The translations under genes and the position numbers were made by a program. Of a DNA stretch of 64,000 bases, positions 1 through 64,000 are shown in pieces; positions within the stretch are counted from its first letter, which is position 1; every line of letters begins with the position of its first letter. The stretch is from an uncultured Rikenellaceae bacterium (GTDB taxonomy: Bacteria > Bacteroidota > Bacteroidia > Bacteroidales > VadinHA17). Location of the stretch: assembly GCA_964522415.1 (NCBI GenBank), contig CAZFVQ010000010.1:7857-71856 (forward strand). The letters are read 5' to 3'. Under the pieces are notes generated by a model. That model was given only the letters and a program-made list of their open reading frames with translations, ran no database searches and was not told the origin of the DNA.

Positions 1-394
1 TGTGATAATCCGTAATCAGTGCCAGTCCGGCAGGTATGTACAGGGCTTCGCTTACACCCATGACTGCCCGGAGCACGTAAAGCTGCCTGAAAGTTGTTGC
101 AAATCCCATTGTAAGAGTAACGCCCGACCATACAAACAGACTACCTGCAATCAGCCATTTCCTGTTAATGCGGTCAGCTGCCAGGCCGGCCACGGGTGAC
201 ATCAGTCCGTATATCCAAAGGAAAACAGCCATCAGACGTCCAAAATTTTCGGCCATCTCCAGTTCCCTGATATCTCCCATTATGGCAAGCTTCATCGTTG
301 AAAGCATCTGACGATCAAGATAATTCAGAAGAGCCACCATCCATAGAAGGGCTACAACAAGCCAGGGGTACCAGGATTTATTCCTGATTGTCAT
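1..394 (-). CDS. MFS transporter, N-terminal ~131 codons only (gene runs off the left edge); NanT-like by context
   Basis: Absent from the ORF track because no stop lies in the window. Manual reverse translation from the ATG (complement of 392-394) gives MTIRNKSWYPWLVVALLWMVALLNYLDRQMLSTMKLAIMGD...GLMSPVAGLAADRINRKWLIAGSL..., open to position 2. It shows a hydrophobic TM pattern and the MFS motif-A-like loop G-x-x-A-D-R-x-N-R-K. It is the last gene of the sialidase-lyase-epimerase string. Confidence 0.75.
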   Translation of the reverse strand, partial: MTIRNKSWYPWLVVALLWMVALLNYLDRQMLSTMKLAIMGDIRELEMAENFGRLMAVFLWIYGLMSPVAGLAADRINRKWLIAGSLFVWSGVTLTMGFATTFRQLYVLRAVMGVSEALYIPAGLALITDYH

Positions 395-454
395 AAAGTC
401 ATTATTAGAAAAATACACAAAACATGAAAAACCGTATGGGTACTACTGCCGGAA

Positions 455-1639
455 TCATCCGGTCTGTTCTTCGGAAAGTTTCTCAAGTATCCGCCACACC
501 TGATACAATCCTCTCGGCACATGGAAACAGCCCTTCCATTTTCCGCCCTTCAGGGGAAGAAGAACCTCCCCCCTCCTGTTCAGATATCCGAACCATTCTC
601 CATGTGCCGGATCCGGAAAGTGTGACCAGGTATATTCATGCAAGGTTTTAAACCATGTCAGGCATTCGGGGTTACGGGTAAAATAATAGGCTTTGATCAG
701 ACTGATAAGTGTCTCTATATGAACCCACCATAGTTTCTGGTCCCACTCCAGCTGCTGGACAGGCTTTCCCATTATATCCATGAAATAGTATATTCCTCCG
801 TATTCATTATCCCAGCTGTAATTCAATATATCAAGAGTTATCCTGACAGCTTTTTCCAGCAAATCCCTGTTACTGTTCCGCACTGCAAGATCCATAATGA
901 ACCACATTGCCTCAATTCCGTGTCCGGGATTAAGGAGGCGGCCTTCAAAGGAATCCGAAAAACTGCCGTCGGTATTTACATTCTCCCTGATCAGGCCTGT
1001 TGCCTTGTCATAAAACACCTCCGTCACTTCATGAATACAGCGGTCAATCGTTTCATTCACAAAACTCCGGTCAAGAAGATGTTCTATCTCAAGAGATAAA
1101 TTACAAAGTATCATTGGAAGGGAAAATCCTTTCAGAGGCCGGGTTCCGCCAATGGTTTTACTGTAAACACCCTTGGGATTATTCTCCCTGGCCAGGATAT
1201 TCCTGAAGGTTTTAACGGCAATCTGCGAATAGTGATCATTGCCCGTAGCTTTTGCAAGCTGCCCGAATGCCATGGTGACAAAACAATCGGAAAAAATATT
1301 ATATGGCACAATCAATGGTTTGCCTTCCCTGTTCAGGGAAAAATACCAGTCACCATTTCTGTCCCGCCCGTATTTCTCGAGAAATTCTGCTCCATGTCTT
1401 GCTGTTTTAAGCCAGTCACTATTCTTCTCCACATTATTATAAAGGGTGGAAAACATCCATACCTGCCGCCCCTGCAACCAGATAAACTTGTCGGTGTCAT
1501 ACACCTCTCCCGCCCTGCCAAGACATGTAAAATAACCTCCATGCTCACTATCCACTGAAAATTTTTCCCAGAAGGGAATAACACTGTTCAGCAGTTCATT
1601 TTTATACTGCTCTGCAAGAGTTGAAAAATCGTTCAACAT
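455..1639 (-). CDS. N-acylglucosamine 2-epimerase (AGE / renin-binding-protein family; Bacteroides-type sialate-pathway epimerase)
   Basis: 394-aa ORF with AGE-family-like segments (IPFWEKFSVDSEHGGYF, KLWWVHIETL, GEWFGYLNRRGE, GGKWKGCFHVPR). It starts 22 nt downstream of the lyase gene on the same strand. Confidence 0.85.
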   Translation of the reverse strand: MLNDFSTLAEQYKNELLNSVIPFWEKFSVDSEHGGYFTCLGRAGEVYDTDKFIWLQGRQVWMFSTLYNNVEKNSDWLKTARHGAEFLEKYGRDRNGDWYFSLNREGKPLIVPYNIFSDCFVTMAFGQLAKATGNDHYSQIAVKTFRNILARENNPKGVYSKTIGGTRPLKGFSLPMILCNLSLEIEHLLDRSFVNETIDRCIHEVTEVFYDKATGLIRENVNTDGSFSDSFEGRLLNPGHGIEAMWFIMDLAVRNSNRDLLEKAVRITLDILNYSWDNEYGGIYYFMDIMGKPVQQLEWDQKLWWVHIETLISLIKAYYFTRNPECLTWFKTLHEYTWSHFPDPAHGEWFGYLNRRGEVLLPLKGGKWKGCFHVPRGLYQVWRILEKLSEEQTG

Positions 1640-1661
1640 TTTTTAAATTATTTATAGCGTA

Positions 1662-2588
1662 TTACTTTTTTGAAAAGAGCTGATCCATATCAAGCAGTCT
1701 GACATCTTCCCTGAATGCATTGAAACACTCATCAGTCATTCCCCGGACAGGCGGCCTGAATTTGCCGAAATCGAATCCGGCAAGTTTCATGTAGGCTTTT
1801 CCGGTGACCATGCCTCCGTATTTATCAAGGAGGTAAATCATATCAATCGACTTTTGCTGCAACTCCCTTGCTTTTTTTATGTCGCCTTCATTAAATGCCT
1901 TAATAAGAGCGTTATACAAAGGTGCTGCATAATTATATGTACTTCCTACAAATCCCCGGCATCCAAGGGCAAGGGCTGCAAGCATGCATTCGTCCCTGCC
2001 ATAAAGCATGTCATAGATTCCGCCGCCGAAATTTATGCACGACATGAAATCCATCAGATCTTCGTCGGTATATTTCAATCCGGCAAAATTGGGAAGCATG
2101 TTTGTTATTTTCTTCAGGAATTCTAACATTGGCATTTTTACCCCGGTAAGAACCGGTATGTGATAAAAATATACCGGCATTTCCGGTACTGATTCACCCG
2201 TCAGTGCAACAAATTCCGCAAGGGCCCCGGGGTCAGGTGGTTTGAAATAATACGGGGCCACCACTGCAATTGCCGACAGTCCGGTTTCTTTGGAAAATAC
2301 TGCATTTTCCATACATTCCCGGTAGGATGTTCCACCAACCATATTGATAACTCTAACCCTCCCGTCACTCTTAAGGCACTGTGCCCACTTTTCTGCCTGA
2401 AGATATTTTTCTTTTTGAGTAAGTGAAGGGCCTTCACCCGTTGAGCCGTTGATAAATGCACCGGCAACACCATTTTCGGCAAGAAAATCATAATATTCCG
2501 GTATCAGTTCATCAAACAGATTTCCCTTACTGTCCATCGGTGTGAAGGGAGCAGCCACAAGGCCTTCAAATTTCTGGAATTTCAGCAT
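1662..2588 (-). CDS. nanA: N-acetylneuraminate lyase (DHDPS/NAL class I aldolase family)
   Basis: 308-aa ORF with a GSTGEG motif (INGSTGEGPSL) and the Schiff-base lysine context FAGLKYTDED. It sits between the sialidase and the AGE epimerase. Confidence 0.85.
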   Translation of the reverse strand: MLKFQKFEGLVAAPFTPMDSKGNLFDELIPEYYDFLAENGVAGAFINGSTGEGPSLTQKEKYLQAEKWAQCLKSDGRVRVINMVGGTSYRECMENAVFSKETGLSAIAVVAPYYFKPPDPGALAEFVALTGESVPEMPVYFYHIPVLTGVKMPMLEFLKKITNMLPNFAGLKYTDEDLMDFMSCINFGGGIYDMLYGRDECMLAALALGCRGFVGSTYNYAAPLYNALIKAFNEGDIKKARELQQKSIDMIYLLDKYGGMVTGKAYMKLAGFDFGKFRPPVRGMTDECFNAFREDVRLLDMDQLFSKK

Positions 2589-2675
2589 AATTAATAATTA
2601 TAACAGTCTATTTCGGTTTAAAATTCAAGAGTGGTAATTCATTGCAATTTAGTCATGCGGAATCCGGATATACTT

Positions 2676-4391
2676 CTAAAAGATTCCTTTTAAAATATCT
2701 TCCACCGGTATTTTCTGAAAATAAAGCTCTTTGACGGCTTCGTAAAGGATTCCGACAGTTTTTTCATCAACCATGGTAAGACAGGAATAACCGAATCCTT
2801 CAGGATCGTAAATCCCGAGCCGGTATTCTTCCGGCCAGCTCATACCTTCATCGAGGCTTGCCTTGATCGTCATATTTGTTCTGGTATCTCTGCTGTCCGG
2901 ATTCGAGAAGAACAATACCTTTTTAATTGTACCGCCAATATTAATATCAGCTGCTATCAGGCTGGCCATGCAATTTGGTTCAGGCAAAAGGGAATTGGAT
3001 GACGGATGCTTTGTCCAGGTCATTCCAAGATCAGATGTTACAGAAACAGCCCTGCCGTTTGATCCGCTTTTGTCACTGCGGTTCAGATCATCCCGCATAT
3101 TAAGCATAAGACTGCCGTCACTCAGCTCAATCACCTGAGCCTCGGTAGTATTGGGTTTTGCTCCTTTTCCTATTTGCCAGCTTTGGCCATTGTCCTTACT
3201 GTATACAATGCTTGAATGACAGGTATATTTCCCGCCGTCTATGGCGGGTGTCCCCAGATCAGTCTTGAACTGGGCAGGAAATACAAGTGTTCCGTCAGTC
3301 ATGGTAATCCCGCGTCCGGGTCCCTGAAGCAACAGCTGCCAGGCCGGATCTTTTATCTGACCGGTTACATTGACAGGATCTGACCAGCTGATCCCGTCAT
3401 CCATACTTTTCACCAACATGAACTGGCCTGTCACTTCAGGATCCATCCCGGGCCCTGAGGCAAACCACAGCATTTCATCATATGAACCTCCACTCTTCCA
3501 CAGTGCTGCAACCCAGATGGTATTGGTCACATGATCATACAGGATACTGGGATCCCCTATACCATTAAGCCTTTCCGCCCTTCCCCCGTAGTCGCGCATA
3601 TCCATTATTACCTTCATTGGCTCCCAGCTCTCCCCTCCGTCAGTACTCCTGCTCATGCCAACGTCGATGTCCTCCTGCAGATCCTTGCTTCTGTTGTACC
3701 TGTTGTCATAAACCGCAATCAGTGTTCCGGAACCGGTAGTGATCAGTCCGGGTATACGGTAAGTGTCACAATTATCCTGTCCGGCTTCCCTGAGAATCAT
3801 CCCAAAACGAAGTGTTCTGTTTTCAGGGGATAACAGCAGATCAACCGACTTCCCACCGAAAAAAAAGATCCTGATACTTTTGACAATGATTTTTGCAGTC
3901 AGGCAGGGATTTACCGACGGGCTGAATGAAACCCCGATTTTAAGGGATTTGTCTCCTGCCGGAATATTTCCTTTTATTTTATTGTTTGCACTGACTTTGT
4001 CAATGCTCCCGAAAAGGAATGAACCTGCAGACTCAGCTGTTTCGCCCGCGACAGGATCAGATGGCTTGCCGCCCGGATCAGCTGATTCGCCATAAGAATC
4101 AGATTCCCCGTAATAATAAACCTGTATTGAAGAAAGGTTTTCAACATCGGCAGTCTCTTGAAGTTTTATATCTATTCGCTTTACTGAAAGCTGTTTTTCC
4201 TGTGGACTGGCCGGTGGAATGTCAATTGTTAACAGCTCATTCCGACTCCTTCCGGCCAGAATAGGTTGTTTTTTCAATTTCAGAATGATTCCCCTGTTGT
4301 TCTGAAAATTCTCATTTCGCGTTTGCGGTTCCTGACAGCCTGTTAAAAAGGCAATAATAGCAGAAATCAACAATATTGATCTGATTTTCAT
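2676..4391 (-). CDS. nanH: Exo-alpha-sialidase (GH33) with N-terminal lipoprotein signal and N-terminal accessory domain
   Basis: YRIPGL (RIP motif) and five Asp-boxes (SRSTDGGESW, SMDDGISW, SKDNGQSW, TSDLGMTW, SLDEGMSW). I moved the start to the internal Met MKIRSILLISAIIAFLTGCQ (complement of 4389-4391), which gives a lipobox. The ORF-track start at 4466 adds 25 non-signal residues. Confidence 0.9.
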   Translation of the reverse strand: MKIRSILLISAIIAFLTGCQEPQTRNENFQNNRGIILKLKKQPILAGRSRNELLTIDIPPASPQEKQLSVKRIDIKLQETADVENLSSIQVYYYGESDSYGESADPGGKPSDPVAGETAESAGSFLFGSIDKVSANNKIKGNIPAGDKSLKIGVSFSPSVNPCLTAKIIVKSIRIFFFGGKSVDLLLSPENRTLRFGMILREAGQDNCDTYRIPGLITTGSGTLIAVYDNRYNRSKDLQEDIDVGMSRSTDGGESWEPMKVIMDMRDYGGRAERLNGIGDPSILYDHVTNTIWVAALWKSGGSYDEMLWFASGPGMDPEVTGQFMLVKSMDDGISWSDPVNVTGQIKDPAWQLLLQGPGRGITMTDGTLVFPAQFKTDLGTPAIDGGKYTCHSSIVYSKDNGQSWQIGKGAKPNTTEAQVIELSDGSLMLNMRDDLNRSDKSGSNGRAVSVTSDLGMTWTKHPSSNSLLPEPNCMASLIAADINIGGTIKKVLFFSNPDSRDTRTNMTIKASLDEGMSWPEEYRLGIYDPEGFGYSCLTMVDEKTVGILYEAVKELYFQKIPVEDILKGIF

Positions 4392-4510
4392 AATATTACT
4401 ATGCTTAAAAGATAGAACAAACTCACCAATAAATATACTAATTTTATGTATTTTTAAAAATTGCATAAGCTCCTGTCAGACACGGGAAGCAATTTTCAAA
4501 CATTAGGGTT

Positions 4511-4577
4511 TTCCCGGCAAACCGGGGCAAGTCCCCGATAAATCGGGGCAAGTTATCCGATCTTTAAAATTAAAATA
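4511..4577 (+). repeat. Tandem 21-nt CCCG(G)-N4-(C)CGGG hairpin units (2.5 copies) plus a conserved AAAATTAAAATA tail; copy 1 of a dispersed intergenic element
   Basis: The units are ttcccggcaaaccggggcaag / tccccgataaatcggggcaag / ttatccgatc-tttaaaattaaaata. The element lies in the divergent sialidase / GH92 promoter region and is homologous to 34746-34837. Confidence 0.65.
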
Positions 4578-4584
4578 TATTCTG

Positions 4585-6948
4585 ATGAAAAAGGTACTGA
4601 TATTAACAGGCATTACAGTTTTTTTTCTTTTCATTTCATTTTCATGCAGAACTGAAAAAACAGCAGAAGAGAAAGAAGATCTTACAAAATATGTTGATCC
4701 CCAGATAGGAACAGCACATTGCAGGTGGTTCCATGTTGCCCCGGGAGCCAGTCCCTTCGGTATGGCAAAGCCCGGCCCCTCTACTGACGGGCATCTTGGA
4801 AATGCCAGCGGATGGGAGGCTGTCGGTTATGATTTCAGACACAATTCAATTGAAGGTTTTCCGAATTTCCATGAATTCCAGATCGGAGGAGTTGTATTCA
4901 TGCCAAGCAACGGCGAACTCAGAACAATTCCCGGCAACCCTGACTTTTCCGACAGGGGATACCGGTCAAAATTCGATAAAGAGGACGAAATCCTCAATCC
5001 CGGTTATTATTCAGTCATTCTTAAGGATTACAATATCAGGGCTGAACTGACATCAACCGACAGGGTCAGCTTTCACCGCTACACATTCCCGGAAAATAAA
5101 AAATCCCACATTCTTTTTGACATAGGAAACAGGCAGGGCGAGAGTGGCGAAGTCAGGAATGCATCCGTTGTCCTTGCACAGGACGGGCATGTTGAGGGAT
5201 TTGTGGAGACATATCCGGAATATGTGAAGAAATATCAGACCGGCGCAAGCGTCAGAATGTACTTTTATGCAATACTTGACAAAGAACCCGATGAATACGG
5301 AATATTTCACGAAACAAGAACAGAAGCCGGAAAAAAAGAAGCAACAGGCAGAGGTGCAGGTCTCTACCTTACCTTTTCCACCCGGGATAACGAAAGCATA
5401 ACCATCAAGGCAGGCTTATCGTACACATCCATTGAAAATGCCCGTCTTAACCTCGGGGCAGAAGCATGGGATACCGGTTTTGATGAAGCCAGAAATGCCG
5501 CACATGAAAACTGGAATGCATGGCTGGGAAGAATTCATGTTGAAGGAAACAATCATGAAGACAAGGTCAAATTCTACACCGGACTATATCATGCCCTGCT
5601 CGGAAGGGGTCTGGCCAGCGATGTCAGCGGAGCCTATCCGAAGCATGACGGGACCAACGGTATGATACCCATGGGAAGCGACAACAAGCCGGAATTCAGG
5701 TTTTACAACACCGATGCAATATGGGGAGGACAATGGAACCTGTTACAGCTTTGGGCCCTGGCCTATCCTGAATACACAAGCGATTTTGTAAAAACACATC
5801 TCCGGGTTTATGAAGATGCAGGATGGCTGGGTGACGGTCTGGCATGCAGCAAATACGTTTCAGGTGTGGGTACCAACCAGGTTCCCCTCGCCATTGTTAG
5901 TGCATATATGTGCGGCATCAGGGATTTTAACCTTCAGAAAGGCTATGAAGCTTCCCTGAAAAATGAGACTGTTTCAGAAAACAGGGTATTCGGTGCCGGG
6001 AAAATGGATGTGGGCGAATTTGTGAAATATGGCTATGTCCCGTATAAATCAACAGGGAAAGGTGCTGATGAATTGTGGAAATTTTCCTGCTCACACACCC
6101 TGGAGTATTCATTTACTTCATATGCTGTGGCACAATTTGCAAAAGCTCTCGGAAAGAATGACGACTATGAAATGCTGATGGAATTGTCCAAAGGCTGGGA
6201 GAAAATATATCATCCGGAAAGAAAAATGATGTGGCCTTTGTTCGAAGACGGCAGCTTTAACGAAAATTTCGATGCTACAGTACCACATGACGGATTCCAG
6301 GAAGGAAACGCAATGCAATATACTTTTTATGTTCCCCACGATCCCGAAGGTATTGCCGGCAGGACAGGACTTGAAGAATTCAATATCAGGCTCGACAGCA
6401 CTTTCCTTATCTCTCAAAAAGATATATTCGGCGGTGGAACGGAAATCCATGCATTTGCAGGAATAACCAAACCCTATAACCACGGAAATCAGCCCTGTCT
6501 GCACACATCATGGCTGTTCAACCATACAGGTGAACCTTCAAAGACCCAGAAATGGGTAAGAGCAATATTGAATGATTTTTACGGTACGGAAGGTATCCAT
6601 GGCTATGGTTACGGACAGGATGAGGACCAGGGTCAGCTTGGTGCATGGTATGTTATGTCGGCAATGGGATTATTTGATGTAAAAGGACTTACAGAATCCC
6701 ATCCTCTGTTCAGCATAGGAAGTCCGCTTTTTGACAGAATAACCATTAATCTGAACGGCAAATACTATTCCGGAAAACAGTTTATTATTGAAACAGAAAA
6801 TAATAGTCATGAAAATATTTATATTCAGTCCATATCAGTCAATGGCAGTAATCTGAGCTCCACATTCATCCCCTTTGAGGATGTAGTAAAGGGAGGAGTA
6901 ATGCTGATCAGGCTGGGCAATGAGCCCGGGGGAATATCCGGATTTTAA
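4585..6948 (+). CDS. GH92 family alpha-mannosidase, lipoprotein
   Basis: 787-aa ORF with signal plus lipobox (FLFISFSC). It has a GH92-like N-terminal signature (VDPQIGTAHCRWFHVAPGASPFGMAKPGPST) and the size typical of GH92. Confidence 0.85.
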   Translation: MKKVLILTGITVFFLFISFSCRTEKTAEEKEDLTKYVDPQIGTAHCRWFHVAPGASPFGMAKPGPSTDGHLGNASGWEAVGYDFRHNSIEGFPNFHEFQIGGVVFMPSNGELRTIPGNPDFSDRGYRSKFDKEDEILNPGYYSVILKDYNIRAELTSTDRVSFHRYTFPENKKSHILFDIGNRQGESGEVRNASVVLAQDGHVEGFVETYPEYVKKYQTGASVRMYFYAILDKEPDEYGIFHETRTEAGKKEATGRGAGLYLTFSTRDNESITIKAGLSYTSIENARLNLGAEAWDTGFDEARNAAHENWNAWLGRIHVEGNNHEDKVKFYTGLYHALLGRGLASDVSGAYPKHDGTNGMIPMGSDNKPEFRFYNTDAIWGGQWNLLQLWALAYPEYTSDFVKTHLRVYEDAGWLGDGLACSKYVSGVGTNQVPLAIVSAYMCGIRDFNLQKGYEASLKNETVSENRVFGAGKMDVGEFVKYGYVPYKSTGKGADELWKFSCSHTLEYSFTSYAVAQFAKALGKNDDYEMLMELSKGWEKIYHPERKMMWPLFEDGSFNENFDATVPHDGFQEGNAMQYTFYVPHDPEGIAGRTGLEEFNIRLDSTFLISQKDIFGGGTEIHAFAGITKPYNHGNQPCLHTSWLFNHTGEPSKTQKWVRAILNDFYGTEGIHGYGYGQDEDQGQLGAWYVMSAMGLFDVKGLTESHPLFSIGSPLFDRITINLNGKYYSGKQFIIETENNSHENIYIQSISVNGSNLSSTFIPFEDVVKGGVMLIRLGNEPGGISGF

Positions 6949-7045
6949 AACGGAATATTAACACTCACTGCAAAATAACACGGATTCAGGAAAATAATTT
7001 ACTCCAACCCGCTAATAACCAGAGAAATTCAAAATTATAAAAGAT

Positions 7046-8215
7046 ATGCATTTCAGCAGACGTAAATTCCTAAGAAAATCCCTCACCTCAGCTGCCGGAC
7101 TGGCGGCAATAAATGTATTTCCTGAAGATATGCCATTTGGAAATCTCCACAAAACCAGTTATCCTGAAGAAATAATACTCAGGCCGGCAACAGGAACGAA
7201 TCCCAAAGAATCGATCAGATTCTCCGTTATAGGATTAAATCATGACCATATTTACGGGATGGCAGGTGCAATTATTAACGGAGGCGGAAAACTGGTTTCA
7301 GTTTATGCCCGGGAACCCGAATTGCTCAAACCATTTACAAAAAGATTTCCCGGTGTCAGAATAGCGGAAAGCGAGAAAGAAATACTTGAAGATCCTTCAG
7401 TTCAACTGGTTGCCAGCGCATCCATTCCTGCCGACCGGGCCCCGCTGGGGATACGTGTAATGAAGTCAGGCAAAGACTTCATGGCCGACAAACCCGGAAT
7501 TGTAACACTTAATCAGCTTGATGAGGTGAGGAAAGTGCAAAAGAGCAGCGGCCGCATATATTCCATCATGTACAGTGAACGTCTGGGAAATCCCGCCTCG
7601 GTACAGGCGGGCAAGCTGATAGAGGCGGGAGCTATCGGCCAGGTGGTTCAGACCATAGGTCTCGGACCGCACAGAATGAGGCCCGCTTCCCGTCCCGAAT
7701 GGTTTTTTGATCCGGGAAAGGCAGGCGGCATTCTATGTGACATCGGTTCCCACCAGTGCGACCAGTTCCTGTTTTATACAGGTTCAAAACAGGCGGAAGT
7801 CAGTTTTGCGCAGACCGGGAATTTTGCCAATGGAAAATATCCCTTATTTCAGGATTTTGGCGATATGAGCGTCAGAAGTCCGCATGCAAGCGGATACATC
7901 CGCATCGACTGGTTCACACCCGACGGGCTGAATACATGGGGAGACGGCAGGACCTTTATACTGGGAACAGAAGGATATCTAGAAATGAGAAAATATACCG
8001 ATATTGCCGGCCGTGAAGGAGGGAATCATCTTTTTCTTGTAAATAACAAAGAAACAAAATATTACAACTGCTCTGAAGTATATATGCCCTACGGGGAACA
8101 GCTTGTCAACGATGTTGTCAACCGTACCGAAACAGCAATGACACAGGACCATTGCTTTCTTGCTTCCGAACTGGCCATCAGGGCCCAGAATATGGCTTTC
8201 AGAATGACGGTATGA
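7046..8215 (+). CDS. Gfo/Idh/MocA-family NAD(P)-dependent oxidoreductase with twin-arginine signal
   Basis: The leader MHFSRRKFLRKSLTSAAGLAAI matches S-R-R-x-F-L-K. The N-terminal Rossmann segment is RFSVIGLNHDHIYG. Size is 389 aa. Confidence 0.8.
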   Translation: MHFSRRKFLRKSLTSAAGLAAINVFPEDMPFGNLHKTSYPEEIILRPATGTNPKESIRFSVIGLNHDHIYGMAGAIINGGGKLVSVYAREPELLKPFTKRFPGVRIAESEKEILEDPSVQLVASASIPADRAPLGIRVMKSGKDFMADKPGIVTLNQLDEVRKVQKSSGRIYSIMYSERLGNPASVQAGKLIEAGAIGQVVQTIGLGPHRMRPASRPEWFFDPGKAGGILCDIGSHQCDQFLFYTGSKQAEVSFAQTGNFANGKYPLFQDFGDMSVRSPHASGYIRIDWFTPDGLNTWGDGRTFILGTEGYLEMRKYTDIAGREGGNHLFLVNNKETKYYNCSEVYMPYGEQLVNDVVNRTETAMTQDHCFLASELAIRAQNMAFRMTV

Positions 8216-8242
8216 TATATAATTTCACCCTGTCAGCAAGAC

Positions 8243-8488
8243 GGATGAGATGGGATGAGACGGGACGGGATGGGATGAGATGAGATGAGATGGGATGGAA
8301 TGGAAGGAAAGGAAAGGAAATGAAATAAAATGAGTTGAATTGAGTTGAATTAAAATAAGAAGAGAAGATAAGAGAAAAAAAGAAATGGAAGGAGATGGAA
8401 GGGGAAAGGGAAAGGGAAAAGAAAGAGAAAGGAAAGGAAAAGAAAAGGAAAAGAAAAGAAATGAAATGAGAAGACAGGAAAAGGAGAT
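8243..8488 (+). repeat. C-depleted G/A-rich low-complexity tract (GATGA/GATGG, GGAAA, GAAAA-type degenerate microrepeats)
   Basis: Direct reading finds only 3 C residues in 246 nt (at 8261, 8266 and 8475) and none at all in 8267-8474 (208 nt). It includes a local direct repeat atgagttgaat x2 (8330-8351). It lies between the oxidoreductase stop and the PNPOx-family start. Confidence 0.9.
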
Positions 8489-8867
8489 CCGTGACAGTAA
8501 TATTATCGGGGAAATTCTGGAAAAATCGATGGTATGCCGCCTTGGCCTGGTTGACAATGACGAAGCATACATAGTTCCTGTAAACTATGCCTACGATGAG
8601 GGAAAGATTTATATCCATTCAGCCCCCGAAGGCAGAAAGATCAGGCTGATAAAAAGCTGCAGCCTTGTGAGTTTTGAAGCAGAGCTTTCCTTTGAGATCA
8701 TCTGGGGAAAGGTTCCGTGCCAGTGGTCGGCAAAATACCGCTCTGTAACGGGAAAAGGCATTATCACAATTGAAGATGATGCGGAGTCGAAAAAGCACGG
8801 CATGGACCTGATAATGAAAAAGTACGGTGCCGGCACAGGCCTTGTTTATGATGAAGAATCCCTGTAA
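8466..8867 (+). CDS. Pyridoxamine 5'-phosphate oxidase-family (FMN-binding split-barrel) protein
   Basis: MRRQEKEIRDSNIIGEILEKSMVCRLGLVDNDEAYIVPVNYAYDEGKIYIHSAPEGRKI... is the typical PNPOx-like/Nim-like N-terminus. I placed the start at the ATG at 8466. The ORF-track start at 8385 would add a G/K/E low-complexity artefact from the C-free tract. Confidence 0.7.
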   Translation: MRRQEKEIRDSNIIGEILEKSMVCRLGLVDNDEAYIVPVNYAYDEGKIYIHSAPEGRKIRLIKSCSLVSFEAELSFEIIWGKVPCQWSAKYRSVTGKGIITIEDDAESKKHGMDLIMKKYGAGTGLVYDEESL

Positions 8868-9011
8868 TCCGGCCCTGCCGCCTGTGATGGTCACTTTGGC
8901 CAAAAGTACCGCAGATAATACAAAGCAGCTGAAAAACAAAGGCAGGGAAATATTTTTAAAAGAAATAATCCTTACAGATATCATTATTTTTTATTCGGAA
9001 CTATAAAAAAT

Positions 9012-9019
9012 TATCTTTG
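9012..9019 (+). promoter_or_regulatory. Candidate Bacteroidota -7 promoter box (TAtcTTTG) for hcp
   Basis: tatctttg matches TAnnTTTG and lies 26 nt upstream of the hcp ATG in an AT-rich intergenic region. Confidence 0.4.
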
Positions 9020-9044
9020 CAACGAATCTAAAAATTGAAATATT

Positions 9045-10682
9045 ATGAGTATGTTTTGCAACCAGTGTCAGGAGACGGCTAAGAACACAGGCTGTACAAT
9101 CAACGGAGTTTGCGGCAAAAAAGAAGAAACCGCCAATATTCAGGATTTATTGATATTTGCTTGTCAGGGACTTTCATTTGCCACCATAGAAGCCCGCAGG
9201 CAGGGACTCAGCACAAATGCAGAAAGCAAGCATATCACGAATTGCCTGTTTATGACAATTACAAATGCGAATTTTGATGACAGAACCATCATTCAGGCTG
9301 TCAGAGAATGTTTGAATTACAGGGACAGTCTGAAAGCCAGGGTAAGCGTTACGGAAAAGCATGACTGCATTACATGGAATGGCGGCAATGATCAGGAACT
9401 TTATGAAAAGGCAAGGCTTGTCGGTACGTTAACATATGATACGGATGAAGATGTCCGTTCACTGAAGCAGTATGCCCTGTACGGGATAAAAGGAATGGCA
9501 GCATATGCCGAGCATGCCTTCAATCTCGGTTATGAAGACGATGACATATTTGATTTTATGGAACAGACCCTGGTAAAGCTGAGAAAGCCGGCCGATGCTG
9601 ATACCATGCTTAACTGGTTAATGAAAACAGGTGAATACGGAGTAAAAGTAATGGCTCTTCTTGACAGGGCAAATACCTCAACATACGGTAATCCGGAAAT
9701 AACAAAAGTAAATATAGGAACCCGCAGCAATCCGGGAATCCTCATCAGCGGACATGATCTCAGGGATCTTGAACAATTACTGATCCAGTCCGAAGGCAAG
9801 GGAGTGGATATCTATACTCACTCCGAAATGCTGCCTTCCCATGCATATCCCGAGCTTAAGAAATACAGCCACCTTGCAGGCAATTATGGCAACGCATGGC
9901 ACCGTCAGCTGGATGAGTTTGAAACCTTCAACGGACCCGTACTCTTTACCACCAACTGCCTTGTTCCGCCGAGAAAAAACAGCACTTACAACGACAGGAT
10001 ATTTACAACCGGGGCAACAGGAATGCCCGGATGGAAATCCATTGATAAAAAACTGCCGGACGGACAGAAGGATTTTTCTGAAATCATTGAATTCGCAAAA
10101 AAATGTCAGCCCCCTGCGGAAATTGAAAACGGTGAAATCACCATAGGTTTTGCACACAACCAGGTGCTGGCTCTTGCAGACAAGATCCTTGAAGCTGTAA
10201 ATTCAGGCGCAATAAAGAAAATGGTTGTAATGTCGGGTTGTGATGCCCGTCAGAAAAGCCGGGAATATTATACGGAATTTGCTAAAAGTCTTCCGAAGGA
10301 TACTGTAATCCTGACATCAGGCTGTGCAAAATACCGCTACAACAAACTGAATCTTGGAGATATAAACGGAATTCCGAGAGTACTTGATGCAGGTCAGTGC
10401 AATGATTCCTATTCATGGGCATTTGTGGCACTAAAACTCAAGGAGGTACTGAATCTTGACGACATAAACAAGCTTCCTATAGTGTTCAATATCGCATGGT
10501 ATGAACAAAAAGCCATTATCGTTCATCTTGCACTGCTTTACCTGGGAATAAAAAATACCCATATCGGTCCTACCCTTCCCGGATTCCTGACACCCAATGT
10601 CCTTAAAATAGTACAGGAAAAATTCGGAGTCCAGGTTAACAGCACTGTGGAAGAAGATCTGAAAATTTTTGGATTAAACTAA
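9045..10682 (+). CDS. hcp: Hydroxylamine reductase / hybrid-cluster protein
   Basis: 545 aa with the N-terminal Cys motif [17 protein letters not shown]. The protein has Hcp-family character along its whole length. Confidence 0.93.
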
Positions 10683-10745
10683 ATTATAGTGTTTATTTGA
10701 AAGATTTGTAAAACAACAATTTACTAAAGACTATTCAATTTCCCT

Positions 10746-10815
10746 GGCTGTTCATAAAGATCTTTGCATAATTTCATTAAGACTGCAAGGATTTTATAAA
10801 CAGCCTTTTTTCTTT
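10746..10815 (+). terminator. Rho-independent terminator downstream of hcp
   Basis: A long imperfect hairpin GGCTGTTCATAAAGATCTTTGCA-(15-nt loop)-TGCAAGGATTTTATAAACAGCC is followed by TTTTTTCTTTT. Confidence 0.65.
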
Positions 10816-10952
10816 TAAAAACATACATTCCTGTTAAAATACTGTTCAGACAATTTACCTTATGGCAAAAAAGATCATCAGAAATATTTCATTCATGATT
10901 GGATGACTACTGACTTAAGAATATTCTTATACTCACCCTCACATCAGAACAA

Positions 10953-12242
10953 ATGGAAATACTTATTTTGTTTATTCTTATTCTGCTTAACAGCTTTTTT
11001 TCATTGTCTGAAATTTCCCTGGTGTCAAGCAAGAGATCCAGGCTGGAACAAATGAAAAGTGAAGGAAGGAACGGAGCAGTAACGGCTTTGCGGCTTCTTG
11101 ACAATTCAGGAAGTTTTCTTTCCGCAATCCAGGTCGGGGTAACTCTCATCGGTATCATAACAGGATACTATGGAGGCAGTAATCTCGCAGATAAGGTCAC
11201 CCCGCTTTTCGAACGGATAGGATTCCTCGGGGATTCTGCAGGTGATCTGGCTCTCGTGCTGACAATCCTCGTAATTACATATTTTTCCATTGTTATCGGA
11301 GAGCTTGTTCCAAAAGTCATTGCCCTGAACAATCCTGAAAAAATTGCAGTCAGAACAGCTCCTGTCATCTCTTATTTCAGCAAATTCCTTTATGCTTTCG
11401 TAAGATTTCTAACTTCATCAACATCTGTCATAATCAGGATCTTGGGTATAAAATCAATAAGCGAACCCGTCACGGAAGCGGAATTGAGGCAGATGATCAG
11501 ACTCGCTTCAAAGGAAGGTGTCATCGAAAAGGCCCAGAATAAGATTCATGAGAAAGTCTTTTATTTTTCGGATAAGAGGGCAAAACATATCATGACTCAC
11601 CGTACCGAAGTGGAATGGGTAAATATCAGGAATGCGGAGGAAGTTCTAAGAACTGAAATAGTGAGAACACGTCACAGCAAGATTCTGTGCTGCAACGGCA
11701 CACTCGATAATTTTGCCGGAGTACTTTTTGTAAAAGACTACCTCATTGCCCTCAGTTCAGACAGGAATATAAAAATCAGCGACCTTCTCGTACAGCCCCT
11801 GATTATTCCGGAAACTTCCGATGCATATAAGGTACTTGAGCTTTTCAAGGAAAAACATATCCGATTCTGTGTCGTGGTAAATGAATATGGCAGCTTTGAA
11901 GGAATCATCACCCCTCACGATATAATGGAAAATATTATCGGGGAATTCCCTGAGGAAGGCGAACCATATGAACCTGATATTTTTATAAGAGATGACAAAT
12001 CTGTACTTGTGAATGGTGATGCACCGGCAGAAATACTCGACGGGATAATTGAAGGATTTACCATCGATTACGAGAAAGTTGACTATTCAACAGTTGCCGG
12101 TTTTGTTTTCAGCAAAATAAATAAAATTCCCGAGATAGGCGATAAGCTGGAGTATGCGGGTTATCTGTTTGAAATAGTGGACATAGATGGTAAAAGAATA
12201 GACAAGGTTCTGATCAGAAAAATACCGGATCAGGTCCAATAA
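10953..12242 (+). CDS. Hemolysin-family / CNNM-type membrane protein (DUF21 + CBS pair + CorC_HlyC)
   Basis: 429 aa with N-terminal TM segments, a CBS-pair region, and a C-terminal CorC/HlyC-like segment (GYLFEIVDIDGKRIDKVLIRK). Confidence 0.85.
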   Translation: MEILILFILILLNSFFSLSEISLVSSKRSRLEQMKSEGRNGAVTALRLLDNSGSFLSAIQVGVTLIGIITGYYGGSNLADKVTPLFERIGFLGDSAGDLALVLTILVITYFSIVIGELVPKVIALNNPEKIAVRTAPVISYFSKFLYAFVRFLTSSTSVIIRILGIKSISEPVTEAELRQMIRLASKEGVIEKAQNKIHEKVFYFSDKRAKHIMTHRTEVEWVNIRNAEEVLRTEIVRTRHSKILCCNGTLDNFAGVLFVKDYLIALSSDRNIKISDLLVQPLIIPETSDAYKVLELFKEKHIRFCVVVNEYGSFEGIITPHDIMENIIGEFPEEGEPYEPDIFIRDDKSVLVNGDAPAEILDGIIEGFTIDYEKVDYSTVAGFVFSKINKIPEIGDKLEYAGYLFEIVDIDGKRIDKVLIRKIPDQVQ

Positions 12243-12354
12243 TATGAAACCTGAAGTAAAAACAGGCAAACAAATGAAGTTTTTCACGATATTTGAAAAC
12301 TGATATCTTAAACTCCTTCAAACTGATTTGAATGCATTATAAATTTAAGTCAAT

Positions 12355-13821
12355 ATGAAAAAATCACCTATTACACTAAAAGCCTCCCTGCTGTTTTTTG
12401 CGGTTCTGATTATTTCTTCCTGTGCAGTAAATCCGGTAACAGGCAAAAGACAAATAATGCTGATGTCAGAAGAACAGGAAATCCAGCTGGGCTTTTCCTA
12501 TGATCCTCAGGTTACTGAAACTTTTGGTGAATATCAGAATGACAAAATTCTTAATTTCCTCCAGACTAAAACAACAGAGATGGGTAAAATCTCTCACAGG
12601 CCCAATCTCCGGTATCACATAAAAATTCTGGATTCACCCGTGGTAAATGCATTTGCCGTTCCGGGCGGATATATATATCTCACCCGGGGTATACTGGCCC
12701 AGCTCAACAATGAAGCTGAACTGATGGGAGTAATAGGTCATGAAATGGGACATATTACAGCACGGCATTCAGTGAGCCAGCAGACCAAGCAGCAGCTGAC
12801 CCAGTTACTTATGATAGGCGGAATGATAGCTTCAGAAAAATTTGCCCGCTATGCAGAACAGGCTTTTCAGGGAATGCAGCTTCTTTTCCTCAAATTCAGC
12901 CGCGACAATGAACGGGAAGCTGACGCACTGGGAGTAGAGTATTCTTCCAGAATCAGCTATGATGCCCATAAAATGGCAGATTTCTTTCAGGTCCTCAATA
13001 AAATGAATATGGAAGAAAGTCAGGGCGGCGTTCCCACATTCCTCTCAACTCATCCCGATCCCGGAGACCGCTATAATTCCGTACACCAGTCCTCCACCGA
13101 ATGGCAGACAAAACTCGGTTATCCTGCATACAAAGTGAATCAGGAGAATTATCTCCAGCTGATCGATGGAATTGTTTATGGGGAAGATCCCCGGCAGGGC
13201 TTTGTTGAAAACAACACATTCTACCATCCCGGACTGAAGTTCAGATTCAATTTCCCCGGCGGATGGGGATATGAGAATACTCCTTCCCAGGTCAACATGG
13301 GACCAGCAGATGGTAAAGCCCTGATGGTCTTTACCATGACTTCCCAGAAAACCCTGCAGAATGCCGCAGATACCACACTTGCCGCACTTGGACTCACACT
13401 GCTTGAATCGAAAAACAGCACTGTCAACGGAATACCGGCCAGGGTAACCATCTCCAGGCAGTCTGCCCAGGATCAGTCAGGCGATCAGCAGACTTCAAAC
13501 CTTGTATTGTCATATTTTATTCAACATAGTAATGTTATTTATATTTTTCACGGTGTGGCAGCTGAAGCAGATTTCAATAAATATTTCAATACCATGGAAT
13601 CATCCATGCAAACATTTGCAAAGCTCACTGATCCGTCGAAACTCAATGTAAAACCAACCAGACTGCTGGTAAAAAGGGTTCCAGCAACAGCAACAGTATC
13701 AGGCACGCTCAGCTCTCTCGGCGTTGCCAGGGATAAACTGCAGGAAATAGCCCTGCTGAATAACCTGGAACTAAACAGCACTATTCAGGCCGGCAGGTTA
13801 ATAAAGGTTATAGGACAATAA
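12355..13821 (+). CDS. M48-family zinc metalloprotease, lipoprotein; possible C-terminal LysM-like segment
   Basis: Signal plus lipobox (LIISSC) and HEMGH (HExxH). The tail LQEIALLNNLELNSTIQAGRLIKVIG resembles a LysM half-motif. Confidence 0.8.
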   Translation: MKKSPITLKASLLFFAVLIISSCAVNPVTGKRQIMLMSEEQEIQLGFSYDPQVTETFGEYQNDKILNFLQTKTTEMGKISHRPNLRYHIKILDSPVVNAFAVPGGYIYLTRGILAQLNNEAELMGVIGHEMGHITARHSVSQQTKQQLTQLLMIGGMIASEKFARYAEQAFQGMQLLFLKFSRDNEREADALGVEYSSRISYDAHKMADFFQVLNKMNMEESQGGVPTFLSTHPDPGDRYNSVHQSSTEWQTKLGYPAYKVNQENYLQLIDGIVYGEDPRQGFVENNTFYHPGLKFRFNFPGGWGYENTPSQVNMGPADGKALMVFTMTSQKTLQNAADTTLAALGLTLLESKNSTVNGIPARVTISRQSAQDQSGDQQTSNLVLSYFIQHSNVIYIFHGVAAEADFNKYFNTMESSMQTFAKLTDPSKLNVKPTRLLVKRVPATATVSGTLSSLGVARDKLQEIALLNNLELNSTIQAGRLIKVIGQ

Positions 13822-13838
13822 TTAAAAAAACAGAAAAA

Positions 13839-14813
13839 ATGAATTTCTATCGCTTCAATCCACCAATAAGATCGGAAGAATGGAAGAAACATATTCCATA
13901 CTTTAAATATCTTCTCTATGGCATTGCAGCTCTTATACTGCTTTCAATGACTTTCTATCAGATCCGCCCCGAGGAGGCCGGCGTAATTACCAGATTCGGA
14001 AAATTTATCCGTACTGAAGCACCCGGACTTCATGTCAAGCTGCCAATACTGGAAAGACTCTACAAGGTTGCAGTGGAACGCCAGCACAAGGAAGAATTTG
14101 GTTTCAGAACAACATACAGCGGCATCAGGTCAGATTATGCAAAATCGGGAACAAGCAATGAATCCCTCATGCTTACGGGGGATCTTAACCTGGCAGACGT
14201 TGAATGGGTTGTACAATACCGTATCAATGACCCCTACAAATATCTTTTCAAGGTAAGAGATCCGGTCTCTACAATGCGGGATATCTCGGAAGCTATTATG
14301 AGACAAATTGTAGGTGACCGGACAGTTAACGAGGTACTGACAGTGGGACGGGCAGAAATAGCTGCTATAGTTCATCAGAAAATTCAGGAATTATGTACGG
14401 AATATTCCCTGGGACTGAAAATTGAACAGGTAATCCTGCAGGATGTAAATCCGCCTGATCCCGTAAAAGATGCCTTTAATGCGGTTAATCAGGCACAACA
14501 GGAGAAAGAGACACTGATAAATCAGGCCAGGTCGGAATACAATAAAATAATCCCCAAAGCAAGAGGTCAGGCTGAAGAAACAATCCAGACTGCAACGGGG
14601 TATGCGACAGAACGTGTCAATAATGCACTCGGGGAAACCGCCCGGTTCAACGCTCTTTACCGGGAATATATCAAGGCGCCCGAAATAACAAAACAAAGAC
14701 TGTATCTCGAAACTATGCAAAAGGTGATACCAAAGCTTGGCAACAAGATAATCACCGATGAAAAGGGCAATAATGTACTGCCCCTTCTTCAGATGCAGAC
14801 AAAAAACCTATAA
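13839..14813 (+). CDS. hflK: SPFH/band-7 protein, FtsH protease modulator HflK
   Basis: 324 aa with an N-terminal TM and the SPFH core (GVITRFGKF..., PGLHVKLP). It is followed by the HflC-like partner. Confidence 0.8.
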   Translation: MNFYRFNPPIRSEEWKKHIPYFKYLLYGIAALILLSMTFYQIRPEEAGVITRFGKFIRTEAPGLHVKLPILERLYKVAVERQHKEEFGFRTTYSGIRSDYAKSGTSNESLMLTGDLNLADVEWVVQYRINDPYKYLFKVRDPVSTMRDISEAIMRQIVGDRTVNEVLTVGRAEIAAIVHQKIQELCTEYSLGLKIEQVILQDVNPPDPVKDAFNAVNQAQQEKETLINQARSEYNKIIPKARGQAEETIQTATGYATERVNNALGETARFNALYREYIKAPEITKQRLYLETMQKVIPKLGNKIITDEKGNNVLPLLQMQTKNL

Positions 14814-14826
14814 ATCACAGAAAGAC

Positions 14827-15777
14827 ATGAATTATAAAAAAATAATACTGGGACTCACGCTAGCAGTTTTCGCACTCATAGTGATTCTGGAAACCGTGTA
14901 CATGATTACCGAAACCGAACAGGTTGTCATAACACAGTTCGGGAAACCCGTAGGGGATGCAAAAGTGACCCCTGGCCTCAATCTAAAAATACCTTTTATC
15001 CAGAGAGTCAATTATTTTGAAAAAAGATTTATGGAGTGGGATGGCGATGCCAACCAGGTGCCGACAAAAGACAAGAAATTCATTTATGTGGATACCTATG
15101 CACGATGGCAGATAACCGATCCCCTGCAATTCTTCAAGCGTCTGACCGACGAAAGGGGCGCCCAATCCAGGCTGGCCGATATTCTCGACGGTGAAACACG
15201 TGACTTTATTGCAAATCACGATCTGGAAGAAGTGGTCAGATCAGTAAACAGAACACCTGTTCCGTCCGGTTCCATAGGTGAGGAAGTGGGGGATACACTG
15301 TCAGATATCAATGAAGGGCGCCTCCGGATACAGGAAAGGATACTTGAATCATCCAATGAGAAAGCCGGCGACCTTGGGATCATAATCCTGGATGTGAGAA
15401 TAAAAAGATTGAATTATGTTACTGAAGTCCAGACCCAGGTTTATGAACGAATGAAAAGCGAAAGATACAGGATTGCTGAAAAATTCCGGTCAGAAGGCCT
15501 GGGGGAAGCCTCAAAAATAAACGGAGAAAAGGAAAGGGATCTGAAAACCATTCAATCGGAAGCATATCGCAAAGCCGAGGAAATCAGAGGTGAAGCTGAT
15601 GCAAGGGCAACTGCCGTATATGCCGGGGCATATAATCAGTCGGCAGCTTCGAGAAACCTGTACAGCTTTATGAAATCTATGGAAACATTCGAAAAAACGT
15701 TTGATACCACAACCACAATCATAATCTCAACGAGAAGTGAATTATACAAATACCTTATAAATATCAGCCAACATTGA
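14827..15777 (+). CDS. hflC: SPFH/band-7 protein, FtsH protease modulator HflC
   Basis: I placed the start at ATG 14827 (MNYKKIILGLTLAVFALIVIL, a TM segment), 14 nt after the hflK stop. The SPFH core is ITETEQVVITQFGKPVG. The ORF-track start at 14758 would overlap hflK. Confidence 0.8.
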   Translation: MNYKKIILGLTLAVFALIVILETVYMITETEQVVITQFGKPVGDAKVTPGLNLKIPFIQRVNYFEKRFMEWDGDANQVPTKDKKFIYVDTYARWQITDPLQFFKRLTDERGAQSRLADILDGETRDFIANHDLEEVVRSVNRTPVPSGSIGEEVGDTLSDINEGRLRIQERILESSNEKAGDLGIIILDVRIKRLNYVTEVQTQVYERMKSERYRIAEKFRSEGLGEASKINGEKERDLKTIQSEAYRKAEEIRGEADARATAVYAGAYNQSAASRNLYSFMKSMETFEKTFDTTTTIIISTRSELYKYLINISQH

Positions 15778-15837
15778 AATATTACTGATATAATTACTAA
15801 TTTACGAGTCGATTTTTAACTAAAAAATGAGAATAAA

Positions 15838-17100
15838 ATGAAAATGAAATTACAAAAACTGTTGATCCTGTTTATCAGTCTAACGATCAGTGGATTAGCA
15901 ATAGGGCAGACCTATAATATCGTTATCAAGGGCGGACATGTCATTGACCCTAAAAATAATATCAACGCCGTAATGGATGTTGCGGTAAAAGACGGCAAGA
16001 TAGCAATGGTTGCCAAAAACATCGATGCCAGGGAAGGAAGACAGGTAGTTGATGCAAAGGGAATGTATGTTACACCCGGTCTCATCGACATGCACGTTCA
16101 TGTTTATCATGGCACAATACTCGATCATCAGTATTGCAACGGTCCCAATTCTGTGGTGCCGGACGGATTTACCTTCCGTTCCGGTGTTACAACGGTTGTA
16201 GATGCAGGCTGTGCCGGATGGAGATCTTTTCCTGAATTCAAGAGAAACATAATTGACAGATCCCAGACACGTGTCCTGGCCCTGCTGAATATTGTGGGAG
16301 ATGGTATGAGAGGCGGTCCCGCTGAACAGAATCTGAAGGATATGGAACCGGTAAGAACGGGTGAATATGCAAAAAAGCATTCTGAGGATATTGTCGGAAT
16401 AAAGCTTGCACATTATACCGGATATGAATGGGAACCCACTGACAAAACAGTTGAAGCTGGAAGAATAGCCGATATGCCTGTGATGATCGATTTCGGCGGT
16501 GCTGAACCTCCCCTTCCCATTGAAGAACTGTTCATGAAACATCTTCGCCCGGGCGACATTTTCACACATTGCTTCGCCCAGCTGGGCAGCGGAAGGGAAT
16601 ATGTTGTCGATCCGGATGCGGGCAAGGTGAAACCCTTCGTATGGGATGCCGTCAAGAGAGGCATAATATTTGATGTTGGCTACGGAGGAATCAGTTTTGC
16701 CTATTCACAAGGAATACCCGCTATCAAAAGCGGCCTCTATCCCCACGTGATAAGTACTGATCTCCATACAGGAAGCATGAATGCAGCAATGAAAGATCTG
16801 GTTACAACAATGTCAAAATTCCTTGCCATGGGAATGGACCTGCAGAGTGTGATCAAGGCAACCACTTCCGAACCTGCAAGAGTGATCAAGCGCGAGGAGC
16901 TCGGTAATCTTTCAGTGGGAAGCGATGCTGATGTTACAATCCTGAACCTCAGAAAGGGCAAGTTCGGACTATTTGATTATACCGGCTATAAGCTTGAAAG
17001 TGATCAAAAGCTTGAATGCGAAATGACGATCAGAGGCGGCAGAATAGTATACGACCTCAACGGCATAGCCAATCCGGTTATACTGACAGGCAGGAGATAA
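15838..17100 (+). CDS. Exported amidohydrolase-superfamily metallohydrolase (deacylase/dihydroorotase-like), paralog 1 of 3
   Basis: Sec signal MKMKLQKLLILFISLTISGLAIGQ; HxH motif PGLIDMHVHVY; putative carbamylated-Lys strand GIKLAHY; Asp motif ISTDLH. Confidence 0.8.
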   Translation: MKMKLQKLLILFISLTISGLAIGQTYNIVIKGGHVIDPKNNINAVMDVAVKDGKIAMVAKNIDAREGRQVVDAKGMYVTPGLIDMHVHVYHGTILDHQYCNGPNSVVPDGFTFRSGVTTVVDAGCAGWRSFPEFKRNIIDRSQTRVLALLNIVGDGMRGGPAEQNLKDMEPVRTGEYAKKHSEDIVGIKLAHYTGYEWEPTDKTVEAGRIADMPVMIDFGGAEPPLPIEELFMKHLRPGDIFTHCFAQLGSGREYVVDPDAGKVKPFVWDAVKRGIIFDVGYGGISFAYSQGIPAIKSGLYPHVISTDLHTGSMNAAMKDLVTTMSKFLAMGMDLQSVIKATTSEPARVIKREELGNLSVGSDADVTILNLRKGKFGLFDYTGYKLESDQKLECEMTIRGGRIVYDLNGIANPVILTGRR

Positions 17101-17266
17101 TATATTGAATCAGCAGTATCACAAATTATCATCTGGCAGGAATCAAATACATATTATTATTCACATACTATTAATTAAAATTAGAAGTTAGCAGGCGTCA
17201 ATCATAAATAATTAAACACAATCAATATTTACAAATCATTAATCACAAATCATTAAACTAAAAAAC

Positions 17267-17731
17267 ATGAAAACTGAAAGAAGATCTGCACTGAAGACAA
17301 TGTTTGCATCTGTTCTGGGTTTAGCCGGAGCAGGAGTGGTGGCAAAAGCTGCAACAGGCATAACAAATGAGAAAGAAGCGGATAATATCACCAGTTTCCA
17401 GAGAGCCCCCATGTTCTCAGGTCACACCAAATATGGCAATCTCATATTCATAGCCGGCAAAGGTGCACATGTCGAGCCTTTTACAATCAAAAACCATACT
17501 GAAATTGTTTTGAAGGAACTGGAAGAGGAACTCATCAAAGCCGGTTCTTCAATGGAGAAAGTCCTTAAGGTAAATGTATATCTTGATGATATAAAAGATT
17601 TCCAGGGAATGAATGAAGTGTATGCAGGACGTTTCGGAAGCAAGCCCCCGGTACGTACAACCGTGGCAGTGGCCAAGGGTGGTGTTCCCGGAAGCTCACT
17701 CGTTGAAATGGATTGCATCGCTTACATTTAA
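17267..17731 (+). CDS. RidA/YjgF/UK114-family protein with twin-arginine-type signal peptide
   Basis: The leader is MKTERRSALKTMFASVLGLAGAGVVAKA. The RidA core is IFIAGKG..., KVNVYLDD..F..MNEVY, PPVRTTVAV (the Arg corresponding to the RidA catalytic Arg is present), ...VEMDCIAYI. Confidence 0.8.
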   Translation: MKTERRSALKTMFASVLGLAGAGVVAKAATGITNEKEADNITSFQRAPMFSGHTKYGNLIFIAGKGAHVEPFTIKNHTEIVLKELEEELIKAGSSMEKVLKVNVYLDDIKDFQGMNEVYAGRFGSKPPVRTTVAVAKGGVPGSSLVEMDCIAYI

Positions 17732-17745
17732 TAATTTAAGCTGAA

Positions 17746-18954
17746 ATGAAACGCAGAGATGTTATCAAGGGATTAACAATTCTGCCGGTAGCCGGAGCGG
17801 CAATGGGAAGTACCATTTCATTGGTATCTTCCTGTGCCTCACCGGTCAAACGAGATCTTTTACGCGATCTGGGACTCAGGACATTCATTAATGCAGCCGG
17901 CACTTATACTTTCATGACCGGTTCATTGCTGCCGGATGAAGTAATGGAGGCAATGGTTGCTGCATCAAAGGAATTTGTCCTTCTGGATGACGTACAGGAT
18001 AAGGTCGGAGAAAGAATTGCTGAAATATGTCATGCCGGGGCTGCAACTGTAACAGCCGGCTGCTGGTCAGCCATGGTACTCGGGACTGCAGGAGTCATCA
18101 CCGGGAATGATCAGGCAAAGATCGGACAACTCCCCAATCTCGAGGGGCTGAAATCTGAGGTCATCACACAGGTGAGTCACAACACAGGTTATGTACATGC
18201 ACTGAAAAACACTGGAGTAAGCATTATAGCCGTGGAAACTGTTGAGGAACTGGAAAAGGCAATAAACGAAAAAACTGCCATGCTCTGGTTCCTTAATTAT
18301 ACCGCTCCTCTCGGAAAAATACAGGACAGGGAATGGGTGGAACTGGGGAAAAAGCACAATATACCCACAATGATAGATATAGCTGCAGATGTTCCTCCCG
18401 TTGAAAATCTGTGGAAGTATAACGACATGGGATTCGACCTGGTTTGCATCTCCGGGGGAAAAGGTCTCAGAGGACCACAAAGCGCAGGTATCCTCATGGG
18501 AAGGAAGGATCTTGTTGAGGCTGCAAGGCTTAATGCCCCGCCCCGCGGAGGCAATATCGGCAGAGGCATGAAGGTAAACAAGGAAGAAGTTGTGGGGATG
18601 TATGCTGCAATAGAAAGATATGTCAGTCTCGATCATGACAGGGAATGGAAAATATGGGAAGACAGGATTGCACATATTGAAAATACGGCAAAAAAGATAG
18701 CCGGAGTAAAAACAAGCGTGACCGTTCCTCCTATAGCCAATCACACTCCCACACTGAATATCGCATGGGATCCCGGCGAGATAAAAATCAGCCGCGAAGA
18801 GTTCCAGGAAAGACTGCGTCAGGGAAATCCATCCATTGAAGTAGTTGCCGGCAACGGAAACAGCATTAATATCACCGCATTCATGATGGAACCCGGACAG
18901 GAAATAATTGTTGCTTCCCGCATTGCAGAAGAACTGACAAAAGCTTCCGTCTGA
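17746..18954 (+). CDS. SelA/DgaE-like fold-type-I PLP enzyme with twin-arginine signal, short paralog
   Basis: The leader is MKRRDVIKGLTILPVAGAAMG. The motif DLVCISGGKGLRGPQSAGILMGRKDL matches the SelA-family PLP-lysine motif (S-G-x-K-x-L-x-G-P-Q-x-G). Confidence 0.7.
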   Translation: MKRRDVIKGLTILPVAGAAMGSTISLVSSCASPVKRDLLRDLGLRTFINAAGTYTFMTGSLLPDEVMEAMVAASKEFVLLDDVQDKVGERIAEICHAGAATVTAGCWSAMVLGTAGVITGNDQAKIGQLPNLEGLKSEVITQVSHNTGYVHALKNTGVSIIAVETVEELEKAINEKTAMLWFLNYTAPLGKIQDREWVELGKKHNIPTMIDIAADVPPVENLWKYNDMGFDLVCISGGKGLRGPQSAGILMGRKDLVEAARLNAPPRGGNIGRGMKVNKEEVVGMYAAIERYVSLDHDREWKIWEDRIAHIENTAKKIAGVKTSVTVPPIANHTPTLNIAWDPGEIKISREEFQERLRQGNPSIEVVAGNGNSINITAFMMEPGQEIIVASRIAEELTKASV

Positions 18955-19016
18955 TTCTTCTGAACCATTTACCCGGATCTCCTTCCGGAAAATAACAGGA
19001 AAGAAACAATAAATAT

Positions 19017-19066
19017 AAAAAAGCTTCTGCCTTTCCCCTTAACCGGGTTCAGACAGAAGCTTTTAA
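19017..19066. terminator. Possible bidirectional terminator between convergent operons
   Basis: Stem aagcttctg (19021-19029) pairs with cagaagctt (19054-19062) around a 24-nt loop. An A-run lies upstream and TTTT downstream. The large loop and short U-tracts make it weak. Confidence 0.4.
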
Positions 19067-19080
19067 ATTTCCTTTCCGCA

Positions 19081-20685
19081 TCAAGTATAAATAACCATTT
19101 CACGTTCGGCATCCCAGCCCATTCCCTGAACATACATAGTGTACATTCCGGGCTGTGAAAAACCGTCCCACACCACTTCATGCTTCCCGGGCTCGAGACC
19201 ATCAGCCTTCAGGCGCCAGACAACATCCCCGAAACGGTTCTTGACATCTACATACACATCGCTTTCCTGAGGAACGTTTACTTCCATAACAATACCATCC
19301 TTGTTGTCCGTTCCGAGAGCTTTGATTGAAGGTTTACTGTCATAAGCCATCGTACCCGTTTTCCATGCCGAATAATCAAAAGGCTCATCAACCAGATGAT
19401 AGCGGTCTTCATCATGGCCTTCCCAGTTCCTTCTCAGATAAAGAGTAACCAGGGGAGTACGCTTCAGGGTATCAAGATTCACCTTCGTGGCTTTCCCGTT
19501 CTCCCACAAATACACCGGTATGTCAAAGGGATCAAGAACATCCGATACCCCGCGTTCTATCCCTATGTGAAACAGTCCGAAATTGCCCGGTTCATGACCT
19601 GTAAGCCAGTGTGAAATAATATCAACCCTGAAAGCATCCTTACCGAAAATCACGCTGTTAGTCATGAATTTCCCTGGCTTTCCGTCATGCGGACCGCCAT
19701 TAAAGCCATCGCCATCCTGGGCATAAACACCTTCAACAATATTTATTCCGGTTGGTATCACACTGTAGGCATCAATCATTCTCTGTACCCATTGCTCCAT
19801 CCAGAAGCCACCTCCGTAAGGGGGCCTGTCCTGCTTGCTCCTCCACCTGGGCATTCCCTGTGCCTCATGTATCTTCTGAAGCTCGGCAATTTTTTCCATA
19901 TAATCGGGCTGGAAGAATTTGTGGTAACGCTTGTCATATGTCTTGAAAATATCATAGTTACCTCCGCAAAACTGGTGAAATCTTCTTGCCGTAGTGCCCT
20001 GCAGATTCTTTATTGCACCTGTTACTCCCATCTGGTGAGTTTTAAGCTTGGCAAGGTTTATCAGGAAGGTACCGTCTGCCGACATGGGCGCCATGAAACC
20101 GACTTCCCTGAATACCACTCCCCCGTTCACTTCCCGGAAAATTATTTCACCTTCGGGAAGATCCCAGAAATCCTTTGAAGTCAGATCCTTAAGATCAAAG
20201 TTATTTCTCCGTGCCATGTCATAATAACCCAGCGGCTCCCACTGATGTGTGCAGGCACATTCCCTGAGATAGAACTTTTCCGGACCCAGTGTCTTTACAC
20301 CTCTGAGAAATCCTTCAATATAATTAAGATCTGTCGTTATTCCCAGACTGGACAGCGGATCGTTCGGATCCGGCCTCCCTGTACATGTCCAGTTGGGCTT
20401 GCATGTTATCGCTGTAGATAAGGGATATCCTCTCCCATCATTTGTTCTGACGAACATTTCCCCTGCCAGTTTGAATGCTGCATCATGAATAGCCTGACTG
20501 TCATCCGGTGCTCCGACCGAAGTCAGATTGATAAAAACAGCTTCCGGATGTTCCTTTATAAAAGGATGAAGGTCAAAACCATTTCCGCCCTGTAGTCCTG
20601 AACCGGCAAAAGCATCATAGGCAGGGTTAACAAGTCCCATCATTCCTGCTGCAGATGAGAGTTTTATAAAATCACGTCTTTTCAT
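19081..20685 (-). CDS. DUF362-domain protein with twin-arginine signal and C-terminal FlgD-Ig-like beta-sandwich
   Basis: The leader is MKRRDFIKLSSAAGMMG. DUF362-like motifs are ITCKPNW, INLAKLKTHQMGVTGAIKNLQG and IVEGVYAQDGDGFNGGP. The C-terminus GKHEVVWDGFSQPGMYTMYVQ resembles FlgD-Ig / T9SS-CTD-type domains. Confidence 0.65.
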   Translation of the reverse strand: MKRRDFIKLSSAAGMMGLVNPAYDAFAGSGLQGGNGFDLHPFIKEHPEAVFINLTSVGAPDDSQAIHDAAFKLAGEMFVRTNDGRGYPLSTAITCKPNWTCTGRPDPNDPLSSLGITTDLNYIEGFLRGVKTLGPEKFYLRECACTHQWEPLGYYDMARRNNFDLKDLTSKDFWDLPEGEIIFREVNGGVVFREVGFMAPMSADGTFLINLAKLKTHQMGVTGAIKNLQGTTARRFHQFCGGNYDIFKTYDKRYHKFFQPDYMEKIAELQKIHEAQGMPRWRSKQDRPPYGGGFWMEQWVQRMIDAYSVIPTGINIVEGVYAQDGDGFNGGPHDGKPGKFMTNSVIFGKDAFRVDIISHWLTGHEPGNFGLFHIGIERGVSDVLDPFDIPVYLWENGKATKVNLDTLKRTPLVTLYLRRNWEGHDEDRYHLVDEPFDYSAWKTGTMAYDSKPSIKALGTDNKDGIVMEVNVPQESDVYVDVKNRFGDVVWRLKADGLEPGKHEVVWDGFSQPGMYTMYVQGMGWDAEREMVIYT

Positions 20686-20777
20686 TTATTGATAATTAGA
20701 TTCAGTTTAAATAATTATTCTTTATTGTTAAACATTTAATTTCAGTATTTGTTTGGATCATCCGGTATGCCACCCGG

Positions 20778-22391
20778 TCAGGTTGCAAGAGGTTGACCTT
20801 TCGGATATTTTACCTGTCTGTGTGAAATCCGGTAATCGTTCTTTTTAGCAGTGAATGTTGCATTCAGATATTCTCCCAGGTGAATCTGTCCGGAAATGGT
20901 ATCTCCCGACAGCGTCCCGGAGAAAATATAGGGTACACTATCTGCAGTCAGCCTTCCGGTGCTGCTCAGCTTAACCTGATCACCTTCAATGGTACCGGCA
21001 ATTTCCCTGAACGAGAATTCAGTCCTGTGAGATCCCTGCAGCCAGTTTCCATCCTGTTCCAGTAAAAATGTATGACTGCCCTTACTGCTGAAGAACTGAA
21101 CATCCACTGCCCACCTTCCGCTTATGTCAGCAGCCGGGCGTACCATCTCCGCGGATTTGGAATATTTTTTCGACAGGAGTTCAAAGATCCGGTCTGCAAC
21201 AATCTTATCGTCACCCGGCTGCATCTGTCCTGAATTAACTCTCAGGGAGGAAATTCCGTCCTCGTCATTGATGCTACCGCGAAGGGCTATCCTGGGTTTG
21301 GTGTTTGCAAGGATTTCGGCAATATCGGGTCCCGTCACATTAAACCCCGCAGAATCCCATGAAATCATCAGAACAGGACTTCTGTTATTCAGATTGAGAG
21401 CTTCAGGTTCCCTTATTTCCGTTTTAATACCTTTTATCTTTAAAACGCGCCTGGAGACAGTGTCAAGGTAGCCCATCCAGGTCCGGTATTTTTCATCATG
21501 ATCCCGTTTAACCCAGGCTTCCACTGCCGCCAGCATTCCCATCATTTCCTCCTTGCCAACCTTATTATCCCTGCCTGTGCCATGATGAGGCGAACTTGCC
21601 TGCCAGGCAGACATGAGCAGATCTTTCCTGCCGAGAAGCAATCCGGCACCCTGGGGACCACACATTGCCTTTCCCCCGCTGTAAGCCACAATTGAAGCTC
21701 CTGCTTCAAGATGAACATTTGGTATGGTCAGGTCCTCTGCCGCAGCATCAACAAGGAAGGGAATATTCCCCGGCTTCGCCAGGGCAGCTATCTTGTCGAT
21801 GGCAAATCTGTTCCCGGGCAAAGTGTCATTACCTGTCATAACATATATCATTGCCGTACGGGAATTCAGGGATTTTTCCAGTTCTTCAAGACTGTCAACT
21901 GTAATAATTGTTACTCCGATATTTCGTATTGCATGATCATAGGCATTCCTGGAACTTCTGGGAATAATAACCTCGGTTTTGTCAAGACCTGTAAGATCGG
22001 GTATCCGGATCAGTTTTTCAGGATTGCCCCCTGAGACGCAGGCAGCCGTAACATGTTTCATTCCGGCAGCACAACCGGCAGAAATCATACCCCATTCAGC
22101 CCCGGTCAGTTCAGCCAGGCGTCTGCCTATCCCCATTGCCAGTTCATCCATCTGGACAAAATGGCGGGCTGCAAAACCAATTGTTTCAACAACTTCCGGC
22201 CGTTCAAGGGATCCGCTGATAATGGTGAATGTACCCATGCAATTTATAACCGGTTCCACTCCTATCGACTGGTAAATATTCGGACCCGGTTCAAGAGGCC
22301 CCTTCCCTTTTGACAAAGCTGATTCAAGAGGAAGAAAACTACCGGCTAAAGGCAGTATTGTCAGACTTTTGATAATATCTCTTCGTTTCAT
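20778..22391 (-). CDS. SelA/DgaE-like PLP enzyme with twin-arginine signal, long paralog carrying a ~135-aa C-terminal extension
   Basis: The leader is MKRRDIIKSLTILPLAGSF and the PLP motif is SIVAYSGGKAMCGPQGAGLLLGRKDL. The beta-rich tail starts around ...AADISGRWAVDVQFFSSKGSHTFLLEQDGNWLQG... Confidence 0.7.
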   Translation of the reverse strand: MKRRDIIKSLTILPLAGSFLPLESALSKGKGPLEPGPNIYQSIGVEPVINCMGTFTIISGSLERPEVVETIGFAARHFVQMDELAMGIGRRLAELTGAEWGMISAGCAAGMKHVTAACVSGGNPEKLIRIPDLTGLDKTEVIIPRSSRNAYDHAIRNIGVTIITVDSLEELEKSLNSRTAMIYVMTGNDTLPGNRFAIDKIAALAKPGNIPFLVDAAAEDLTIPNVHLEAGASIVAYSGGKAMCGPQGAGLLLGRKDLLMSAWQASSPHHGTGRDNKVGKEEMMGMLAAVEAWVKRDHDEKYRTWMGYLDTVSRRVLKIKGIKTEIREPEALNLNNRSPVLMISWDSAGFNVTGPDIAEILANTKPRIALRGSINDEDGISSLRVNSGQMQPGDDKIVADRIFELLSKKYSKSAEMVRPAADISGRWAVDVQFFSSKGSHTFLLEQDGNWLQGSHRTEFSFREIAGTIEGDQVKLSSTGRLTADSVPYIFSGTLSGDTISGQIHLGEYLNATFTAKKNDYRISHRQVKYPKGQPLAT

Positions 22392-22433
22392 GGTGTTTGG
22401 TTCAGTTAATATTTAGAGTTCCTGTAAGTCCTG

Positions 22434-23699
22434 TTAAAATTTGATTGTCTGGTTTTCAAGCCAGCTTCTGGCTGAAATTCCGTTCTGATCATATACCACT
22501 TTCCCTGAGCGGATAGTAAGCTCGGTTTCTATTCTGCGGTCTCCGTCAAGCCTGCATCCGGCTGCATCAATGAAGCCAAATTTCCCCTCTCTTATGCTGA
22601 AAACAGCTATATCGGCCACCGCCCCTTCACTTAAATGTCCCAGATCCTCTCTTTTCAGAGATTGAGCCGGATTCCAGGTGGCTCTGAAAATGATTTCTTC
22701 AAAACTCATACCAATATTAAGGTACTTCGACATAATATCGAGCATATTTTTCATTCCGGAATTCATGCTTATGCGGTGAAAATCGGTACCAAAGGAATCT
22801 GGCCACAGTCCCTGCCGGAATGCAGGTATGGCAATATTGAAATGAAACATGCCTCCTCCGTGACCCACGTCAAATTTTATCCCTGTCTTCCTTGCGTCAG
22901 CCACAAACGGCTTAATCCTCCCCTTTTCGTCAAGAAGGCATTCCCTGTCGGAAGCCACACAAAATGAATGTGTATAAATATCTCCTTCCTTCATCCTTGC
23001 AAGAATTCCTTCCAACGGAAGCAGTGGCAGATGACATTCTACAAGAAGAGGAACATCAGAAATCCTTGCTGCTTCGGCAGCTCTGTCAAAGGGGGTCCAC
23101 TCACTCCCCCTGAAATGGCCAATCTTGACACCAACAATTATCCCGGGATACTGTCCGATCACCAGTGAAGTCATGCGGGCATCCATATCATTTATATCCT
23201 CCTCATGGGGAAATCCCGTCATTCCCGATCCTGCAATATTCAAAAAGGCAAGCACCCTTGTCTGGGATCTGTCAATCACCTGCTGCTTGAACAGAGGAAA
23301 GCTTCTCCAGCCGGAAGTTCCGGCATCTGCAACAGTAGTGACACCTGATTTGAATGTAAAATCATCAGGAGAAACACTGGAAAAACCATTTGCAAATCCC
23401 GTTTCCGGGCCAACAAACACATGAGTGTGAATATCTATGAGTCCCGGAGTAACATATAATCCATTTAAATCAATAACCTTTCTTGCTTTTTCTGAAGAGA
23501 TGGACGGAGATACTTTTACGATCCTGCCATTGGAAACGGCAATATCCATGCGTCCGTTTATTTTGTTTTTCGCGTCAATCAGATGGCCGCCCCGGAGAAG
23601 AATATCAATCTCCTGTGCAAATACACTGCCCGAAGACAGTGTTGAGAACAGCAAAAATATACACAGCAGCCTGAAAACTTTCAGGATTGATTGCCGCAT
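22434..23699 (-). CDS. Exported amidohydrolase-superfamily metallohydrolase, paralog 2 of 3
   Basis: I placed the start at the Met giving the signal MRQSILKVFRLLCIFLLFSTLSSGSVFAQ (complement of 23697-23699). Motifs: PGLIDIHTHVF, GVKIGHF, GTDFH. The ORF-track start at 23756 would overlap the upstream paralog. Confidence 0.8.
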   Translation of the reverse strand: MRQSILKVFRLLCIFLLFSTLSSGSVFAQEIDILLRGGHLIDAKNKINGRMDIAVSNGRIVKVSPSISSEKARKVIDLNGLYVTPGLIDIHTHVFVGPETGFANGFSSVSPDDFTFKSGVTTVADAGTSGWRSFPLFKQQVIDRSQTRVLAFLNIAGSGMTGFPHEEDINDMDARMTSLVIGQYPGIIVGVKIGHFRGSEWTPFDRAAEAARISDVPLLVECHLPLLPLEGILARMKEGDIYTHSFCVASDRECLLDEKGRIKPFVADARKTGIKFDVGHGGGMFHFNIAIPAFRQGLWPDSFGTDFHRISMNSGMKNMLDIMSKYLNIGMSFEEIIFRATWNPAQSLKREDLGHLSEGAVADIAVFSIREGKFGFIDAAGCRLDGDRRIETELTIRSGKVVYDQNGISARSWLENQTIKF

Positions 23700-23740
23700 A
23701 TACCTGGCGTAAAATATTCCATCCATCCCTGATATTATTA

Positions 23741-25033
23741 TCACTTCTCGTTCCACATCGGCGCTCCTATACCATTAAGATCCCATACGATCCTGCCCGC
23801 GCGAATCGTGAGTTCTGCCTCAAGCTTCTTGTTTCCTTTCATCTTTGTGCCACGCACGTCCAGAAATCCGAAATCACCCGTATGAAGACTGAACACGGCC
23901 ACATCGGCATCCGCACCCGGACTGAGAGTACCAAGATCAGTTCTTTTGATGACTTTTGCAGGATTAAGGGTTGCTCGTCTGATTACATCCTCAAGCGGAA
24001 GTCCCATATTAAGAAATTTCGAAAGCAGGTTTGCCATATCCTTCATTCCGCTGTTCATGCTTCCGATATGAAGATCCGAACTGATCACGTCAGCAATGAA
24101 CCCCTGCTGTACAGAAGGTATTGCCTGCTTCCAGTGAAAAGCTCCCCCGCCATGACCCACATCGAAAATAATCCCTCTTTTCTGGGCTTCGAAAACAAAG
24201 GGTTTTACCCTTCCGTTTTCATCCACCGGCACCTCACGGTCCCAGGGTGCATTGGCATAGGTATGTGTCCAGATATCTCCCGGTCTGAGATGCTTCATAA
24301 ACAGTTCCTCAATGGAAAGAGGCGGATCATGTTCGCCCAGGTCAACCATTACCGGAACATCAGCCAGCCTCCCGGCTTCAACTGCCTGATCAACCTGCGT
24401 AAAATCCGGGCCCCAGTAATGAGCAGACTTGACACCAACAAGGATATCCGGGAACAGTCTTTTAATCATGTACGAAACCATCACCGGATTCATATCACTG
24501 ACATCCTGTTCTTCAAATCTGCCATACATACCCGTGCCGACAATATTGAGAAAAGCCAGGATTCTTGTCCGTGACCTGTCGATAGTCTGTTCCTTGAATT
24601 TCCTGAAATTCCTCCATCCGGCAGATCCTGCATCAACAACCGTAGTGACGCCTGCCCTGAAAGTGAATCCGTCCGGAGGCAGGGCATCCCAACCATCGGC
24701 AATATAAGACCCCGGCTCGGTTCCGTGAAAAGCATGAACATGCATGTCAATCAGGCCCGGGGTTACATACATGCCACTGGCATCAATAAGCTTGTTTACA
24801 TCCCTGGCGGGAATGTCGGGAGCCACTCGAAGTATTCTGCCTCCTGCTATGGCCACATCCATTTTCTTATCAATACCGTTGGCCGGATCTATAACATGAC
24901 CGCCTTTCAGCAGAATATCAATTGTCTGGCTATAAGACAAATCACTGCCGGCAAGAAAAAATGCAAACAAAAGCAGACAAGCTTTTGCCGGAAATGTCCG
25001 TGTTATGGTTTTTATTATCCTGTTCCTCATCAT
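23741..25033 (-). CDS. Exported amidohydrolase-superfamily metallohydrolase, paralog 3 of 3
   Basis: Signal ...ACLLLFAFFLAGSDLSYSQ. Motifs: PGLIDMHVHAF, GVKSAHY, ISSDLH. It is colinear with the other two paralogs. Confidence 0.8.
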   Translation of the reverse strand: MMRNRIIKTITRTFPAKACLLLFAFFLAGSDLSYSQTIDILLKGGHVIDPANGIDKKMDVAIAGGRILRVAPDIPARDVNKLIDASGMYVTPGLIDMHVHAFHGTEPGSYIADGWDALPPDGFTFRAGVTTVVDAGSAGWRNFRKFKEQTIDRSRTRILAFLNIVGTGMYGRFEEQDVSDMNPVMVSYMIKRLFPDILVGVKSAHYWGPDFTQVDQAVEAGRLADVPVMVDLGEHDPPLSIEELFMKHLRPGDIWTHTYANAPWDREVPVDENGRVKPFVFEAQKRGIIFDVGHGGGAFHWKQAIPSVQQGFIADVISSDLHIGSMNSGMKDMANLLSKFLNMGLPLEDVIRRATLNPAKVIKRTDLGTLSPGADADVAVFSLHTGDFGFLDVRGTKMKGNKKLEAELTIRAGRIVWDLNGIGAPMWNEK

Positions 25034-25095
25034 TTGCTGATACTTTAAACATTAAATTTCATAATAAAATCAATGCCTAAATATAGGGAATATGT

Positions 25096-25122
25096 TTCCA
25101 TAAATATTTTAATTTTATGGAA
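25096..25122. promoter_or_regulatory. Perfect 9-bp inverted repeat TTCCATAAA-N9-TTTATGGAA (candidate operator)
   Basis: Read directly. It lies in the 277-bp divergent region between amidohydrolase paralog 3 (start 25033, minus strand) and the TIM-barrel gene (start 25311, plus strand). Confidence 0.4.
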
Positions 25123-25310
25123 TTCCTGACCACAGATCACGCTAAAGATATTATATTTAAAATATATTTCAATCTGCTTAATTCATAAATATTGTTAAAA
25201 TATTGTAAACCTTTACTTTACCTTGCAGATTGTTTGCTTTCCGAAGCAGGCGGGAAGGCCCTGTATTAAGTAACAAAATACTATATATAAGAACCTTAAC
25301 AGAAATCAAT

Positions 25311-26186
25311 ATGAACAGATTAACAAGGCGTCAGTTTATTGGCAAAAGTGCCCTGGGAATCGGATCAGCAGTAATTGCATCACATTTCCCTTCGGACCTC
25401 AAAGCTTTTACCCCTCCCAGGCATGTAAGGTATCCACTGGGTTTTCAGGTATGGACAATCCGTGAACAAGTCATAAGGGATTTTGCGGGCACCATGAAGA
25501 TGATGGCCGGAATCGGATATAAAAGTGTTGAAATGTGCTCTCCTCCCGGATATGAGCTTTCAGGTTTCGGTCCCCTGATGAAAATGACCGCCAGGGAAAT
25601 GAAGCAGATAGTAAATGATAACGGGATGCTGCTGGAAAGCACCCATTACACAATGAACGAACTCCGGAACAATCTTGATGAACGAATCAGTTTTGCAGCC
25701 GGGTCAGGACAGAAGCAGATGATACTTTCCAGTTTTGGCTTGCCGGGAAATGCTACAATGAGCGACTGGATGAAAGCTGCTGATGAACTGAACAAAATCG
25801 GAGAAAGGACAAAAAGGGCCGGTATCCAGACCGGCTTTCACAATCATCATACAGAATTCGGGGAAATCGATAATGTACTTATTTATGATGCCCTGCTCAG
25901 GCAGTTTGACCCTGAACTTGTAAAGATGCAGTTCCAGGTTGCCGTAATCGACATCGGATACAAGGCTGCAGACTATTTCAACAAGTATCCCGGAAGGTTT
26001 ATTTCTGCACATCTGGCAGACTATTCGGTACTTGACCGGAAGAATGTTGCCCTAGGCAAAGGTATTGTTGACTGGAAAGAGTTTTTTGCTTCAGCCGGCA
26101 GGGGTGGTGTGAAAAACATCTTCGTTGAAATGGATCAGGACACATTCAGTGACAGTGCCCTGTTTATCAAGAACCTGCAATATTAA
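25311..26186 (+). CDS. Sugar phosphate isomerase/epimerase-like (xylose-isomerase-type TIM barrel) protein with twin-arginine signal
   Basis: I placed the start at ATG 25311, giving MNRLTRRQFIGKSALGIGSAVIASHF. TIM-barrel family features include GYKSVEM, GIQTGFHNHHTEF and IFVEMD. Confidence 0.75.
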   Translation: MNRLTRRQFIGKSALGIGSAVIASHFPSDLKAFTPPRHVRYPLGFQVWTIREQVIRDFAGTMKMMAGIGYKSVEMCSPPGYELSGFGPLMKMTAREMKQIVNDNGMLLESTHYTMNELRNNLDERISFAAGSGQKQMILSSFGLPGNATMSDWMKAADELNKIGERTKRAGIQTGFHNHHTEFGEIDNVLIYDALLRQFDPELVKMQFQVAVIDIGYKAADYFNKYPGRFISAHLADYSVLDRKNVALGKGIVDWKEFFASAGRGGVKNIFVEMDQDTFSDSALFIKNLQY

Positions 26187-26212
26187 AATCAGTTGCATCC
26201 ACCAACGGTACG

Positions 26213-28147
26213 CTAAGGTTCTTCCGCAACCATATTATTGTCAATAAGCCTGCTGTTGTAGCTTTGGATTATTGCCTTCAGCTTGTCTTCCATAAATGAT
26301 AAAAGCTCCGCTTCTTTTTCAAGCAGATTCACCTCCAGGAATCTGTCGGTTTTAAAGTTATATAATCCTACTGGCCTGTAATCAGTCATTAAAAGGATAT
26401 GGTCTCTCATGTAGAGGTGATAAATGCTGCCATTCGTATTGAACGCGAAAGATTCATCCGAATCATCAAAGAGATCATTACCGAAAGCAATGAACTCCTC
26501 GTCATAATTGAGATAATTAAGTACAGTGGGCATAATATCAATCTGCTGGGCTATCCTGTTCCTGATTCCCTGCAGATCACTCCCGGGCCTGTACAGGATC
26601 AACGGAACAGAATATAATCCATAGCTGTTCTGGTATTCCCTGTGAATCGACTCATTTGTATGATCAGCAGTAATAATGAAAAGTGTGTTTTGAAAAAATT
26701 CTTCTTCCGAAATACCCTTGAAGAATCCTCTCAATGCAAAGTCGGTGTATCCCACAACTTCAGCAATGGGGACAGGCCCTTTGGGAAACTTCCCTTTATA
26801 TTTCTCCGGAACCTTGAACGGATGATGTGAGGAAAGTGAAAAAACCGAGGCCAGAAATGGCCGGGGAAATTCCTTCATCCTTTCCCCGAAAAACCTGAAA
26901 AATGGTTCATCCCATATCCCCCACATACCATCGGTATCTCCCGGATAGGGATAACTTTCATAACTCACATAATCCTGGAAACCTGAAATCCGGGAAAAGG
27001 AATCAAATCCCATAGATCCGCTCAGTGCACCGTGGAAAAATGTGGTGTAATAGCCTTTTTTCCCTAGATGTGCAGCCAGACCTTCAATCCGGTTATTTGA
27101 ATAGTGAGATATGGCATAAGGCGTTTCCAGAGAGGGTATTGAAGCCAGTATGGAAGGCATTGCATCGATCGACTTTTTGCCGTTTGCAAGAGACACATCA
27201 AAAGTCAGACTGACACTGATAAGGGAATCAAGAAAGGGAGTATAACCGGAATAAGTACCACCATCAAGATCTTTGTTCAATGCGCCGATATATTCACGGC
27301 CAAAACTTTCAAGAATGATTATTACCACATTTTCTTCCCTGAAACTCCCCTGATGTTTCGGGACGAAATGAGGATTATATAAATCACTTAATCTGTCGTC
27401 ATCAAAAAAAACCTTCCTGTCAAGGGGTTTCTTTCCCGATGTCCTGAATAGGCTGAACGGGGTGTTGAGTACAATCGCCACATTCGTGGGATTGTTTACA
27501 TATCGCGCTGCATTACTGTTTGATATAGGTCTGGTCGATTCGTTGAGACTGCCACGCGCTCCCCCAACTACCAGTCCGGCAAGCAGAGGTACAAGAAGAA
27601 CATTGATTATTGCATAGCTCAGCCTGTTGGATGGCCGGGGTTTTTCCACCTTAACCCTCCTGTACAGATAAACCATAAGGAACCAGATAAAAATACAGAA
27701 GAGTGTAACAGGCCAGTAATCAATCACGAATTTGAAAAACATTTTCACCACACCGGGTTCCCCTTCAAATGTCCGGAATACGTCAGAGGTTGCCCTCTTG
27801 AAAACAAAACGGTAATAAACAAAGTCTGCACTGTTGACTGCAAAAGCCAGTCCGTTGCTAAAAAAGAAAATAAAGCCTAATATTTTCTGATAAATTGCAT
27901 TATAACGGAAATCGAAAGGAAGCAGATTAAAAAATATAAATACCAGGTTTATATATACTGTTGCCGAGATATCGAAAACCAGTCCTCCTCTCATTACGGA
28001 TAAAAATTCCGCCACGCTTATCCCCGGAAACATATTATGATTGAAAATATAAAATCCTATCCTGCTTAGGGAAAAAAGAAAAAGTATTATTAAGATCCTG
28101 TAAATCAGAACAACAAATATGTTTTTAGAAAAAAACCAGTTCTTCAT
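26213..28147 (-). CDS. LTA-synthase-family / sulfatase-type (alkaline phosphatase superfamily) membrane protein
   Basis: 644 aa with about 5 N-terminal TM helices followed by a sulfatase-like domain (NVVIIILESFGREY..., ...ITADHTNE). Confidence 0.8.
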   Translation of the reverse strand: MKNWFFSKNIFVVLIYRILIILFLFSLSRIGFYIFNHNMFPGISVAEFLSVMRGGLVFDISATVYINLVFIFFNLLPFDFRYNAIYQKILGFIFFFSNGLAFAVNSADFVYYRFVFKRATSDVFRTFEGEPGVVKMFFKFVIDYWPVTLFCIFIWFLMVYLYRRVKVEKPRPSNRLSYAIINVLLVPLLAGLVVGGARGSLNESTRPISNSNAARYVNNPTNVAIVLNTPFSLFRTSGKKPLDRKVFFDDDRLSDLYNPHFVPKHQGSFREENVVIIILESFGREYIGALNKDLDGGTYSGYTPFLDSLISVSLTFDVSLANGKKSIDAMPSILASIPSLETPYAISHYSNNRIEGLAAHLGKKGYYTTFFHGALSGSMGFDSFSRISGFQDYVSYESYPYPGDTDGMWGIWDEPFFRFFGERMKEFPRPFLASVFSLSSHHPFKVPEKYKGKFPKGPVPIAEVVGYTDFALRGFFKGISEEEFFQNTLFIITADHTNESIHREYQNSYGLYSVPLILYRPGSDLQGIRNRIAQQIDIMPTVLNYLNYDEEFIAFGNDLFDDSDESFAFNTNGSIYHLYMRDHILLMTDYRPVGLYNFKTDRFLEVNLLEKEAELLSFMEDKLKAIIQSYNSRLIDNNMVAEEP

Positions 28148-28310
28148 ACTTTAATTATTTACATGCCTTAATTATTTATTTTGCTGAGCCCGGGTTTATA
28201 CTTTTGCCGGGAAATAATAAACTTAAAAGTTTAACGAACTGTTGTATTATTATTTACAAGTGTAAAGAAAAATGATAAAACTCTATCAAATAATCAATCT
28301 CAGGCTATGT

Positions 28311-30206
28311 TTATTCAAGATAAGTATAACCATACAGGCCTGATCTGTAATTCGACAGGAATTCCCGCCCCTCCTCAAGCGTTATTATTCCCGCCTTCAC
28401 CGAAGAAGTGACCCAGGACTCAACGGTTCTTACCATTTTTTTTGGATTATACTGCACGTATTCAAGAACTTCCGCTATTGTTTCGCCATCTATAACCTGA
28501 TCAATCCTGTATCCGTTCTCATCCACGGAAACATGAACTGCATTGGTATCACCGAAAAGGTTATGCAGATCGCCCAGAATTTCCTGGTATGCTCCCACAA
28601 GAAACACACCCAGATAATAAGGTTCTTTCGGCTTCAGATGATGAACCGGAAGAAAATGTGAATTATTGCTGGTTGCTATGAAATTATCAATCTTTCCGTC
28701 TGAATCACAGGTCATGTCCTGTATGGTGGCAGCAACGACGGGATGTTCATTCAGGCGTTGAATAGGCATTACCGGAAATATCTGGTCAATTGCCCAGGCA
28801 TCAGGAAGCGACTGAAAAAGCGAGAAATTGCAAAAATACTTGTCAGACAATATTCTTGAAATTTGCCGTATTTCCTCCGGTACGTGCCTGGCCTTTCCGG
28901 CAATCTGATAAACCTTTCTGGCTATGGACCAGAAAAGCTTTTCAATCTGGGCTCTTGTCCTGAGGTCAATAATGCCAAGGCTGAAACGGTCAAGTGCCTC
29001 TTCACGGATCTGCTGTGCATCATGCCAGGTTTCAATCATCCGCTGCTGATTGAAATTATCCCACATACTATAAAGCTCTTTTACCAGCTCATGATCATTC
29101 TCACTTATATCTTCTTCTTCAACATCCCATTCGGGTAAAGTAGCCGTCTCCAGTACTTCAAAAACAAGCACCGAATGGTGGGCGGTCAGAGAGCGGCCCG
29201 ATTCGGTTATTACGTTCGGATGGGGAATGGAGTTCTTGTCGCTTGCATCAACAAATGCACTGACTGAATCATTCACATATTCCTGAAGAGTGTAATTAAT
29301 GCTGCTTGCGCTGGAGGAAGAACCTGTTCCGTCATAGTCAACACCTAGTCCGCCTCCGATATCTACAAATTCCACGTTAAAGCCGAGTTGTCTCAACTGA
29401 ACATAAAATTGGGAAGCCTCTCTCAGGGCTGTCTTAATCCGCCTGATCTTGGTAACCTGGCTGCCTATATGAAAGTGAATCAGCCGCAGACTGCTTTTCA
29501 TCCTGTTCTTTTCAATGAAATCAATCGCCTCCAGCAATTCACTTGATGTCAGGCCGAACTTGCTGACATCACCTCCGGATTCTTCCCATTTGCCGCTTCC
29601 CGTGGATGCGAGCTTGATCCTGATACCAATATTTGGTTTTACCTTAAGCCTTCTGGCAATAGTGGTGATAAGTTTCAGCTCACTAAGCTTTTCAACCACA
29701 ATAAATATCATCTTTCCCATTTTCTGGGCCAGGAGCGCAAGTTCAATATAGTCTTCATCCTTGTATCCGTTGCATATAATGAGCGATTCAGCTTCGGTAT
29801 TGATTGCTATCACTGCATGTAGTTCAGGCTTGGATCCGGCTTCGAGTCCGATATTGAATTTTTTGCCATGACTCACTATCTCCTCAACAACCGGTCTCAT
29901 CTGGTTGACTTTAATGGGATAGATTATGAAATTCTGGGCTTTGTAGCCATACTCTTCCGAAGCTTTCCTGAAACAATTCGTAATGTTTACAATACGATCA
30001 TCAAGAATGTCCGGGAACCGTAGCAGAACAGGAGTTGTAACATCTCTCAGGCTCAGTTCGTCTATCAGTTCCTTAAGATCAACCCCCGGATTATCCGCCT
30101 GCGGGGTAACGATGACATTCCCCTTTTCATTAATGGAGAAATAATCGACCCCCCATCCGTTAATATTGTATAATTCTGCAGAATCTTCAATTCGCCACTT
30201 TCTCAT
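28311..30206 (-). CDS. speA: Biosynthetic arginine decarboxylase
   Basis: 631 aa with the N-terminus MRKWRIEDSAELYNINGWGVDYFSINEKGNV, typical of SpeA. It looks like a fold-III PLP decarboxylase throughout. Confidence 0.92.
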   Translation of the reverse strand: MRKWRIEDSAELYNINGWGVDYFSINEKGNVIVTPQADNPGVDLKELIDELSLRDVTTPVLLRFPDILDDRIVNITNCFRKASEEYGYKAQNFIIYPIKVNQMRPVVEEIVSHGKKFNIGLEAGSKPELHAVIAINTEAESLIICNGYKDEDYIELALLAQKMGKMIFIVVEKLSELKLITTIARRLKVKPNIGIRIKLASTGSGKWEESGGDVSKFGLTSSELLEAIDFIEKNRMKSSLRLIHFHIGSQVTKIRRIKTALREASQFYVQLRQLGFNVEFVDIGGGLGVDYDGTGSSSSASSINYTLQEYVNDSVSAFVDASDKNSIPHPNVITESGRSLTAHHSVLVFEVLETATLPEWDVEEEDISENDHELVKELYSMWDNFNQQRMIETWHDAQQIREEALDRFSLGIIDLRTRAQIEKLFWSIARKVYQIAGKARHVPEEIRQISRILSDKYFCNFSLFQSLPDAWAIDQIFPVMPIQRLNEHPVVAATIQDMTCDSDGKIDNFIATSNNSHFLPVHHLKPKEPYYLGVFLVGAYQEILGDLHNLFGDTNAVHVSVDENGYRIDQVIDGETIAEVLEYVQYNPKKMVRTVESWVTSSVKAGIITLEEGREFLSNYRSGLYGYTYLE

Positions 30207-30350
30207 TACAAAGCACTTGATTTTAAAATAAAAGGATTAATACTGCAAAAATCATTTTTTTGCAATGTTATTAAAATAACATGAATAAGAAAGGATATAT
30301 ATAAAATAAAAATATGTAATTTAGCGCGCTTAATTTAAAACACAATTACA

Positions 30351-30545
30351 ATGAACAAAGGAAAGGTTAAATTTTTTAATGTCTCAAAAGGATTTGGATT
30401 CATTAAAGATGCTGATTCGGACAATGAATATTTTGTACATGCATCAGGGCTTGTTGATAAAATCAAGGAGGATGACGATGTTACCTTTGAGCTGGCAGAA
30501 GGCAAAAAAGGGATTAATGCAGTAAATGTTAAAAAAATTCAATAA
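30351..30545 (+). CDS. Cold-shock domain protein (CspA family)
   Basis: 64 aa: KGKVKFFNVSKGFGFI (RNP1-like) and YFVHAS (RNP2-like). Confidence 0.93.
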   Translation: MNKGKVKFFNVSKGFGFIKDADSDNEYFVHASGLVDKIKEDDDVTFELAEGKKGINAVNVKKIQ

Positions 30546-30553
30546 AACGACTG

Positions 30554-30586
30554 AAAAAAAGAGGCTGCCGGCAGCCTCTTTTTTTA
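30554..30586. terminator. Bidirectional rho-independent terminator
   Basis: A7 - perfect palindrome gaggctgccggcagcctc (30561-30578) - T7. It would serve csp on the plus strand and the pgl / small-ORF transcript on the minus strand. Confidence 0.85.
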
Positions 30587-30608
30587 TATAAACCTGCCCT
30601 GACAATTC

Positions 30609-30719
30609 CTATCTGTTCTTTTCGGCTTTCTTAGTCTTTTTTGCAGTGCGTTTTTCCTTCAGGGTCTTAGCCGCTTTCTTTTTGACCTTTACCTGCTGCT
30701 TTGCTTTCTCTTGTACCAT
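30609..30719 (-). CDS. Possible 36-aa lysine-rich small protein (not in ORF track)
   Basis: Manual translation gives MVQEKAKQQVKVKKKAAKTLKEKRTAKKTKKAEKNR*. It sits between the pgl stop and the bidirectional terminator. The only support is an intact frame and its position. Confidence 0.3.
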   Translation of the reverse strand: MVQEKAKQQVKVKKKAAKTLKEKRTAKKTKKAEKNR

Positions 30720-30806
30720 AATGCATAAGTATTAGATTCAACAAATGTTTAAAACAAAATATCAATTCCAAAAAAAACCTGTAAATTCTTAAAAGTAATC
30801 ATCACC

Positions 30807-31526
30807 TCAGATCATTAAAGCTGCATCTTTATCAAGCAACCAGGTAAGTCTTCCATGATAAGGCACAACATCAGAAGCCGGAAAATCATTGTCTTTTCTA
30901 AAAATCCGTTCAACAGTCCCGGACTTGGCCTTTCCCGTAACAAGAAAAGTAACCGAATCAGAATTATTGATAACTTTTCCTGTCATCGTAATTCTTTTTT
31001 GTCCCGTCACCGGATGAGTTGCCACATCACATATTTTATCACTATGGAACAAATCACGGTTTGAGGGAAAAATGGATACAATATGCCCGTCTTCCCCCAT
31101 TCCAAGAATAACATGGTCGAAAACGGGCAGTCCGTTAAGATTACGGGTATTTAACAAAATCTCACCGGAATACCTCTGTGCTTCCACGGAGGGAATTCCT
31201 TCCCCTATTATTCTGTGAATATTGCCGGCCGGAATATCGATCCTGCCCAGAAATTTATCAAATGCCATGCCATAATTACTTTCAGGATCATCCGGAGGCA
31301 CACATCTTTCATCACCCCAGAAGAAATGAACAAGTTTCCAGTCAACCGAGTCCCCGTACTTTTCAGCCATGAGGGAATACAAGACTGCCGGGGTGTTTCC
31401 TCCTGAAAGCACCACCGTATAAATATTCCCGCTTCCGGCAGCTTTCCTGAACCTGCCGGCCAGTTCCCCCGCAAATTCTTCAGCCAGTTCCTCCGGAGAT
31501 TCGTATATCTTAATTATTTTATCCAT
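30807..31526 (-). CDS. pgl: 6-phosphogluconolactonase
   Basis: Motifs: VVLSGGNTP, WGDERCVPPDDPESNY, GMGEDGH. I placed the start at MDKIIKIYESPEEL (complement of 31524-31526). The ORF-track start at 31595 would overlap zwf. Confidence 0.88.
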   Translation of the reverse strand: MDKIIKIYESPEELAEEFAGELAGRFRKAAGSGNIYTVVLSGGNTPAVLYSLMAEKYGDSVDWKLVHFFWGDERCVPPDDPESNYGMAFDKFLGRIDIPAGNIHRIIGEGIPSVEAQRYSGEILLNTRNLNGLPVFDHVILGMGEDGHIVSIFPSNRDLFHSDKICDVATHPVTGQKRITMTGKVINNSDSVTFLVTGKAKSGTVERIFRKDNDFPASDVVPYHGRLTWLLDKDAALMI

Positions 31527-31572
31527 TCTTATATTAATCAAAACCTTGTGATCAACATTTAAATAACCTGTA

Positions 31573-33099
31573 TCATAATTCGCAGAATTCCCCATCCTCG
31601 GCCAGGTTGTTGCATGGATATCTCCATGTCAGTCCGCAACCATCAACAAGATTGTCTGCCACATCAGGTCCCCATGTTCCTGCAGGATATCCGTATAATT
31701 TAACGCCTGAATCATTCTTCCATGCTTTCTGCACAGGTTCAAGAAAACGCCAGGCAGTCTCAACCACATCATCCCTTGAAAACAATGTGGAATCACCCAC
31801 CATAACATCAAAAAGAAGTCTTTCATATGCTGCCGGAACCCTTACATCAGTCAGATTGCTGTAACGGAAATCCATATCTACATTCTTTACATTAAAACCT
31901 GAGCCTGGCTCTTTCATGTCAAAATTCAGCAATATCCCCTCATCCGGCTGAATTCTCAAAATAAGCTTATTGGAATTCAGGGAGCCTTCTGTCCTCTGAA
32001 AAAGATGATGAGGCGTACGCTTGAAATGAATGACTATTTCTGTCACTTTCACAGGCAGGCGCTTTCCCGTTCTGATATAAAATGGAACACCTCCCCATCG
32101 CCAGTTGTTGACAAAGAATTTCATTGCCACATAGGTTTCTGTCCTGGAATCGGGAGATACTCCCTTTTCAGACCTGTATCCCGAAATCCGTTCACCGGAT
32201 ATGCTGGATTCCACATATTGCCCCCGTATTACCTGATTCGGCACATCCTCCTCCTGCAAAGGCTGAAATGACTGAAAAACCTTTAATATTTCATTCCTTA
32301 TCGCATCTGATCCCAGGGATGAAGGAGGTTCCATAGCCGTGAGTCCGACCATCTGAAGCAAATGATTCTGCACCATATCCCTCAGGGCTCCCGAAGAATC
32401 ATAATAACTTCCTCTCTCTTCAACACCCAAACTTTCAACAGATGTAATTTCAATCCTGTGAATATAATTCCTGTTCCACAGAGGCTCAAAAATTCCGTTG
32501 GCAAAACGGGTGACAAGTATGTTCTGAACAGTCTCCTTGCCAAGATAATGATCAATCCGGTATATCTGTTTCTCACTTATCAGTTCATGCAGTTTCCCGG
32601 AAAGATTCAATGCCGACTCCAGGTCATATCCGAAAGGCTTCTCTATTATGAAGCGCCTGAATCCAGCTGACTGGTCTGCAAGGCCCGCTTTTACCAGATT
32701 CGTTGAAATAACTTCATACAGGACGGGCGGAGTAGCCATGTAGAAAATATAATTAAAGCCGGTACCGCGGGTTGAATTTAGTAAATCCAGCCTTGTTTTC
32801 AGCCTTTTATAGTCATCCGCCACCGAACTGTCCATAGTAACATAATAAACCTGTTTTAAAAAATCCCGAACCATCCCGGCATCAGGAATTCTTCCTTTGT
32901 GTGCGGCAAAAATGGCAGATCGCATTTTCTCCCTGAATTCATCGTCACTAAAAGAAGTTCTTCCGCTGCCCAGGATGGCAAATTCCGAAGGAAGCAGTTT
33001 CTGACTCTTAAGTGAAAAAAGAGCAGGAACCAGTTTTCGCGAGGTGAGATCGCCTGATGCTCCGAAAATCACCAGTACCAGATTATCGGGATGCTCCAT
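31573..33099 (-). CDS. zwf: Glucose-6-phosphate dehydrogenase
   Basis: 508 aa with the NADP motif FGASGDLTSRKL and the active-site motif RIDHYLGKE. Confidence 0.93.
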   Translation of the reverse strand: MEHPDNLVLVIFGASGDLTSRKLVPALFSLKSQKLLPSEFAILGSGRTSFSDDEFREKMRSAIFAAHKGRIPDAGMVRDFLKQVYYVTMDSSVADDYKRLKTRLDLLNSTRGTGFNYIFYMATPPVLYEVISTNLVKAGLADQSAGFRRFIIEKPFGYDLESALNLSGKLHELISEKQIYRIDHYLGKETVQNILVTRFANGIFEPLWNRNYIHRIEITSVESLGVEERGSYYDSSGALRDMVQNHLLQMVGLTAMEPPSSLGSDAIRNEILKVFQSFQPLQEEDVPNQVIRGQYVESSISGERISGYRSEKGVSPDSRTETYVAMKFFVNNWRWGGVPFYIRTGKRLPVKVTEIVIHFKRTPHHLFQRTEGSLNSNKLILRIQPDEGILLNFDMKEPGSGFNVKNVDMDFRYSNLTDVRVPAAYERLLFDVMVGDSTLFSRDDVVETAWRFLEPVQKAWKNDSGVKLYGYPAGTWGPDVADNLVDGCGLTWRYPCNNLAEDGEFCEL

Positions 33100-33700
33100 G
33101 ACAGTATTTTCAAACGTTTTATTTATACATGACCTAATGCTGTAAATATAACCAATCAGGCAGACGGAAAAGCATCTGAATAAGAAAAATTATATTCATT
33201 CACTGATCATACCGCCAGCAGACTAAAGGATCAGGCAGGTCCCGGAGAGGGTTTCCAGAAAAGACTCATCAGACCGGGAAAACCAAAGTAACAACCTGAG
33301 AAACAATACAGCAGATATATTATAATATTCTGTATTTCTTTATGTTATTGTCCGCATCCGTGCTTTTGAAGAGTTATTCACTGCATGATCCTCATCTGAT
33401 TCCTTGGTAAAATACATAATGAAATATATAACAGAAATTAACAGCTGACAAAATAAATCCGACTGATTATTTTGCCAGAAGCAGAAAAATTTTGACGAAC
33501 GTATCTTTCCCGTATGCGGGGAAACCTATTATTACATTAAAATTTAGATTCTACGTCAATTTGTATTTAAATTTAACAAGGCTCCGGTCCGGTAATCCGG
33601 AGCTGAATTAAAAAAGAGATAAAAAGATAGTCATATTACGGGATTATACAAAAAATTTGCCCGGGAATATAATAATATTTATGCTTTGAATTGAAGAGAA

Positions 33701-34684
33701 ATGAAAGAACAAGATGTCGAAATTTCCAATAGTATCCTCTTTGAATTCCAGCGCTATGTAAGAGGAGAAATGACAAAAAGGGAAGAATTCACCTTCCAGA
33801 AGAATATAAGGAAAGACCAGTATGCTGATGCAGCTATAGTTGGTTTTGCCGATGTTCCGGAAGAAGAAATTCCTTTCTTCACAGATTTTGCCGAAGAAGA
33901 GGAAGAAAAAAGGATTAAAAGTAAAAAAAGGCTTATCTACAGCATTATAGCCTCTGTATTAATCCTTGTAATAGCTACTTCAGCATATCTTGTAGCAGAA
34001 AAGAAATTCTCCGTAAAACAATTCAAGCCCTTCAGATTTCTTCACAGCGGTCTTCCGGCAGCCCCCGCTGTTCTACCGATTATAGCAGACAATCAACAGA
34101 TTACCGCTTTTCAGGAAGCAGAATCAATGGCTTCCCTGGCCATACCGGATATCAGGACAATGCCTCCGCCTCCTGATATAATTCCTGATCCGGAAGTACT
34201 GCCGCCTGCAGGCAATTCACTTTCTGACGAGAATAATGAAGCGATTGCAGCGGACAATGTATCAGATACATCTGCCATGCAGGATCAAACTGTTTTAACT
34301 GCCATGACCGGTAACGAAGCTTCACCAGACATCTCTGCGGAAATTGCTTCTTCAGCCGACGAATCTGCAGAGCCGGCCGGAAATGATCAGGCTGGTTATA
34401 TAGCCCCTCAGCCGGTCAACGGTGACAACAGTTTCAGCAGGTATCTCGCGGAGAATATGAGAAAGCCCCAGACATTGCCTGAAGGAGAAGATGCAGTTGC
34501 AGTTGTAAGCTTTGTTGTAAAAACCAGCGGCGATGTTGATGGCATTAAAGTTCTGAGCAGTCCGGGAGAAGAATTCACTGCCGAGGCAATAAGACTGATC
34601 AGGGAAGGTCCGGCCTGGAGGCCGGCTGAAAATAACGGGGCAGCGGTGGAAGATCAGAAAATGTTGAGAATAGTCTTCAGATAA
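33701..34684 (+). CDS. TonB-family C-terminal-domain protein (single TM, Pro-rich linker)
   Basis: The TM is LIYSIIASVLILVIATSAYLV and the Pro-rich stretch is MPPPPDIIPDPEVLPP. The C-terminal ~90 aa are TonB_C-like (YIAPQPVNG...AVVSFVVKTSGDVDGIKVLSSPGEEF...A.RLI...WRPAENNG). Confidence 0.65.
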   Translation: MKEQDVEISNSILFEFQRYVRGEMTKREEFTFQKNIRKDQYADAAIVGFADVPEEEIPFFTDFAEEEEEKRIKSKKRLIYSIIASVLILVIATSAYLVAEKKFSVKQFKPFRFLHSGLPAAPAVLPIIADNQQITAFQEAESMASLAIPDIRTMPPPPDIIPDPEVLPPAGNSLSDENNEAIAADNVSDTSAMQDQTVLTAMTGNEASPDISAEIASSADESAEPAGNDQAGYIAPQPVNGDNSFSRYLAENMRKPQTLPEGEDAVAVVSFVVKTSGDVDGIKVLSSPGEEFTAEAIRLIREGPAWRPAENNGAAVEDQKMLRIVFR

Positions 34685-34745
34685 GACTATTAAACAACCA
34701 TATAAAAAATTTATACACACGGGTAAGGCTTCAGATTCATGGGAG

Positions 34746-34837
34746 TTCCCCGAATAAACCGGGACAGGTCTTCCGATTAACCGAAGCTGGTTCCCGATAA
34801 ACCCGGACCAGTTACAAGATCATTGAAAATTAAAATA
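34746..34837 (+). repeat. Copy 2 of the dispersed element: three tandem 21-23-nt CCCG..CGGG units plus the AAAATTAAAATA tail
   Basis: The units are ttccccgaataaaccgggacagg / tcttccgattaaccgaagctgg / ttcccgataaacccggaccag / ttacaagatcattgaaaattaaaata. The 3' ~30 nt align closely with 4548-4577. Confidence 0.65.
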
Positions 34838-34880
34838 CAGACAGATAAACCATTAATTAAAGGCAGAGACCAGTTTCAAA

Positions 34881-34915
34881 AGCGGATACTGAATTGAGTA
34901 TCCGCTTTTTATTTT
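34881..34915 (+). terminator. Rho-independent terminator
   Basis: A 9-bp stem agcggatac / gtatccgct around an 8-nt loop is followed by TTTTATTTT. It lies about 200 nt after the TonB-like stop and about 45 nt after the repeat element. Confidence 0.7.
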
Positions 34916-35183
34916 ACTTTTCCTGTCCGGTCTTTTTGCTGTATAGCCAGGCATAATCGGTTCATGGACCGCTTAAACCGGCTGATCTCCCGGTACAATT
35001 TTCTCGTATCCGCTGGGAGAAAGCAGAATTTCAGGCCGGAAAACCTTGTTACTGAACCTGATGTCTGCCCCGGTAATGGCGAGTCGATATTATGGAATGT
35101 CAATATATATTGATAACTTCCTCCCGGCCGGAATATGAATTACTGTGGGAAATGATATTTTTAGAAACAAAAATTCCGATCCC

Positions 35184-37208
35184 ATGATCAGAACTACGAA
35201 ACAACGTATCAGATTATCAGTAATACTTCTCATAGCTTTCAGTGCTGCTGCAGGAGCACAAAAAACTGATTCACTGGCATTCAGCCTCAACACAAGATAC
35301 TCTTTCCACACATTCGAGGAGAATGCCGAAATGATAATTCACGTTCCGCAGGCTTATATTTCAAAGAGGCTTACAGTACTTGTAACCCTGATGAATGGCG
35401 ACACTGTCTGCAAATGGAGCGGACCGGCACGAAACAGAATAGTGAGAATACCCTTTAAACTTATCACTGAGACAGGTTTTCACAGCCTGAAGGCAGAAAT
35501 CCTTGTAGAGGGAAGCTTAACCAGATTTATTGCAAAAACCGAACTTGTGAAACTGGACTATAAGTCCAATGAAGTCAAAACTGACCGCCTGACCGGCGGG
35601 CTGATTGTAAACAGGAGACAATTCTTTCCGGCAGGCTTTTATTGCTATTCCCCCGTCCATTCTACCCTGCCGGAAGAGGAAGCAGTTCGGGGATTCAATA
35701 TGATATCGCCCTACCAGAAGATTCTTCCATCATCATTTCCCGAAAGGAAAGCATATATGGACAGATGTGCGCAACTGGGAATGAAAGTGCATTACAACCT
35801 TCTGTCCGTAGCAGGCGGAGGTGGAGTAGCATCGCAAACGGAAGGAATCACAGCTTCGGAAAAGAAAACCCTGCTGCTGAATGAAATAAAATCATTCCGC
35901 GATCATCCCGCGCTGCTTGCATGGTATATTGCTGATGAACCAAACGGTTACAGGATTCCTCCCGATACAATCAGGGCCATTTATGACCTGATCCGTGAAA
36001 ATGATCCCTGGCATCCCGTATCTGTCGTGTTCATGGCTCCCTTCACCGATGCGCGTAAATATGCCAGTGCTCTCGATATCGTTATGGCAGATCCTTATCC
36101 CATTCCGGTTTCCCCCGTAACAATGCCGGGTAATGTTGCAAAATCCCTTTCAAACGAATTCAGGGCCAGGCGGCCGGTATGGATGGTACCCCAGGCATTC
36201 GGGGGCGGTGAATTATGGCACAGGGAACCAACTGTACAGGAAATCAGGGCAATGACTTACCAGTCAATAATAAATGGCGTAACAGGTATTCAGTATTTCG
36301 TAAGGGAAGGATTGAATCTCTTCCCGAAGTCAACCGCTCTGTGGAATGAATGCGGAAAGATGGCTGTTGAAATCGCCGAAATGACACCCTGGCTCCTTTC
36401 TGATGAGACAACTGTCCCGGTTTCATCAGGTTCGGAAAATATCATGCTTGCATCATTCGTACATAACGGCCGATTGATGATACTTGCCGCCAACAGGCTG
36501 AACAGACCGGTCCGGGCAGATTTTTCGATTTCATCATCCTTTTCAGGCAGGGCCAGAGTCCTCTTTGAAAACAGGTATCTTACACTGAAGGACGGAAAAT
36601 TCAGTGATCATCTTTCCGCACTGGGAACCCAGGTTTACCTCATTAATCATGTTACGCTTAAAGAAAACCTGAAGCCATACAGGGGAAACCTGATAAGGGA
36701 TCCGGGATTCGAGGATATGTCCAGTCCGGGCATTCCTGCATCATGCTATGCCTGGAACAACGGAGACAGGGGTGCAACATTTTTTCTCGACAGCCGTGAA
36801 CATGCCGAGGGATATCATTCCCTCAGGCTTGTCACCCCTGTAAGCAACCGCAGCGCCAGGCTTAGATTCTTTCCTTTCAAAACCAGTCCGGGAAAGACAT
36901 ATTATATTTCAGTTATGGCCAAAGCCGACCCGGAAATAATACCTGACAATTCCGGCACAGGCAACACGGTTTATTTTGAGATTTCCCTTGGAAATTACGG
37001 CACAAGGCGATTTGCCCTGAGTAAGGAATGGAAAGAATATGTGGCAGCAATCACAATTCCCGCCGGAGATAACATTCCTCCGAAAACAAATGTTATTTTG
37101 CAATTACCTTCTGCGGGAGTTGCCTGGTTTGATATGCTCCAGGCAATCGAAGGAGTGGATGTCAACAGAAGCATCAACCCTGAGCTGAAATTTATCCGGG
37201 AATGGTAA
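35184..37208 (+). CDS. Secreted uncharacterised glycoside-hydrolase-like (TIM-barrel, clan GH-A-like) protein with C-terminal CBM4/9-like domain
   Basis: I placed the start at ATG 35184, giving the signal MIRTTKQRIRLSVILLIAFSAAAGAQ. The segment LAWYIADEPNG resembles an acid/base strand. The C-terminal NLIRDPGFED...W...GYHSLRL is typical of CBM_4_9-type modules. The family assignment is uncertain. Confidence 0.5.
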   Translation: MIRTTKQRIRLSVILLIAFSAAAGAQKTDSLAFSLNTRYSFHTFEENAEMIIHVPQAYISKRLTVLVTLMNGDTVCKWSGPARNRIVRIPFKLITETGFHSLKAEILVEGSLTRFIAKTELVKLDYKSNEVKTDRLTGGLIVNRRQFFPAGFYCYSPVHSTLPEEEAVRGFNMISPYQKILPSSFPERKAYMDRCAQLGMKVHYNLLSVAGGGGVASQTEGITASEKKTLLLNEIKSFRDHPALLAWYIADEPNGYRIPPDTIRAIYDLIRENDPWHPVSVVFMAPFTDARKYASALDIVMADPYPIPVSPVTMPGNVAKSLSNEFRARRPVWMVPQAFGGGELWHREPTVQEIRAMTYQSIINGVTGIQYFVREGLNLFPKSTALWNECGKMAVEIAEMTPWLLSDETTVPVSSGSENIMLASFVHNGRLMILAANRLNRPVRADFSISSSFSGRARVLFENRYLTLKDGKFSDHLSALGTQVYLINHVTLKENLKPYRGNLIRDPGFEDMSSPGIPASCYAWNNGDRGATFFLDSREHAEGYHSLRLVTPVSNRSARLRFFPFKTSPGKTYYISVMAKADPEIIPDNSGTGNTVYFEISLGNYGTRRFALSKEWKEYVAAITIPAGDNIPPKTNVILQLPSAGVAWFDMLQAIEGVDVNRSINPELKFIREW

Positions 37209-39918
37209 ATATTGTAAACTCATATTTTCCCGAACCAAGCAGAAGTACCGGGCCCTCCTCTGTTTTTTTCTTAATAATATATTTATTCTTACTTATTTTC
37301 CTGTTATTCTCAAGAATCTCCTCTTCCCCCGGATAAAAAGCTGCCGTACTTCCCGGAGGCAGGGTAAGCCTGTATATCAACCTGTCTCCCTCCCTTTCCC
37401 ATGATGATATAATGGTACCATAAGGTCCGTCGTGCCGTGCTTCAAACTTGTCAAGGCCATGAACAAAATGTGGTTTCAGGATGACATTTTTAAAACCGGG
37501 CTGTTTTTCATCGGGAAATATACCACCCAGCGCCTTGTAGATCCATGCGCTTATCTCACCAAACATGATATGATTCATTGAAATATCCGATTCAGAATTG
37601 ATCGGCCAGTTTTCATACATGGTTGTGGCACCATTGACAATCCACCAGCCCCACGAAGGGAATGTATCCTGTACGGCCAGTCTGAAGGCAATATCGGGAT
37701 ATCCGTTTTCACTCAGGGCATTCAGAATGGATTTTGTTCCCAGTAAACCCACATCCATATGATAGTTGTTCGCCCTGACACTTTCAGCCAGGTTGGAAAC
37801 AACCTTTTCCCTGAGCTCATCAGGTACAATATCCCACATCAGGGGAAAACTCAATTCCGTCTGAAATCCATTTCCGTAAATCCCTTTTTCCCTGTCAAGG
37901 TACTTGTCATTTATCGCATCCTTAATTTTGAGAGCCAGCCTGCTGTATTTTTCATGATCTGCATGATTTCCAAATAATTCTGCTGCCTTTGCAAGAATAC
38001 CTGTATCCACAAAATAATATATTGAAGAGGTCAGCTCCCTGAACGATACCGATTTAACAGGTATCCAGTCGCCAAGCCCCCAGTCGGTAAGTCCTTCCGG
38101 ACTCAGTTCTGTTATGTGGTCGACGTATCTTTTTATATTGTCATAGCACAGGCGTAACAAATAAGGATCTCCGTAAAACAAATAAATATTCCAGGGTATC
38201 AGGGCTATGGTACTGGTCCAGTCAGGCCCGTTTGCCCAGTGGTAGCCCCAGCCGCTGCTTGGTATAATCGCAGGCAGTACCCCATTGGGTTGCTGTTCAT
38301 CCAGATGGTCGTTCATCCATTTTTCATATACAGTTATACCGTCGAAATTGTATAAACCTGTTTCAATTGCAATATGTGCATCACCGGTCCAGCCATTTTT
38401 CTCCCTCTGGGGACAATCCGTCGGATAACCGTAAAGATTGGAGAGATACGAATTGTTTGCTGCCTCCCATATCCTGTTCAGCAGTGTATCCGAGGAACTG
38501 ACCTGCCCGGCAGGCGGAACATCGCTGTGCATGAAGAATGCTGAAAGACTGTTTTCGTTTATCACAACAGCCTTGTCAGATGTGACTTCAACATACTGAA
38601 AGCCTTTATAGTTGAATCGTGGCATAAAGATCTCCTCCCCCTTCCCTGCAAGAATGAATACATCAGTCTGAAAAGGATCACTGTTATCCGCCGGGCGATA
38701 ATGAACGTCAATATTCGACTGGTCAACGCGTCCGTCAGGCTTCAGCCTTTCCCCGTGCTTAAGCCTGATCACCGACCCGGGACTGCCGCTTATCCTCAAA
38801 CGAGTGACACCGGCAATATTTCTTCCAAAATCAAATACCCATGTATTATTGTTTATCTTATCAAGCCTTTTTGCATGCAATTCAGTTTCAGCCCTTATAG
38901 GATGCATAGCCTGGGCTGTGATATTCTGTGACGGAGCCGGTACATTTACCGGGTTCTGCCAGTCTGAGTCATCATAGCCGGGTAAATCCCAGCCTTCCTT
39001 TTCCAGTCTTGCGTCATAATGTTCCGCAGTATAAATACTATTGAAAATCACGGGACTGAGAGCAGTTTTCCAGTCTGTTCCACTGGGAATTATCATCCGG
39101 GAGCCATCCTGAAGGCATATGTGAATATCCATACAAAACCCGGGTCTTGCACGCCATGGAGCTTCATGGAAAAACCATACCGCCGTTGACTGGTGATTAT
39201 ACCAGCCGTTGCCAAGAAGTACCCCTGCTGCGTTTTCCCCTTCCTTAAGCAGGCTGGTAATATCATGGCTGACGTACAGATTGCGCCTGTCAAAACGTGT
39301 ATAGGCAGGATCCAGAAAATGATCCCCTGCCCTGACTCCGTTCACCGACAGCTCATACAGACCTGCCGCCGCTATATATGCACGGGCAGACTTTATCCTT
39401 CCCGGAATAACAAATGATTTCCTGAAATATGCCGCAGGCTTCAGATGAATATCCCTCGAATCACTTATCCAGCTTCCCCTCCAGTTACCCGGCTCCATCA
39501 TTCCTGTTTCAAATGAAGCAGTTTCCGAAATTTTTGAAAACCTGCCACTCTCATCCCTTATCCTTACACTCCAGAAATACTTTCTCAACGGCTCAAGACT
39601 CCCGCCATCGTATACAGCCAGATTCAATTCCGAGTTCCTGATTCCGGAATCCCATATATCTCCCCTGCCTCCGGCCACCTCTGAAGAATCACAGCCCAGA
39701 AATATCCGGTAGGATTTCTGCTTCACACCCATTCTGCCGGCTTCGATCTGCCAGGTGAACCTTGGCGACTTACTGTCTATTCCCAGCGGATTAACAAGAT
39801 GCTCGCACCTGAGGTTAATTGTGACAAGCTCTTTGTCAATAACGGAACATGCCACCGATAAAACTGCCATAAGAATCAGTAAGCCGGATAATTTTCCAAT
39901 TAAAATTGCAAGTCTCAT
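37192..39918 (-). CDS. GH78 alpha-L-rhamnosidase
   Basis: 908 aa. The N-terminal signature is NLRCEHLVNPLGIDSKSPRFTWQ. Size and overall pattern fit bacterial rhamnosidases. Confidence 0.88.
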   Translation of the reverse strand: MRLAILIGKLSGLLILMAVLSVACSVIDKELVTINLRCEHLVNPLGIDSKSPRFTWQIEAGRMGVKQKSYRIFLGCDSSEVAGGRGDIWDSGIRNSELNLAVYDGGSLEPLRKYFWSVRIRDESGRFSKISETASFETGMMEPGNWRGSWISDSRDIHLKPAAYFRKSFVIPGRIKSARAYIAAAGLYELSVNGVRAGDHFLDPAYTRFDRRNLYVSHDITSLLKEGENAAGVLLGNGWYNHQSTAVWFFHEAPWRARPGFCMDIHICLQDGSRMIIPSGTDWKTALSPVIFNSIYTAEHYDARLEKEGWDLPGYDDSDWQNPVNVPAPSQNITAQAMHPIRAETELHAKRLDKINNNTWVFDFGRNIAGVTRLRISGSPGSVIRLKHGERLKPDGRVDQSNIDVHYRPADNSDPFQTDVFILAGKGEEIFMPRFNYKGFQYVEVTSDKAVVINENSLSAFFMHSDVPPAGQVSSSDTLLNRIWEAANNSYLSNLYGYPTDCPQREKNGWTGDAHIAIETGLYNFDGITVYEKWMNDHLDEQQPNGVLPAIIPSSGWGYHWANGPDWTSTIALIPWNIYLFYGDPYLLRLCYDNIKRYVDHITELSPEGLTDWGLGDWIPVKSVSFRELTSSIYYFVDTGILAKAAELFGNHADHEKYSRLALKIKDAINDKYLDREKGIYGNGFQTELSFPLMWDIVPDELREKVVSNLAESVRANNYHMDVGLLGTKSILNALSENGYPDIAFRLAVQDTFPSWGWWIVNGATTMYENWPINSESDISMNHIMFGEISAWIYKALGGIFPDEKQPGFKNVILKPHFVHGLDKFEARHDGPYGTIISSWEREGDRLIYRLTLPPGSTAAFYPGEEEILENNRKISKNKYIIKKKTEEGPVLLLGSGKYEFTIFTIPG

Positions 39919-39968
39919 GAAACTATATATTAAGGATTATTAATACCAAAAGAACATGCGCATCAGGA

Positions 39969-40009
39969 GTCCCTGCAACTGCAGCAGAAGTCCGTGCAGC
40001 AGCAGGGAC
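39969..40009 (-). terminator. GC-rich extended hairpin downstream of the aminopeptidase gene (terminator-like, atypical)
   Basis: gtccctgc (39969-39976) pairs with gcagggac (40002-40009), and the stem is extendable through CTGCAGCAG-type repeats. On the minus strand the nearest T-run is about 15 nt beyond the stem, so this is not a canonical intrinsic terminator. Confidence 0.3.
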
Positions 40010-40024
40010 ACAGGCTGCAGCAGA

Positions 40025-41794
40025 TCACAATTTTTCTGTTTTTTCCCTGAGCCATTTTTTTTCATCATCTCTCAGCCAGGGACTCAGTTTTTCAAATACC
40101 CCGGCATGATAGCGATTAAGCCAGGTGATCTCTTCATTTTCCAGCACAGATTTATCGATCAGTGCTTTATCTATATAGCAAAGGGAAAGCGTCTCAAACC
40201 TGAGGAATCTGCCGAATTCTGTCTCCTGATCTTCGCAACAGAGCATCAGGTTTTCAGTACGTATTCCATACTCTCCTTTCCTGTAAAGAGCAGGTTCATT
40301 GGATATTATCATACCTGCTTCCAGGGCTGTCCTGCCGGGTGAAGGACTGATACTGTGAGGACCTTCATGGACATTCAGGCAGTAACCCACTCCATGGCCG
40401 GTACCATGACCATAATCCATTCCGGCCTGCCACAGGGCTTCCCGTGCCAGAATATCCAGCTGGTAACCTTTTGTGCCGGCCGGAAATTTCGAAACTGCCA
40501 GACGTATATGGCCTTTCAGCACCAGGGTGAAATCCCGCTTCTGACCGGCTGTCGGCGTACCAAGACAGATTGTCCTTGTAATATCTGTTGTTCCGCCCAG
40601 GTAATGACCTCCTGAATCAAGCAGAAGAATCCCCTGCTCCGTAATCCGGGTATCAGTATCAGGCGCCGGAGTATAATGAGGCAGCGAAGCATGATCGTTG
40701 AAGGCAACTATGGCTGCAAATGAAGAGCCCAGAAAACCGTCCTGCGCCGATCGCATTTCTTCCAGCATGGTGGCCAGCGACATTTCAGTCATATGCAGGA
40801 TTCCGAAATTATTCTCAAGGTAATAAAAAAACCTTGCCAGGGCAAGGCCGTCCTTTATCATTGTTTCAGAAATATTCCTTATTTCCGTTTCGTTCTTTCT
40901 TGCCTTCAGCAAAGACGGAATACTCTCATCTTCAATAACATGACTGAATTCACCTATTGAATTACAGATAGTTACAGAAAGCCCGGCAGGATTGGCAAGG
41001 ATGAACGATTTCTTATTAAAAGATTCCAGTATTTTTGTAAAATCTTCATACGGATATATTACAACTCCGGAGAGAACCAGTTCTGCTGCAATATTTTGCG
41101 GCAGGCGGCTCTGATCAACGAAGAAATAAACCCTGTCCCGGGCAATTATGGCAAATGATAAAGCCACCGGACTGTACATAAGATCATTGCCTCTCAGATT
41201 TAAAAGCCACATGATATCATCGGGAGAGGCAAGGAGTTGAAGACTGATATTTCTTCGTTTCATAATTTTTCTCACCAGGGCAATTTTGGCAGAACGCTCC
41301 ATGCCTGAGTAATCAGGCGGATGTGTCCATATTACCGAAGAAGGCATTCCCGGCCTGTCTGTCCATATTCCGCCAATCAGGTCAGCATCATCAATAAAAT
41401 TTATATCTTTATATTCCAATCTCTTACATAGTCTCCTGTAAAAAACCATGGAAACTATGCGACCGTCAAATCCCACTGTGCTTTTTTCGGGTATCAGTTC
41501 CTCAAGCCAGTCAATTGAATTTCTATCACGAAACAAGGAAGATCTGACAAGGCCGAAGCCTGACCCTGCAAGTTCATTTTCTGCCTGGATAAGATAACGG
41601 GAATCGGTCCACAGTTCTGCAATGTCTGCCGTGACAACCAGGATGCCGGCTGATCCGCTGAAACCGGTAAGCCATCTGACAATATTCCAGTGACCGGGAA
41701 CATATTCCTGCAGATGATTGTCGGCAAGAGGAATAATATACACATTGATACCTGCCCGGGTCAGGGCAAGGCGAAGGGCAGAAAGTTTATTCAC
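40025..41794 (-). CDS. Xaa-Pro aminopeptidase (M24B, aminopeptidase P family) with creatinase-like N-domains
   Basis: 589 aa with the metal-ligand motifs HGTGHGVG and SNEPALY. The GTG start forms a GTGA overlap with the pntB stop. Confidence 0.85.
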   Translation of the reverse strand: MNKLSALRLALTRAGINVYIIPLADNHLQEYVPGHWNIVRWLTGFSGSAGILVVTADIAELWTDSRYLIQAENELAGSGFGLVRSSLFRDRNSIDWLEELIPEKSTVGFDGRIVSMVFYRRLCKRLEYKDINFIDDADLIGGIWTDRPGMPSSVIWTHPPDYSGMERSAKIALVRKIMKRRNISLQLLASPDDIMWLLNLRGNDLMYSPVALSFAIIARDRVYFFVDQSRLPQNIAAELVLSGVVIYPYEDFTKILESFNKKSFILANPAGLSVTICNSIGEFSHVIEDESIPSLLKARKNETEIRNISETMIKDGLALARFFYYLENNFGILHMTEMSLATMLEEMRSAQDGFLGSSFAAIVAFNDHASLPHYTPAPDTDTRITEQGILLLDSGGHYLGGTTDITRTICLGTPTAGQKRDFTLVLKGHIRLAVSKFPAGTKGYQLDILAREALWQAGMDYGHGTGHGVGYCLNVHEGPHSISPSPGRTALEAGMIISNEPALYRKGEYGIRTENLMLCCEDQETEFGRFLRFETLSLCYIDKALIDKSVLENEEITWLNRYHAGVFEKLSPWLRDDEKKWLREKTEKL

Positions 41795-43227
41795 AGATTT
41801 TTTATTTCATTGACCAGGTTCTGAAGACTGGTTTTTGCATCTCCGAAAAGCATTCTGGTTTTATCATCAAAGAAAAGGAGGTTTTCTATTGCTGCATAAC
41901 CCTTTCCCATTCCGCGTTTCAACACGATAATATTCCTGGCATCCCTGGCTCTGACAATAGGCATCCCGTAAACAGGGCTTGAAGGATCATCTTCAGCAGC
42001 AGGATTAACCACATCGTTGGCACCGATTACCATCACCACATCCGTGGCGGGCAGTTCAGGATTGATCTCATCACTTTCAATAAGCTGTTCATAAGGCACA
42101 TCAGCCTCAGCCATAAGCACATTCATATGTCCGGGCATACGCCCGGCCACGGGATGTATGGCATATTTCACCTCCACTCCCTTCTGATCCAAAAGCTTGT
42201 CAAGTTCGTGGCAGCTATGTTGCGCCTGTGCAACCGCCAGTCCGTAACCCGGAACTATAACGACTTTTTTCGAATAACTGAGAAGTACGGCTGCATCTGA
42301 AAGTGTAATTTCCCTTACCGTACCCTCCGTCTCGATACCTGCCTGCCCTCCTCCTCCGAAGACCCCGACAATAACATTCAGCAGGGACCTGTTCATTGCC
42401 CTGCACATCAGAATGGTAAGTATTGTTCCTGCCGATCCGACAAGAATACCCCCGGTCAGCATTGACTGGTTATTGTAGAGGAATCCTCCCATAGCTGCAG
42501 CAATACCGGTAAATGAATTGAGAAGGGATATGACAACCGGCATGTCGGCACCTCCGATAGGCATGACAAAAAGCACTCCGTAAACAAGGGCAACGGCAAA
42601 TATTATATAGATCCAGTGAGTCAGTTCCGATGCATGCTGAACATTCCTGGTCATTACATAGATTACCATTCCTGTAATTAACAGCAATATTCCCAGATTG
42701 ACATATTTCATTGACTTTACCCTCAGATCACCTATCCATCCGTCAAGTTTTCCGAATGCGATCATACTTCCGGCAAAAGAAACCGTACCTATCACAAGTC
42801 CGAGAAGAATAGCAAGGACATGTCCGTTAGCCATGCCCTGAGCAGCAATCAGGTCACTGTGAACATGTGGAAATTCCATCATGGAAATAAGGGCAGCAGC
42901 ACCTCCTCCCATTCCGTTGAAAAGAGATACCAGCTGGGGCATTGCAGTCATTTTCACCTTCACGGCTATGATCCAGCCAATAATCGTTCCCGTAACAATT
43001 GCAGCAATGATCCAGGGAATATTTCCTATCGCTTCGCCGTCTTTTTGATGAAAAAGAATCGTTGCAATAATTGCAAGACACATTCCTGTGGCTGCAAGCA
43101 TATTTCCCCTACGTGCAGTAAGGGGATGGCTCAGCATCTTCAAACCCAGTATAAAGAGAACAGAAGAAACAACATAAATGATCTCCAGTATTGAGATACC
43201 ATAGGGAAACATGGTTAATTCATTCAT
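41791..43227 (-). CDS. pntB: NAD(P) transhydrogenase subunit beta
   Basis: 478 aa with multiple TM helices and a C-terminal dIII domain containing PGYGLAVAQAQH and GANDVVNPAA. Confidence 0.92.
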   Translation of the reverse strand: MNELTMFPYGISILEIIYVVSSVLFILGLKMLSHPLTARRGNMLAATGMCLAIIATILFHQKDGEAIGNIPWIIAAIVTGTIIGWIIAVKVKMTAMPQLVSLFNGMGGGAAALISMMEFPHVHSDLIAAQGMANGHVLAILLGLVIGTVSFAGSMIAFGKLDGWIGDLRVKSMKYVNLGILLLITGMVIYVMTRNVQHASELTHWIYIIFAVALVYGVLFVMPIGGADMPVVISLLNSFTGIAAAMGGFLYNNQSMLTGGILVGSAGTILTILMCRAMNRSLLNVIVGVFGGGGQAGIETEGTVREITLSDAAVLLSYSKKVVIVPGYGLAVAQAQHSCHELDKLLDQKGVEVKYAIHPVAGRMPGHMNVLMAEADVPYEQLIESDEINPELPATDVVMVIGANDVVNPAAEDDPSSPVYGMPIVRARDARNIIVLKRGMGKGYAAIENLLFFDDKTRMLFGDAKTSLQNLVNEIKNL

Positions 43228-43257
43228 TCCGCCGGGGTTTATAGTTTTCAGAAAAGC

Positions 43258-43560
43258 TTATTTCTTCTTTTTAAACATTTCCAGCATTCTGTCGGTTACC
43301 ACAAATCCGCCGACAACGTTCAGGGTGCCAAGCACAACAGCCAGAAATCCAAGTATCATGGATCCGATAGTATCAGCATGTCCCATTACAATGATGGCCC
43401 CGATTATGACGACCCCGTGAATAGCATTAGCCCCTGACATAAGCGGAGTATGAAGGATTGCGGGGACATGGCTTATTACTTCTATTCCCAAAAAAACAGA
43501 AAGGATTACAATGAAAATTGCTTCCCTGTGCTGTAAGAAGAAACCCAGTACATTTTCCAT
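43258..43560 (-). CDS. pntA: NAD(P) transhydrogenase subunit alpha, membrane part (PntAB)
   Basis: 100 aa with 3 TM helices (...HTPLMSGANAIHGVVIIGAI...). It sits between pntAA and pntB. Confidence 0.85.
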   Translation of the reverse strand: MENVLGFFLQHREAIFIVILSVFLGIEVISHVPAILHTPLMSGANAIHGVVIIGAIIVMGHADTIGSMILGFLAVVLGTLNVVGGFVVTDRMLEMFKKKK

Positions 43561-43568
43561 ATATTAAC

Positions 43569-44699
43569 CTATTTGATATTTAACAGTTGCCTGGCTCTGT
43601 CACTTACATATTCACCTGCATGAACAGCAGTGGTTCCCCGGATGATTTCATTCTCCATATCAAGCATCAGATTACCGTCCTTGTCAAGTAATATTTTCAT
43701 CAGATTGACAATATTGTTTCCGAACATCTTGCTGGCATCAGCCGGCATACCGGAAGGATAATCGGATTTTCCGACTATTTCGACACCATTTACTCTGATT
43801 GTTTTCCCGTTTTCTGTTAGTTCACAATTTCCTCCTGATGAAGCTGCAAGGTCAATGATCACCGATCCGGGTTTCATGGAAGTAACCGTTTCCCCGGACA
43901 GCAACAGTGGTGCCCTTTTACCTGGTATCAGTGCACTTGCAATGACAACATCCGCTGCAATTGCACGTTGCTGAATAAGTTCCTGCTGTTTTGCCTGAAA
44001 TTCCTCTGTCTGCTCAACGGCATAACCTCCGGCTGATTCGTCTTCTGTTGCACCTTCCACTTCAACAAATCTTCCGCCGAGACTCTCCACCTCTTCCCTG
44101 ACTGCAGATCTGACGTCAAAAACTTCAACAACCGCACCCAGTTTTCTTGCAATGGCCAAAGCCTGCAGCCCTGCCACTCCGGCACCGAGAATCAGCATTC
44201 TGGCCGGCCTGATTGTACCGGCAGCCGACATGAACATGGGGAAAAACGCAGGCAGGCGGTTTGCTGCATCAAGAACAGCCTTGTAGCCCGATACCGTTGC
44301 CATCGATGAAAGGATGTCCATGGCCTGCGCCCGGGTAGTCCGTGGAATGATATCCAGAGCCAGTACAGTCAGTCCCGCCGACCTGGCCTTCCCGAGCCAT
44401 TCACTGCTTTCAGCCACATTGACAACCGAACAGAGAACCTGTCCCTTACGACACAGATTCAGGTCATTCAGGGGAACGGAATTGACGGAAAGAAGAAGAT
44501 CTGACCTGGAAAAAACCTCCTGCCTGGAAAATGAAGGAACTTCAACTTTTAAATATTCCTCATCAGCCGAAAAGGCATTAATACCGGCATTTTTTTCTAT
44601 AATTACTTCAGATCCAAGTTTTTTTAGGAGAGATGCTTCGCCCGGGAGCATTGCTACTCTTTTTTCACCGGCTGACTCCCTGAGTATCCCTGTAATCAT
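43569..44699 (-). CDS. pntA: NAD(P) transhydrogenase subunit alpha, soluble dI part (PntAA; alanine-dehydrogenase-like)
   Basis: 376 aa with the Rossmann motif MLILGAGVAGLQALA. The AlaDH/PNT family pattern is present. Confidence 0.9.
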   Translation of the reverse strand: MITGILRESAGEKRVAMLPGEASLLKKLGSEVIIEKNAGINAFSADEEYLKVEVPSFSRQEVFSRSDLLLSVNSVPLNDLNLCRKGQVLCSVVNVAESSEWLGKARSAGLTVLALDIIPRTTRAQAMDILSSMATVSGYKAVLDAANRLPAFFPMFMSAAGTIRPARMLILGAGVAGLQALAIARKLGAVVEVFDVRSAVREEVESLGGRFVEVEGATEDESAGGYAVEQTEEFQAKQQELIQQRAIAADVVIASALIPGKRAPLLLSGETVTSMKPGSVIIDLAASSGGNCELTENGKTIRVNGVEIVGKSDYPSGMPADASKMFGNNIVNLMKILLDKDGNLMLDMENEIIRGTTAVHAGEYVSDRARQLLNIK

Positions 44700-44793
44700 A
44701 TTTACTGGATTAATTTCTGCTCCAATATAATAAACTTAAACATAAAATGATGCTGATTTATTAAGGGACAGTGGTTTTTTAACTGCCGGGTCA

Positions 44794-46755
44794 TCAGTCA
44801 AGATCATATCCGATCAGGCGGGTTAAGCCATCCAGGCTGATTTTCAGCAGGATTCCCGGGTCACCCGGATTGCTCTTTCCTGCAGGCTTTACTTTAATAT
44901 CCGGCTGAATACCCTGGTATGGAGAAACAACAGTGATGAATCTGATATTCTGATTCCTTTTTTCCTTTCTGACACTGTAACAAAATGCCGGCCGTTTTTC
45001 CTTCTCACCATAAATAAAAGAAACCTGACCGTCTTCCTCAATCATTTTCATCTTTTTCCTGAGCATAGCCTGAACCCCGACATTCCAGCCTTCCACGAAA
45101 TCTGATCTGACAAGGAACTTATCATGGTCAAAAACAGCCCTGCCCGGGGCGAGCTGAAAATGCAGGTCTATATCACCCGTTACCTCTCCAATGGCTTCAT
45201 CCACAATAATAAAAAACTTCTTCTCCACAAACATGACTGCCCGGCGGTGAATCAGATCCGGATAACTTTTATTCTCCACCACAAGCACATCGAGTTTTTC
45301 CCCCGGTTTCCACAACAACAGCTTAGGAGCATAATCCGAATCAGCCCCGTTGAGTGTCAGGGTCTGATGCACTTTCGTCTGCCGGAACCATTGTCTGCCT
45401 TCAGGATCCCCGCTGTAAATATAGCTTCCCGCATCAGGCATCAGATGCCGGCCTCCTGCATACAATTCAAAGGTACCATTGTCCGGATGACAGTGACCGC
45501 CGCCATCCAGGCCGCATTTCAACACAAGACACAGCGCATCTTTATTCCAGTCACTGCGCATGGAATAAAAACCGCTTAAGGGCATGGCCCAGGCTGTTGA
45601 ATCCGGAATGACCCCTTCCCTGCCCTCAGAAGCAACATACAGGAAATCTTTTCTTCCGAACATTTCCGCCCATTTCCGGATCTTACTGTAGTACATTCCC
45701 GGTTTACCGGCCCAGGAATCACCGAACTGCGTTGAGGAACCATCCGGAAATGTCATCTTCACCGGAACCTCACACATTTTCCCGATTATCCTGAGGTAAT
45801 TTTCGGGAAATGCATCGTCAAATCCGTTCATGACTGCAAGATTCATTGTCCTCAGAAACCAGTCAATACAACTTACGTGATAACCCATTGCAAGCTCACG
45901 CTGATAACCGTCGGGGTACACCTGCAGGGTTATTTCACTTTTCAAGCGTCCGAAGGCTTCTTCACGCCATATCCCCGATTCCCGGAATTCAGGAAAGAAA
46001 ATGGCTGTAAAAGCCAGTCCTTCGGCTTCCATAAGTGCCCAGTTGCTTTTACTTCTGTACTGTGTCATCAGATAAGCAGCATGATCATACATACTGTTAA
46101 GGAAAGCCACCAGTACTTCCGCATTGAAATGAGGTGAATCAATAAAATACTGGAAAAGACCGGTCCGGGAATAAGCCCTTATTCCCGCTTCAATGGATCT
46201 CCAGGCATAATCATGGGCACTGTCATTGGGATTCTTTTTTGTCCAGTCAATGAACTGGCTGCACCATTCCCCTGCATATTTTTCATCACCTGTTGCCCGG
46301 TAAACCCTGGCCATGGAATCCCAGAAATACATTCTGTTCAGCTGCCAGACCCATTCATTATCCGGCACGGGACTCGTAGCCCAGTCTATGTCATCACCGC
46401 AGAACACCGGAGGATAAGAAGGCTGCCCTATAAAAACGTGCTCCATTGCATTGCCTGCTATCCGGAAATCAGCTTCGGATACTGTATTATCCCGGCTTTC
46501 ACTTTCCCTGTGACGGCTGACAGGATGTCTGACCGATGAGCGTGACTTATAGTATTTAAGCAATTCTTCGGCAACAATTGCCGGATTTCCATATGATGCC
46601 CTTACTCTGCCAAGTTCCGGTCTGTCGAGATCCAGCCGAGAAAGAAGATTGTACAGATCAACCGATCTTATCCTGTTTTCAGGAATATCAGCGGAAAACA
46701 AAAGCGGGACTGACAGCTGCAGTAAAAACAATAACAAGGATATTTTCTTCTTCAT
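44794..46755 (-). CDS. Heparinase II/III-family polysaccharide lyase-like protein (secreted)
   Basis: 653 aa with a signal peptide. The N-terminal alpha/alpha toroid-like region contains NWALMEAEGLAFTAIFFPEF, and the Hepar_II_III-like segment is GGGHCHPDNGTFELYAGGRHLMPDAGSY. Confidence 0.8.
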   Translation of the reverse strand: MKKKISLLLFLLQLSVPLLFSADIPENRIRSVDLYNLLSRLDLDRPELGRVRASYGNPAIVAEELLKYYKSRSSVRHPVSRHRESESRDNTVSEADFRIAGNAMEHVFIGQPSYPPVFCGDDIDWATSPVPDNEWVWQLNRMYFWDSMARVYRATGDEKYAGEWCSQFIDWTKKNPNDSAHDYAWRSIEAGIRAYSRTGLFQYFIDSPHFNAEVLVAFLNSMYDHAAYLMTQYRSKSNWALMEAEGLAFTAIFFPEFRESGIWREEAFGRLKSEITLQVYPDGYQRELAMGYHVSCIDWFLRTMNLAVMNGFDDAFPENYLRIIGKMCEVPVKMTFPDGSSTQFGDSWAGKPGMYYSKIRKWAEMFGRKDFLYVASEGREGVIPDSTAWAMPLSGFYSMRSDWNKDALCLVLKCGLDGGGHCHPDNGTFELYAGGRHLMPDAGSYIYSGDPEGRQWFRQTKVHQTLTLNGADSDYAPKLLLWKPGEKLDVLVVENKSYPDLIHRRAVMFVEKKFFIIVDEAIGEVTGDIDLHFQLAPGRAVFDHDKFLVRSDFVEGWNVGVQAMLRKKMKMIEEDGQVSFIYGEKEKRPAFCYSVRKEKRNQNIRFITVVSPYQGIQPDIKVKPAGKSNPGDPGILLKISLDGLTRLIGYDLD

Positions 46756-46779
46756 AATACCTGTTGTATTGATCCCGGG

Positions 46780-48948
46780 TTACTGATTGGCAAAAAAACT
46801 GTCAAGCCAGAAATTATATTCCTCATTCCTCAGATGAAGGCGTTTTTGTCCTCCCCAGCCATGCCTTCCGTCAGGATAAAGCATAAAGCGGAACTCCTTC
46901 CCCTCATCCTGCAATTTGGAAATAAGCTGTATGGTATTCTGCATATGGACATTATCATCCATGTCGCCGTGTGTCATATAAAGCTTTCCCCTGTAATTTG
47001 CTGCCCAGGTAAGTGCCGAGCCCTGCCTGTAGCCTTCCGGATTATCCCCGGGGGTATCCATAAACCTTTCCGTATAAATATTGTCATAAAGTCTCCAGTC
47101 GGTCACTGAAGATCCTGCAAAGCCATGAGTCCAGTAATCCGCCCCTTTGGTAAGGGCCATACAGGTCATGTATCCGCCGTATGAACTTCCTGTAATTCCG
47201 ATTCTTGCAGGATCAACAAATGGTTTTGTTCTCAGCCATTTTACCGCATCGGCATAATCGAGTAACTCCCACTCGCCAAGGGAACGGTAAAGGTAGTCCA
47301 GACCCTTCCAGCCGAACTGTCCCGAGCCCCTGTGATCCACCGTGAATGTGATGATCCCGTTTTGTGCATACCATGACGGATCATTTCCCTGCCACCTGTT
47401 ATATACATTCCTGGAATCCGGTCCGCCATAAATTGTAAACACCACCGGATACTTTTCCGAAGGGTCAAAATTAAGCGGATAGGTTATAATAGCCGGCATG
47501 TTGAACAGGCCGTCCGAAGTCGGAATTCTGATCATTTCCGAACGGGAATTTTTTCCGGGATCAAAGGAAGGCTTCCCATGTCTGTGTATTTCCCTTATCA
47601 CCCTTCCCCTTCTGTTGTATGCGATTATTGACCCGGGATCTGAAAGACTGTTCCAGGTATCGATATAATAAGTTCCCTTTGGCGAGATACTGATATTATG
47701 ACTGCCTTCCCCCTCTGTCAGTCTGACAAGATCCTTTCCGTCAAGACCAACTCTCCAGGCATGGTTATCAGTTGACTCCGGACCTGTTGCAGTGAAATAG
47801 ACGGTTTTCTGATCCTCATCAACACGTAAAACTGAACTAATCCTGAAGTCAAAATCAGTGAGCTGTGCCTTCAGCATGCCATCCCATCCGTAAAAACACA
47901 GGTTCTCCCAGTCATTTCCAGAACTTCTGATAATGAAACCTGTACCATTTTTCATCACGTATATGTCTTCCCTGAATTCAACCCAGGTTCTCCTCGATTC
48001 ATTATAGATCTGCTGAAAGTCGCCCGTGGCAGGATCAGCAAGTATTATCCTGAGATCATTCTGGTCGCGGTTGAGTATCTGAACGGCCAGTTTCCTGCTG
48101 TCGGGTGTCCAGAATGGCCAGGCAATATACTGATCCACGGAATAGTCAGTCTTAAGCCATGTCGTTTCTGAAGTAGCTATGTCTGCAATTCCCATCCTGA
48201 CCTTTGGATTGGGATCACCGGCCTTCGGGTAAGGCACCTGCTCAAGAGTTCCGTGAATGCCATCAGGCTCATCGAGCCTGTTGAGTGTAAAAACAGGAAC
48301 ATCACTCTCGTCGGTTCTCAGATATGCTATCCTTGATCCGTCCGGAGACCACCAGAATGCTGCATAACGGCTTGCCCTGCCAAGTATTTCTTCCATATAG
48401 ACCCATGATGCATATCCGTTATAAATGCAATCTGAAGCATCATGAGTCAGTCTGATTTCTTTATAATTCACAAGATCATATACATACAGATCCCTGTTGC
48501 GGGTATATGCAATTTTACTTCCGTCATCACAATATCTCACATTCACCTCCGGGGCATTGTCACTTGTTAACCTGCGGAATTCCCTGTCGCCTTTCCTGAA
48601 ATAAAACAGATCATTGTCAATGATTCTTATCAGGCTGGAATTATCGGGACTGACAATATCATCCGGTTCAGGCTGTATCCCGGCAGGAAGGGATTTTTCA
48701 AGAAGATCCCGCTTTGTTTCGGGCAGGCTGATCACGCTGCCTTTACCATTCCGGATATCAACACTTTGAATTACTGCCTTCCTGTCAGAATCAAAAGTTC
48801 TGAAAAGGTAATGACTGTCATCAAGCCATCCGGTAACTGCAATCTGGTTCTGATTCCACCCGGGCATCTGTGCTGCAAGCTGACCGACGGAAACAATGAA
48901 GAAAATCTGAATAAGAATAAATATTCCTTTCAGGAAATTACTTTTCAT
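46780..48948 (-). CDS. Dipeptidyl-peptidase IV (S9B prolyl peptidase family)
   Basis: 722 aa with a signal peptide, an N-terminal beta-propeller region, and the catalytic serine motif GITGSSYGGYM. The C-terminal Asp/His segments are THGDMDDNVH and PDGRHGW. Confidence 0.88.
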   Translation of the reverse strand: MKSNFLKGIFILIQIFFIVSVGQLAAQMPGWNQNQIAVTGWLDDSHYLFRTFDSDRKAVIQSVDIRNGKGSVISLPETKRDLLEKSLPAGIQPEPDDIVSPDNSSLIRIIDNDLFYFRKGDREFRRLTSDNAPEVNVRYCDDGSKIAYTRNRDLYVYDLVNYKEIRLTHDASDCIYNGYASWVYMEEILGRASRYAAFWWSPDGSRIAYLRTDESDVPVFTLNRLDEPDGIHGTLEQVPYPKAGDPNPKVRMGIADIATSETTWLKTDYSVDQYIAWPFWTPDSRKLAVQILNRDQNDLRIILADPATGDFQQIYNESRRTWVEFREDIYVMKNGTGFIIRSSGNDWENLCFYGWDGMLKAQLTDFDFRISSVLRVDEDQKTVYFTATGPESTDNHAWRVGLDGKDLVRLTEGEGSHNISISPKGTYYIDTWNSLSDPGSIIAYNRRGRVIREIHRHGKPSFDPGKNSRSEMIRIPTSDGLFNMPAIITYPLNFDPSEKYPVVFTIYGGPDSRNVYNRWQGNDPSWYAQNGIITFTVDHRGSGQFGWKGLDYLYRSLGEWELLDYADAVKWLRTKPFVDPARIGITGSSYGGYMTCMALTKGADYWTHGFAGSSVTDWRLYDNIYTERFMDTPGDNPEGYRQGSALTWAANYRGKLYMTHGDMDDNVHMQNTIQLISKLQDEGKEFRFMLYPDGRHGWGGQKRLHLRNEEYNFWLDSFFANQ

Positions 48949-49255
48949 GTTTTAAAATTTATAAGTTTCAAGTAATGGTTTAATCCTTGTAAAATTAAAA
49001 ATTAAGAAGTGGCACTTTATTATTTCCCACAGCTTTCAAACATAATATTTTTGCATTAATTTCGCTGCACAAATTAACCTGACTTTGATGATCCGGAAAA
49101 TTCCCGTCTTATCAGTCCTGACCCTGCTGATTGCCCGGGGTCTCAGCAGCAACAATCCGGGAATTACGAATCCGGGTTTTGGAATTTCAAAGCCATTGCC
49201 GAAGACACAGAAGCACAGATGAAAAAACATTTATATTTAAAAACAGAATAAATTA

Positions 49256-49290
49256 TTGTTATTTTTATAACAATGTTATTTTTATAACAA
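49256..49290. promoter_or_regulatory. Two perfect tandem copies of a 17-bp palindromic site TGTTAT-TTTT-ATAACA(A); Rex-operator-like
   Basis: tgttatttttataacaa occurs at 49257-49273 and again at 49274-49290. With the preceding T, the first copy reads TTGTTAT-N4-ATAACAA. It sits 10 nt upstream of a TAnnTTTG box and about 78 nt upstream of the first hydrogenase-operon ATG. Confidence 0.45.
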
Positions 49291-49299
49291 TAAAATCAT

Positions 49300-49307
49300 T
49301 ATTTTTG
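49300..49307 (+). promoter_or_regulatory. Candidate -7 promoter box (TAttTTTG) of the hydrogenase operon
   Basis: tatttttg matches TAnnTTTG and lies 61 nt upstream of ATG 49368. Confidence 0.4.
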
Positions 49308-49367
49308 TGCGCGATAATTTCAGGTATATATATAGAAATATTATAAAAAGCAATAAACCAAGTAATT

Positions 49368-49736
49368 ATGCCAAAATTTAATTCCCCTGCCGAATTAAGT
49401 AAGCACAAGAAGGAAGTCCGTGAAAGACTTTACGGACAGAAAAAAATTCGGATCCGGGTTCACATGGGAACAAGCGGACTTGCATCCGGAGCAAAAACCA
49501 TTTATGAGTTTTTCAGGGAAGAACTTGAAAAGCGGAATATTGAAGCAGCTGTAATTAATGCAGGTGACATGGGATACAGTTTTGCTGAACCTACCGTTGA
49601 GGTCCGGCTTCCGGACAGGGAAGCAGTAGTTTTCGGAAATGTTGACAAGATCAGGGCAGATGAGATCATTGAAAAATATATCAAGAACGGAGAGTATACA
49701 GACGGAATCCTTCCTGCTAATTACCGTTCGATTTAA
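49368..49736 (+). CDS. Thioredoxin-like [2Fe-2S]-ferredoxin-fold protein lacking all cysteines (HydD-like accessory subunit?)
   Basis: 122 aa with zero Cys. It aligns by eye to the N-terminal domain of the next gene: IRIRVHMGTSGLASGA vs IQIMVCGGTGCTSDQG, and NAGDMGYSFAEPTVEV vs KTGCLGLCSMGPNIKI. Confidence 0.6.
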   Translation: MPKFNSPAELSKHKKEVRERLYGQKKIRIRVHMGTSGLASGAKTIYEFFREELEKRNIEAAVINAGDMGYSFAEPTVEVRLPDREAVVFGNVDKIRADEIIEKYIKNGEYTDGILPANYRSI

Positions 49737-49760
49737 TAAAATCACCCACAGAGGAAAACC

Positions 49761-51554
49761 ATGACAAAAGAGAGAATACAGATTATGGTATGCGGAGGAA
49801 CCGGATGCACAAGCGATCAGGGGGATGCATTACTCGATAATTTAAAACTTGAACTTGAGGCAAATGCCCTCGAAAATGATGTTACCGTTGTAAAAACCGG
49901 CTGCCTGGGTCTTTGCAGCATGGGTCCAAATATCAAAATAATGCCCGGCAATATCATTTACACCGGTGTTAAGCCTGATGATGCACGGGATATTGTAAGC
50001 GAGCACATCATGAAGGGGAGAAAAGTTGAAAGACTTTTATTCACCGATCCTGATTCAGAAAAAATGCTCAGCACGGAAAAGGAATTATCACCTTTCCGCA
50101 AGCAGTTGAGGTTGGTTCTGAGGAACTGCGGCATAATAGATCCTGAAAACATTGATGATGCAATTGCACATGACGCTTATGAAGCTCTCGGAGTGGTTCT
50201 TTCAAAAATGAAACCCCTCGATGTCATCAAAACAGTCAAGGATTCAGGACTGAGGGGCCGTGGTGGAGGAGGATTTCCCACCGGTATGAAATGGGAAATT
50301 GCTTTTAACAACAAGTCGGATGAAAAATATGTAGTCTGTAATGCCGACGAAGGTGACCCAGGGGCTTTCATGGACCGTTCCATTCTGGAAGGCGATCCGC
50401 ATGCTGTACTTGAAGCAATGGCTATTTGCGGATATGCAATTGAAGCTGACAGGGGTCTGATCTATATACGCGCAGAATATCCCCTGGCAGTAGCCCGGCT
50501 GAACACTGCCCTCAGACAGGCAAGGGAATACGGACTGCTCGGCAGGAATATTTTGGGCAGCAACTTCAGTTTCGACATCGAAATAAAATATGGTGCAGGA
50601 GCATTCGTGTGCGGTGAGGAAACCGCCCTCATCCACTCCATGGAAGGCGACCGCGGCGAACCAACCGTAAAACCGCCTTTCCCGGCTGTATCAGGCTTCA
50701 GAAACCAGCCCACGATTGTCAATAATGTAGAGACTCTTGCCTGCATATCACCGATAATTCTGAAAGGTGCGGAATGGTTCAGCAGCATTGGAACCGAAAA
50801 ATCCAAAGGAACAAAAGTCTTTGCCCTGGCAGGGAAAATAAATAATGTAGGACTTATTGAAGTCCCGATGGGAACCACCCTTCGTGAAGTGATAAATGAA
50901 ATCGGGGGTGGCATCAGAAACGGAAAGAAGTTCAAGGCTGCCCAGACAGGAGGTCCTTCCGGAGGATGTCTGACTGAAAAACATCTGGATACTCCGATAG
51001 ATTTTGACAACCTCATAGCAGCGGGATCAATGATGGGATCGGGAGGACTTATTGTTATGGACGAGGATGACTGCATGGTTTCGGTTGCAAAATTTTTCCT
51101 GGAATTTACAGTGGAGGAATCCTGTGGTAAATGTGCGCCCTGCCGCATAGGAAACAAGAGGATGCATGAACTTCTCGAACATATAACAAAGGGCAAAGGA
51201 GTGCCTGCCGATCTGGAACGACTGAAAAACATGTGTCATGTAATTAAGGACACTTCTCTGTGCGGCCTTGGTCAGAGTTCTCCGAATCCGGTTCTTTCCA
51301 CTCTTGAGAATTTCCAGGATGAATATGAAGCTCATGTCACCGTAAAGAAATGTCCGGCCGGAAAATGTAAAGATCTGATGGAATACTTTATTATTGCCGC
51401 CAATTGCGTTGGTTGCACTGCATGTGCAAGGGTCTGCCCGGTTGGTGCAATAAGCGGGGAGCGCAAAGAACCTCATGTTATCAATCCGGAAATATGCATA
51501 AAATGCGGTGCATGTATGGAAAAATGCAAGTTTGATGCAATTATTATTCAGTAA
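49761..51554 (+). CDS. hydB: NuoF-like flavoprotein subunit of NADH-dependent [FeFe]-hydrogenase (HydB-type)
   Basis: 597 aa. It has an N-terminal 4-Cys Trx-like [2Fe-2S] domain, the NADH/FMN site GRGGGGFPTGMKW, the [4Fe-4S] motif ESCGKCAPCR, and a C-terminal 2x[4Fe-4S] ferredoxin (CVGCTACARVCP, CIKCGACMEKC). Confidence 0.9.
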   Translation: MTKERIQIMVCGGTGCTSDQGDALLDNLKLELEANALENDVTVVKTGCLGLCSMGPNIKIMPGNIIYTGVKPDDARDIVSEHIMKGRKVERLLFTDPDSEKMLSTEKELSPFRKQLRLVLRNCGIIDPENIDDAIAHDAYEALGVVLSKMKPLDVIKTVKDSGLRGRGGGGFPTGMKWEIAFNNKSDEKYVVCNADEGDPGAFMDRSILEGDPHAVLEAMAICGYAIEADRGLIYIRAEYPLAVARLNTALRQAREYGLLGRNILGSNFSFDIEIKYGAGAFVCGEETALIHSMEGDRGEPTVKPPFPAVSGFRNQPTIVNNVETLACISPIILKGAEWFSSIGTEKSKGTKVFALAGKINNVGLIEVPMGTTLREVINEIGGGIRNGKKFKAAQTGGPSGGCLTEKHLDTPIDFDNLIAAGSMMGSGGLIVMDEDDCMVSVAKFFLEFTVEESCGKCAPCRIGNKRMHELLEHITKGKGVPADLERLKNMCHVIKDTSLCGLGQSSPNPVLSTLENFQDEYEAHVTVKKCPAGKCKDLMEYFIIAANCVGCTACARVCPVGAISGERKEPHVINPEICIKCGACMEKCKFDAIIIQ

Positions 51555-51571
51555 AAAAAGAATTGTCGGAA

Positions 51572-53350
51572 ATGGAAACAGTAAAGCTCACTATAGATAA
51601 TAAAACGATTGAAGTCCCGAAAGGAACAACCATAAATAAAGCAGCCAGAAATCTTGGAATTGAAATTCCGGTTCTCTGTTACATGAGGCTTGATGATCTC
51701 AATATCGAAAATAAACCTGCAGGATGCAGGATCTGCGTTGTTGAGGTTGAAGGCAGAAGAAACCTTGCCCCTTCATGTGCCACCAATTGTGAAGAAGGCA
51801 TGGTTGTCAGGACACATACCACAAGAGTTCTCAATGCACGTCGCACAGTAATGGAATTCATCCTTTCTGATCATCCGAAAGATTGCCTTGTCTGCGCAAA
51901 ATCGGGGAACTGTGAACTTCAGGCAATGGCACATCATCTGGGAATCAGGGAAATACCCGGGGAGGAAATAGCTGAAATGTCAACATACCGCAAAGACACA
52001 TCTCCTTCAATAATCAGGGATCTCGACAAATGCATAATGTGCCGCCGCTGTGAAATGATGTGTAATACTGTCCAGACAGTTGGCGCACTTTCAGCAGTAA
52101 ACAGAGGATTTATGGCAACCGTTGCACCTGCATTCGAACAGAACCTGGAACATTCCACATGTACCTACTGCGGTCAGTGTGTTGCGGTCTGCCCGACGGG
52201 AGCTCTTACCGAAGTGGATCATACAGCAGAGGTACTGCGGGCTCTCGCCGATCCGACAAAAACAGTCATCGTTCAGACAGCACCTGCCGTTCGTGCGGCA
52301 CTCGGAGAATTATTCGGGATGGAACCCGGGACTCTGGTTACCGGGAAAATGGTCACGGCGCTCAGAGCCCTCGGTTTCGATTACATATTCGATACTGACT
52401 TTGCAGCTGACCTTACAATAATGGAAGAAGGCACGGAATTCCTGGACAGACTTCAAAGGCATCTCAACGGAGACAAGAGTGCCAAACTGCCGATCATGAC
52501 GTCCTGCTGCCCCGGATGGGTAAATTTCTTTGAAGAATATTTCCCGGATCTCATGGATATACCATCAACAGCAAAATCTCCGGCCCAGATGTTTGGGGCC
52601 GTTGCAAAAACTTATTTTGCCGATAAAATCAAGATAGACAGGAAAGACCTTGTTGTTGTTTCAATAATGCCCTGTCTTGCAAAAAAATATGAATGCCAGA
52701 GAGAGGAATTCTCGGTTAACGGTAACCAGGATGTCGATTTTTCAATTTCAACCAGAGAACTTGCAGCCTTTATCAAACTGGCCAATATTGATCTGAATAA
52801 TCTTGAAGACAGTGAGTTTGATACTCCTCTTGGTGAATCAACGGGAGCAGGAGTTATTTTCGGCAATACCGGGGGAGTCATTGAAGCTGCATGCAGAACA
52901 GCCTACGAATTATATACGGGTAAAAAACTTGACAGGATAGATTTCACGGAACTAAGAGGCCTGGAAGGAGTACGTTCAGCCACAATCGACTTCGACGGAC
53001 TTCCGTTGAAAATAGGGGTGGCTCACGGACTGGGAAATGCAAGAAAGCTCCTTGATGAAATAAAATCAGGAAATTCACAGTTTCATGCCATAGAAGTTAT
53101 GGCATGCCCGGGAGGATGTATTGCAGGAGGAGGCCAGCCTCCGCATCATGGAAATTCCGACATTATAAAAGCCAGGGCTGCGGCAATATACAGGGAAGAC
53201 AAAAACAAGCCGCTGAGAAAATCACACGAAAATCCGTACATTATAAAGCTATATGATGAATTCCTCGGAAAACCGAACAGTGAGAAAGCTCACCATCTGC
53301 TTCATACAAGATATTTCGACAAGAAAAAAAGAATAGTAGTAAAACATTAA
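51572..53350 (+). CDS. hydA: [FeFe]-hydrogenase catalytic subunit (HydA, multi-cluster M3-type)
   Basis: H-cluster motifs are TSCCPGW, MPCLAKKYE and EVMACPGGCIAGGGQP. N-terminal [2Fe-2S] and [4Fe-4S] domains are present. I placed the start at ATG 51572 (METVKLTIDNK); the ORF track uses TTG 51563. Confidence 0.92.
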   Translation: METVKLTIDNKTIEVPKGTTINKAARNLGIEIPVLCYMRLDDLNIENKPAGCRICVVEVEGRRNLAPSCATNCEEGMVVRTHTTRVLNARRTVMEFILSDHPKDCLVCAKSGNCELQAMAHHLGIREIPGEEIAEMSTYRKDTSPSIIRDLDKCIMCRRCEMMCNTVQTVGALSAVNRGFMATVAPAFEQNLEHSTCTYCGQCVAVCPTGALTEVDHTAEVLRALADPTKTVIVQTAPAVRAALGELFGMEPGTLVTGKMVTALRALGFDYIFDTDFAADLTIMEEGTEFLDRLQRHLNGDKSAKLPIMTSCCPGWVNFFEEYFPDLMDIPSTAKSPAQMFGAVAKTYFADKIKIDRKDLVVVSIMPCLAKKYECQREEFSVNGNQDVDFSISTRELAAFIKLANIDLNNLEDSEFDTPLGESTGAGVIFGNTGGVIEAACRTAYELYTGKKLDRIDFTELRGLEGVRSATIDFDGLPLKIGVAHGLGNARKLLDEIKSGNSQFHAIEVMACPGGCIAGGGQPPHHGNSDIIKARAAAIYREDKNKPLRKSHENPYIIKLYDEFLGKPNSEKAHHLLHTRYFDKKKRIVVKH

Positions 53351-53384
53351 GCCAGTTATTTGATCCATCATAAATCTTATCGTC

Positions 53385-53867
53385 ATGTCAAGCATCAAAA
53401 TAGAATTAAGACAGGAAGATGTAAACAAAATAAAGGAGATATGTACTTCATTCGGAAATGATCCCCGGGAACTTATCAATGTCCTGCATAAGTGTCAGGA
53501 ACATTTCGGATACCTCCCCGCTGAAATTCAGGAAGTTATTTCTGACGAGCTTGAAGTTCCGGTAGCCAAGATCTACGGAGTAGTAACCTTCTATTCCTTT
53601 TTCACCATGACCCCCAGAGGCAAGCATCCCATTAGTATCTGCATGGGAACTGCCTGCTATGTCAGGGGAGCCGAAACAGTACTTGAAGAATTCAGGAAAG
53701 AACTTGGCCTGCAAGTGGGACAAACAACGAAAGACGGAAAATTCTCGCTTTCAAGTCTGCGATGCGTAGGAGCCTGCGGACTTGCACCGGTGGTAATGAT
53801 AGGTGACAAAACCTATGGCCGCGTAGCACCCGATGACGTACGCAACATACTGAAAGAATACGAATAA
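53385..53867 (+). CDS. hydC: NuoE-like [2Fe-2S] subunit of the hydrogenase (HydC-type)
   Basis: 160 aa with the Cys motifs ICMGTACYVRGA and LRCVGACGLAP. Confidence 0.9.
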   Translation: MSSIKIELRQEDVNKIKEICTSFGNDPRELINVLHKCQEHFGYLPAEIQEVISDELEVPVAKIYGVVTFYSFFTMTPRGKHPISICMGTACYVRGAETVLEEFRKELGLQVGQTTKDGKFSLSSLRCVGACGLAPVVMIGDKTYGRVAPDDVRNILKEYE

Positions 53868-53906
53868 TCCGGGATTCGTATTTGCGGCCTGATTGTTGCA
53901 GTATCA

Positions 53907-53950
53907 ATCATGACAATATCCCTGTGATATCTTGTCATGATTTATTTTTT
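53907..53950 (+). terminator. Rho-independent terminator of the hydrogenase operon
   Basis: A 10-bp stem atcatgacaa / ttgtcatgat around a 15-nt loop is followed by TTATTTTTT. Confidence 0.75.
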
Positions 53951-53963
53951 ACCACGGATACTG

Positions 53964-56195
53964 ATGGACATCATAAAAACCATAATGCAGCACAAACAGG
54001 TTTGCACTTTCGCCTCACGAAAGAAAATCAAGCAAAGTCTTGATATCCTGTCTGAAATGCTTAATAATGCTGCCTCAGGATATCTGCGGGATGAGTATGA
54101 CAACCTGGTCATGACCTACAGGAATATGCTTTCCTATACCATCGAAGGAATCAGGGATCCGGAAAGGAATAAAATATATCTGAAACTTATTCAGTCAATC
54201 CTCAAGCTTTCCGACCGGGTCAGACAAGACATATTGTCACATAATTCCGGATGGAACACATACTGGCTCAAGCAACAGGCTGAAAGGGAACAGAAACTTT
54301 CAGGCAAAACGATTGTCGAGACAGTTGATGACCTGATGTTCAAATCGGAACTTGACGAATGGCTCAGACTCAGCAGCGAAATAAATCCTGATCCCGAATC
54401 AGATATCGCAATAATACACAAAAAGCTTATAAAAAATATTTTCAATCACCTGTGGCTTGCCGATTATTATGGAGAAGCCGAAGAAAGCCTGATCAACATC
54501 ATACTTAATTCCGGGAAATTCAGGTGGTATGAATCGAGTATTTTCATTACCGCCATAACACTCAGCTCCTTAAGAACATGGCAGACTGAAAAGCTTCTCT
54601 GGCTGGCAAGGATTTACAGATCCGGACAGGAACAGGTGATGGAAAGAGCATTGTCGGGTCTTCTGCTGAATCTGCACTATCATAACGACAGAGTAATGCT
54701 CTATCCTGAAGTCACAGAAACAATTCAAAACCTGACAAATCTGCCGGGATTCAGGGAGCACTGCAGGCTGATTGTCCTTCAGATAATCAGGTCACGCGAA
54801 ACAGAAAGACTGAGTCGCCGCCTGCATGATGAAATACTGCCCCAGGTAGCCAAACTCCGGCCCGGGATAGAGGAAAAACTTGATCTCAACAATATCCTTC
54901 CAGGCGATAAGAATGAGGGAAAGAATCCCGACTGGTCAGCTGTATTCAGCGATGCGGATGAAATATACAAGACCATGGAAGAGCTTACCAACCTTCAAAT
55001 GGAAGGAGCAGATGTTTACATGTCGGCTTTTGCCAATTTGAAGAATTTCGATTTTTTTCGGGACATCCAGAACTGGTTTATGCCATTTCATCCTGATCAT
55101 GAAGTGGTTGAGGAAATTTTCCGGGATGATATCCTTGGTCAGGGTACAAATGAACTGGCCGAAGCAATGTACAAAACACCTTTTATCTGCAATTCAGACA
55201 AGTTCTCACTCATCCTGAATCTCAAATTCCTTCCGGCAACCCAGAAAAATATGATGCTCAAGGTATTCAGAATGGAATTTGAGGGACTTCAGCAATTTAA
55301 TGAAGATGATTTCCTGACTGACCCCAACAGGAGTTTTCGGATCAACATGACTCAGTACCTTCAGGATATTTACAGATTCTTCAAACTGTCACCGTATAAA
55401 AAAGAATTTGAAGATATTTTTACCGGGAAGCTGGATATTTATAATTCTCATTTTTTCCGCCTTTCCTGTGATACTAAAGAAGTGGAAGCCGGTCTGGCGG
55501 ATTATTTTTTCAATAAGGATTTTTATGAAGACGCTCTTATTCTTTACCTTAGAAGGTTAGAAACCAAATCCGATGATGCACAGCTTTATGAAAAAACAGC
55601 CTATTGCTATCAGGAAAACGGAAACTACAGGGAAGCCCTCAGATATTATAAAAAAGCGGAGCTCATTGACAGGAAGGCATGGACCCTCAAAAAAACAGGA
55701 TTGTGTCTGAGACGTCTGAATAAAAATGAAGAAGCACTGGAATATTATATTCAGGCTGGTGATATGGAACCTGAGAATCTGCATACGACAATGATGATTG
55801 GCCATTGTTACCTTGATCTCAGGCAATATGAAAATGCCCTGAATTATTATTTCAGGATTGAGTACGAGGATCCGGGCAATCTGAAAATCCTGCGGCCGAT
55901 TGCATACTGTTACCTTGCCCTGGGCCGCTTTGAGGAATCAGAAAAATACTATGAACTTCTTTCTGCCGGAAAGCTTAATGCCCATGACCTAATCAATATG
56001 GGGCATCTTGCCCTCGCCAGGGGCAGAAAGAAGGAAGCAATTGAACTTTACAGAAGAAGTATCCTGAGCGGCGAAATAAGCAAGAAAAAGTTCATTGCAA
56101 TTTTCTCAGAAGATCAGAACCAGCTGATCTCATTGGGCGTCAATGCTGACGACCTTCCTATTCTACTTGATTATCTGCTACTTATTCTTGAATGA
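53964..56195 (+). CDS. Large cytoplasmic TPR-repeat protein with ~500-aa uncharacterised N-terminal region
   Basis: TPR-like repeats occupy the last ~230 aa (YEKTAYCYQENGNYREALRYYKKA, MIGHCYLDLRQYENALNYYFRI, ...). I moved the start to ATG 53964 (MDIIKT...) because the ORF-track ATG 53937 lies inside the terminator stem. Confidence 0.7.
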   Translation: MDIIKTIMQHKQVCTFASRKKIKQSLDILSEMLNNAASGYLRDEYDNLVMTYRNMLSYTIEGIRDPERNKIYLKLIQSILKLSDRVRQDILSHNSGWNTYWLKQQAEREQKLSGKTIVETVDDLMFKSELDEWLRLSSEINPDPESDIAIIHKKLIKNIFNHLWLADYYGEAEESLINIILNSGKFRWYESSIFITAITLSSLRTWQTEKLLWLARIYRSGQEQVMERALSGLLLNLHYHNDRVMLYPEVTETIQNLTNLPGFREHCRLIVLQIIRSRETERLSRRLHDEILPQVAKLRPGIEEKLDLNNILPGDKNEGKNPDWSAVFSDADEIYKTMEELTNLQMEGADVYMSAFANLKNFDFFRDIQNWFMPFHPDHEVVEEIFRDDILGQGTNELAEAMYKTPFICNSDKFSLILNLKFLPATQKNMMLKVFRMEFEGLQQFNEDDFLTDPNRSFRINMTQYLQDIYRFFKLSPYKKEFEDIFTGKLDIYNSHFFRLSCDTKEVEAGLADYFFNKDFYEDALILYLRRLETKSDDAQLYEKTAYCYQENGNYREALRYYKKAELIDRKAWTLKKTGLCLRRLNKNEEALEYYIQAGDMEPENLHTTMMIGHCYLDLRQYENALNYYFRIEYEDPGNLKILRPIAYCYLALGRFEESEKYYELLSAGKLNAHDLINMGHLALARGRKKEAIELYRRSILSGEISKKKFIAIFSEDQNQLISLGVNADDLPILLDYLLLILE

Positions 56196-56207
56196 TGATT
56201 CGGGATC

Positions 56208-56714
56208 CTAAGAAGGGGCAACAGCTTTTCCCTCCTGGGAAAACTGCCGGTTTCCTGGAAGGATCCGGCCGGAATCATCGAACTGCCTGCCTCTTCTTTC
56301 ACCCGCTCCTGAGTCCTGATACCGGACAGAATCATGCCTGTGCTTTCTCCTGGCATCTCTGATCATTTTTTCCCGCCTTTCATCCATCTCCCTTAACCTG
56401 GAAATCTGTTCCTTTGTAAGTTTTGAATCTATCTCCTTCCGGAAGGCCCTCATGTTGGAATCTGCCTCTTTCCAGAAGTATTCCTGAAGTTCCCTGTTTA
56501 TTTTGTTGTATTTGTCGAGAACCTTGTCCAGTTCTGTTTTCTGCTTCTCATCAGGCTGTACAATCTTGTAAAACCCTTCTCTGAATTTTTCATCTGAAAA
56601 ATAGAACCTCACCGGTTGAAGCCTGTTCAGTCTCAGTTGTGCCGAAGTAAGCATGCCCAGTACAAAGCCTATGACGAGAGTCAGAACAACGAGAATTATC
56701 GGTTTTGCTTTCAT
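56208..56714 (-). CDS. Periplasmic LTxxQ-motif (Spy/CpxP-like) protein
   Basis: I placed the start at MKAKPIILVVLTLVIGFVLGML (complement of 56712-56714). It has the LTxxQ motif KLTKEQISRL and a basic, helical composition. It is the third gene of the ECF sigma string. Confidence 0.6.
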   Translation of the reverse strand: MKAKPIILVVLTLVIGFVLGMLTSAQLRLNRLQPVRFYFSDEKFREGFYKIVQPDEKQKTELDKVLDKYNKINRELQEYFWKEADSNMRAFRKEIDSKLTKEQISRLREMDERREKMIRDARRKHRHDSVRYQDSGAGERRGRQFDDSGRILPGNRQFSQEGKAVAPS

Positions 56715-56724
56715 ATTTTCGGAA

Positions 56725-57078
56725 TTAATTACCCGTAAGCAGGTATACAATACTTTCACCATAGGTATCTGTGATACCCAGGAATGAATTTATCGAAAGC
56801 GAACCCTCCATAATGAAAATCGAAATAAGAAGCAGTATAATGGCGGCTACTCCCGTAAATGCGATCCTGTAAAATACCGAACTCAGACTTGTTACAAAGT
56901 CCGGCTCGACTGGAATCACCCTGCCCTGACCGAATAATTTTTCTGACAGTCTGGCTGCAAAATCATTCCCGAAATCATATGATACTCCCGCATCTTCCAG
57001 CTGCCTGGCAATGTCTGCCGCATCAGCTCCGGGATCCAGAGACCTGATCATCAGTTGTTTTATATCCGGACGTTTCAT
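56725..57078 (-). CDS. Small membrane protein, putative anti-sigma factor by position
   Basis: 117 aa with a single TM (FYRIAFTGVAAIILLLISIFIM). It begins 5 nt after the ECF sigma stop. I see no recognisable zinc-finger anti-sigma motif. Confidence 0.4.
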   Translation of the reverse strand: MKRPDIKQLMIRSLDPGADAADIARQLEDAGVSYDFGNDFAARLSEKLFGQGRVIPVEPDFVTSLSSVFYRIAFTGVAAIILLLISIFIMEGSLSINSFLGITDTYGESIVYLLTGN

Positions 57079-57083
57079 AATAT

Positions 57084-57641
57084 CTATAATTTTTCAATGA
57101 TTTTTTTCATTTGTTCCTGTGCCCTGGAAAGCCTTGACAAAACCGTTCCTACCGGAAGTTCAAGTATTTCTGCTGTTTCCCTGGTGGAATACCCCTGAAG
57201 CATCCTCATCGTCACAACAATTCTGAATTTCGGATCAAGATTTTTCAGGGCTTTGTTTACAATTTCTCCTGCTTCACGCCTTCCCTCACAACTTCCATCT
57301 GGAATATCTATTTCATACATTTCGTCATTGCCCTTTTGTATGAACAGGGAAAAGAACCTTTTCCTTCTTTTTATCTCATTCAGTGTAAGGTTAACCGCAA
57401 TTCTCTGTATGTAGGTTGCCAGTTTTGATTCCCCCCTGAATTCACCAAGAGAATGATAAAGCTTTACAAATACTTCCTGACCAATGTCTTCTGCATATAT
57501 CGTATCTCCAAGCATGCCTTTGATTGTACGTGCAACCATTTTGCGGTACCTGTTAACAATTTCCCCGAATGCAAGCTCGTCATTCCCGAGAACAGCCTTT
57601 ATAAGTTCGGTCTCGTCAGCCTTGCTGTACGGTACTTTCAT
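57084..57641 (-). CDS. ECF-type RNA polymerase sigma-70 family factor
   Basis: Region 2 is DIGQEVFVKLYHSL and region 4 is the HTH GYSTRETAEILELPVGTVLSRLSRA. I placed the start at MKVPYSK (complement of 57639-57641). Confidence 0.88.
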   Translation of the reverse strand: MKVPYSKADETELIKAVLGNDELAFGEIVNRYRKMVARTIKGMLGDTIYAEDIGQEVFVKLYHSLGEFRGESKLATYIQRIAVNLTLNEIKRRKRFFSLFIQKGNDEMYEIDIPDGSCEGRREAGEIVNKALKNLDPKFRIVVTMRMLQGYSTRETAEILELPVGTVLSRLSRAQEQMKKIIEKL

Positions 57642-57742
57642 TGTTATCCTTTTAATAGACAATATTGAAGGGAAAAATATTCCCGATTGTTAATTTTTAT
57701 TAACATAAAAATGCTGACCGGCTGATAATCATGAATTCATCA

Positions 57743-59857
57743 CTATTTCCGGTATACCGGTTCACCGGTTTCCGGAATTATTTCATAATCAGTTGTGTAT
57801 TTTACCCTGTAAAGTTTATAGTTTTCGAATCCGTCATCCGTGCTTTTCCTTCTGAAATCAAATTCCGTCTGAAGAAGATCGGGATTATGCATCCAGGGAT
57901 TCGAAAGGAAATCCCTGCCGTGTATGGCCAGTCCGCTCAGGAAATAATAGGTAAGGTCATAACCGATCCATGCATAGCTCATTTCAGATGGTTCAGTCAG
58001 AAATTTTCTTCTGAACTCCGTAGTGAATCTCATTACATCTGCTTCTGAATAATCTATCCAGAAAGGAGAAAAAACAAGTACTCCAAGTTCAAAAATGAAT
58101 TTGGGATCAAGGTTTTCAATTCCTCTCATTGAGGGATACCCAAGGATTCTGACAGGATATTTTTTTGACAGTGAATGTATTTCCTGCAGGGATTCACTTA
58201 CCACGGGATCATCTTCCGAGGCAATAATAATCAGGTTTTCCGACCTGGCGGAAAGTGCATTCTCCAGTCTTTTTACCGAGTCGCTGTTAAAGGCGGATCT
58301 GCTGTAAAAAGTCAATTCCCTGAATCTGATTTCACTCCTGGGGATTCTGCTGCTCAGTTCAGATATTATCTTTTGCCTGAAGCGAATGACATCCGTGTCA
58401 TTCCTTGCAGTATCCGCATGAATGAATATAAAATTATTAAGATAATAGTCGCTTGCTTCCTTTGCTATCGCATCCTGTGCAACCTCCAGGGATGCATTTG
58501 CCATAAAGAGCAGGGGATTATTGACCAGCGCAGAATTATTCATAAGTCTGACGGGTGACACTACCGGAATATTTATTTTACGGGCATATTCTGACACGAT
58601 TGCCAGATTCCGCGAATAAACCGGGCCGATTATCAGGTCCATTCCTGCAAGCTGACCCCGGTTTATCAGTCTTGTCACTTCAACAGTATCACTTTTGATA
58701 TCAAATGCATGAAGATTAATATTCAAACCAAGGGAACGAAGGGTATCAACTGCCAGCAGAATCCCCTGGTACATTTCAACAAAACCGGCACTCCGGTAGT
58801 ATATCCAGTCTTCAAGCCTCTTCACCGGCCGGTAAGTAACCTTACCCTTAACATACTTTGAGGAATCGATTTCCATTCTGATGGCATTCTCTGCAAGATA
58901 GAAAGGCAGAAGAACAGCAATATTGAAGGTGCCCGCCAGATTGCTTACCTCCGTATACCCCTCCGGTTTCCCGTAAACGATGACAGTATCCGCCGGCTCA
59001 ACACCAGTAACATCCGCGGCAGGCTGCTCAAGCTCCGCTATCTGAAATTTTATCCTTCCCGACTCTGGTATTCTGAGATAATCTCCAACCTGGGGGAATT
59101 TGACATTCCGGTTTTCACGCCTCAGTTCCCTGAGTGTAACACCGTACTTTTCAGCTATTGATGCAAGAGATTCTCCTGCTTCAACCTTATGAAACATATA
59201 TCTGCTGTCCTGTACCATCCTGCTGTCCTGTACCATCCTGCTGTCCTGCATCTTTTCAGCTTCCCCGGGTGCCCGGTTGTCCCGGATCATTTTGGTATCC
59301 TGTGGCGTTCCGGCATCTTTTAGCGGCTGTGTTTCCCCGCCGGTCATGACCTTCCTTTTCGGAACAGCTATTTCAGAATAGACCGGGAGCCTTGAAATGT
59401 CGATACCCGGATTTGCTGCCAGTATATCCTCTTCAGTAACATCATATAATTTTGACAATGAATAAACAGTCTGGCCCGGTTGAATCCTGTGATAATGAAA
59501 TGCCGATTCATTCCTTGGCAGAACCGGCTGGTCACCGGGTAGCGGGGATTCCGGGGCAGCTTCCCTCACCGGGATCTTCAGCAACTGTCCTTCCCTGAGG
59601 CCGGCGGCTGCAGATGGATTTTCCAGATTGAGTTCCTCCAGGGTGACATTGTAAGCCTTTGATATGGAATATGCAGTTTCTCCTTTCTTAATCAGGTGGA
59701 TATAATACTGGGTTCCGGATATTATCACTTTATCCTTCGATCTCTCAATTATCATCTGTGCAAAAATATCTGCAGAAGCAAGAAAAAGGATAACAATGAT
59801 TGTTGTCAGATATAATCTAAAATGTACTTTAAGATTCATTATGAGATAATTATTCAT
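57743..59857 (-). CDS. LysM-repeat protein fused to a periplasmic-binding-protein (type 1 PBP / Leu-Ile-Val-binding-like) domain
   Basis: It has three LysM-like modules (e.g. YIHLIKKGETAYSISKAYNVTLEELNLENP, YHRIQPGQTVYSLSKLYDVTEEDILAANPG, FHKVEAGESLASIAEKYGVTLRELRRENR) followed by a ~400-aa PBP-like region. The start is uncertain by a few codons. Confidence 0.75.
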   Translation of the reverse strand: MNNYLIMNLKVHFRLYLTTIIVILFLASADIFAQMIIERSKDKVIISGTQYYIHLIKKGETAYSISKAYNVTLEELNLENPSAAAGLREGQLLKIPVREAAPESPLPGDQPVLPRNESAFHYHRIQPGQTVYSLSKLYDVTEEDILAANPGIDISRLPVYSEIAVPKRKVMTGGETQPLKDAGTPQDTKMIRDNRAPGEAEKMQDSRMVQDSRMVQDSRYMFHKVEAGESLASIAEKYGVTLRELRRENRNVKFPQVGDYLRIPESGRIKFQIAELEQPAADVTGVEPADTVIVYGKPEGYTEVSNLAGTFNIAVLLPFYLAENAIRMEIDSSKYVKGKVTYRPVKRLEDWIYYRSAGFVEMYQGILLAVDTLRSLGLNINLHAFDIKSDTVEVTRLINRGQLAGMDLIIGPVYSRNLAIVSEYARKINIPVVSPVRLMNNSALVNNPLLFMANASLEVAQDAIAKEASDYYLNNFIFIHADTARNDTDVIRFRQKIISELSSRIPRSEIRFRELTFYSRSAFNSDSVKRLENALSARSENLIIIASEDDPVVSESLQEIHSLSKKYPVRILGYPSMRGIENLDPKFIFELGVLVFSPFWIDYSEADVMRFTTEFRRKFLTEPSEMSYAWIGYDLTYYFLSGLAIHGRDFLSNPWMHNPDLLQTEFDFRRKSTDDGFENYKLYRVKYTTDYEIIPETGEPVYRK
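59203..59249 (-). repeat. Perfect in-frame 18-bp tandem repeat, 2.6 copies (encodes DSRMVQ repeats)
   Basis: tgctgtcctgtaccatcc occurs at 59203-59220 and 59221-59238, with a partial third copy at 59239-59249. It lies inside the LysM-PBP gene linker. Confidence 0.9.
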
Positions 59858-59932
59858 TATGATATCACTGTAAAGTTAGCAGATAATTCAAAACCCTTGT
59901 TAAAAACCGCCTGCAGTATCATGCCTTGTGAT

Positions 59933-60901
59933 TTATATTTCCTTTTCTGTATTGTCGTTTTCTTCTTCTTCATAAGCTTTTACAATCCGCCTGACAAGTT
60001 TATGACGCACGATATCCCTTTCATCAAATTTTATTACTGACACACCTTCAATTCCCTTCAGTATCCTTATTGCCTGAAGAAGTCCCGACTCACCCTTTTT
60101 CGGAAGATCGATCTGGGTTGTATCACCGGTCAGTATGAATTTTGAATTTACTCCCATCCTGGTCAGAAACATTTTCAACTGACTGACGGTGGCATTCTGG
60201 GCTTCATCCAGAATAACAAATGCGCTTTCAAGTGTTCTGCCGCGCATGAATGCCAGGGGAGCTATCTGAACAGTACCGTCTTCAAGCCAGGTCTCCAGTT
60301 TCCTGAACGGAATCATGTCATGAAGGGCATCATACAAGGGCTGTAGATAGGGATCCAGCTTTTCCTTCATGTCACCCGGGAGAAATCCCAGCCTCTCTCC
60401 CGCTTCCACAGCCGGCCGCGTAAGTATAATCTTTTTTACCTCCTTCTCCTTGAGTGCCCTTACAGCCAGAGCAATTGAAGTATATGTCTTTCCTGTGCCT
60501 GCCGGCCCTTCAGCAATGATCAGATCGTTATTAGCATAATCGTTCACAAGCAACAGCTGATTCACAGTCCGTACCCTAACAGGCTTTCCGCTGGTGCCAA
60601 AAACCAGAACCTTTTCAAAATCACCGCTTGCCGCACTTTTCATATACCCGGAATCCGTCAGGTATTTTTCAAGATCCTGTTCTTCAATACGATTGTATTT
60701 ACGGTAGTAGTCAAGTAATTCATTGAATCTCGCAGCAAACAGCATTATTTCTGACTCTTCACCAAGGCATTTTATTTCATTTCCCCTGGACAGAATTTTA
60801 ATTTTAGGAAAAAATGTCCGGATCTTGTCAAGCAATAAATTGTTGGTGCCAAAAAAAACGACCGGATCAATATCTTCAAGAAAAATTACTATTTCCGTCA
60901 T
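59933..60901 (-). CDS. phoH: PhoH-family ATPase
   Basis: 322 aa with Walker A GPAGTGKTY and Walker B FVILDEAQN. PhoH-like character is present throughout. Confidence 0.92.
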   Translation of the reverse strand: MTEIVIFLEDIDPVVFFGTNNLLLDKIRTFFPKIKILSRGNEIKCLGEESEIMLFAARFNELLDYYRKYNRIEEQDLEKYLTDSGYMKSAASGDFEKVLVFGTSGKPVRVRTVNQLLLVNDYANNDLIIAEGPAGTGKTYTSIALAVRALKEKEVKKIILTRPAVEAGERLGFLPGDMKEKLDPYLQPLYDALHDMIPFRKLETWLEDGTVQIAPLAFMRGRTLESAFVILDEAQNATVSQLKMFLTRMGVNSKFILTGDTTQIDLPKKGESGLLQAIRILKGIEGVSVIKFDERDIVRHKLVRRIVKAYEEEENDNTEKEI

Positions 60902-61021
60902 TAATTATAATCTTTCATTTTCAATGGGCAATAAGTAATTATCAACTGCCGGCTCAGGGTAAAGTTCATAAATAATCATCACGGTGCCGATACAAAGTAA
61001 GTTTATTTTTCCATAGAAGCT

Positions 61022-61029
61022 TATCTTTG
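61022..61029 (+). promoter_or_regulatory. Candidate -7 promoter box (TAtcTTTG)
   Basis: tatctttg lies 18 nt upstream of ATG 61047 in the divergent phoH / DUF62 region. The same ttatctttg string occurs upstream of hcp. Confidence 0.35.
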
Positions 61030-61046
61030 TTTTAAGTTTTTTGGAT

Positions 61047-61841
61047 ATGCCGCTTGTTACTCTTACCACTGAATGGAAATCTGATGATATCTATACCGGA
61101 ATCATAAAGGGAAAGTTATCAAGCCTGTGCCCGGGTGTGATCATTATCGAAAACGCCGCCGGGATAGCGGCATTTGACATATTGCATGCTGCCTTTGTCG
61201 TCAGGAACACATATCTCAATTATCCGGGGGGCTCCGTTCACATAATATGCGTCCATTCCGAATCTGTAAACAAACAGGATCATCTCATAGTCAGAGCAAA
61301 GAATCATTTCTTCATCGGAACTGACAATGGGATTTTCAGTCTTATTCTCAACGGAGAACCTGATGAGATTATAAAAATAGATCACGACGAGGGTTCAGAT
61401 GAACTGGATATTTTTTCAAAAACAGCTTCCGCCCTTCTGTCGGGCAGAAATCCTTCCGAACTTGGAAAGCCTGCAGGGGAACTGACTGAACGCGTACCTC
61501 TCAGGGCTACAATTGAAAGTAATACCATTACCGGAAGTATTATCTTCATCGATTCCTATGGGAATGCCATATCGAACATTACCAGGGAGGTATTCCTCAG
61601 GATTTTTGAAAAAAACAATTACCGCATCCTGGTACAGAGCAATAAGAATTATACCGAACAGATTGTCAAAAAATACAGTGATGTGGCTGTCGGAGATCTT
61701 CTTACAAGATTCAATTCCCTCGGTCTTCTGGAAATAGCAATAAACGGAGCAAACATCTCGGAACTGTTAAGTCTTGCCATTGGAAGCGTGGTCAGAATAG
61801 AAAAGACCAATAAAACCACGTCTCCCGGCCATCTTTTTTAA
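61047..61841 (+). CDS. SAM hydrolase / SAM-dependent halogenase family (DUF62) protein
   Basis: Motifs: MPLVTLTTEWKSDDIYTGIIKGKL (compare the LLTDFG..D.YVG.MKG pattern) and IFIDSYGNAISNI. Confidence 0.8.
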   Translation: MPLVTLTTEWKSDDIYTGIIKGKLSSLCPGVIIIENAAGIAAFDILHAAFVVRNTYLNYPGGSVHIICVHSESVNKQDHLIVRAKNHFFIGTDNGIFSLILNGEPDEIIKIDHDEGSDELDIFSKTASALLSGRNPSELGKPAGELTERVPLRATIESNTITGSIIFIDSYGNAISNITREVFLRIFEKNNYRILVQSNKNYTEQIVKKYSDVAVGDLLTRFNSLGLLEIAINGANISELLSLAIGSVVRIEKTNKTTSPGHLF

Positions 61842-61853
61842 AATACTGCAATT

Positions 61854-62636
61854 ATGAACGACAAAAAAAATACTGTGAAGGAGTTTGAAAGACTCATGGA
61901 TATAATGGACAAATTAAGAAAGGCATGTCCCTGGGATATGAAGCAGACCAACGATACTCTTCGCAAACTGACCATAGAAGAAACCTACGAGCTGGCAGAT
62001 GCCATTATTTCCGCTGACAATGACGGAATAAGGAATGAGCTTGGAGACCTGATGCTTCATATCGTGTTTTATGCAAAAATAGGTTCCGAAAAAGCTGCCT
62101 TCAGCATGGAGGATGTTCTCAGGGGCATCAATGAGAAACTTATTTACAGGCATCCCCATGTTTTCAGCGAGGTTAGGGTTTCGGGGGCTGATGAGGTTGA
62201 GAAAAACTGGGAACATCTGAAGATAAGGGAAAACAACGGATACAAACCGGTTCTTTCAGGCGTTCCGCCTTCCCTCCCGTCAATGGTAAAAGCCAACAGG
62301 ATCCAGGAGAAAGTCAGGGGAGTGGGATTCGACTGGGAAAAGCCTGAACAGATCTGGGATAAAGTACTGGAGGAAATATCAGAGTTGAAAGATGAAATTG
62401 AAAAATATGACAGGGAGAAAATTGAATCAGAGATCGGGGATGTCATTTTTTCTGTAATCAATGCTTCCCGGCTGTACGGTATTGATCCGGAGGCAGCACT
62501 TGAAAAAACAAACAGAAAATTCATAAAAAGGTTCAATTATCTCGAGAAGGAAACTATTTCCAGGGGGAAATCACTGCATGACATGAGTCCCGGCGAGATG
62601 AACGAGATATGGGAAAGGGCCAAACAGAATGACTGA
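61854..62636 (+). CDS. mazG: Nucleoside triphosphate pyrophosphohydrolase MazG
   Basis: 260 aa with tandem MazG domains (CPWDMKQT...EETYELADAI, ...EEISELKDEI...IGDVIFSVIN). Confidence 0.9.
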   Translation: MNDKKNTVKEFERLMDIMDKLRKACPWDMKQTNDTLRKLTIEETYELADAIISADNDGIRNELGDLMLHIVFYAKIGSEKAAFSMEDVLRGINEKLIYRHPHVFSEVRVSGADEVEKNWEHLKIRENNGYKPVLSGVPPSLPSMVKANRIQEKVRGVGFDWEKPEQIWDKVLEEISELKDEIEKYDREKIESEIGDVIFSVINASRLYGIDPEAALEKTNRKFIKRFNYLEKETISRGKSLHDMSPGEMNEIWERAKQND

Positions 62637-62669
62637 TCCCGGAATAATCACCGGGGCATAGTGAAAATA

Positions 62670-63533
62670 TCAGGAATTTAAGGAGGAATTATCCTTCGAT
62701 GCAAATATATAGCTGAGAAGCTGGTAAATTATTTTTGCTGCAACAAAATCAGCTGCCTTATTCAGGGGTGAAGGGCATAATTCAACCACATCAAAACCAA
62801 CTATATTTCTTTTAAGTGCCACTTCCCTCAGAAAATGCATCAGCTGATAGTAGTCCGGTCCGCCTGGTTCAGGAGTACCGGTAGACGGCATGATTGAAGG
62901 ATCCAGTACATCCAGGTCAATTGTGATATAGACATTTTGGGAAAGAAGACCGAGTGCCTTGCCGTATAATTTCCTGTCGGCATACAATTCATGAGCAGGA
63001 AAGATCCTGTTCAGATCGGCATAGGGAAGCTCCTCTGCCGACATGCTCCGGATTCCGACCTGCACAACGGGAACCGATTCCCTGATCCTGGCCATGACAC
63101 AGGCATGATTATAGGGTGATCCCTGATATGTCTGCCTCAAATCTGCATGAGCATCAAGCTGAAGAACCGTCAGATTCTGATAATAACCGGCAAAGGCCTT
63201 CACTGATCCAATACTTACTGTGTGATTGCCGCCGATGAAAACAGGGAACTTTTTGTCGTTCAGCATTGACAGGGCTCTCTCATAAACAGCTTTTACAAGT
63301 AATTCCGGCGATCTTTTTTCAGTGACGGGGCTTAGGGTAAAAATTCCTCTTTCCCAGACTTCAGTACCTGTTTCGATATCATAAAATTCAAGGTTCGGTG
63401 AAGCCTCAAATATGGCATCCGGCCCCTTGTCGGAGCCTTTCATCCAGGTACTTGTTTCATCGTAGGGCACAGGTATTATTACAATTCCTGATTCAGCATA
63501 AGTGGAGATTATTTCCTGCCCTCCGAAATTCAT
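62670..63533 (-). CDS. speB: Agmatinase (arginase/ureohydrolase family)
   Basis: Mn-ligand motifs are GGNHTVS, LDAHADL and ITIDLDVLDPS. Confidence 0.88.
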   Translation of the reverse strand: MNFGGQEIISTYAESGIVIIPVPYDETSTWMKGSDKGPDAIFEASPNLEFYDIETGTEVWERGIFTLSPVTEKRSPELLVKAVYERALSMLNDKKFPVFIGGNHTVSIGSVKAFAGYYQNLTVLQLDAHADLRQTYQGSPYNHACVMARIRESVPVVQVGIRSMSAEELPYADLNRIFPAHELYADRKLYGKALGLLSQNVYITIDLDVLDPSIMPSTGTPEPGGPDYYQLMHFLREVALKRNIVGFDVVELCPSPLNKAADFVAAKIIYQLLSYIFASKDNSSLNS

Positions 63534-63568
63534 TTTTCTGATATTGTTTTATTGGTTTAGGGATACTG

Positions 63569-64000
63569 TCATGTTTCATCCGTCCTGTCCTGTCCGGACG
63601 GTTCGCTTTTTTCCGGGGCTTCTGCTTTCATTTGTGCTTCCGGTTCTGCTGTTACATCACCATTTCCGTTTTCATCACCTTCCTCCGGTTTTACAGCTTC
63701 TTCCCTGACAAGTAGATCAAGTCCGTGAAGTATATTATACCACTGTATTATTTTTTTAATATCACTTACATATACTCTTTCGCGGTTATAATCCGGAAGG
63801 ATTTCCCCGAACCATGATTTGAGTTTTTCCGGATCAGATTTATGATCAATCGCAGGACCTCCATTTTCTTTTTCATGGATCTTATCGAATACCTTGCCAA
63901 GAGCAAGGTCTTCACTTTCGGTAAACACTGAGATTTCTTCCAGGGAACTGGCCCCGGCTGAACTGAACACACTACTTCTTTTCTTTGTTTCAAGATGTTC
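63569..64000 (-). CDS. DUF5606-like conserved Bacteroidota protein, C-terminal part (N-terminus beyond the right edge)
   Basis: The ORF-track GTG at 63970 is probably not the start, because the frame stays open to position 64000 (..EHLETKKRSSVFSSAGA..). SSLEEISVFTESEDLALGKVFDKIHEKENGG...RERVYVSDIKKIIQWYNIL matches my recollection of the family's core. The acidic C-terminal tail is low-complexity. Confidence 0.55.
   Translation of the reverse strand, partial: EHLETKKRSSVFSSAGASSLEEISVFTESEDLALGKVFDKIHEKENGGPAIDHKSDPEKLKSWFGEILPDYNRERVYVSDIKKIIQWYNILHGLDLLVREEAVKPEEGDENGNGDVTAEPEAQMKAEAPEKSEPSGQDRTDET

Follow-up and report, generated by a model that had tools for sequence, protein, structure and literature searches.

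The Ong pathway for oxidised chitin in Pseudoalteromonas prydzensis comprises the deacetylase OngB, the PLP deaminase OngC, the RidA-family protein OngD, which is genetically essential, and KdgK; on GlcNAc1A it proceeds by N-deacetylation, PLP-dependent deamination to a 2-keto-3-deoxy acid, and then kinase and aldolase steps (PMC9537276). In a 64,000-nucleotide stretch of DNA from an uncultured Rikenellaceae bacterium (the window), we found a cluster of eight genes whose proposed reaction logic on an N-acetyl-amino-aldonic acid would be identical to that of Ong; however, the Ong steps that follow transport are cytoplasmic, whereas the three enzyme types of the cluster carry export leaders. The enzyme families also differ: Ong relies on a D-aminoacylase-type amidohydrolase (OngB) and a PLP enzyme of fold-type III (OngC), whereas the deacylases of the cluster are of the COG3964/PRK09237 type and its PLP enzymes (SelA1 and SelA2) are fold-type I and DgaE-like. 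DgaE, which has no Tat leader, is their closest characterised homologue, and its Dga pathway is a cytoplasmic, phosphorylated counterpart; neither a PTS nor a DgaF neighbour was found in the window.

Two further systems resemble parts of the locus. The metal-ligand motifs of COG3964/PRK09237/EF_0837-type amidohydrolases (PDB 2ogj, 2ics, 8wzy, 8je0) are also present in the three amidohydrolases of the window, which differ in having Sec-type leaders. According to TIGRFAMs, EF_0837-type amidohydrolases adjoin selA_rel (DgaE-family) genes in PTS operons, and such a pair would be the cytoplasmic form of the amidohydrolase–SelA pair seen here. In periplasmic aldose oxidation, a PQQ soluble glucose/sorbosone dehydrogenase and a gluconolactonase lead into a De Ley-Doudoroff-type lower pathway (DgoK, DgoA). 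Relatives of the cluster likewise pair exported proteins (GSDH-cytochrome c, lactonases) with cytoplasmic DgoK, a KDPG-type aldolase and an MFS transporter, except that a deacylase, a PLP lyase and RidA stand in for the dehydratase; in the window cluster, in contrast, none of these genes for oxidation or the lower pathway is present. The first-pass annotation had known of no characterised pathway with this composition. That holds for the exported version of the deacylase–PLP lyase–RidA module, of which we found no description in the literature, but the chemistry is known from the cytoplasmic Ong pathway (PMC9537276) and from DgaE, so the novelty would lie in where the enzymes act and in the families they come from.

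An ORF check of the window confirmed the eight genes with the positions and orientations first assigned to them, all the quoted motifs were found in the translations, and most start sites stood, those of AH2 and the TIM-barrel gene being moved. ORF annotation also bore out that no transporter, regulator or SusC/D is embedded in the cluster. Housekeeping genes flank the cluster directly: HflK/HflC lies upstream, and downstream are a sulfatase of the LTA-synthase-like kind and arginine decarboxylase. A proposed tie to glycan debris is not supported, as the sialidase, GH92, GH78, lyase-like (heparinase-like) and peptidase genes invoked for it are 8–20 kb from the cluster, beyond housekeeping genes. 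Family assignments were upheld by matches to NF006689, PF01042, PF04015 and AP_endonuc_2, and for the PLP pair by TIGR01437 matches below the cut-off.

The three amidohydrolases, AH1 (15838..17100, plus strand), AH2 (22434..23726, minus strand) and AH3 (23741..25033, minus strand), score 453, 409 and 434 bits on NF006689/PRK09237 (cut-off 371 bits), and by this measure belong to the COG3964/PRK09237 deacetylase family; AH1 is a putative N-deacylase and, like its two paralogues, is predicted to be exported. Their translations contain the HxH motifs PGLIDMHVHVY, PGLIDIHTHVF and PGLIDMHVHAF together with G(I/V)K..H(Y/F) and TD(L/F)H motifs (GIK..HY and TDLH in AH1), and AH1 has relatives in the PDB (2ogj, 8je0, 2ics). 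AH2 is 48–51% identical to AH1 and AH3; its likeliest start is M11 (23726) or M20 (23699), a GTG at 23756 is disfavoured, and on identical contigs the gene was called with a length of 430 aa.

SelA1 (17746..18954, plus strand), a putative amino-aldonate ammonia-lyase, and SelA2 (20778..22391, minus strand), both of which are predicted to be exported, score 158 and 151 bits on TIGR01437, far under its cut-off of 385 bits, and appear from these scores to be distant DgaE relatives. SelA1 matches the DgaE structure 7lc0 (E 2e-28) from residue 38, and its MKRR is invariant among homologues. The two proteins resemble DgaE in fold, in the lysine of the SGxK motif and the Asp that binds PLP, and in having R or K at the position of Arg226; the lysine motifs CISGGKGLRGPQSAG and AYSGGKAMCGPQGAG are present in the two translations (SGGK in SelA2), and K239 and D211 of SelA1 are conserved in all relatives examined; the PLP-binding residues are intact. 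In contrast, alignment to DgaE shows that the His162/His163 proton-donor dyad, strictly conserved in DgaE, is missing from both proteins. The 6-phosphate cluster Arg301/332/346 of DgaE is unmatched at the aligned positions, which would fit an unphosphorylated periplasmic substrate, although the C-terminal-domain alignment is of low confidence. Identity to DgaE is about 27%, too low for reading the reaction type. SelA2 is 39% identical to SelA1 and has a C-terminal extension of about 130 residues that matched nothing in a Pfam search.

The RidA-family gene (17267..17731, plus strand; PF01042, 67.6 bits) encodes a predicted exported imine/enamine deaminase that aligns with solved RidA proteins from residue ~50 and retains two features of the RidA active site, PxR and the C-terminal Glu. 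Family profiles and solved homologues start only at residue 25–50 of each cluster protein (the NF006689 profile at residue 25 of AH1 and 37 of AH3), which makes the leaders genuine additions at the N-terminus. Those of AH1 (MKMKLQKLLILFISLTISGLAIGQ), AH2 (MRQSILKVFRLLCIFLLFSTLSSGSVFAQ) and AH3 (ending in ...LAGSDLSYSQ) are Sec-type and 24–36 residues long. Five others had been called Tat leaders. When scored against TIGR01409, a curated Tat model with a cut-off of 16.7 bits, DUF362 (18.1 bits) and the TIM-barrel protein (22.7 bits) pass and SelA1 (MKRRDVIKGLTILPVAGAAMG; 15.5 bits) falls slightly under, but SelA2 (MKRRDIIKSLTILPLAGS) and RidA (MKTERRSALKTMFASVLGLAGAGVVAKAA) gave no match in this profile search, which leaves two of the five unrecognised; for these two the Tat call is made because the RR-x-hydrophobic motif is present and conserved. 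When we looked at relatives' loci from about 80 species, we found that leaders are kept in 112 of 116 PLP genes, 52 of 55 RidA genes (as RR leaders) and 104 of 119 amidohydrolase genes, as compared to 0/7 DgoK and 1/7 KDPG aldolase genes from the same operons. This comparative evidence supports the proposal that the amidohydrolase, the PLP enzyme and RidA are exported.

To describe the gene neighbourhood, we used 80 loci from other Bacteroidota species that have a Tat-type PLP gene. A Sec-type amidohydrolase gene is on the same strand as the PLP gene and at most 400 bp away in 68 of these loci, across several orders; a Tat-type RidA is nearby in 47 loci and a YjgF-like protein in 14. The amidohydrolase–SelA–RidA core is conserved across at least four orders, and the seven-gene order AH1-RidA-SelA1/DUF362-SelA2-AH2-AH3 recurs in independent lineages at 67–94% protein identity, with the order AH3-AH2-SelA2-DUF362 conserved and AH3 kept as the first minus-strand gene. 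Such clustering far exceeds chance. The gene set is real, widely conserved in Bacteroidota and uncharacterised, and its arrangement supports the view that amidohydrolase, PLP enzyme and RidA are functionally linked. Other neighbours among the 80 loci are GSDH-cytochrome c, in which a PQQ sugar dehydrogenase and the cytochrome form a fusion (40), SusC (31), SusD (23), CBM9 (23), SGL lactonase (18), 7-bladed lactonase (9), RraA-like (12), SBF (11), and DgoK, aldolase and MFS (7, 6 and 5). SelA2 orthologues adjoin DUF362 or, in Chitinophagia, follow DgoK-aldolase-MFS. Among the relatives are operons of the type ECF sigma-FecR-SusC-SusD-SelA-AH-DgoK-aldolase-MFS-SelA2, and since no sugar-acid dehydratase was found in these operons, the PLP lyase is the only candidate source of a keto-deoxy acid there.

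From these data we propose, with a probability of roughly 55%, that the cluster encodes an exported module that converts N-acetyl-hexosaminic acids in the periplasm to 2-keto-3-deoxy-hexonate plus acetate and ammonia. The module would be present twice, each copy combining a COG3964 metallo-amidohydrolase exported by Sec with a DgaE-like PLP enzyme and a RidA that are both exported by Tat. The first periplasmic step would be N-deacylation, by the amidohydrolase, of an N-acyl-2-amino-2-deoxy-aldonic acid (for example N-acetyl-glucosaminate or -galactosaminate), after which the PLP enzyme would carry out α,β-elimination of the C3 hydroxyl. As the proton-donor histidine of DgaE is missing, the product is probably an enamine/imine; the DgaE H163A mutant releases enamine (PMC9529869), which would explain the need for RidA. 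RidA would then hydrolyse the enamine/imine to 2-keto-3-deoxy-hexonate and ammonia, and the keto-deoxy acid would be imported and, once in the cytoplasm, cleaved by kinase and aldolase steps. Aerobic relatives would produce the aldonic acid in situ with the dehydrogenase–cytochrome c fusion and a lactonase. We take the window version to be an anaerobe variant that has a Tat-leader DUF362 protein instead of the dehydrogenase, and its three diverged deacylases and two lyases suggest several related substrates. If this is true, oxidised amino sugars are deacylated and deaminated outside the cytoplasm, which is known so far only intracellularly. Because genes for a dehydrogenase, a lactonase, a transporter, a kinase and an aldolase are all absent from the window cluster and from either side of it, the sugar-acid reading has been carried over from relatives, and it gives no account of how an anaerobe would be supplied with aldonic acid, which counts against it.

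The absence of a sugar-oxidising gene from the window cluster would suit salvage of D-amino acids or β-substituted amino acids from peptides, peptidoglycan or glycopeptides, with the amidohydrolases as N-acyl-D-amino-acid deacylases or dipeptidases, the PLP enzymes as D-Ser/D-Thr dehydratases or C-O/C-S β-lyases, and RidA quenching 2-aminoacrylate. In three relatives of the DUF362 type, a CocE/NonD (Peptidase_S15) hydrolase is encoded between the two modules, a hint that the substrates are amino acids or peptides; the Ong deaminase acts also on D-Ser and D-Thr, and the window contains DPP-IV and M24 peptidases. These peptidases, however, are 15–20 kb distant, beyond unrelated genes, the substrate of the closest characterised homologue is an amino-sugar acid, and salvage leaves the PQQ dehydrogenase-cytochrome c, two lactonase families, CBM9, SusC/D and DgoK/KDPG aldolase/MFS unaccounted for; we consider it unlikely. 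Of the substrate classes first put forward, N-acyl amino-sugar acids, rather than O-substituted Ser/Thr, are favoured by the relatives' PQQ dehydrogenase-cytochrome c, lactonases and dehydratase-free DgoK/KDPG aldolase/MFS operons. More doubtful still is another PLP reaction (transamination, racemisation or aldol cleavage), with RidA serving the imine of a different enzyme. The low DgaE identity, the scores far under family cut-offs and the absent His-His dyad would allow it, and RidA proteins also partner amino-acid dehydrogenases/oxidases, such as PA5083, which is among the PDB matches. Yet periplasmic transamination would require a stoichiometric keto-acid or amino donor, the dehydratase-free operons require a 2-keto-3-deoxy-acid step that elimination provides, and eliminases that release an enamine are typically in close linkage with RidA (PMC9529869).

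That eight exported enzymes with unrelated jobs were brought together by chance or in one lineage is very improbable given the retained seven-gene order and the core shared by at least four orders, even though positional conservation is poor for the TIM barrel, no function is known for DUF362 and no regulator or transporter ties the genes of the window together. Cytoplasmic proteins with leaders created by start-codon artefacts are scarcely credible: the lack of TIGR01409 matches for SelA2 and RidA would favour them, but MKRR is the first in-frame start and invariant among homologues, leaders occur in more than 90% of orthologues and are absent from cytoplasmic-type neighbours, and leaderless relatives of ~375 aa align from residue ~38. 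A variant in which the SelA-like proteins are true selenocysteine synthases is no more credible (35 bits on the SelA model, cut-off 268).

The DUF362 gene (19081..20685, minus strand; PF04015, 66 bits) encodes a protein with a C-terminal Ig-like/FlgD-like β-sandwich. Among its 1045 homologues, the best 120 are all at least 65% identical and all unnamed proteins, and in the loci examined it is always close to SelA/AH modules and never with the dehydrogenase–cytochrome c gene. DUF362 and DUF2088, the LarA lactate-racemase superfamily, are both in Pfam clan CL0471 (PMC11770544); in the window protein, however, the catalytic domain matched no solved structure, LarA included, either by sequence or when its AlphaFold model (pLDDT 86.3) was searched against the PDB with Foldseek, where the C-terminal sandwich alone matched.

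The xylose-isomerase-like TIM-barrel gene (25311..26186, plus strand; PF01261, 35 bits), which had been counted as a core part, is a loosely linked and doubtful member. No orthologue was found in the other loci searched, and one is near the cluster in only two or three related loci, including L070 (91%) and L090 (67%). The protein matches the AP_endonuc_2 family, and the start of its gene at 25311 (MNRLTRRQF) is also the one chosen by gene callers on identical contigs.

We found all eight open reading frames described in the first-pass annotation within 15838-26186, together with every motif quoted for them, in the translations. On the plus strand, an amidohydrolase (AH1, 15838-17100) is followed by RidA (17267-17731, PF01042) and by a DgaE-like PLP protein (SelA1, 17746-18954). 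Convergent with these genes, on the minus strand, lie DUF362 (19081-20685, PF04015), a second DgaE-like PLP protein (SelA2, 20778-22391) and two further amidohydrolases, AH2 (22434-23756 as an ORF) and AH3 (23741-25033), and the gene for the xylose-isomerase-like TIM-barrel protein (TIM, 25230-26186 as an ORF) is divergent. Gene callers on identical metagenome contigs place the starts of AH2 and TIM at M11 and at M28 (position 25311, MNRLTRRQF), respectively. The amidohydrolase paralogues are 48-56% identical and the two PLP paralogues 39% identical. When we scanned 15600-26400 for promoters and terminators, counts did not exceed those in shuffled sequence and operon limits were not indicated; the sigma-70 consensus is also ill-suited to Bacteroidota.

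The cluster had been tied to neighbouring sialidase, GH92, GH78, heparinase-like and peptidase genes. These genes are real, but they lie 8-20 kb away behind unrelated genes, and we ruled out the sialidase/GH92 block as a partner because it is separated from the cluster by hcp, CorC, an M48 peptidase and HflK/HflC. CorC, the M48 peptidase and HflK/HflC make up the upstream flank, and an LTA-synthase-like sulfatase and an arginine decarboxylase lie downstream. No SusC/SusD pair, the mark of a polysaccharide utilisation locus, is present in the cluster or its flanks; SusC and SusD adjoin the orthologous module (amidohydrolase, PLP enzyme and RidA) in 23-31 of 80 relatives. The sialic-acid/N-glycan block itself (455-8215) contains a GlcNAc 2-epimerase-like protein, a NanA-like DHDPS, a BNR sialidase, GH92 and a Gfo/Idh/MocA oxidoreductase (7046-8215), 8 kb upstream of the cluster, whose Tat leader MHFSRRKFLRKS scores above the cut-off of TIGR01409 (18.7 bits). 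This predicted periplasmic oxidoreductase could in principle oxidize sugars at C1, but nothing ties it to the cluster. Beside the GH78 rhamnosidase, a 687-residue ORF (35145-37208, plus strand) matches no Pfam family above threshold and has a faint GH42-like match (E 1e-4).

Pfam and NCBIfam bear out the family calls. AH1, AH2 and AH3 score 453.1, 408.8 and 434.3 bits against NF006689/PRK09237 ('amidohydrolase/deacetylase family metallohydrolase'; cut-off 371), and the HxH, Lys, His and Asp metal-ligand motifs are present in all three translations. RidA scores 67.6 bits against PF01042 (cut-off 27.3) and retains the active site of solved RidA proteins, with PPVR aligned to KPAR (the PxR arginine) and VEMD to IEIE (the C-terminal glutamate); with the narrower TIGR00004 model it scores 65.3 bits, below the cut-off of 106.25. 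DUF362 matches PF04015 over residues 96-357 (66.1 bits, cut-off 24) and TIM scores above the cut-off for AP_endonuc_2. Both PLP proteins fall below the cut-offs of two DgaE models, TIGR01437 (SelA1 157.8 and SelA2 151.3 bits against 385.3) and NF047797 (129 and 141 bits against 600), and far below that for selenocysteine synthase (SelA, TIGR00474; 34.9 and 18.8 bits against 267.9). We rejected selenocysteine synthase on the TIGR00474 scores, which come from the PLP core only, and on the export leader.

The PLP-binding residues of DgaE are conserved in these proteins. SelA1 K239 and D211 align to the SGAK lysine K213 and to D189 of DgaE (7lc0) and are kept in all relatives inspected, and Arg226, which contacts the alpha-carboxylate in DgaE (PMC9529869), corresponds to SelA1 R253 and is R or K in relatives. 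The numbering of His162/163 and Arg226 in PMC9529869 agrees with the 7lc0 chain; the catalytic lysine is 'Lys-217' in that paper and residue 213 (SGAK) in the deposited chain. Strict conservation of the His162-His163 dyad is reported for DgaE (PMC9529869); in SelA1 the dyad aligns to N184-Y185, and the loop contains no His in SelA1 (FLNYTAP) or SelA2 (MTGNDTLP). In DgaE, His163 protonates C3 so that the enamine stays bound, and an H163A mutant releases the enamine (PMC9529869); by analogy with this mutant, a natural relative that lacks the histidine would plausibly need a RidA partner. At the positions of the DgaE phosphate-binding residues Arg301, Arg332 and Arg346 we found Thr (T336), Gly, and Gly or Arg, in a C-terminal-domain alignment of low confidence, and these residues would fit an unphosphorylated substrate. 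Statistics on the His/Asn column across distant relatives were set aside because they depend too much on the alignment. SelA2 also has a conserved C-terminal extension of about 130 residues (20778-21180) that is present on SelA2-type orthologues in the operons of Chitinophagia and has no Pfam match.

For each protein, alignment to family profiles and to solved homologues starts only at residue 25-50, indicating that the leaders are genuine N-terminal additions: residue 5 of DgaE (7lc0) aligns to residue 38 of SelA1, solved RidA structures align from approximately residue 50 of RidA, and position 2 of NF006689 aligns to residues 25 (AH1), 49 (AH2) and 37 (AH3). The motif MKRR(D/E)xI(K/R)xL is invariant in the SelA1 homologue alignment, down to 67% identity, and is present in SelA2. 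With the curated Tat model TIGR01409 (cut-off 16.7), DUF362 scores 18.1, TIM 22.7 and SelA1 15.5, and SelA2 and RidA are unreported. When we applied a crude heuristic (RR motif plus h-region) to orthologues from 80 species, Tat-like leaders were found in 112 of 116 PLP genes, 52 of 55 RidA genes and 8 of 9 DUF362 genes. Sec-like leaders were found by the same heuristic in amidohydrolases (104/119), dehydrogenase-cytochrome c fusions (39/42), SGL lactonases (14/18), seven-bladed lactonases (9/9) and RraA-like proteins (11/12). In contrast, the leaderless controls DgoK and KDPG aldolase gave 0/7 and 1/7. This contrast within the same operons is our strongest support for a pathway whose upper part would be periplasmic and whose lower part would be cytoplasmic, with location predicted from the leaders.

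The PLP family is large, with at least 8000 candidates at E ≤ 1e-10 in 90% clusters; the best 120 of these are all at least 66% identical, and most of them bear the name 'selenocysteine synthase' or 'uncharacterized PLP enzyme'. At E ≤ 1e-30 there are 709 clusters at 50% identity, in which forms with leaders are mixed with leaderless forms of about 375 residues. We scanned one genome per GTDB species; 517 of the 600 pattern matches listed encode a relative, and we kept 80 loci, which span Bacteroidales, Marinilabiliales-type MAGs, Cytophagales, Chitinophagales, Sphingobacteriales, Flavobacteriales and Fodinibius. The neighbourhood is conserved in these genomes: an amidohydrolase gene lies within 400 bp of a PLP gene on the same strand in 68 of the 80 loci (median gap 41 bp), and RidA is a neighbour in 47. 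To count neighbours, all neighbouring ORFs were clustered and representatives annotated. Across the 80 loci, this gave YjgF-like proteins in 14, a fusion of PQQ glucose/sorbosone dehydrogenase and cytochrome c in 40, SusC in 31, SusD in 23, ECF sigma factors in 26, FecR in 25 and CBM9 in 23. Less frequent neighbours were SGL lactonases (18), seven-bladed lactonases (9), RraA-like aldolases (12), SBF transporters (11), DUF362 (8), DgoK, KDPG aldolase and MFS transporters (7, 6 and 5) and sulfatases (5). The TIM barrel does not hold up as a core member; its orthologue lies near the cluster only in two loci of other Bacteroidota (L070 and L090).

The arrangement of the window's seven genes is found again in related lineages, with identities of 67-94%. 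Genes added there include one for an SGL lactonase, one for a CocE/NonD hydrolase and one for a PorZ-like beta-propeller. In relatives of the DUF362 type, the CocE/NonD (Peptidase_S15) hydrolase lies between two modules (L090, 11679-13457; L091, 11603-13402; L089, 13285-15087), and the PorZ-like protein, for which an NCBIfam search was uninformative, flanks these clusters; the window has neither. In Chitinophagia we found tight co-directional operons with the order ECF sigma-FecR-SusC-SusD-SelA-AH-DgoK-KDPG aldolase-MFS-SelA2 (L039, 2833-17139; L031, 152-13807; L029, 2431-16459). These operons contain no copy of a sugar-acid dehydratase, nor space for one. The presence of DgoK (PF05035, E 2e-54) points to the galacto series, and thus to a GalNAc-derived substrate, in those operons.

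The closest fit to the gene context is periplasmic catabolism of N-acetyl-2-amino-2-deoxy-aldonic acids, to which we give a probability of roughly 0.55. In this pathway, SusC/D would take up an amino-sugar glycan or its oxidized end, the PQQ dehydrogenase-cytochrome c would oxidize C1 and the lactone would be hydrolysed. The COG3964 amidohydrolase would then remove the N-acyl group, the DgaE-like enzyme would carry out a PLP-dependent alpha,beta-elimination, and RidA would assist hydrolysis of the released enamine/imine to 2-keto-3-deoxy-hexonate and ammonia. An MFS or SBF transporter would import the product, on which DgoK and the aldolase would act in the cytoplasm. The window's cluster holds only the steps from N-deacylation to RidA, in two diverged copies, plus DUF362. 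Family membership, conserved catalytic residues and leaders, and gene linkage are established by the sequence comparisons; the reactions, the substrates and the location are inferred from them. The exported deacylation/deamination pathway first proposed for this cluster is partly supported, with amino-sugar acids now the more likely substrates; the roles given to the neighbourhood genes and to the TIM barrel are unsupported.

The same logic is found in the cytoplasmic Ong pathway (PMC9537276), in which the OngB deacetylase and OngC PLP deaminase act with an essential RidA, OngD, and are followed by KdgK. However, OngB is of the D-aminoacylase type and OngC is a fold-type III PLP enzyme (PMC9537276), whereas the window has a COG3964 amidohydrolase and a fold-type I DgaE-like enzyme; RidA is the sole component of the same family, the window's putative deacetylase and deaminase belong to other families than OngB and OngC, and the window's set carries export leaders throughout. 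The proposed PLP step is similar to the one catalysed by DgaE when Salmonella degrades D-glucosaminate, but the window's proteins differ from DgaE in model score and in the His dyad. The cluster would be a relocated, differently built version of a deacetylase/PLP-lyase/RidA pathway. The literature searched, in which few subscription journals were covered, contained no account of an exported DgaE-like/RidA/amidohydrolase system, and such absence is not proof.

DUF362 belongs to a subfamily of about 1045 members, of which the best 120 are at least 65% identical and none is informatively named. Cysteines 95, 101, 143, 145 and 240 are invariant or nearly so, as are many histidines, and the five cysteines suggest a metal or cluster site. 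An AlphaFold model built with 116 sequences has pLDDT 86.3 and pTM 0.88 (pLDDT 46.7 with 20 sequences). In a Foldseek search of the PDB this model matched solely through its C-terminal Ig-like sandwich, with no match to the catalytic domain at E ≤ 1e-3, and nothing was found when the PDB was searched by sequence or by profile. Pfam assigns DUF362 to the LarA clan (PMC11770544). DUF362-CBM9 fusions are reported from anaerobic lignocellulose enrichments (PMC5742341) and echo the stand-alone CBM9 genes that adjoin the module in aerobes. DUF362 and the dehydrogenase-cytochrome c gene never occur together (0 of 8 DUF362 loci, as compared to 40 of 80 overall), a split that follows taxonomy and is thus not independent evidence of substitution. 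Also encoded in the window (49761-53350) are an [FeFe]-hydrogenase large subunit and, beside it, a NuoF-like flavoprotein, a pair of the bifurcating-hydrogenase type. The hydrogenase, together with a 94% match to a Bacteroidales MAG, indicates that the organism is an anaerobe of the Bacteroidales.

A broader proposal is that Bacteroidota possess a full extracytoplasmic oxidative amino-sugar route (SusC/D uptake, C1 oxidation, lactone hydrolysis, N-deacylation and PLP deamination) with the first characterized Tat-exported pair of PLP ammonia-lyase and RidA, that only the keto-deoxy acid enters the cell, and that in anaerobes a Tat-exported DUF362 replaces the PQQ dehydrogenase step; taken as a whole, we consider this speculative and rather unlikely. 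If the periplasmic amino-sugar-acid pathway is correct, it would be a third amino-sugar catabolic route, beside the phosphorylative NagA/NagB and the cytoplasmic Ong/Dga routes, largely periplasmic and widespread among the Bacteroidota of soil, fresh water, the sea and digesters, in which PLP elimination and RidA-type imine clean-up operate outside the cytoplasm. It would also explain why thousands of proteins carry the wrong name 'selenocysteine synthase' or 'dihydroorotase', place DUF362 and stand-alone CBM9 proteins in a context that can be tested, and be relevant to how nitrogen is released from chitin, peptidoglycan and glycoprotein debris.

In L025, L040, L048, L065, L072, L079 and other loci, the module has RraA-like proteins (class II aldolase/decarboxylase) with Sec-type leaders as neighbours, usually accompanied by an SBF-family transporter, and this pair may form a periplasmic cleavage branch.
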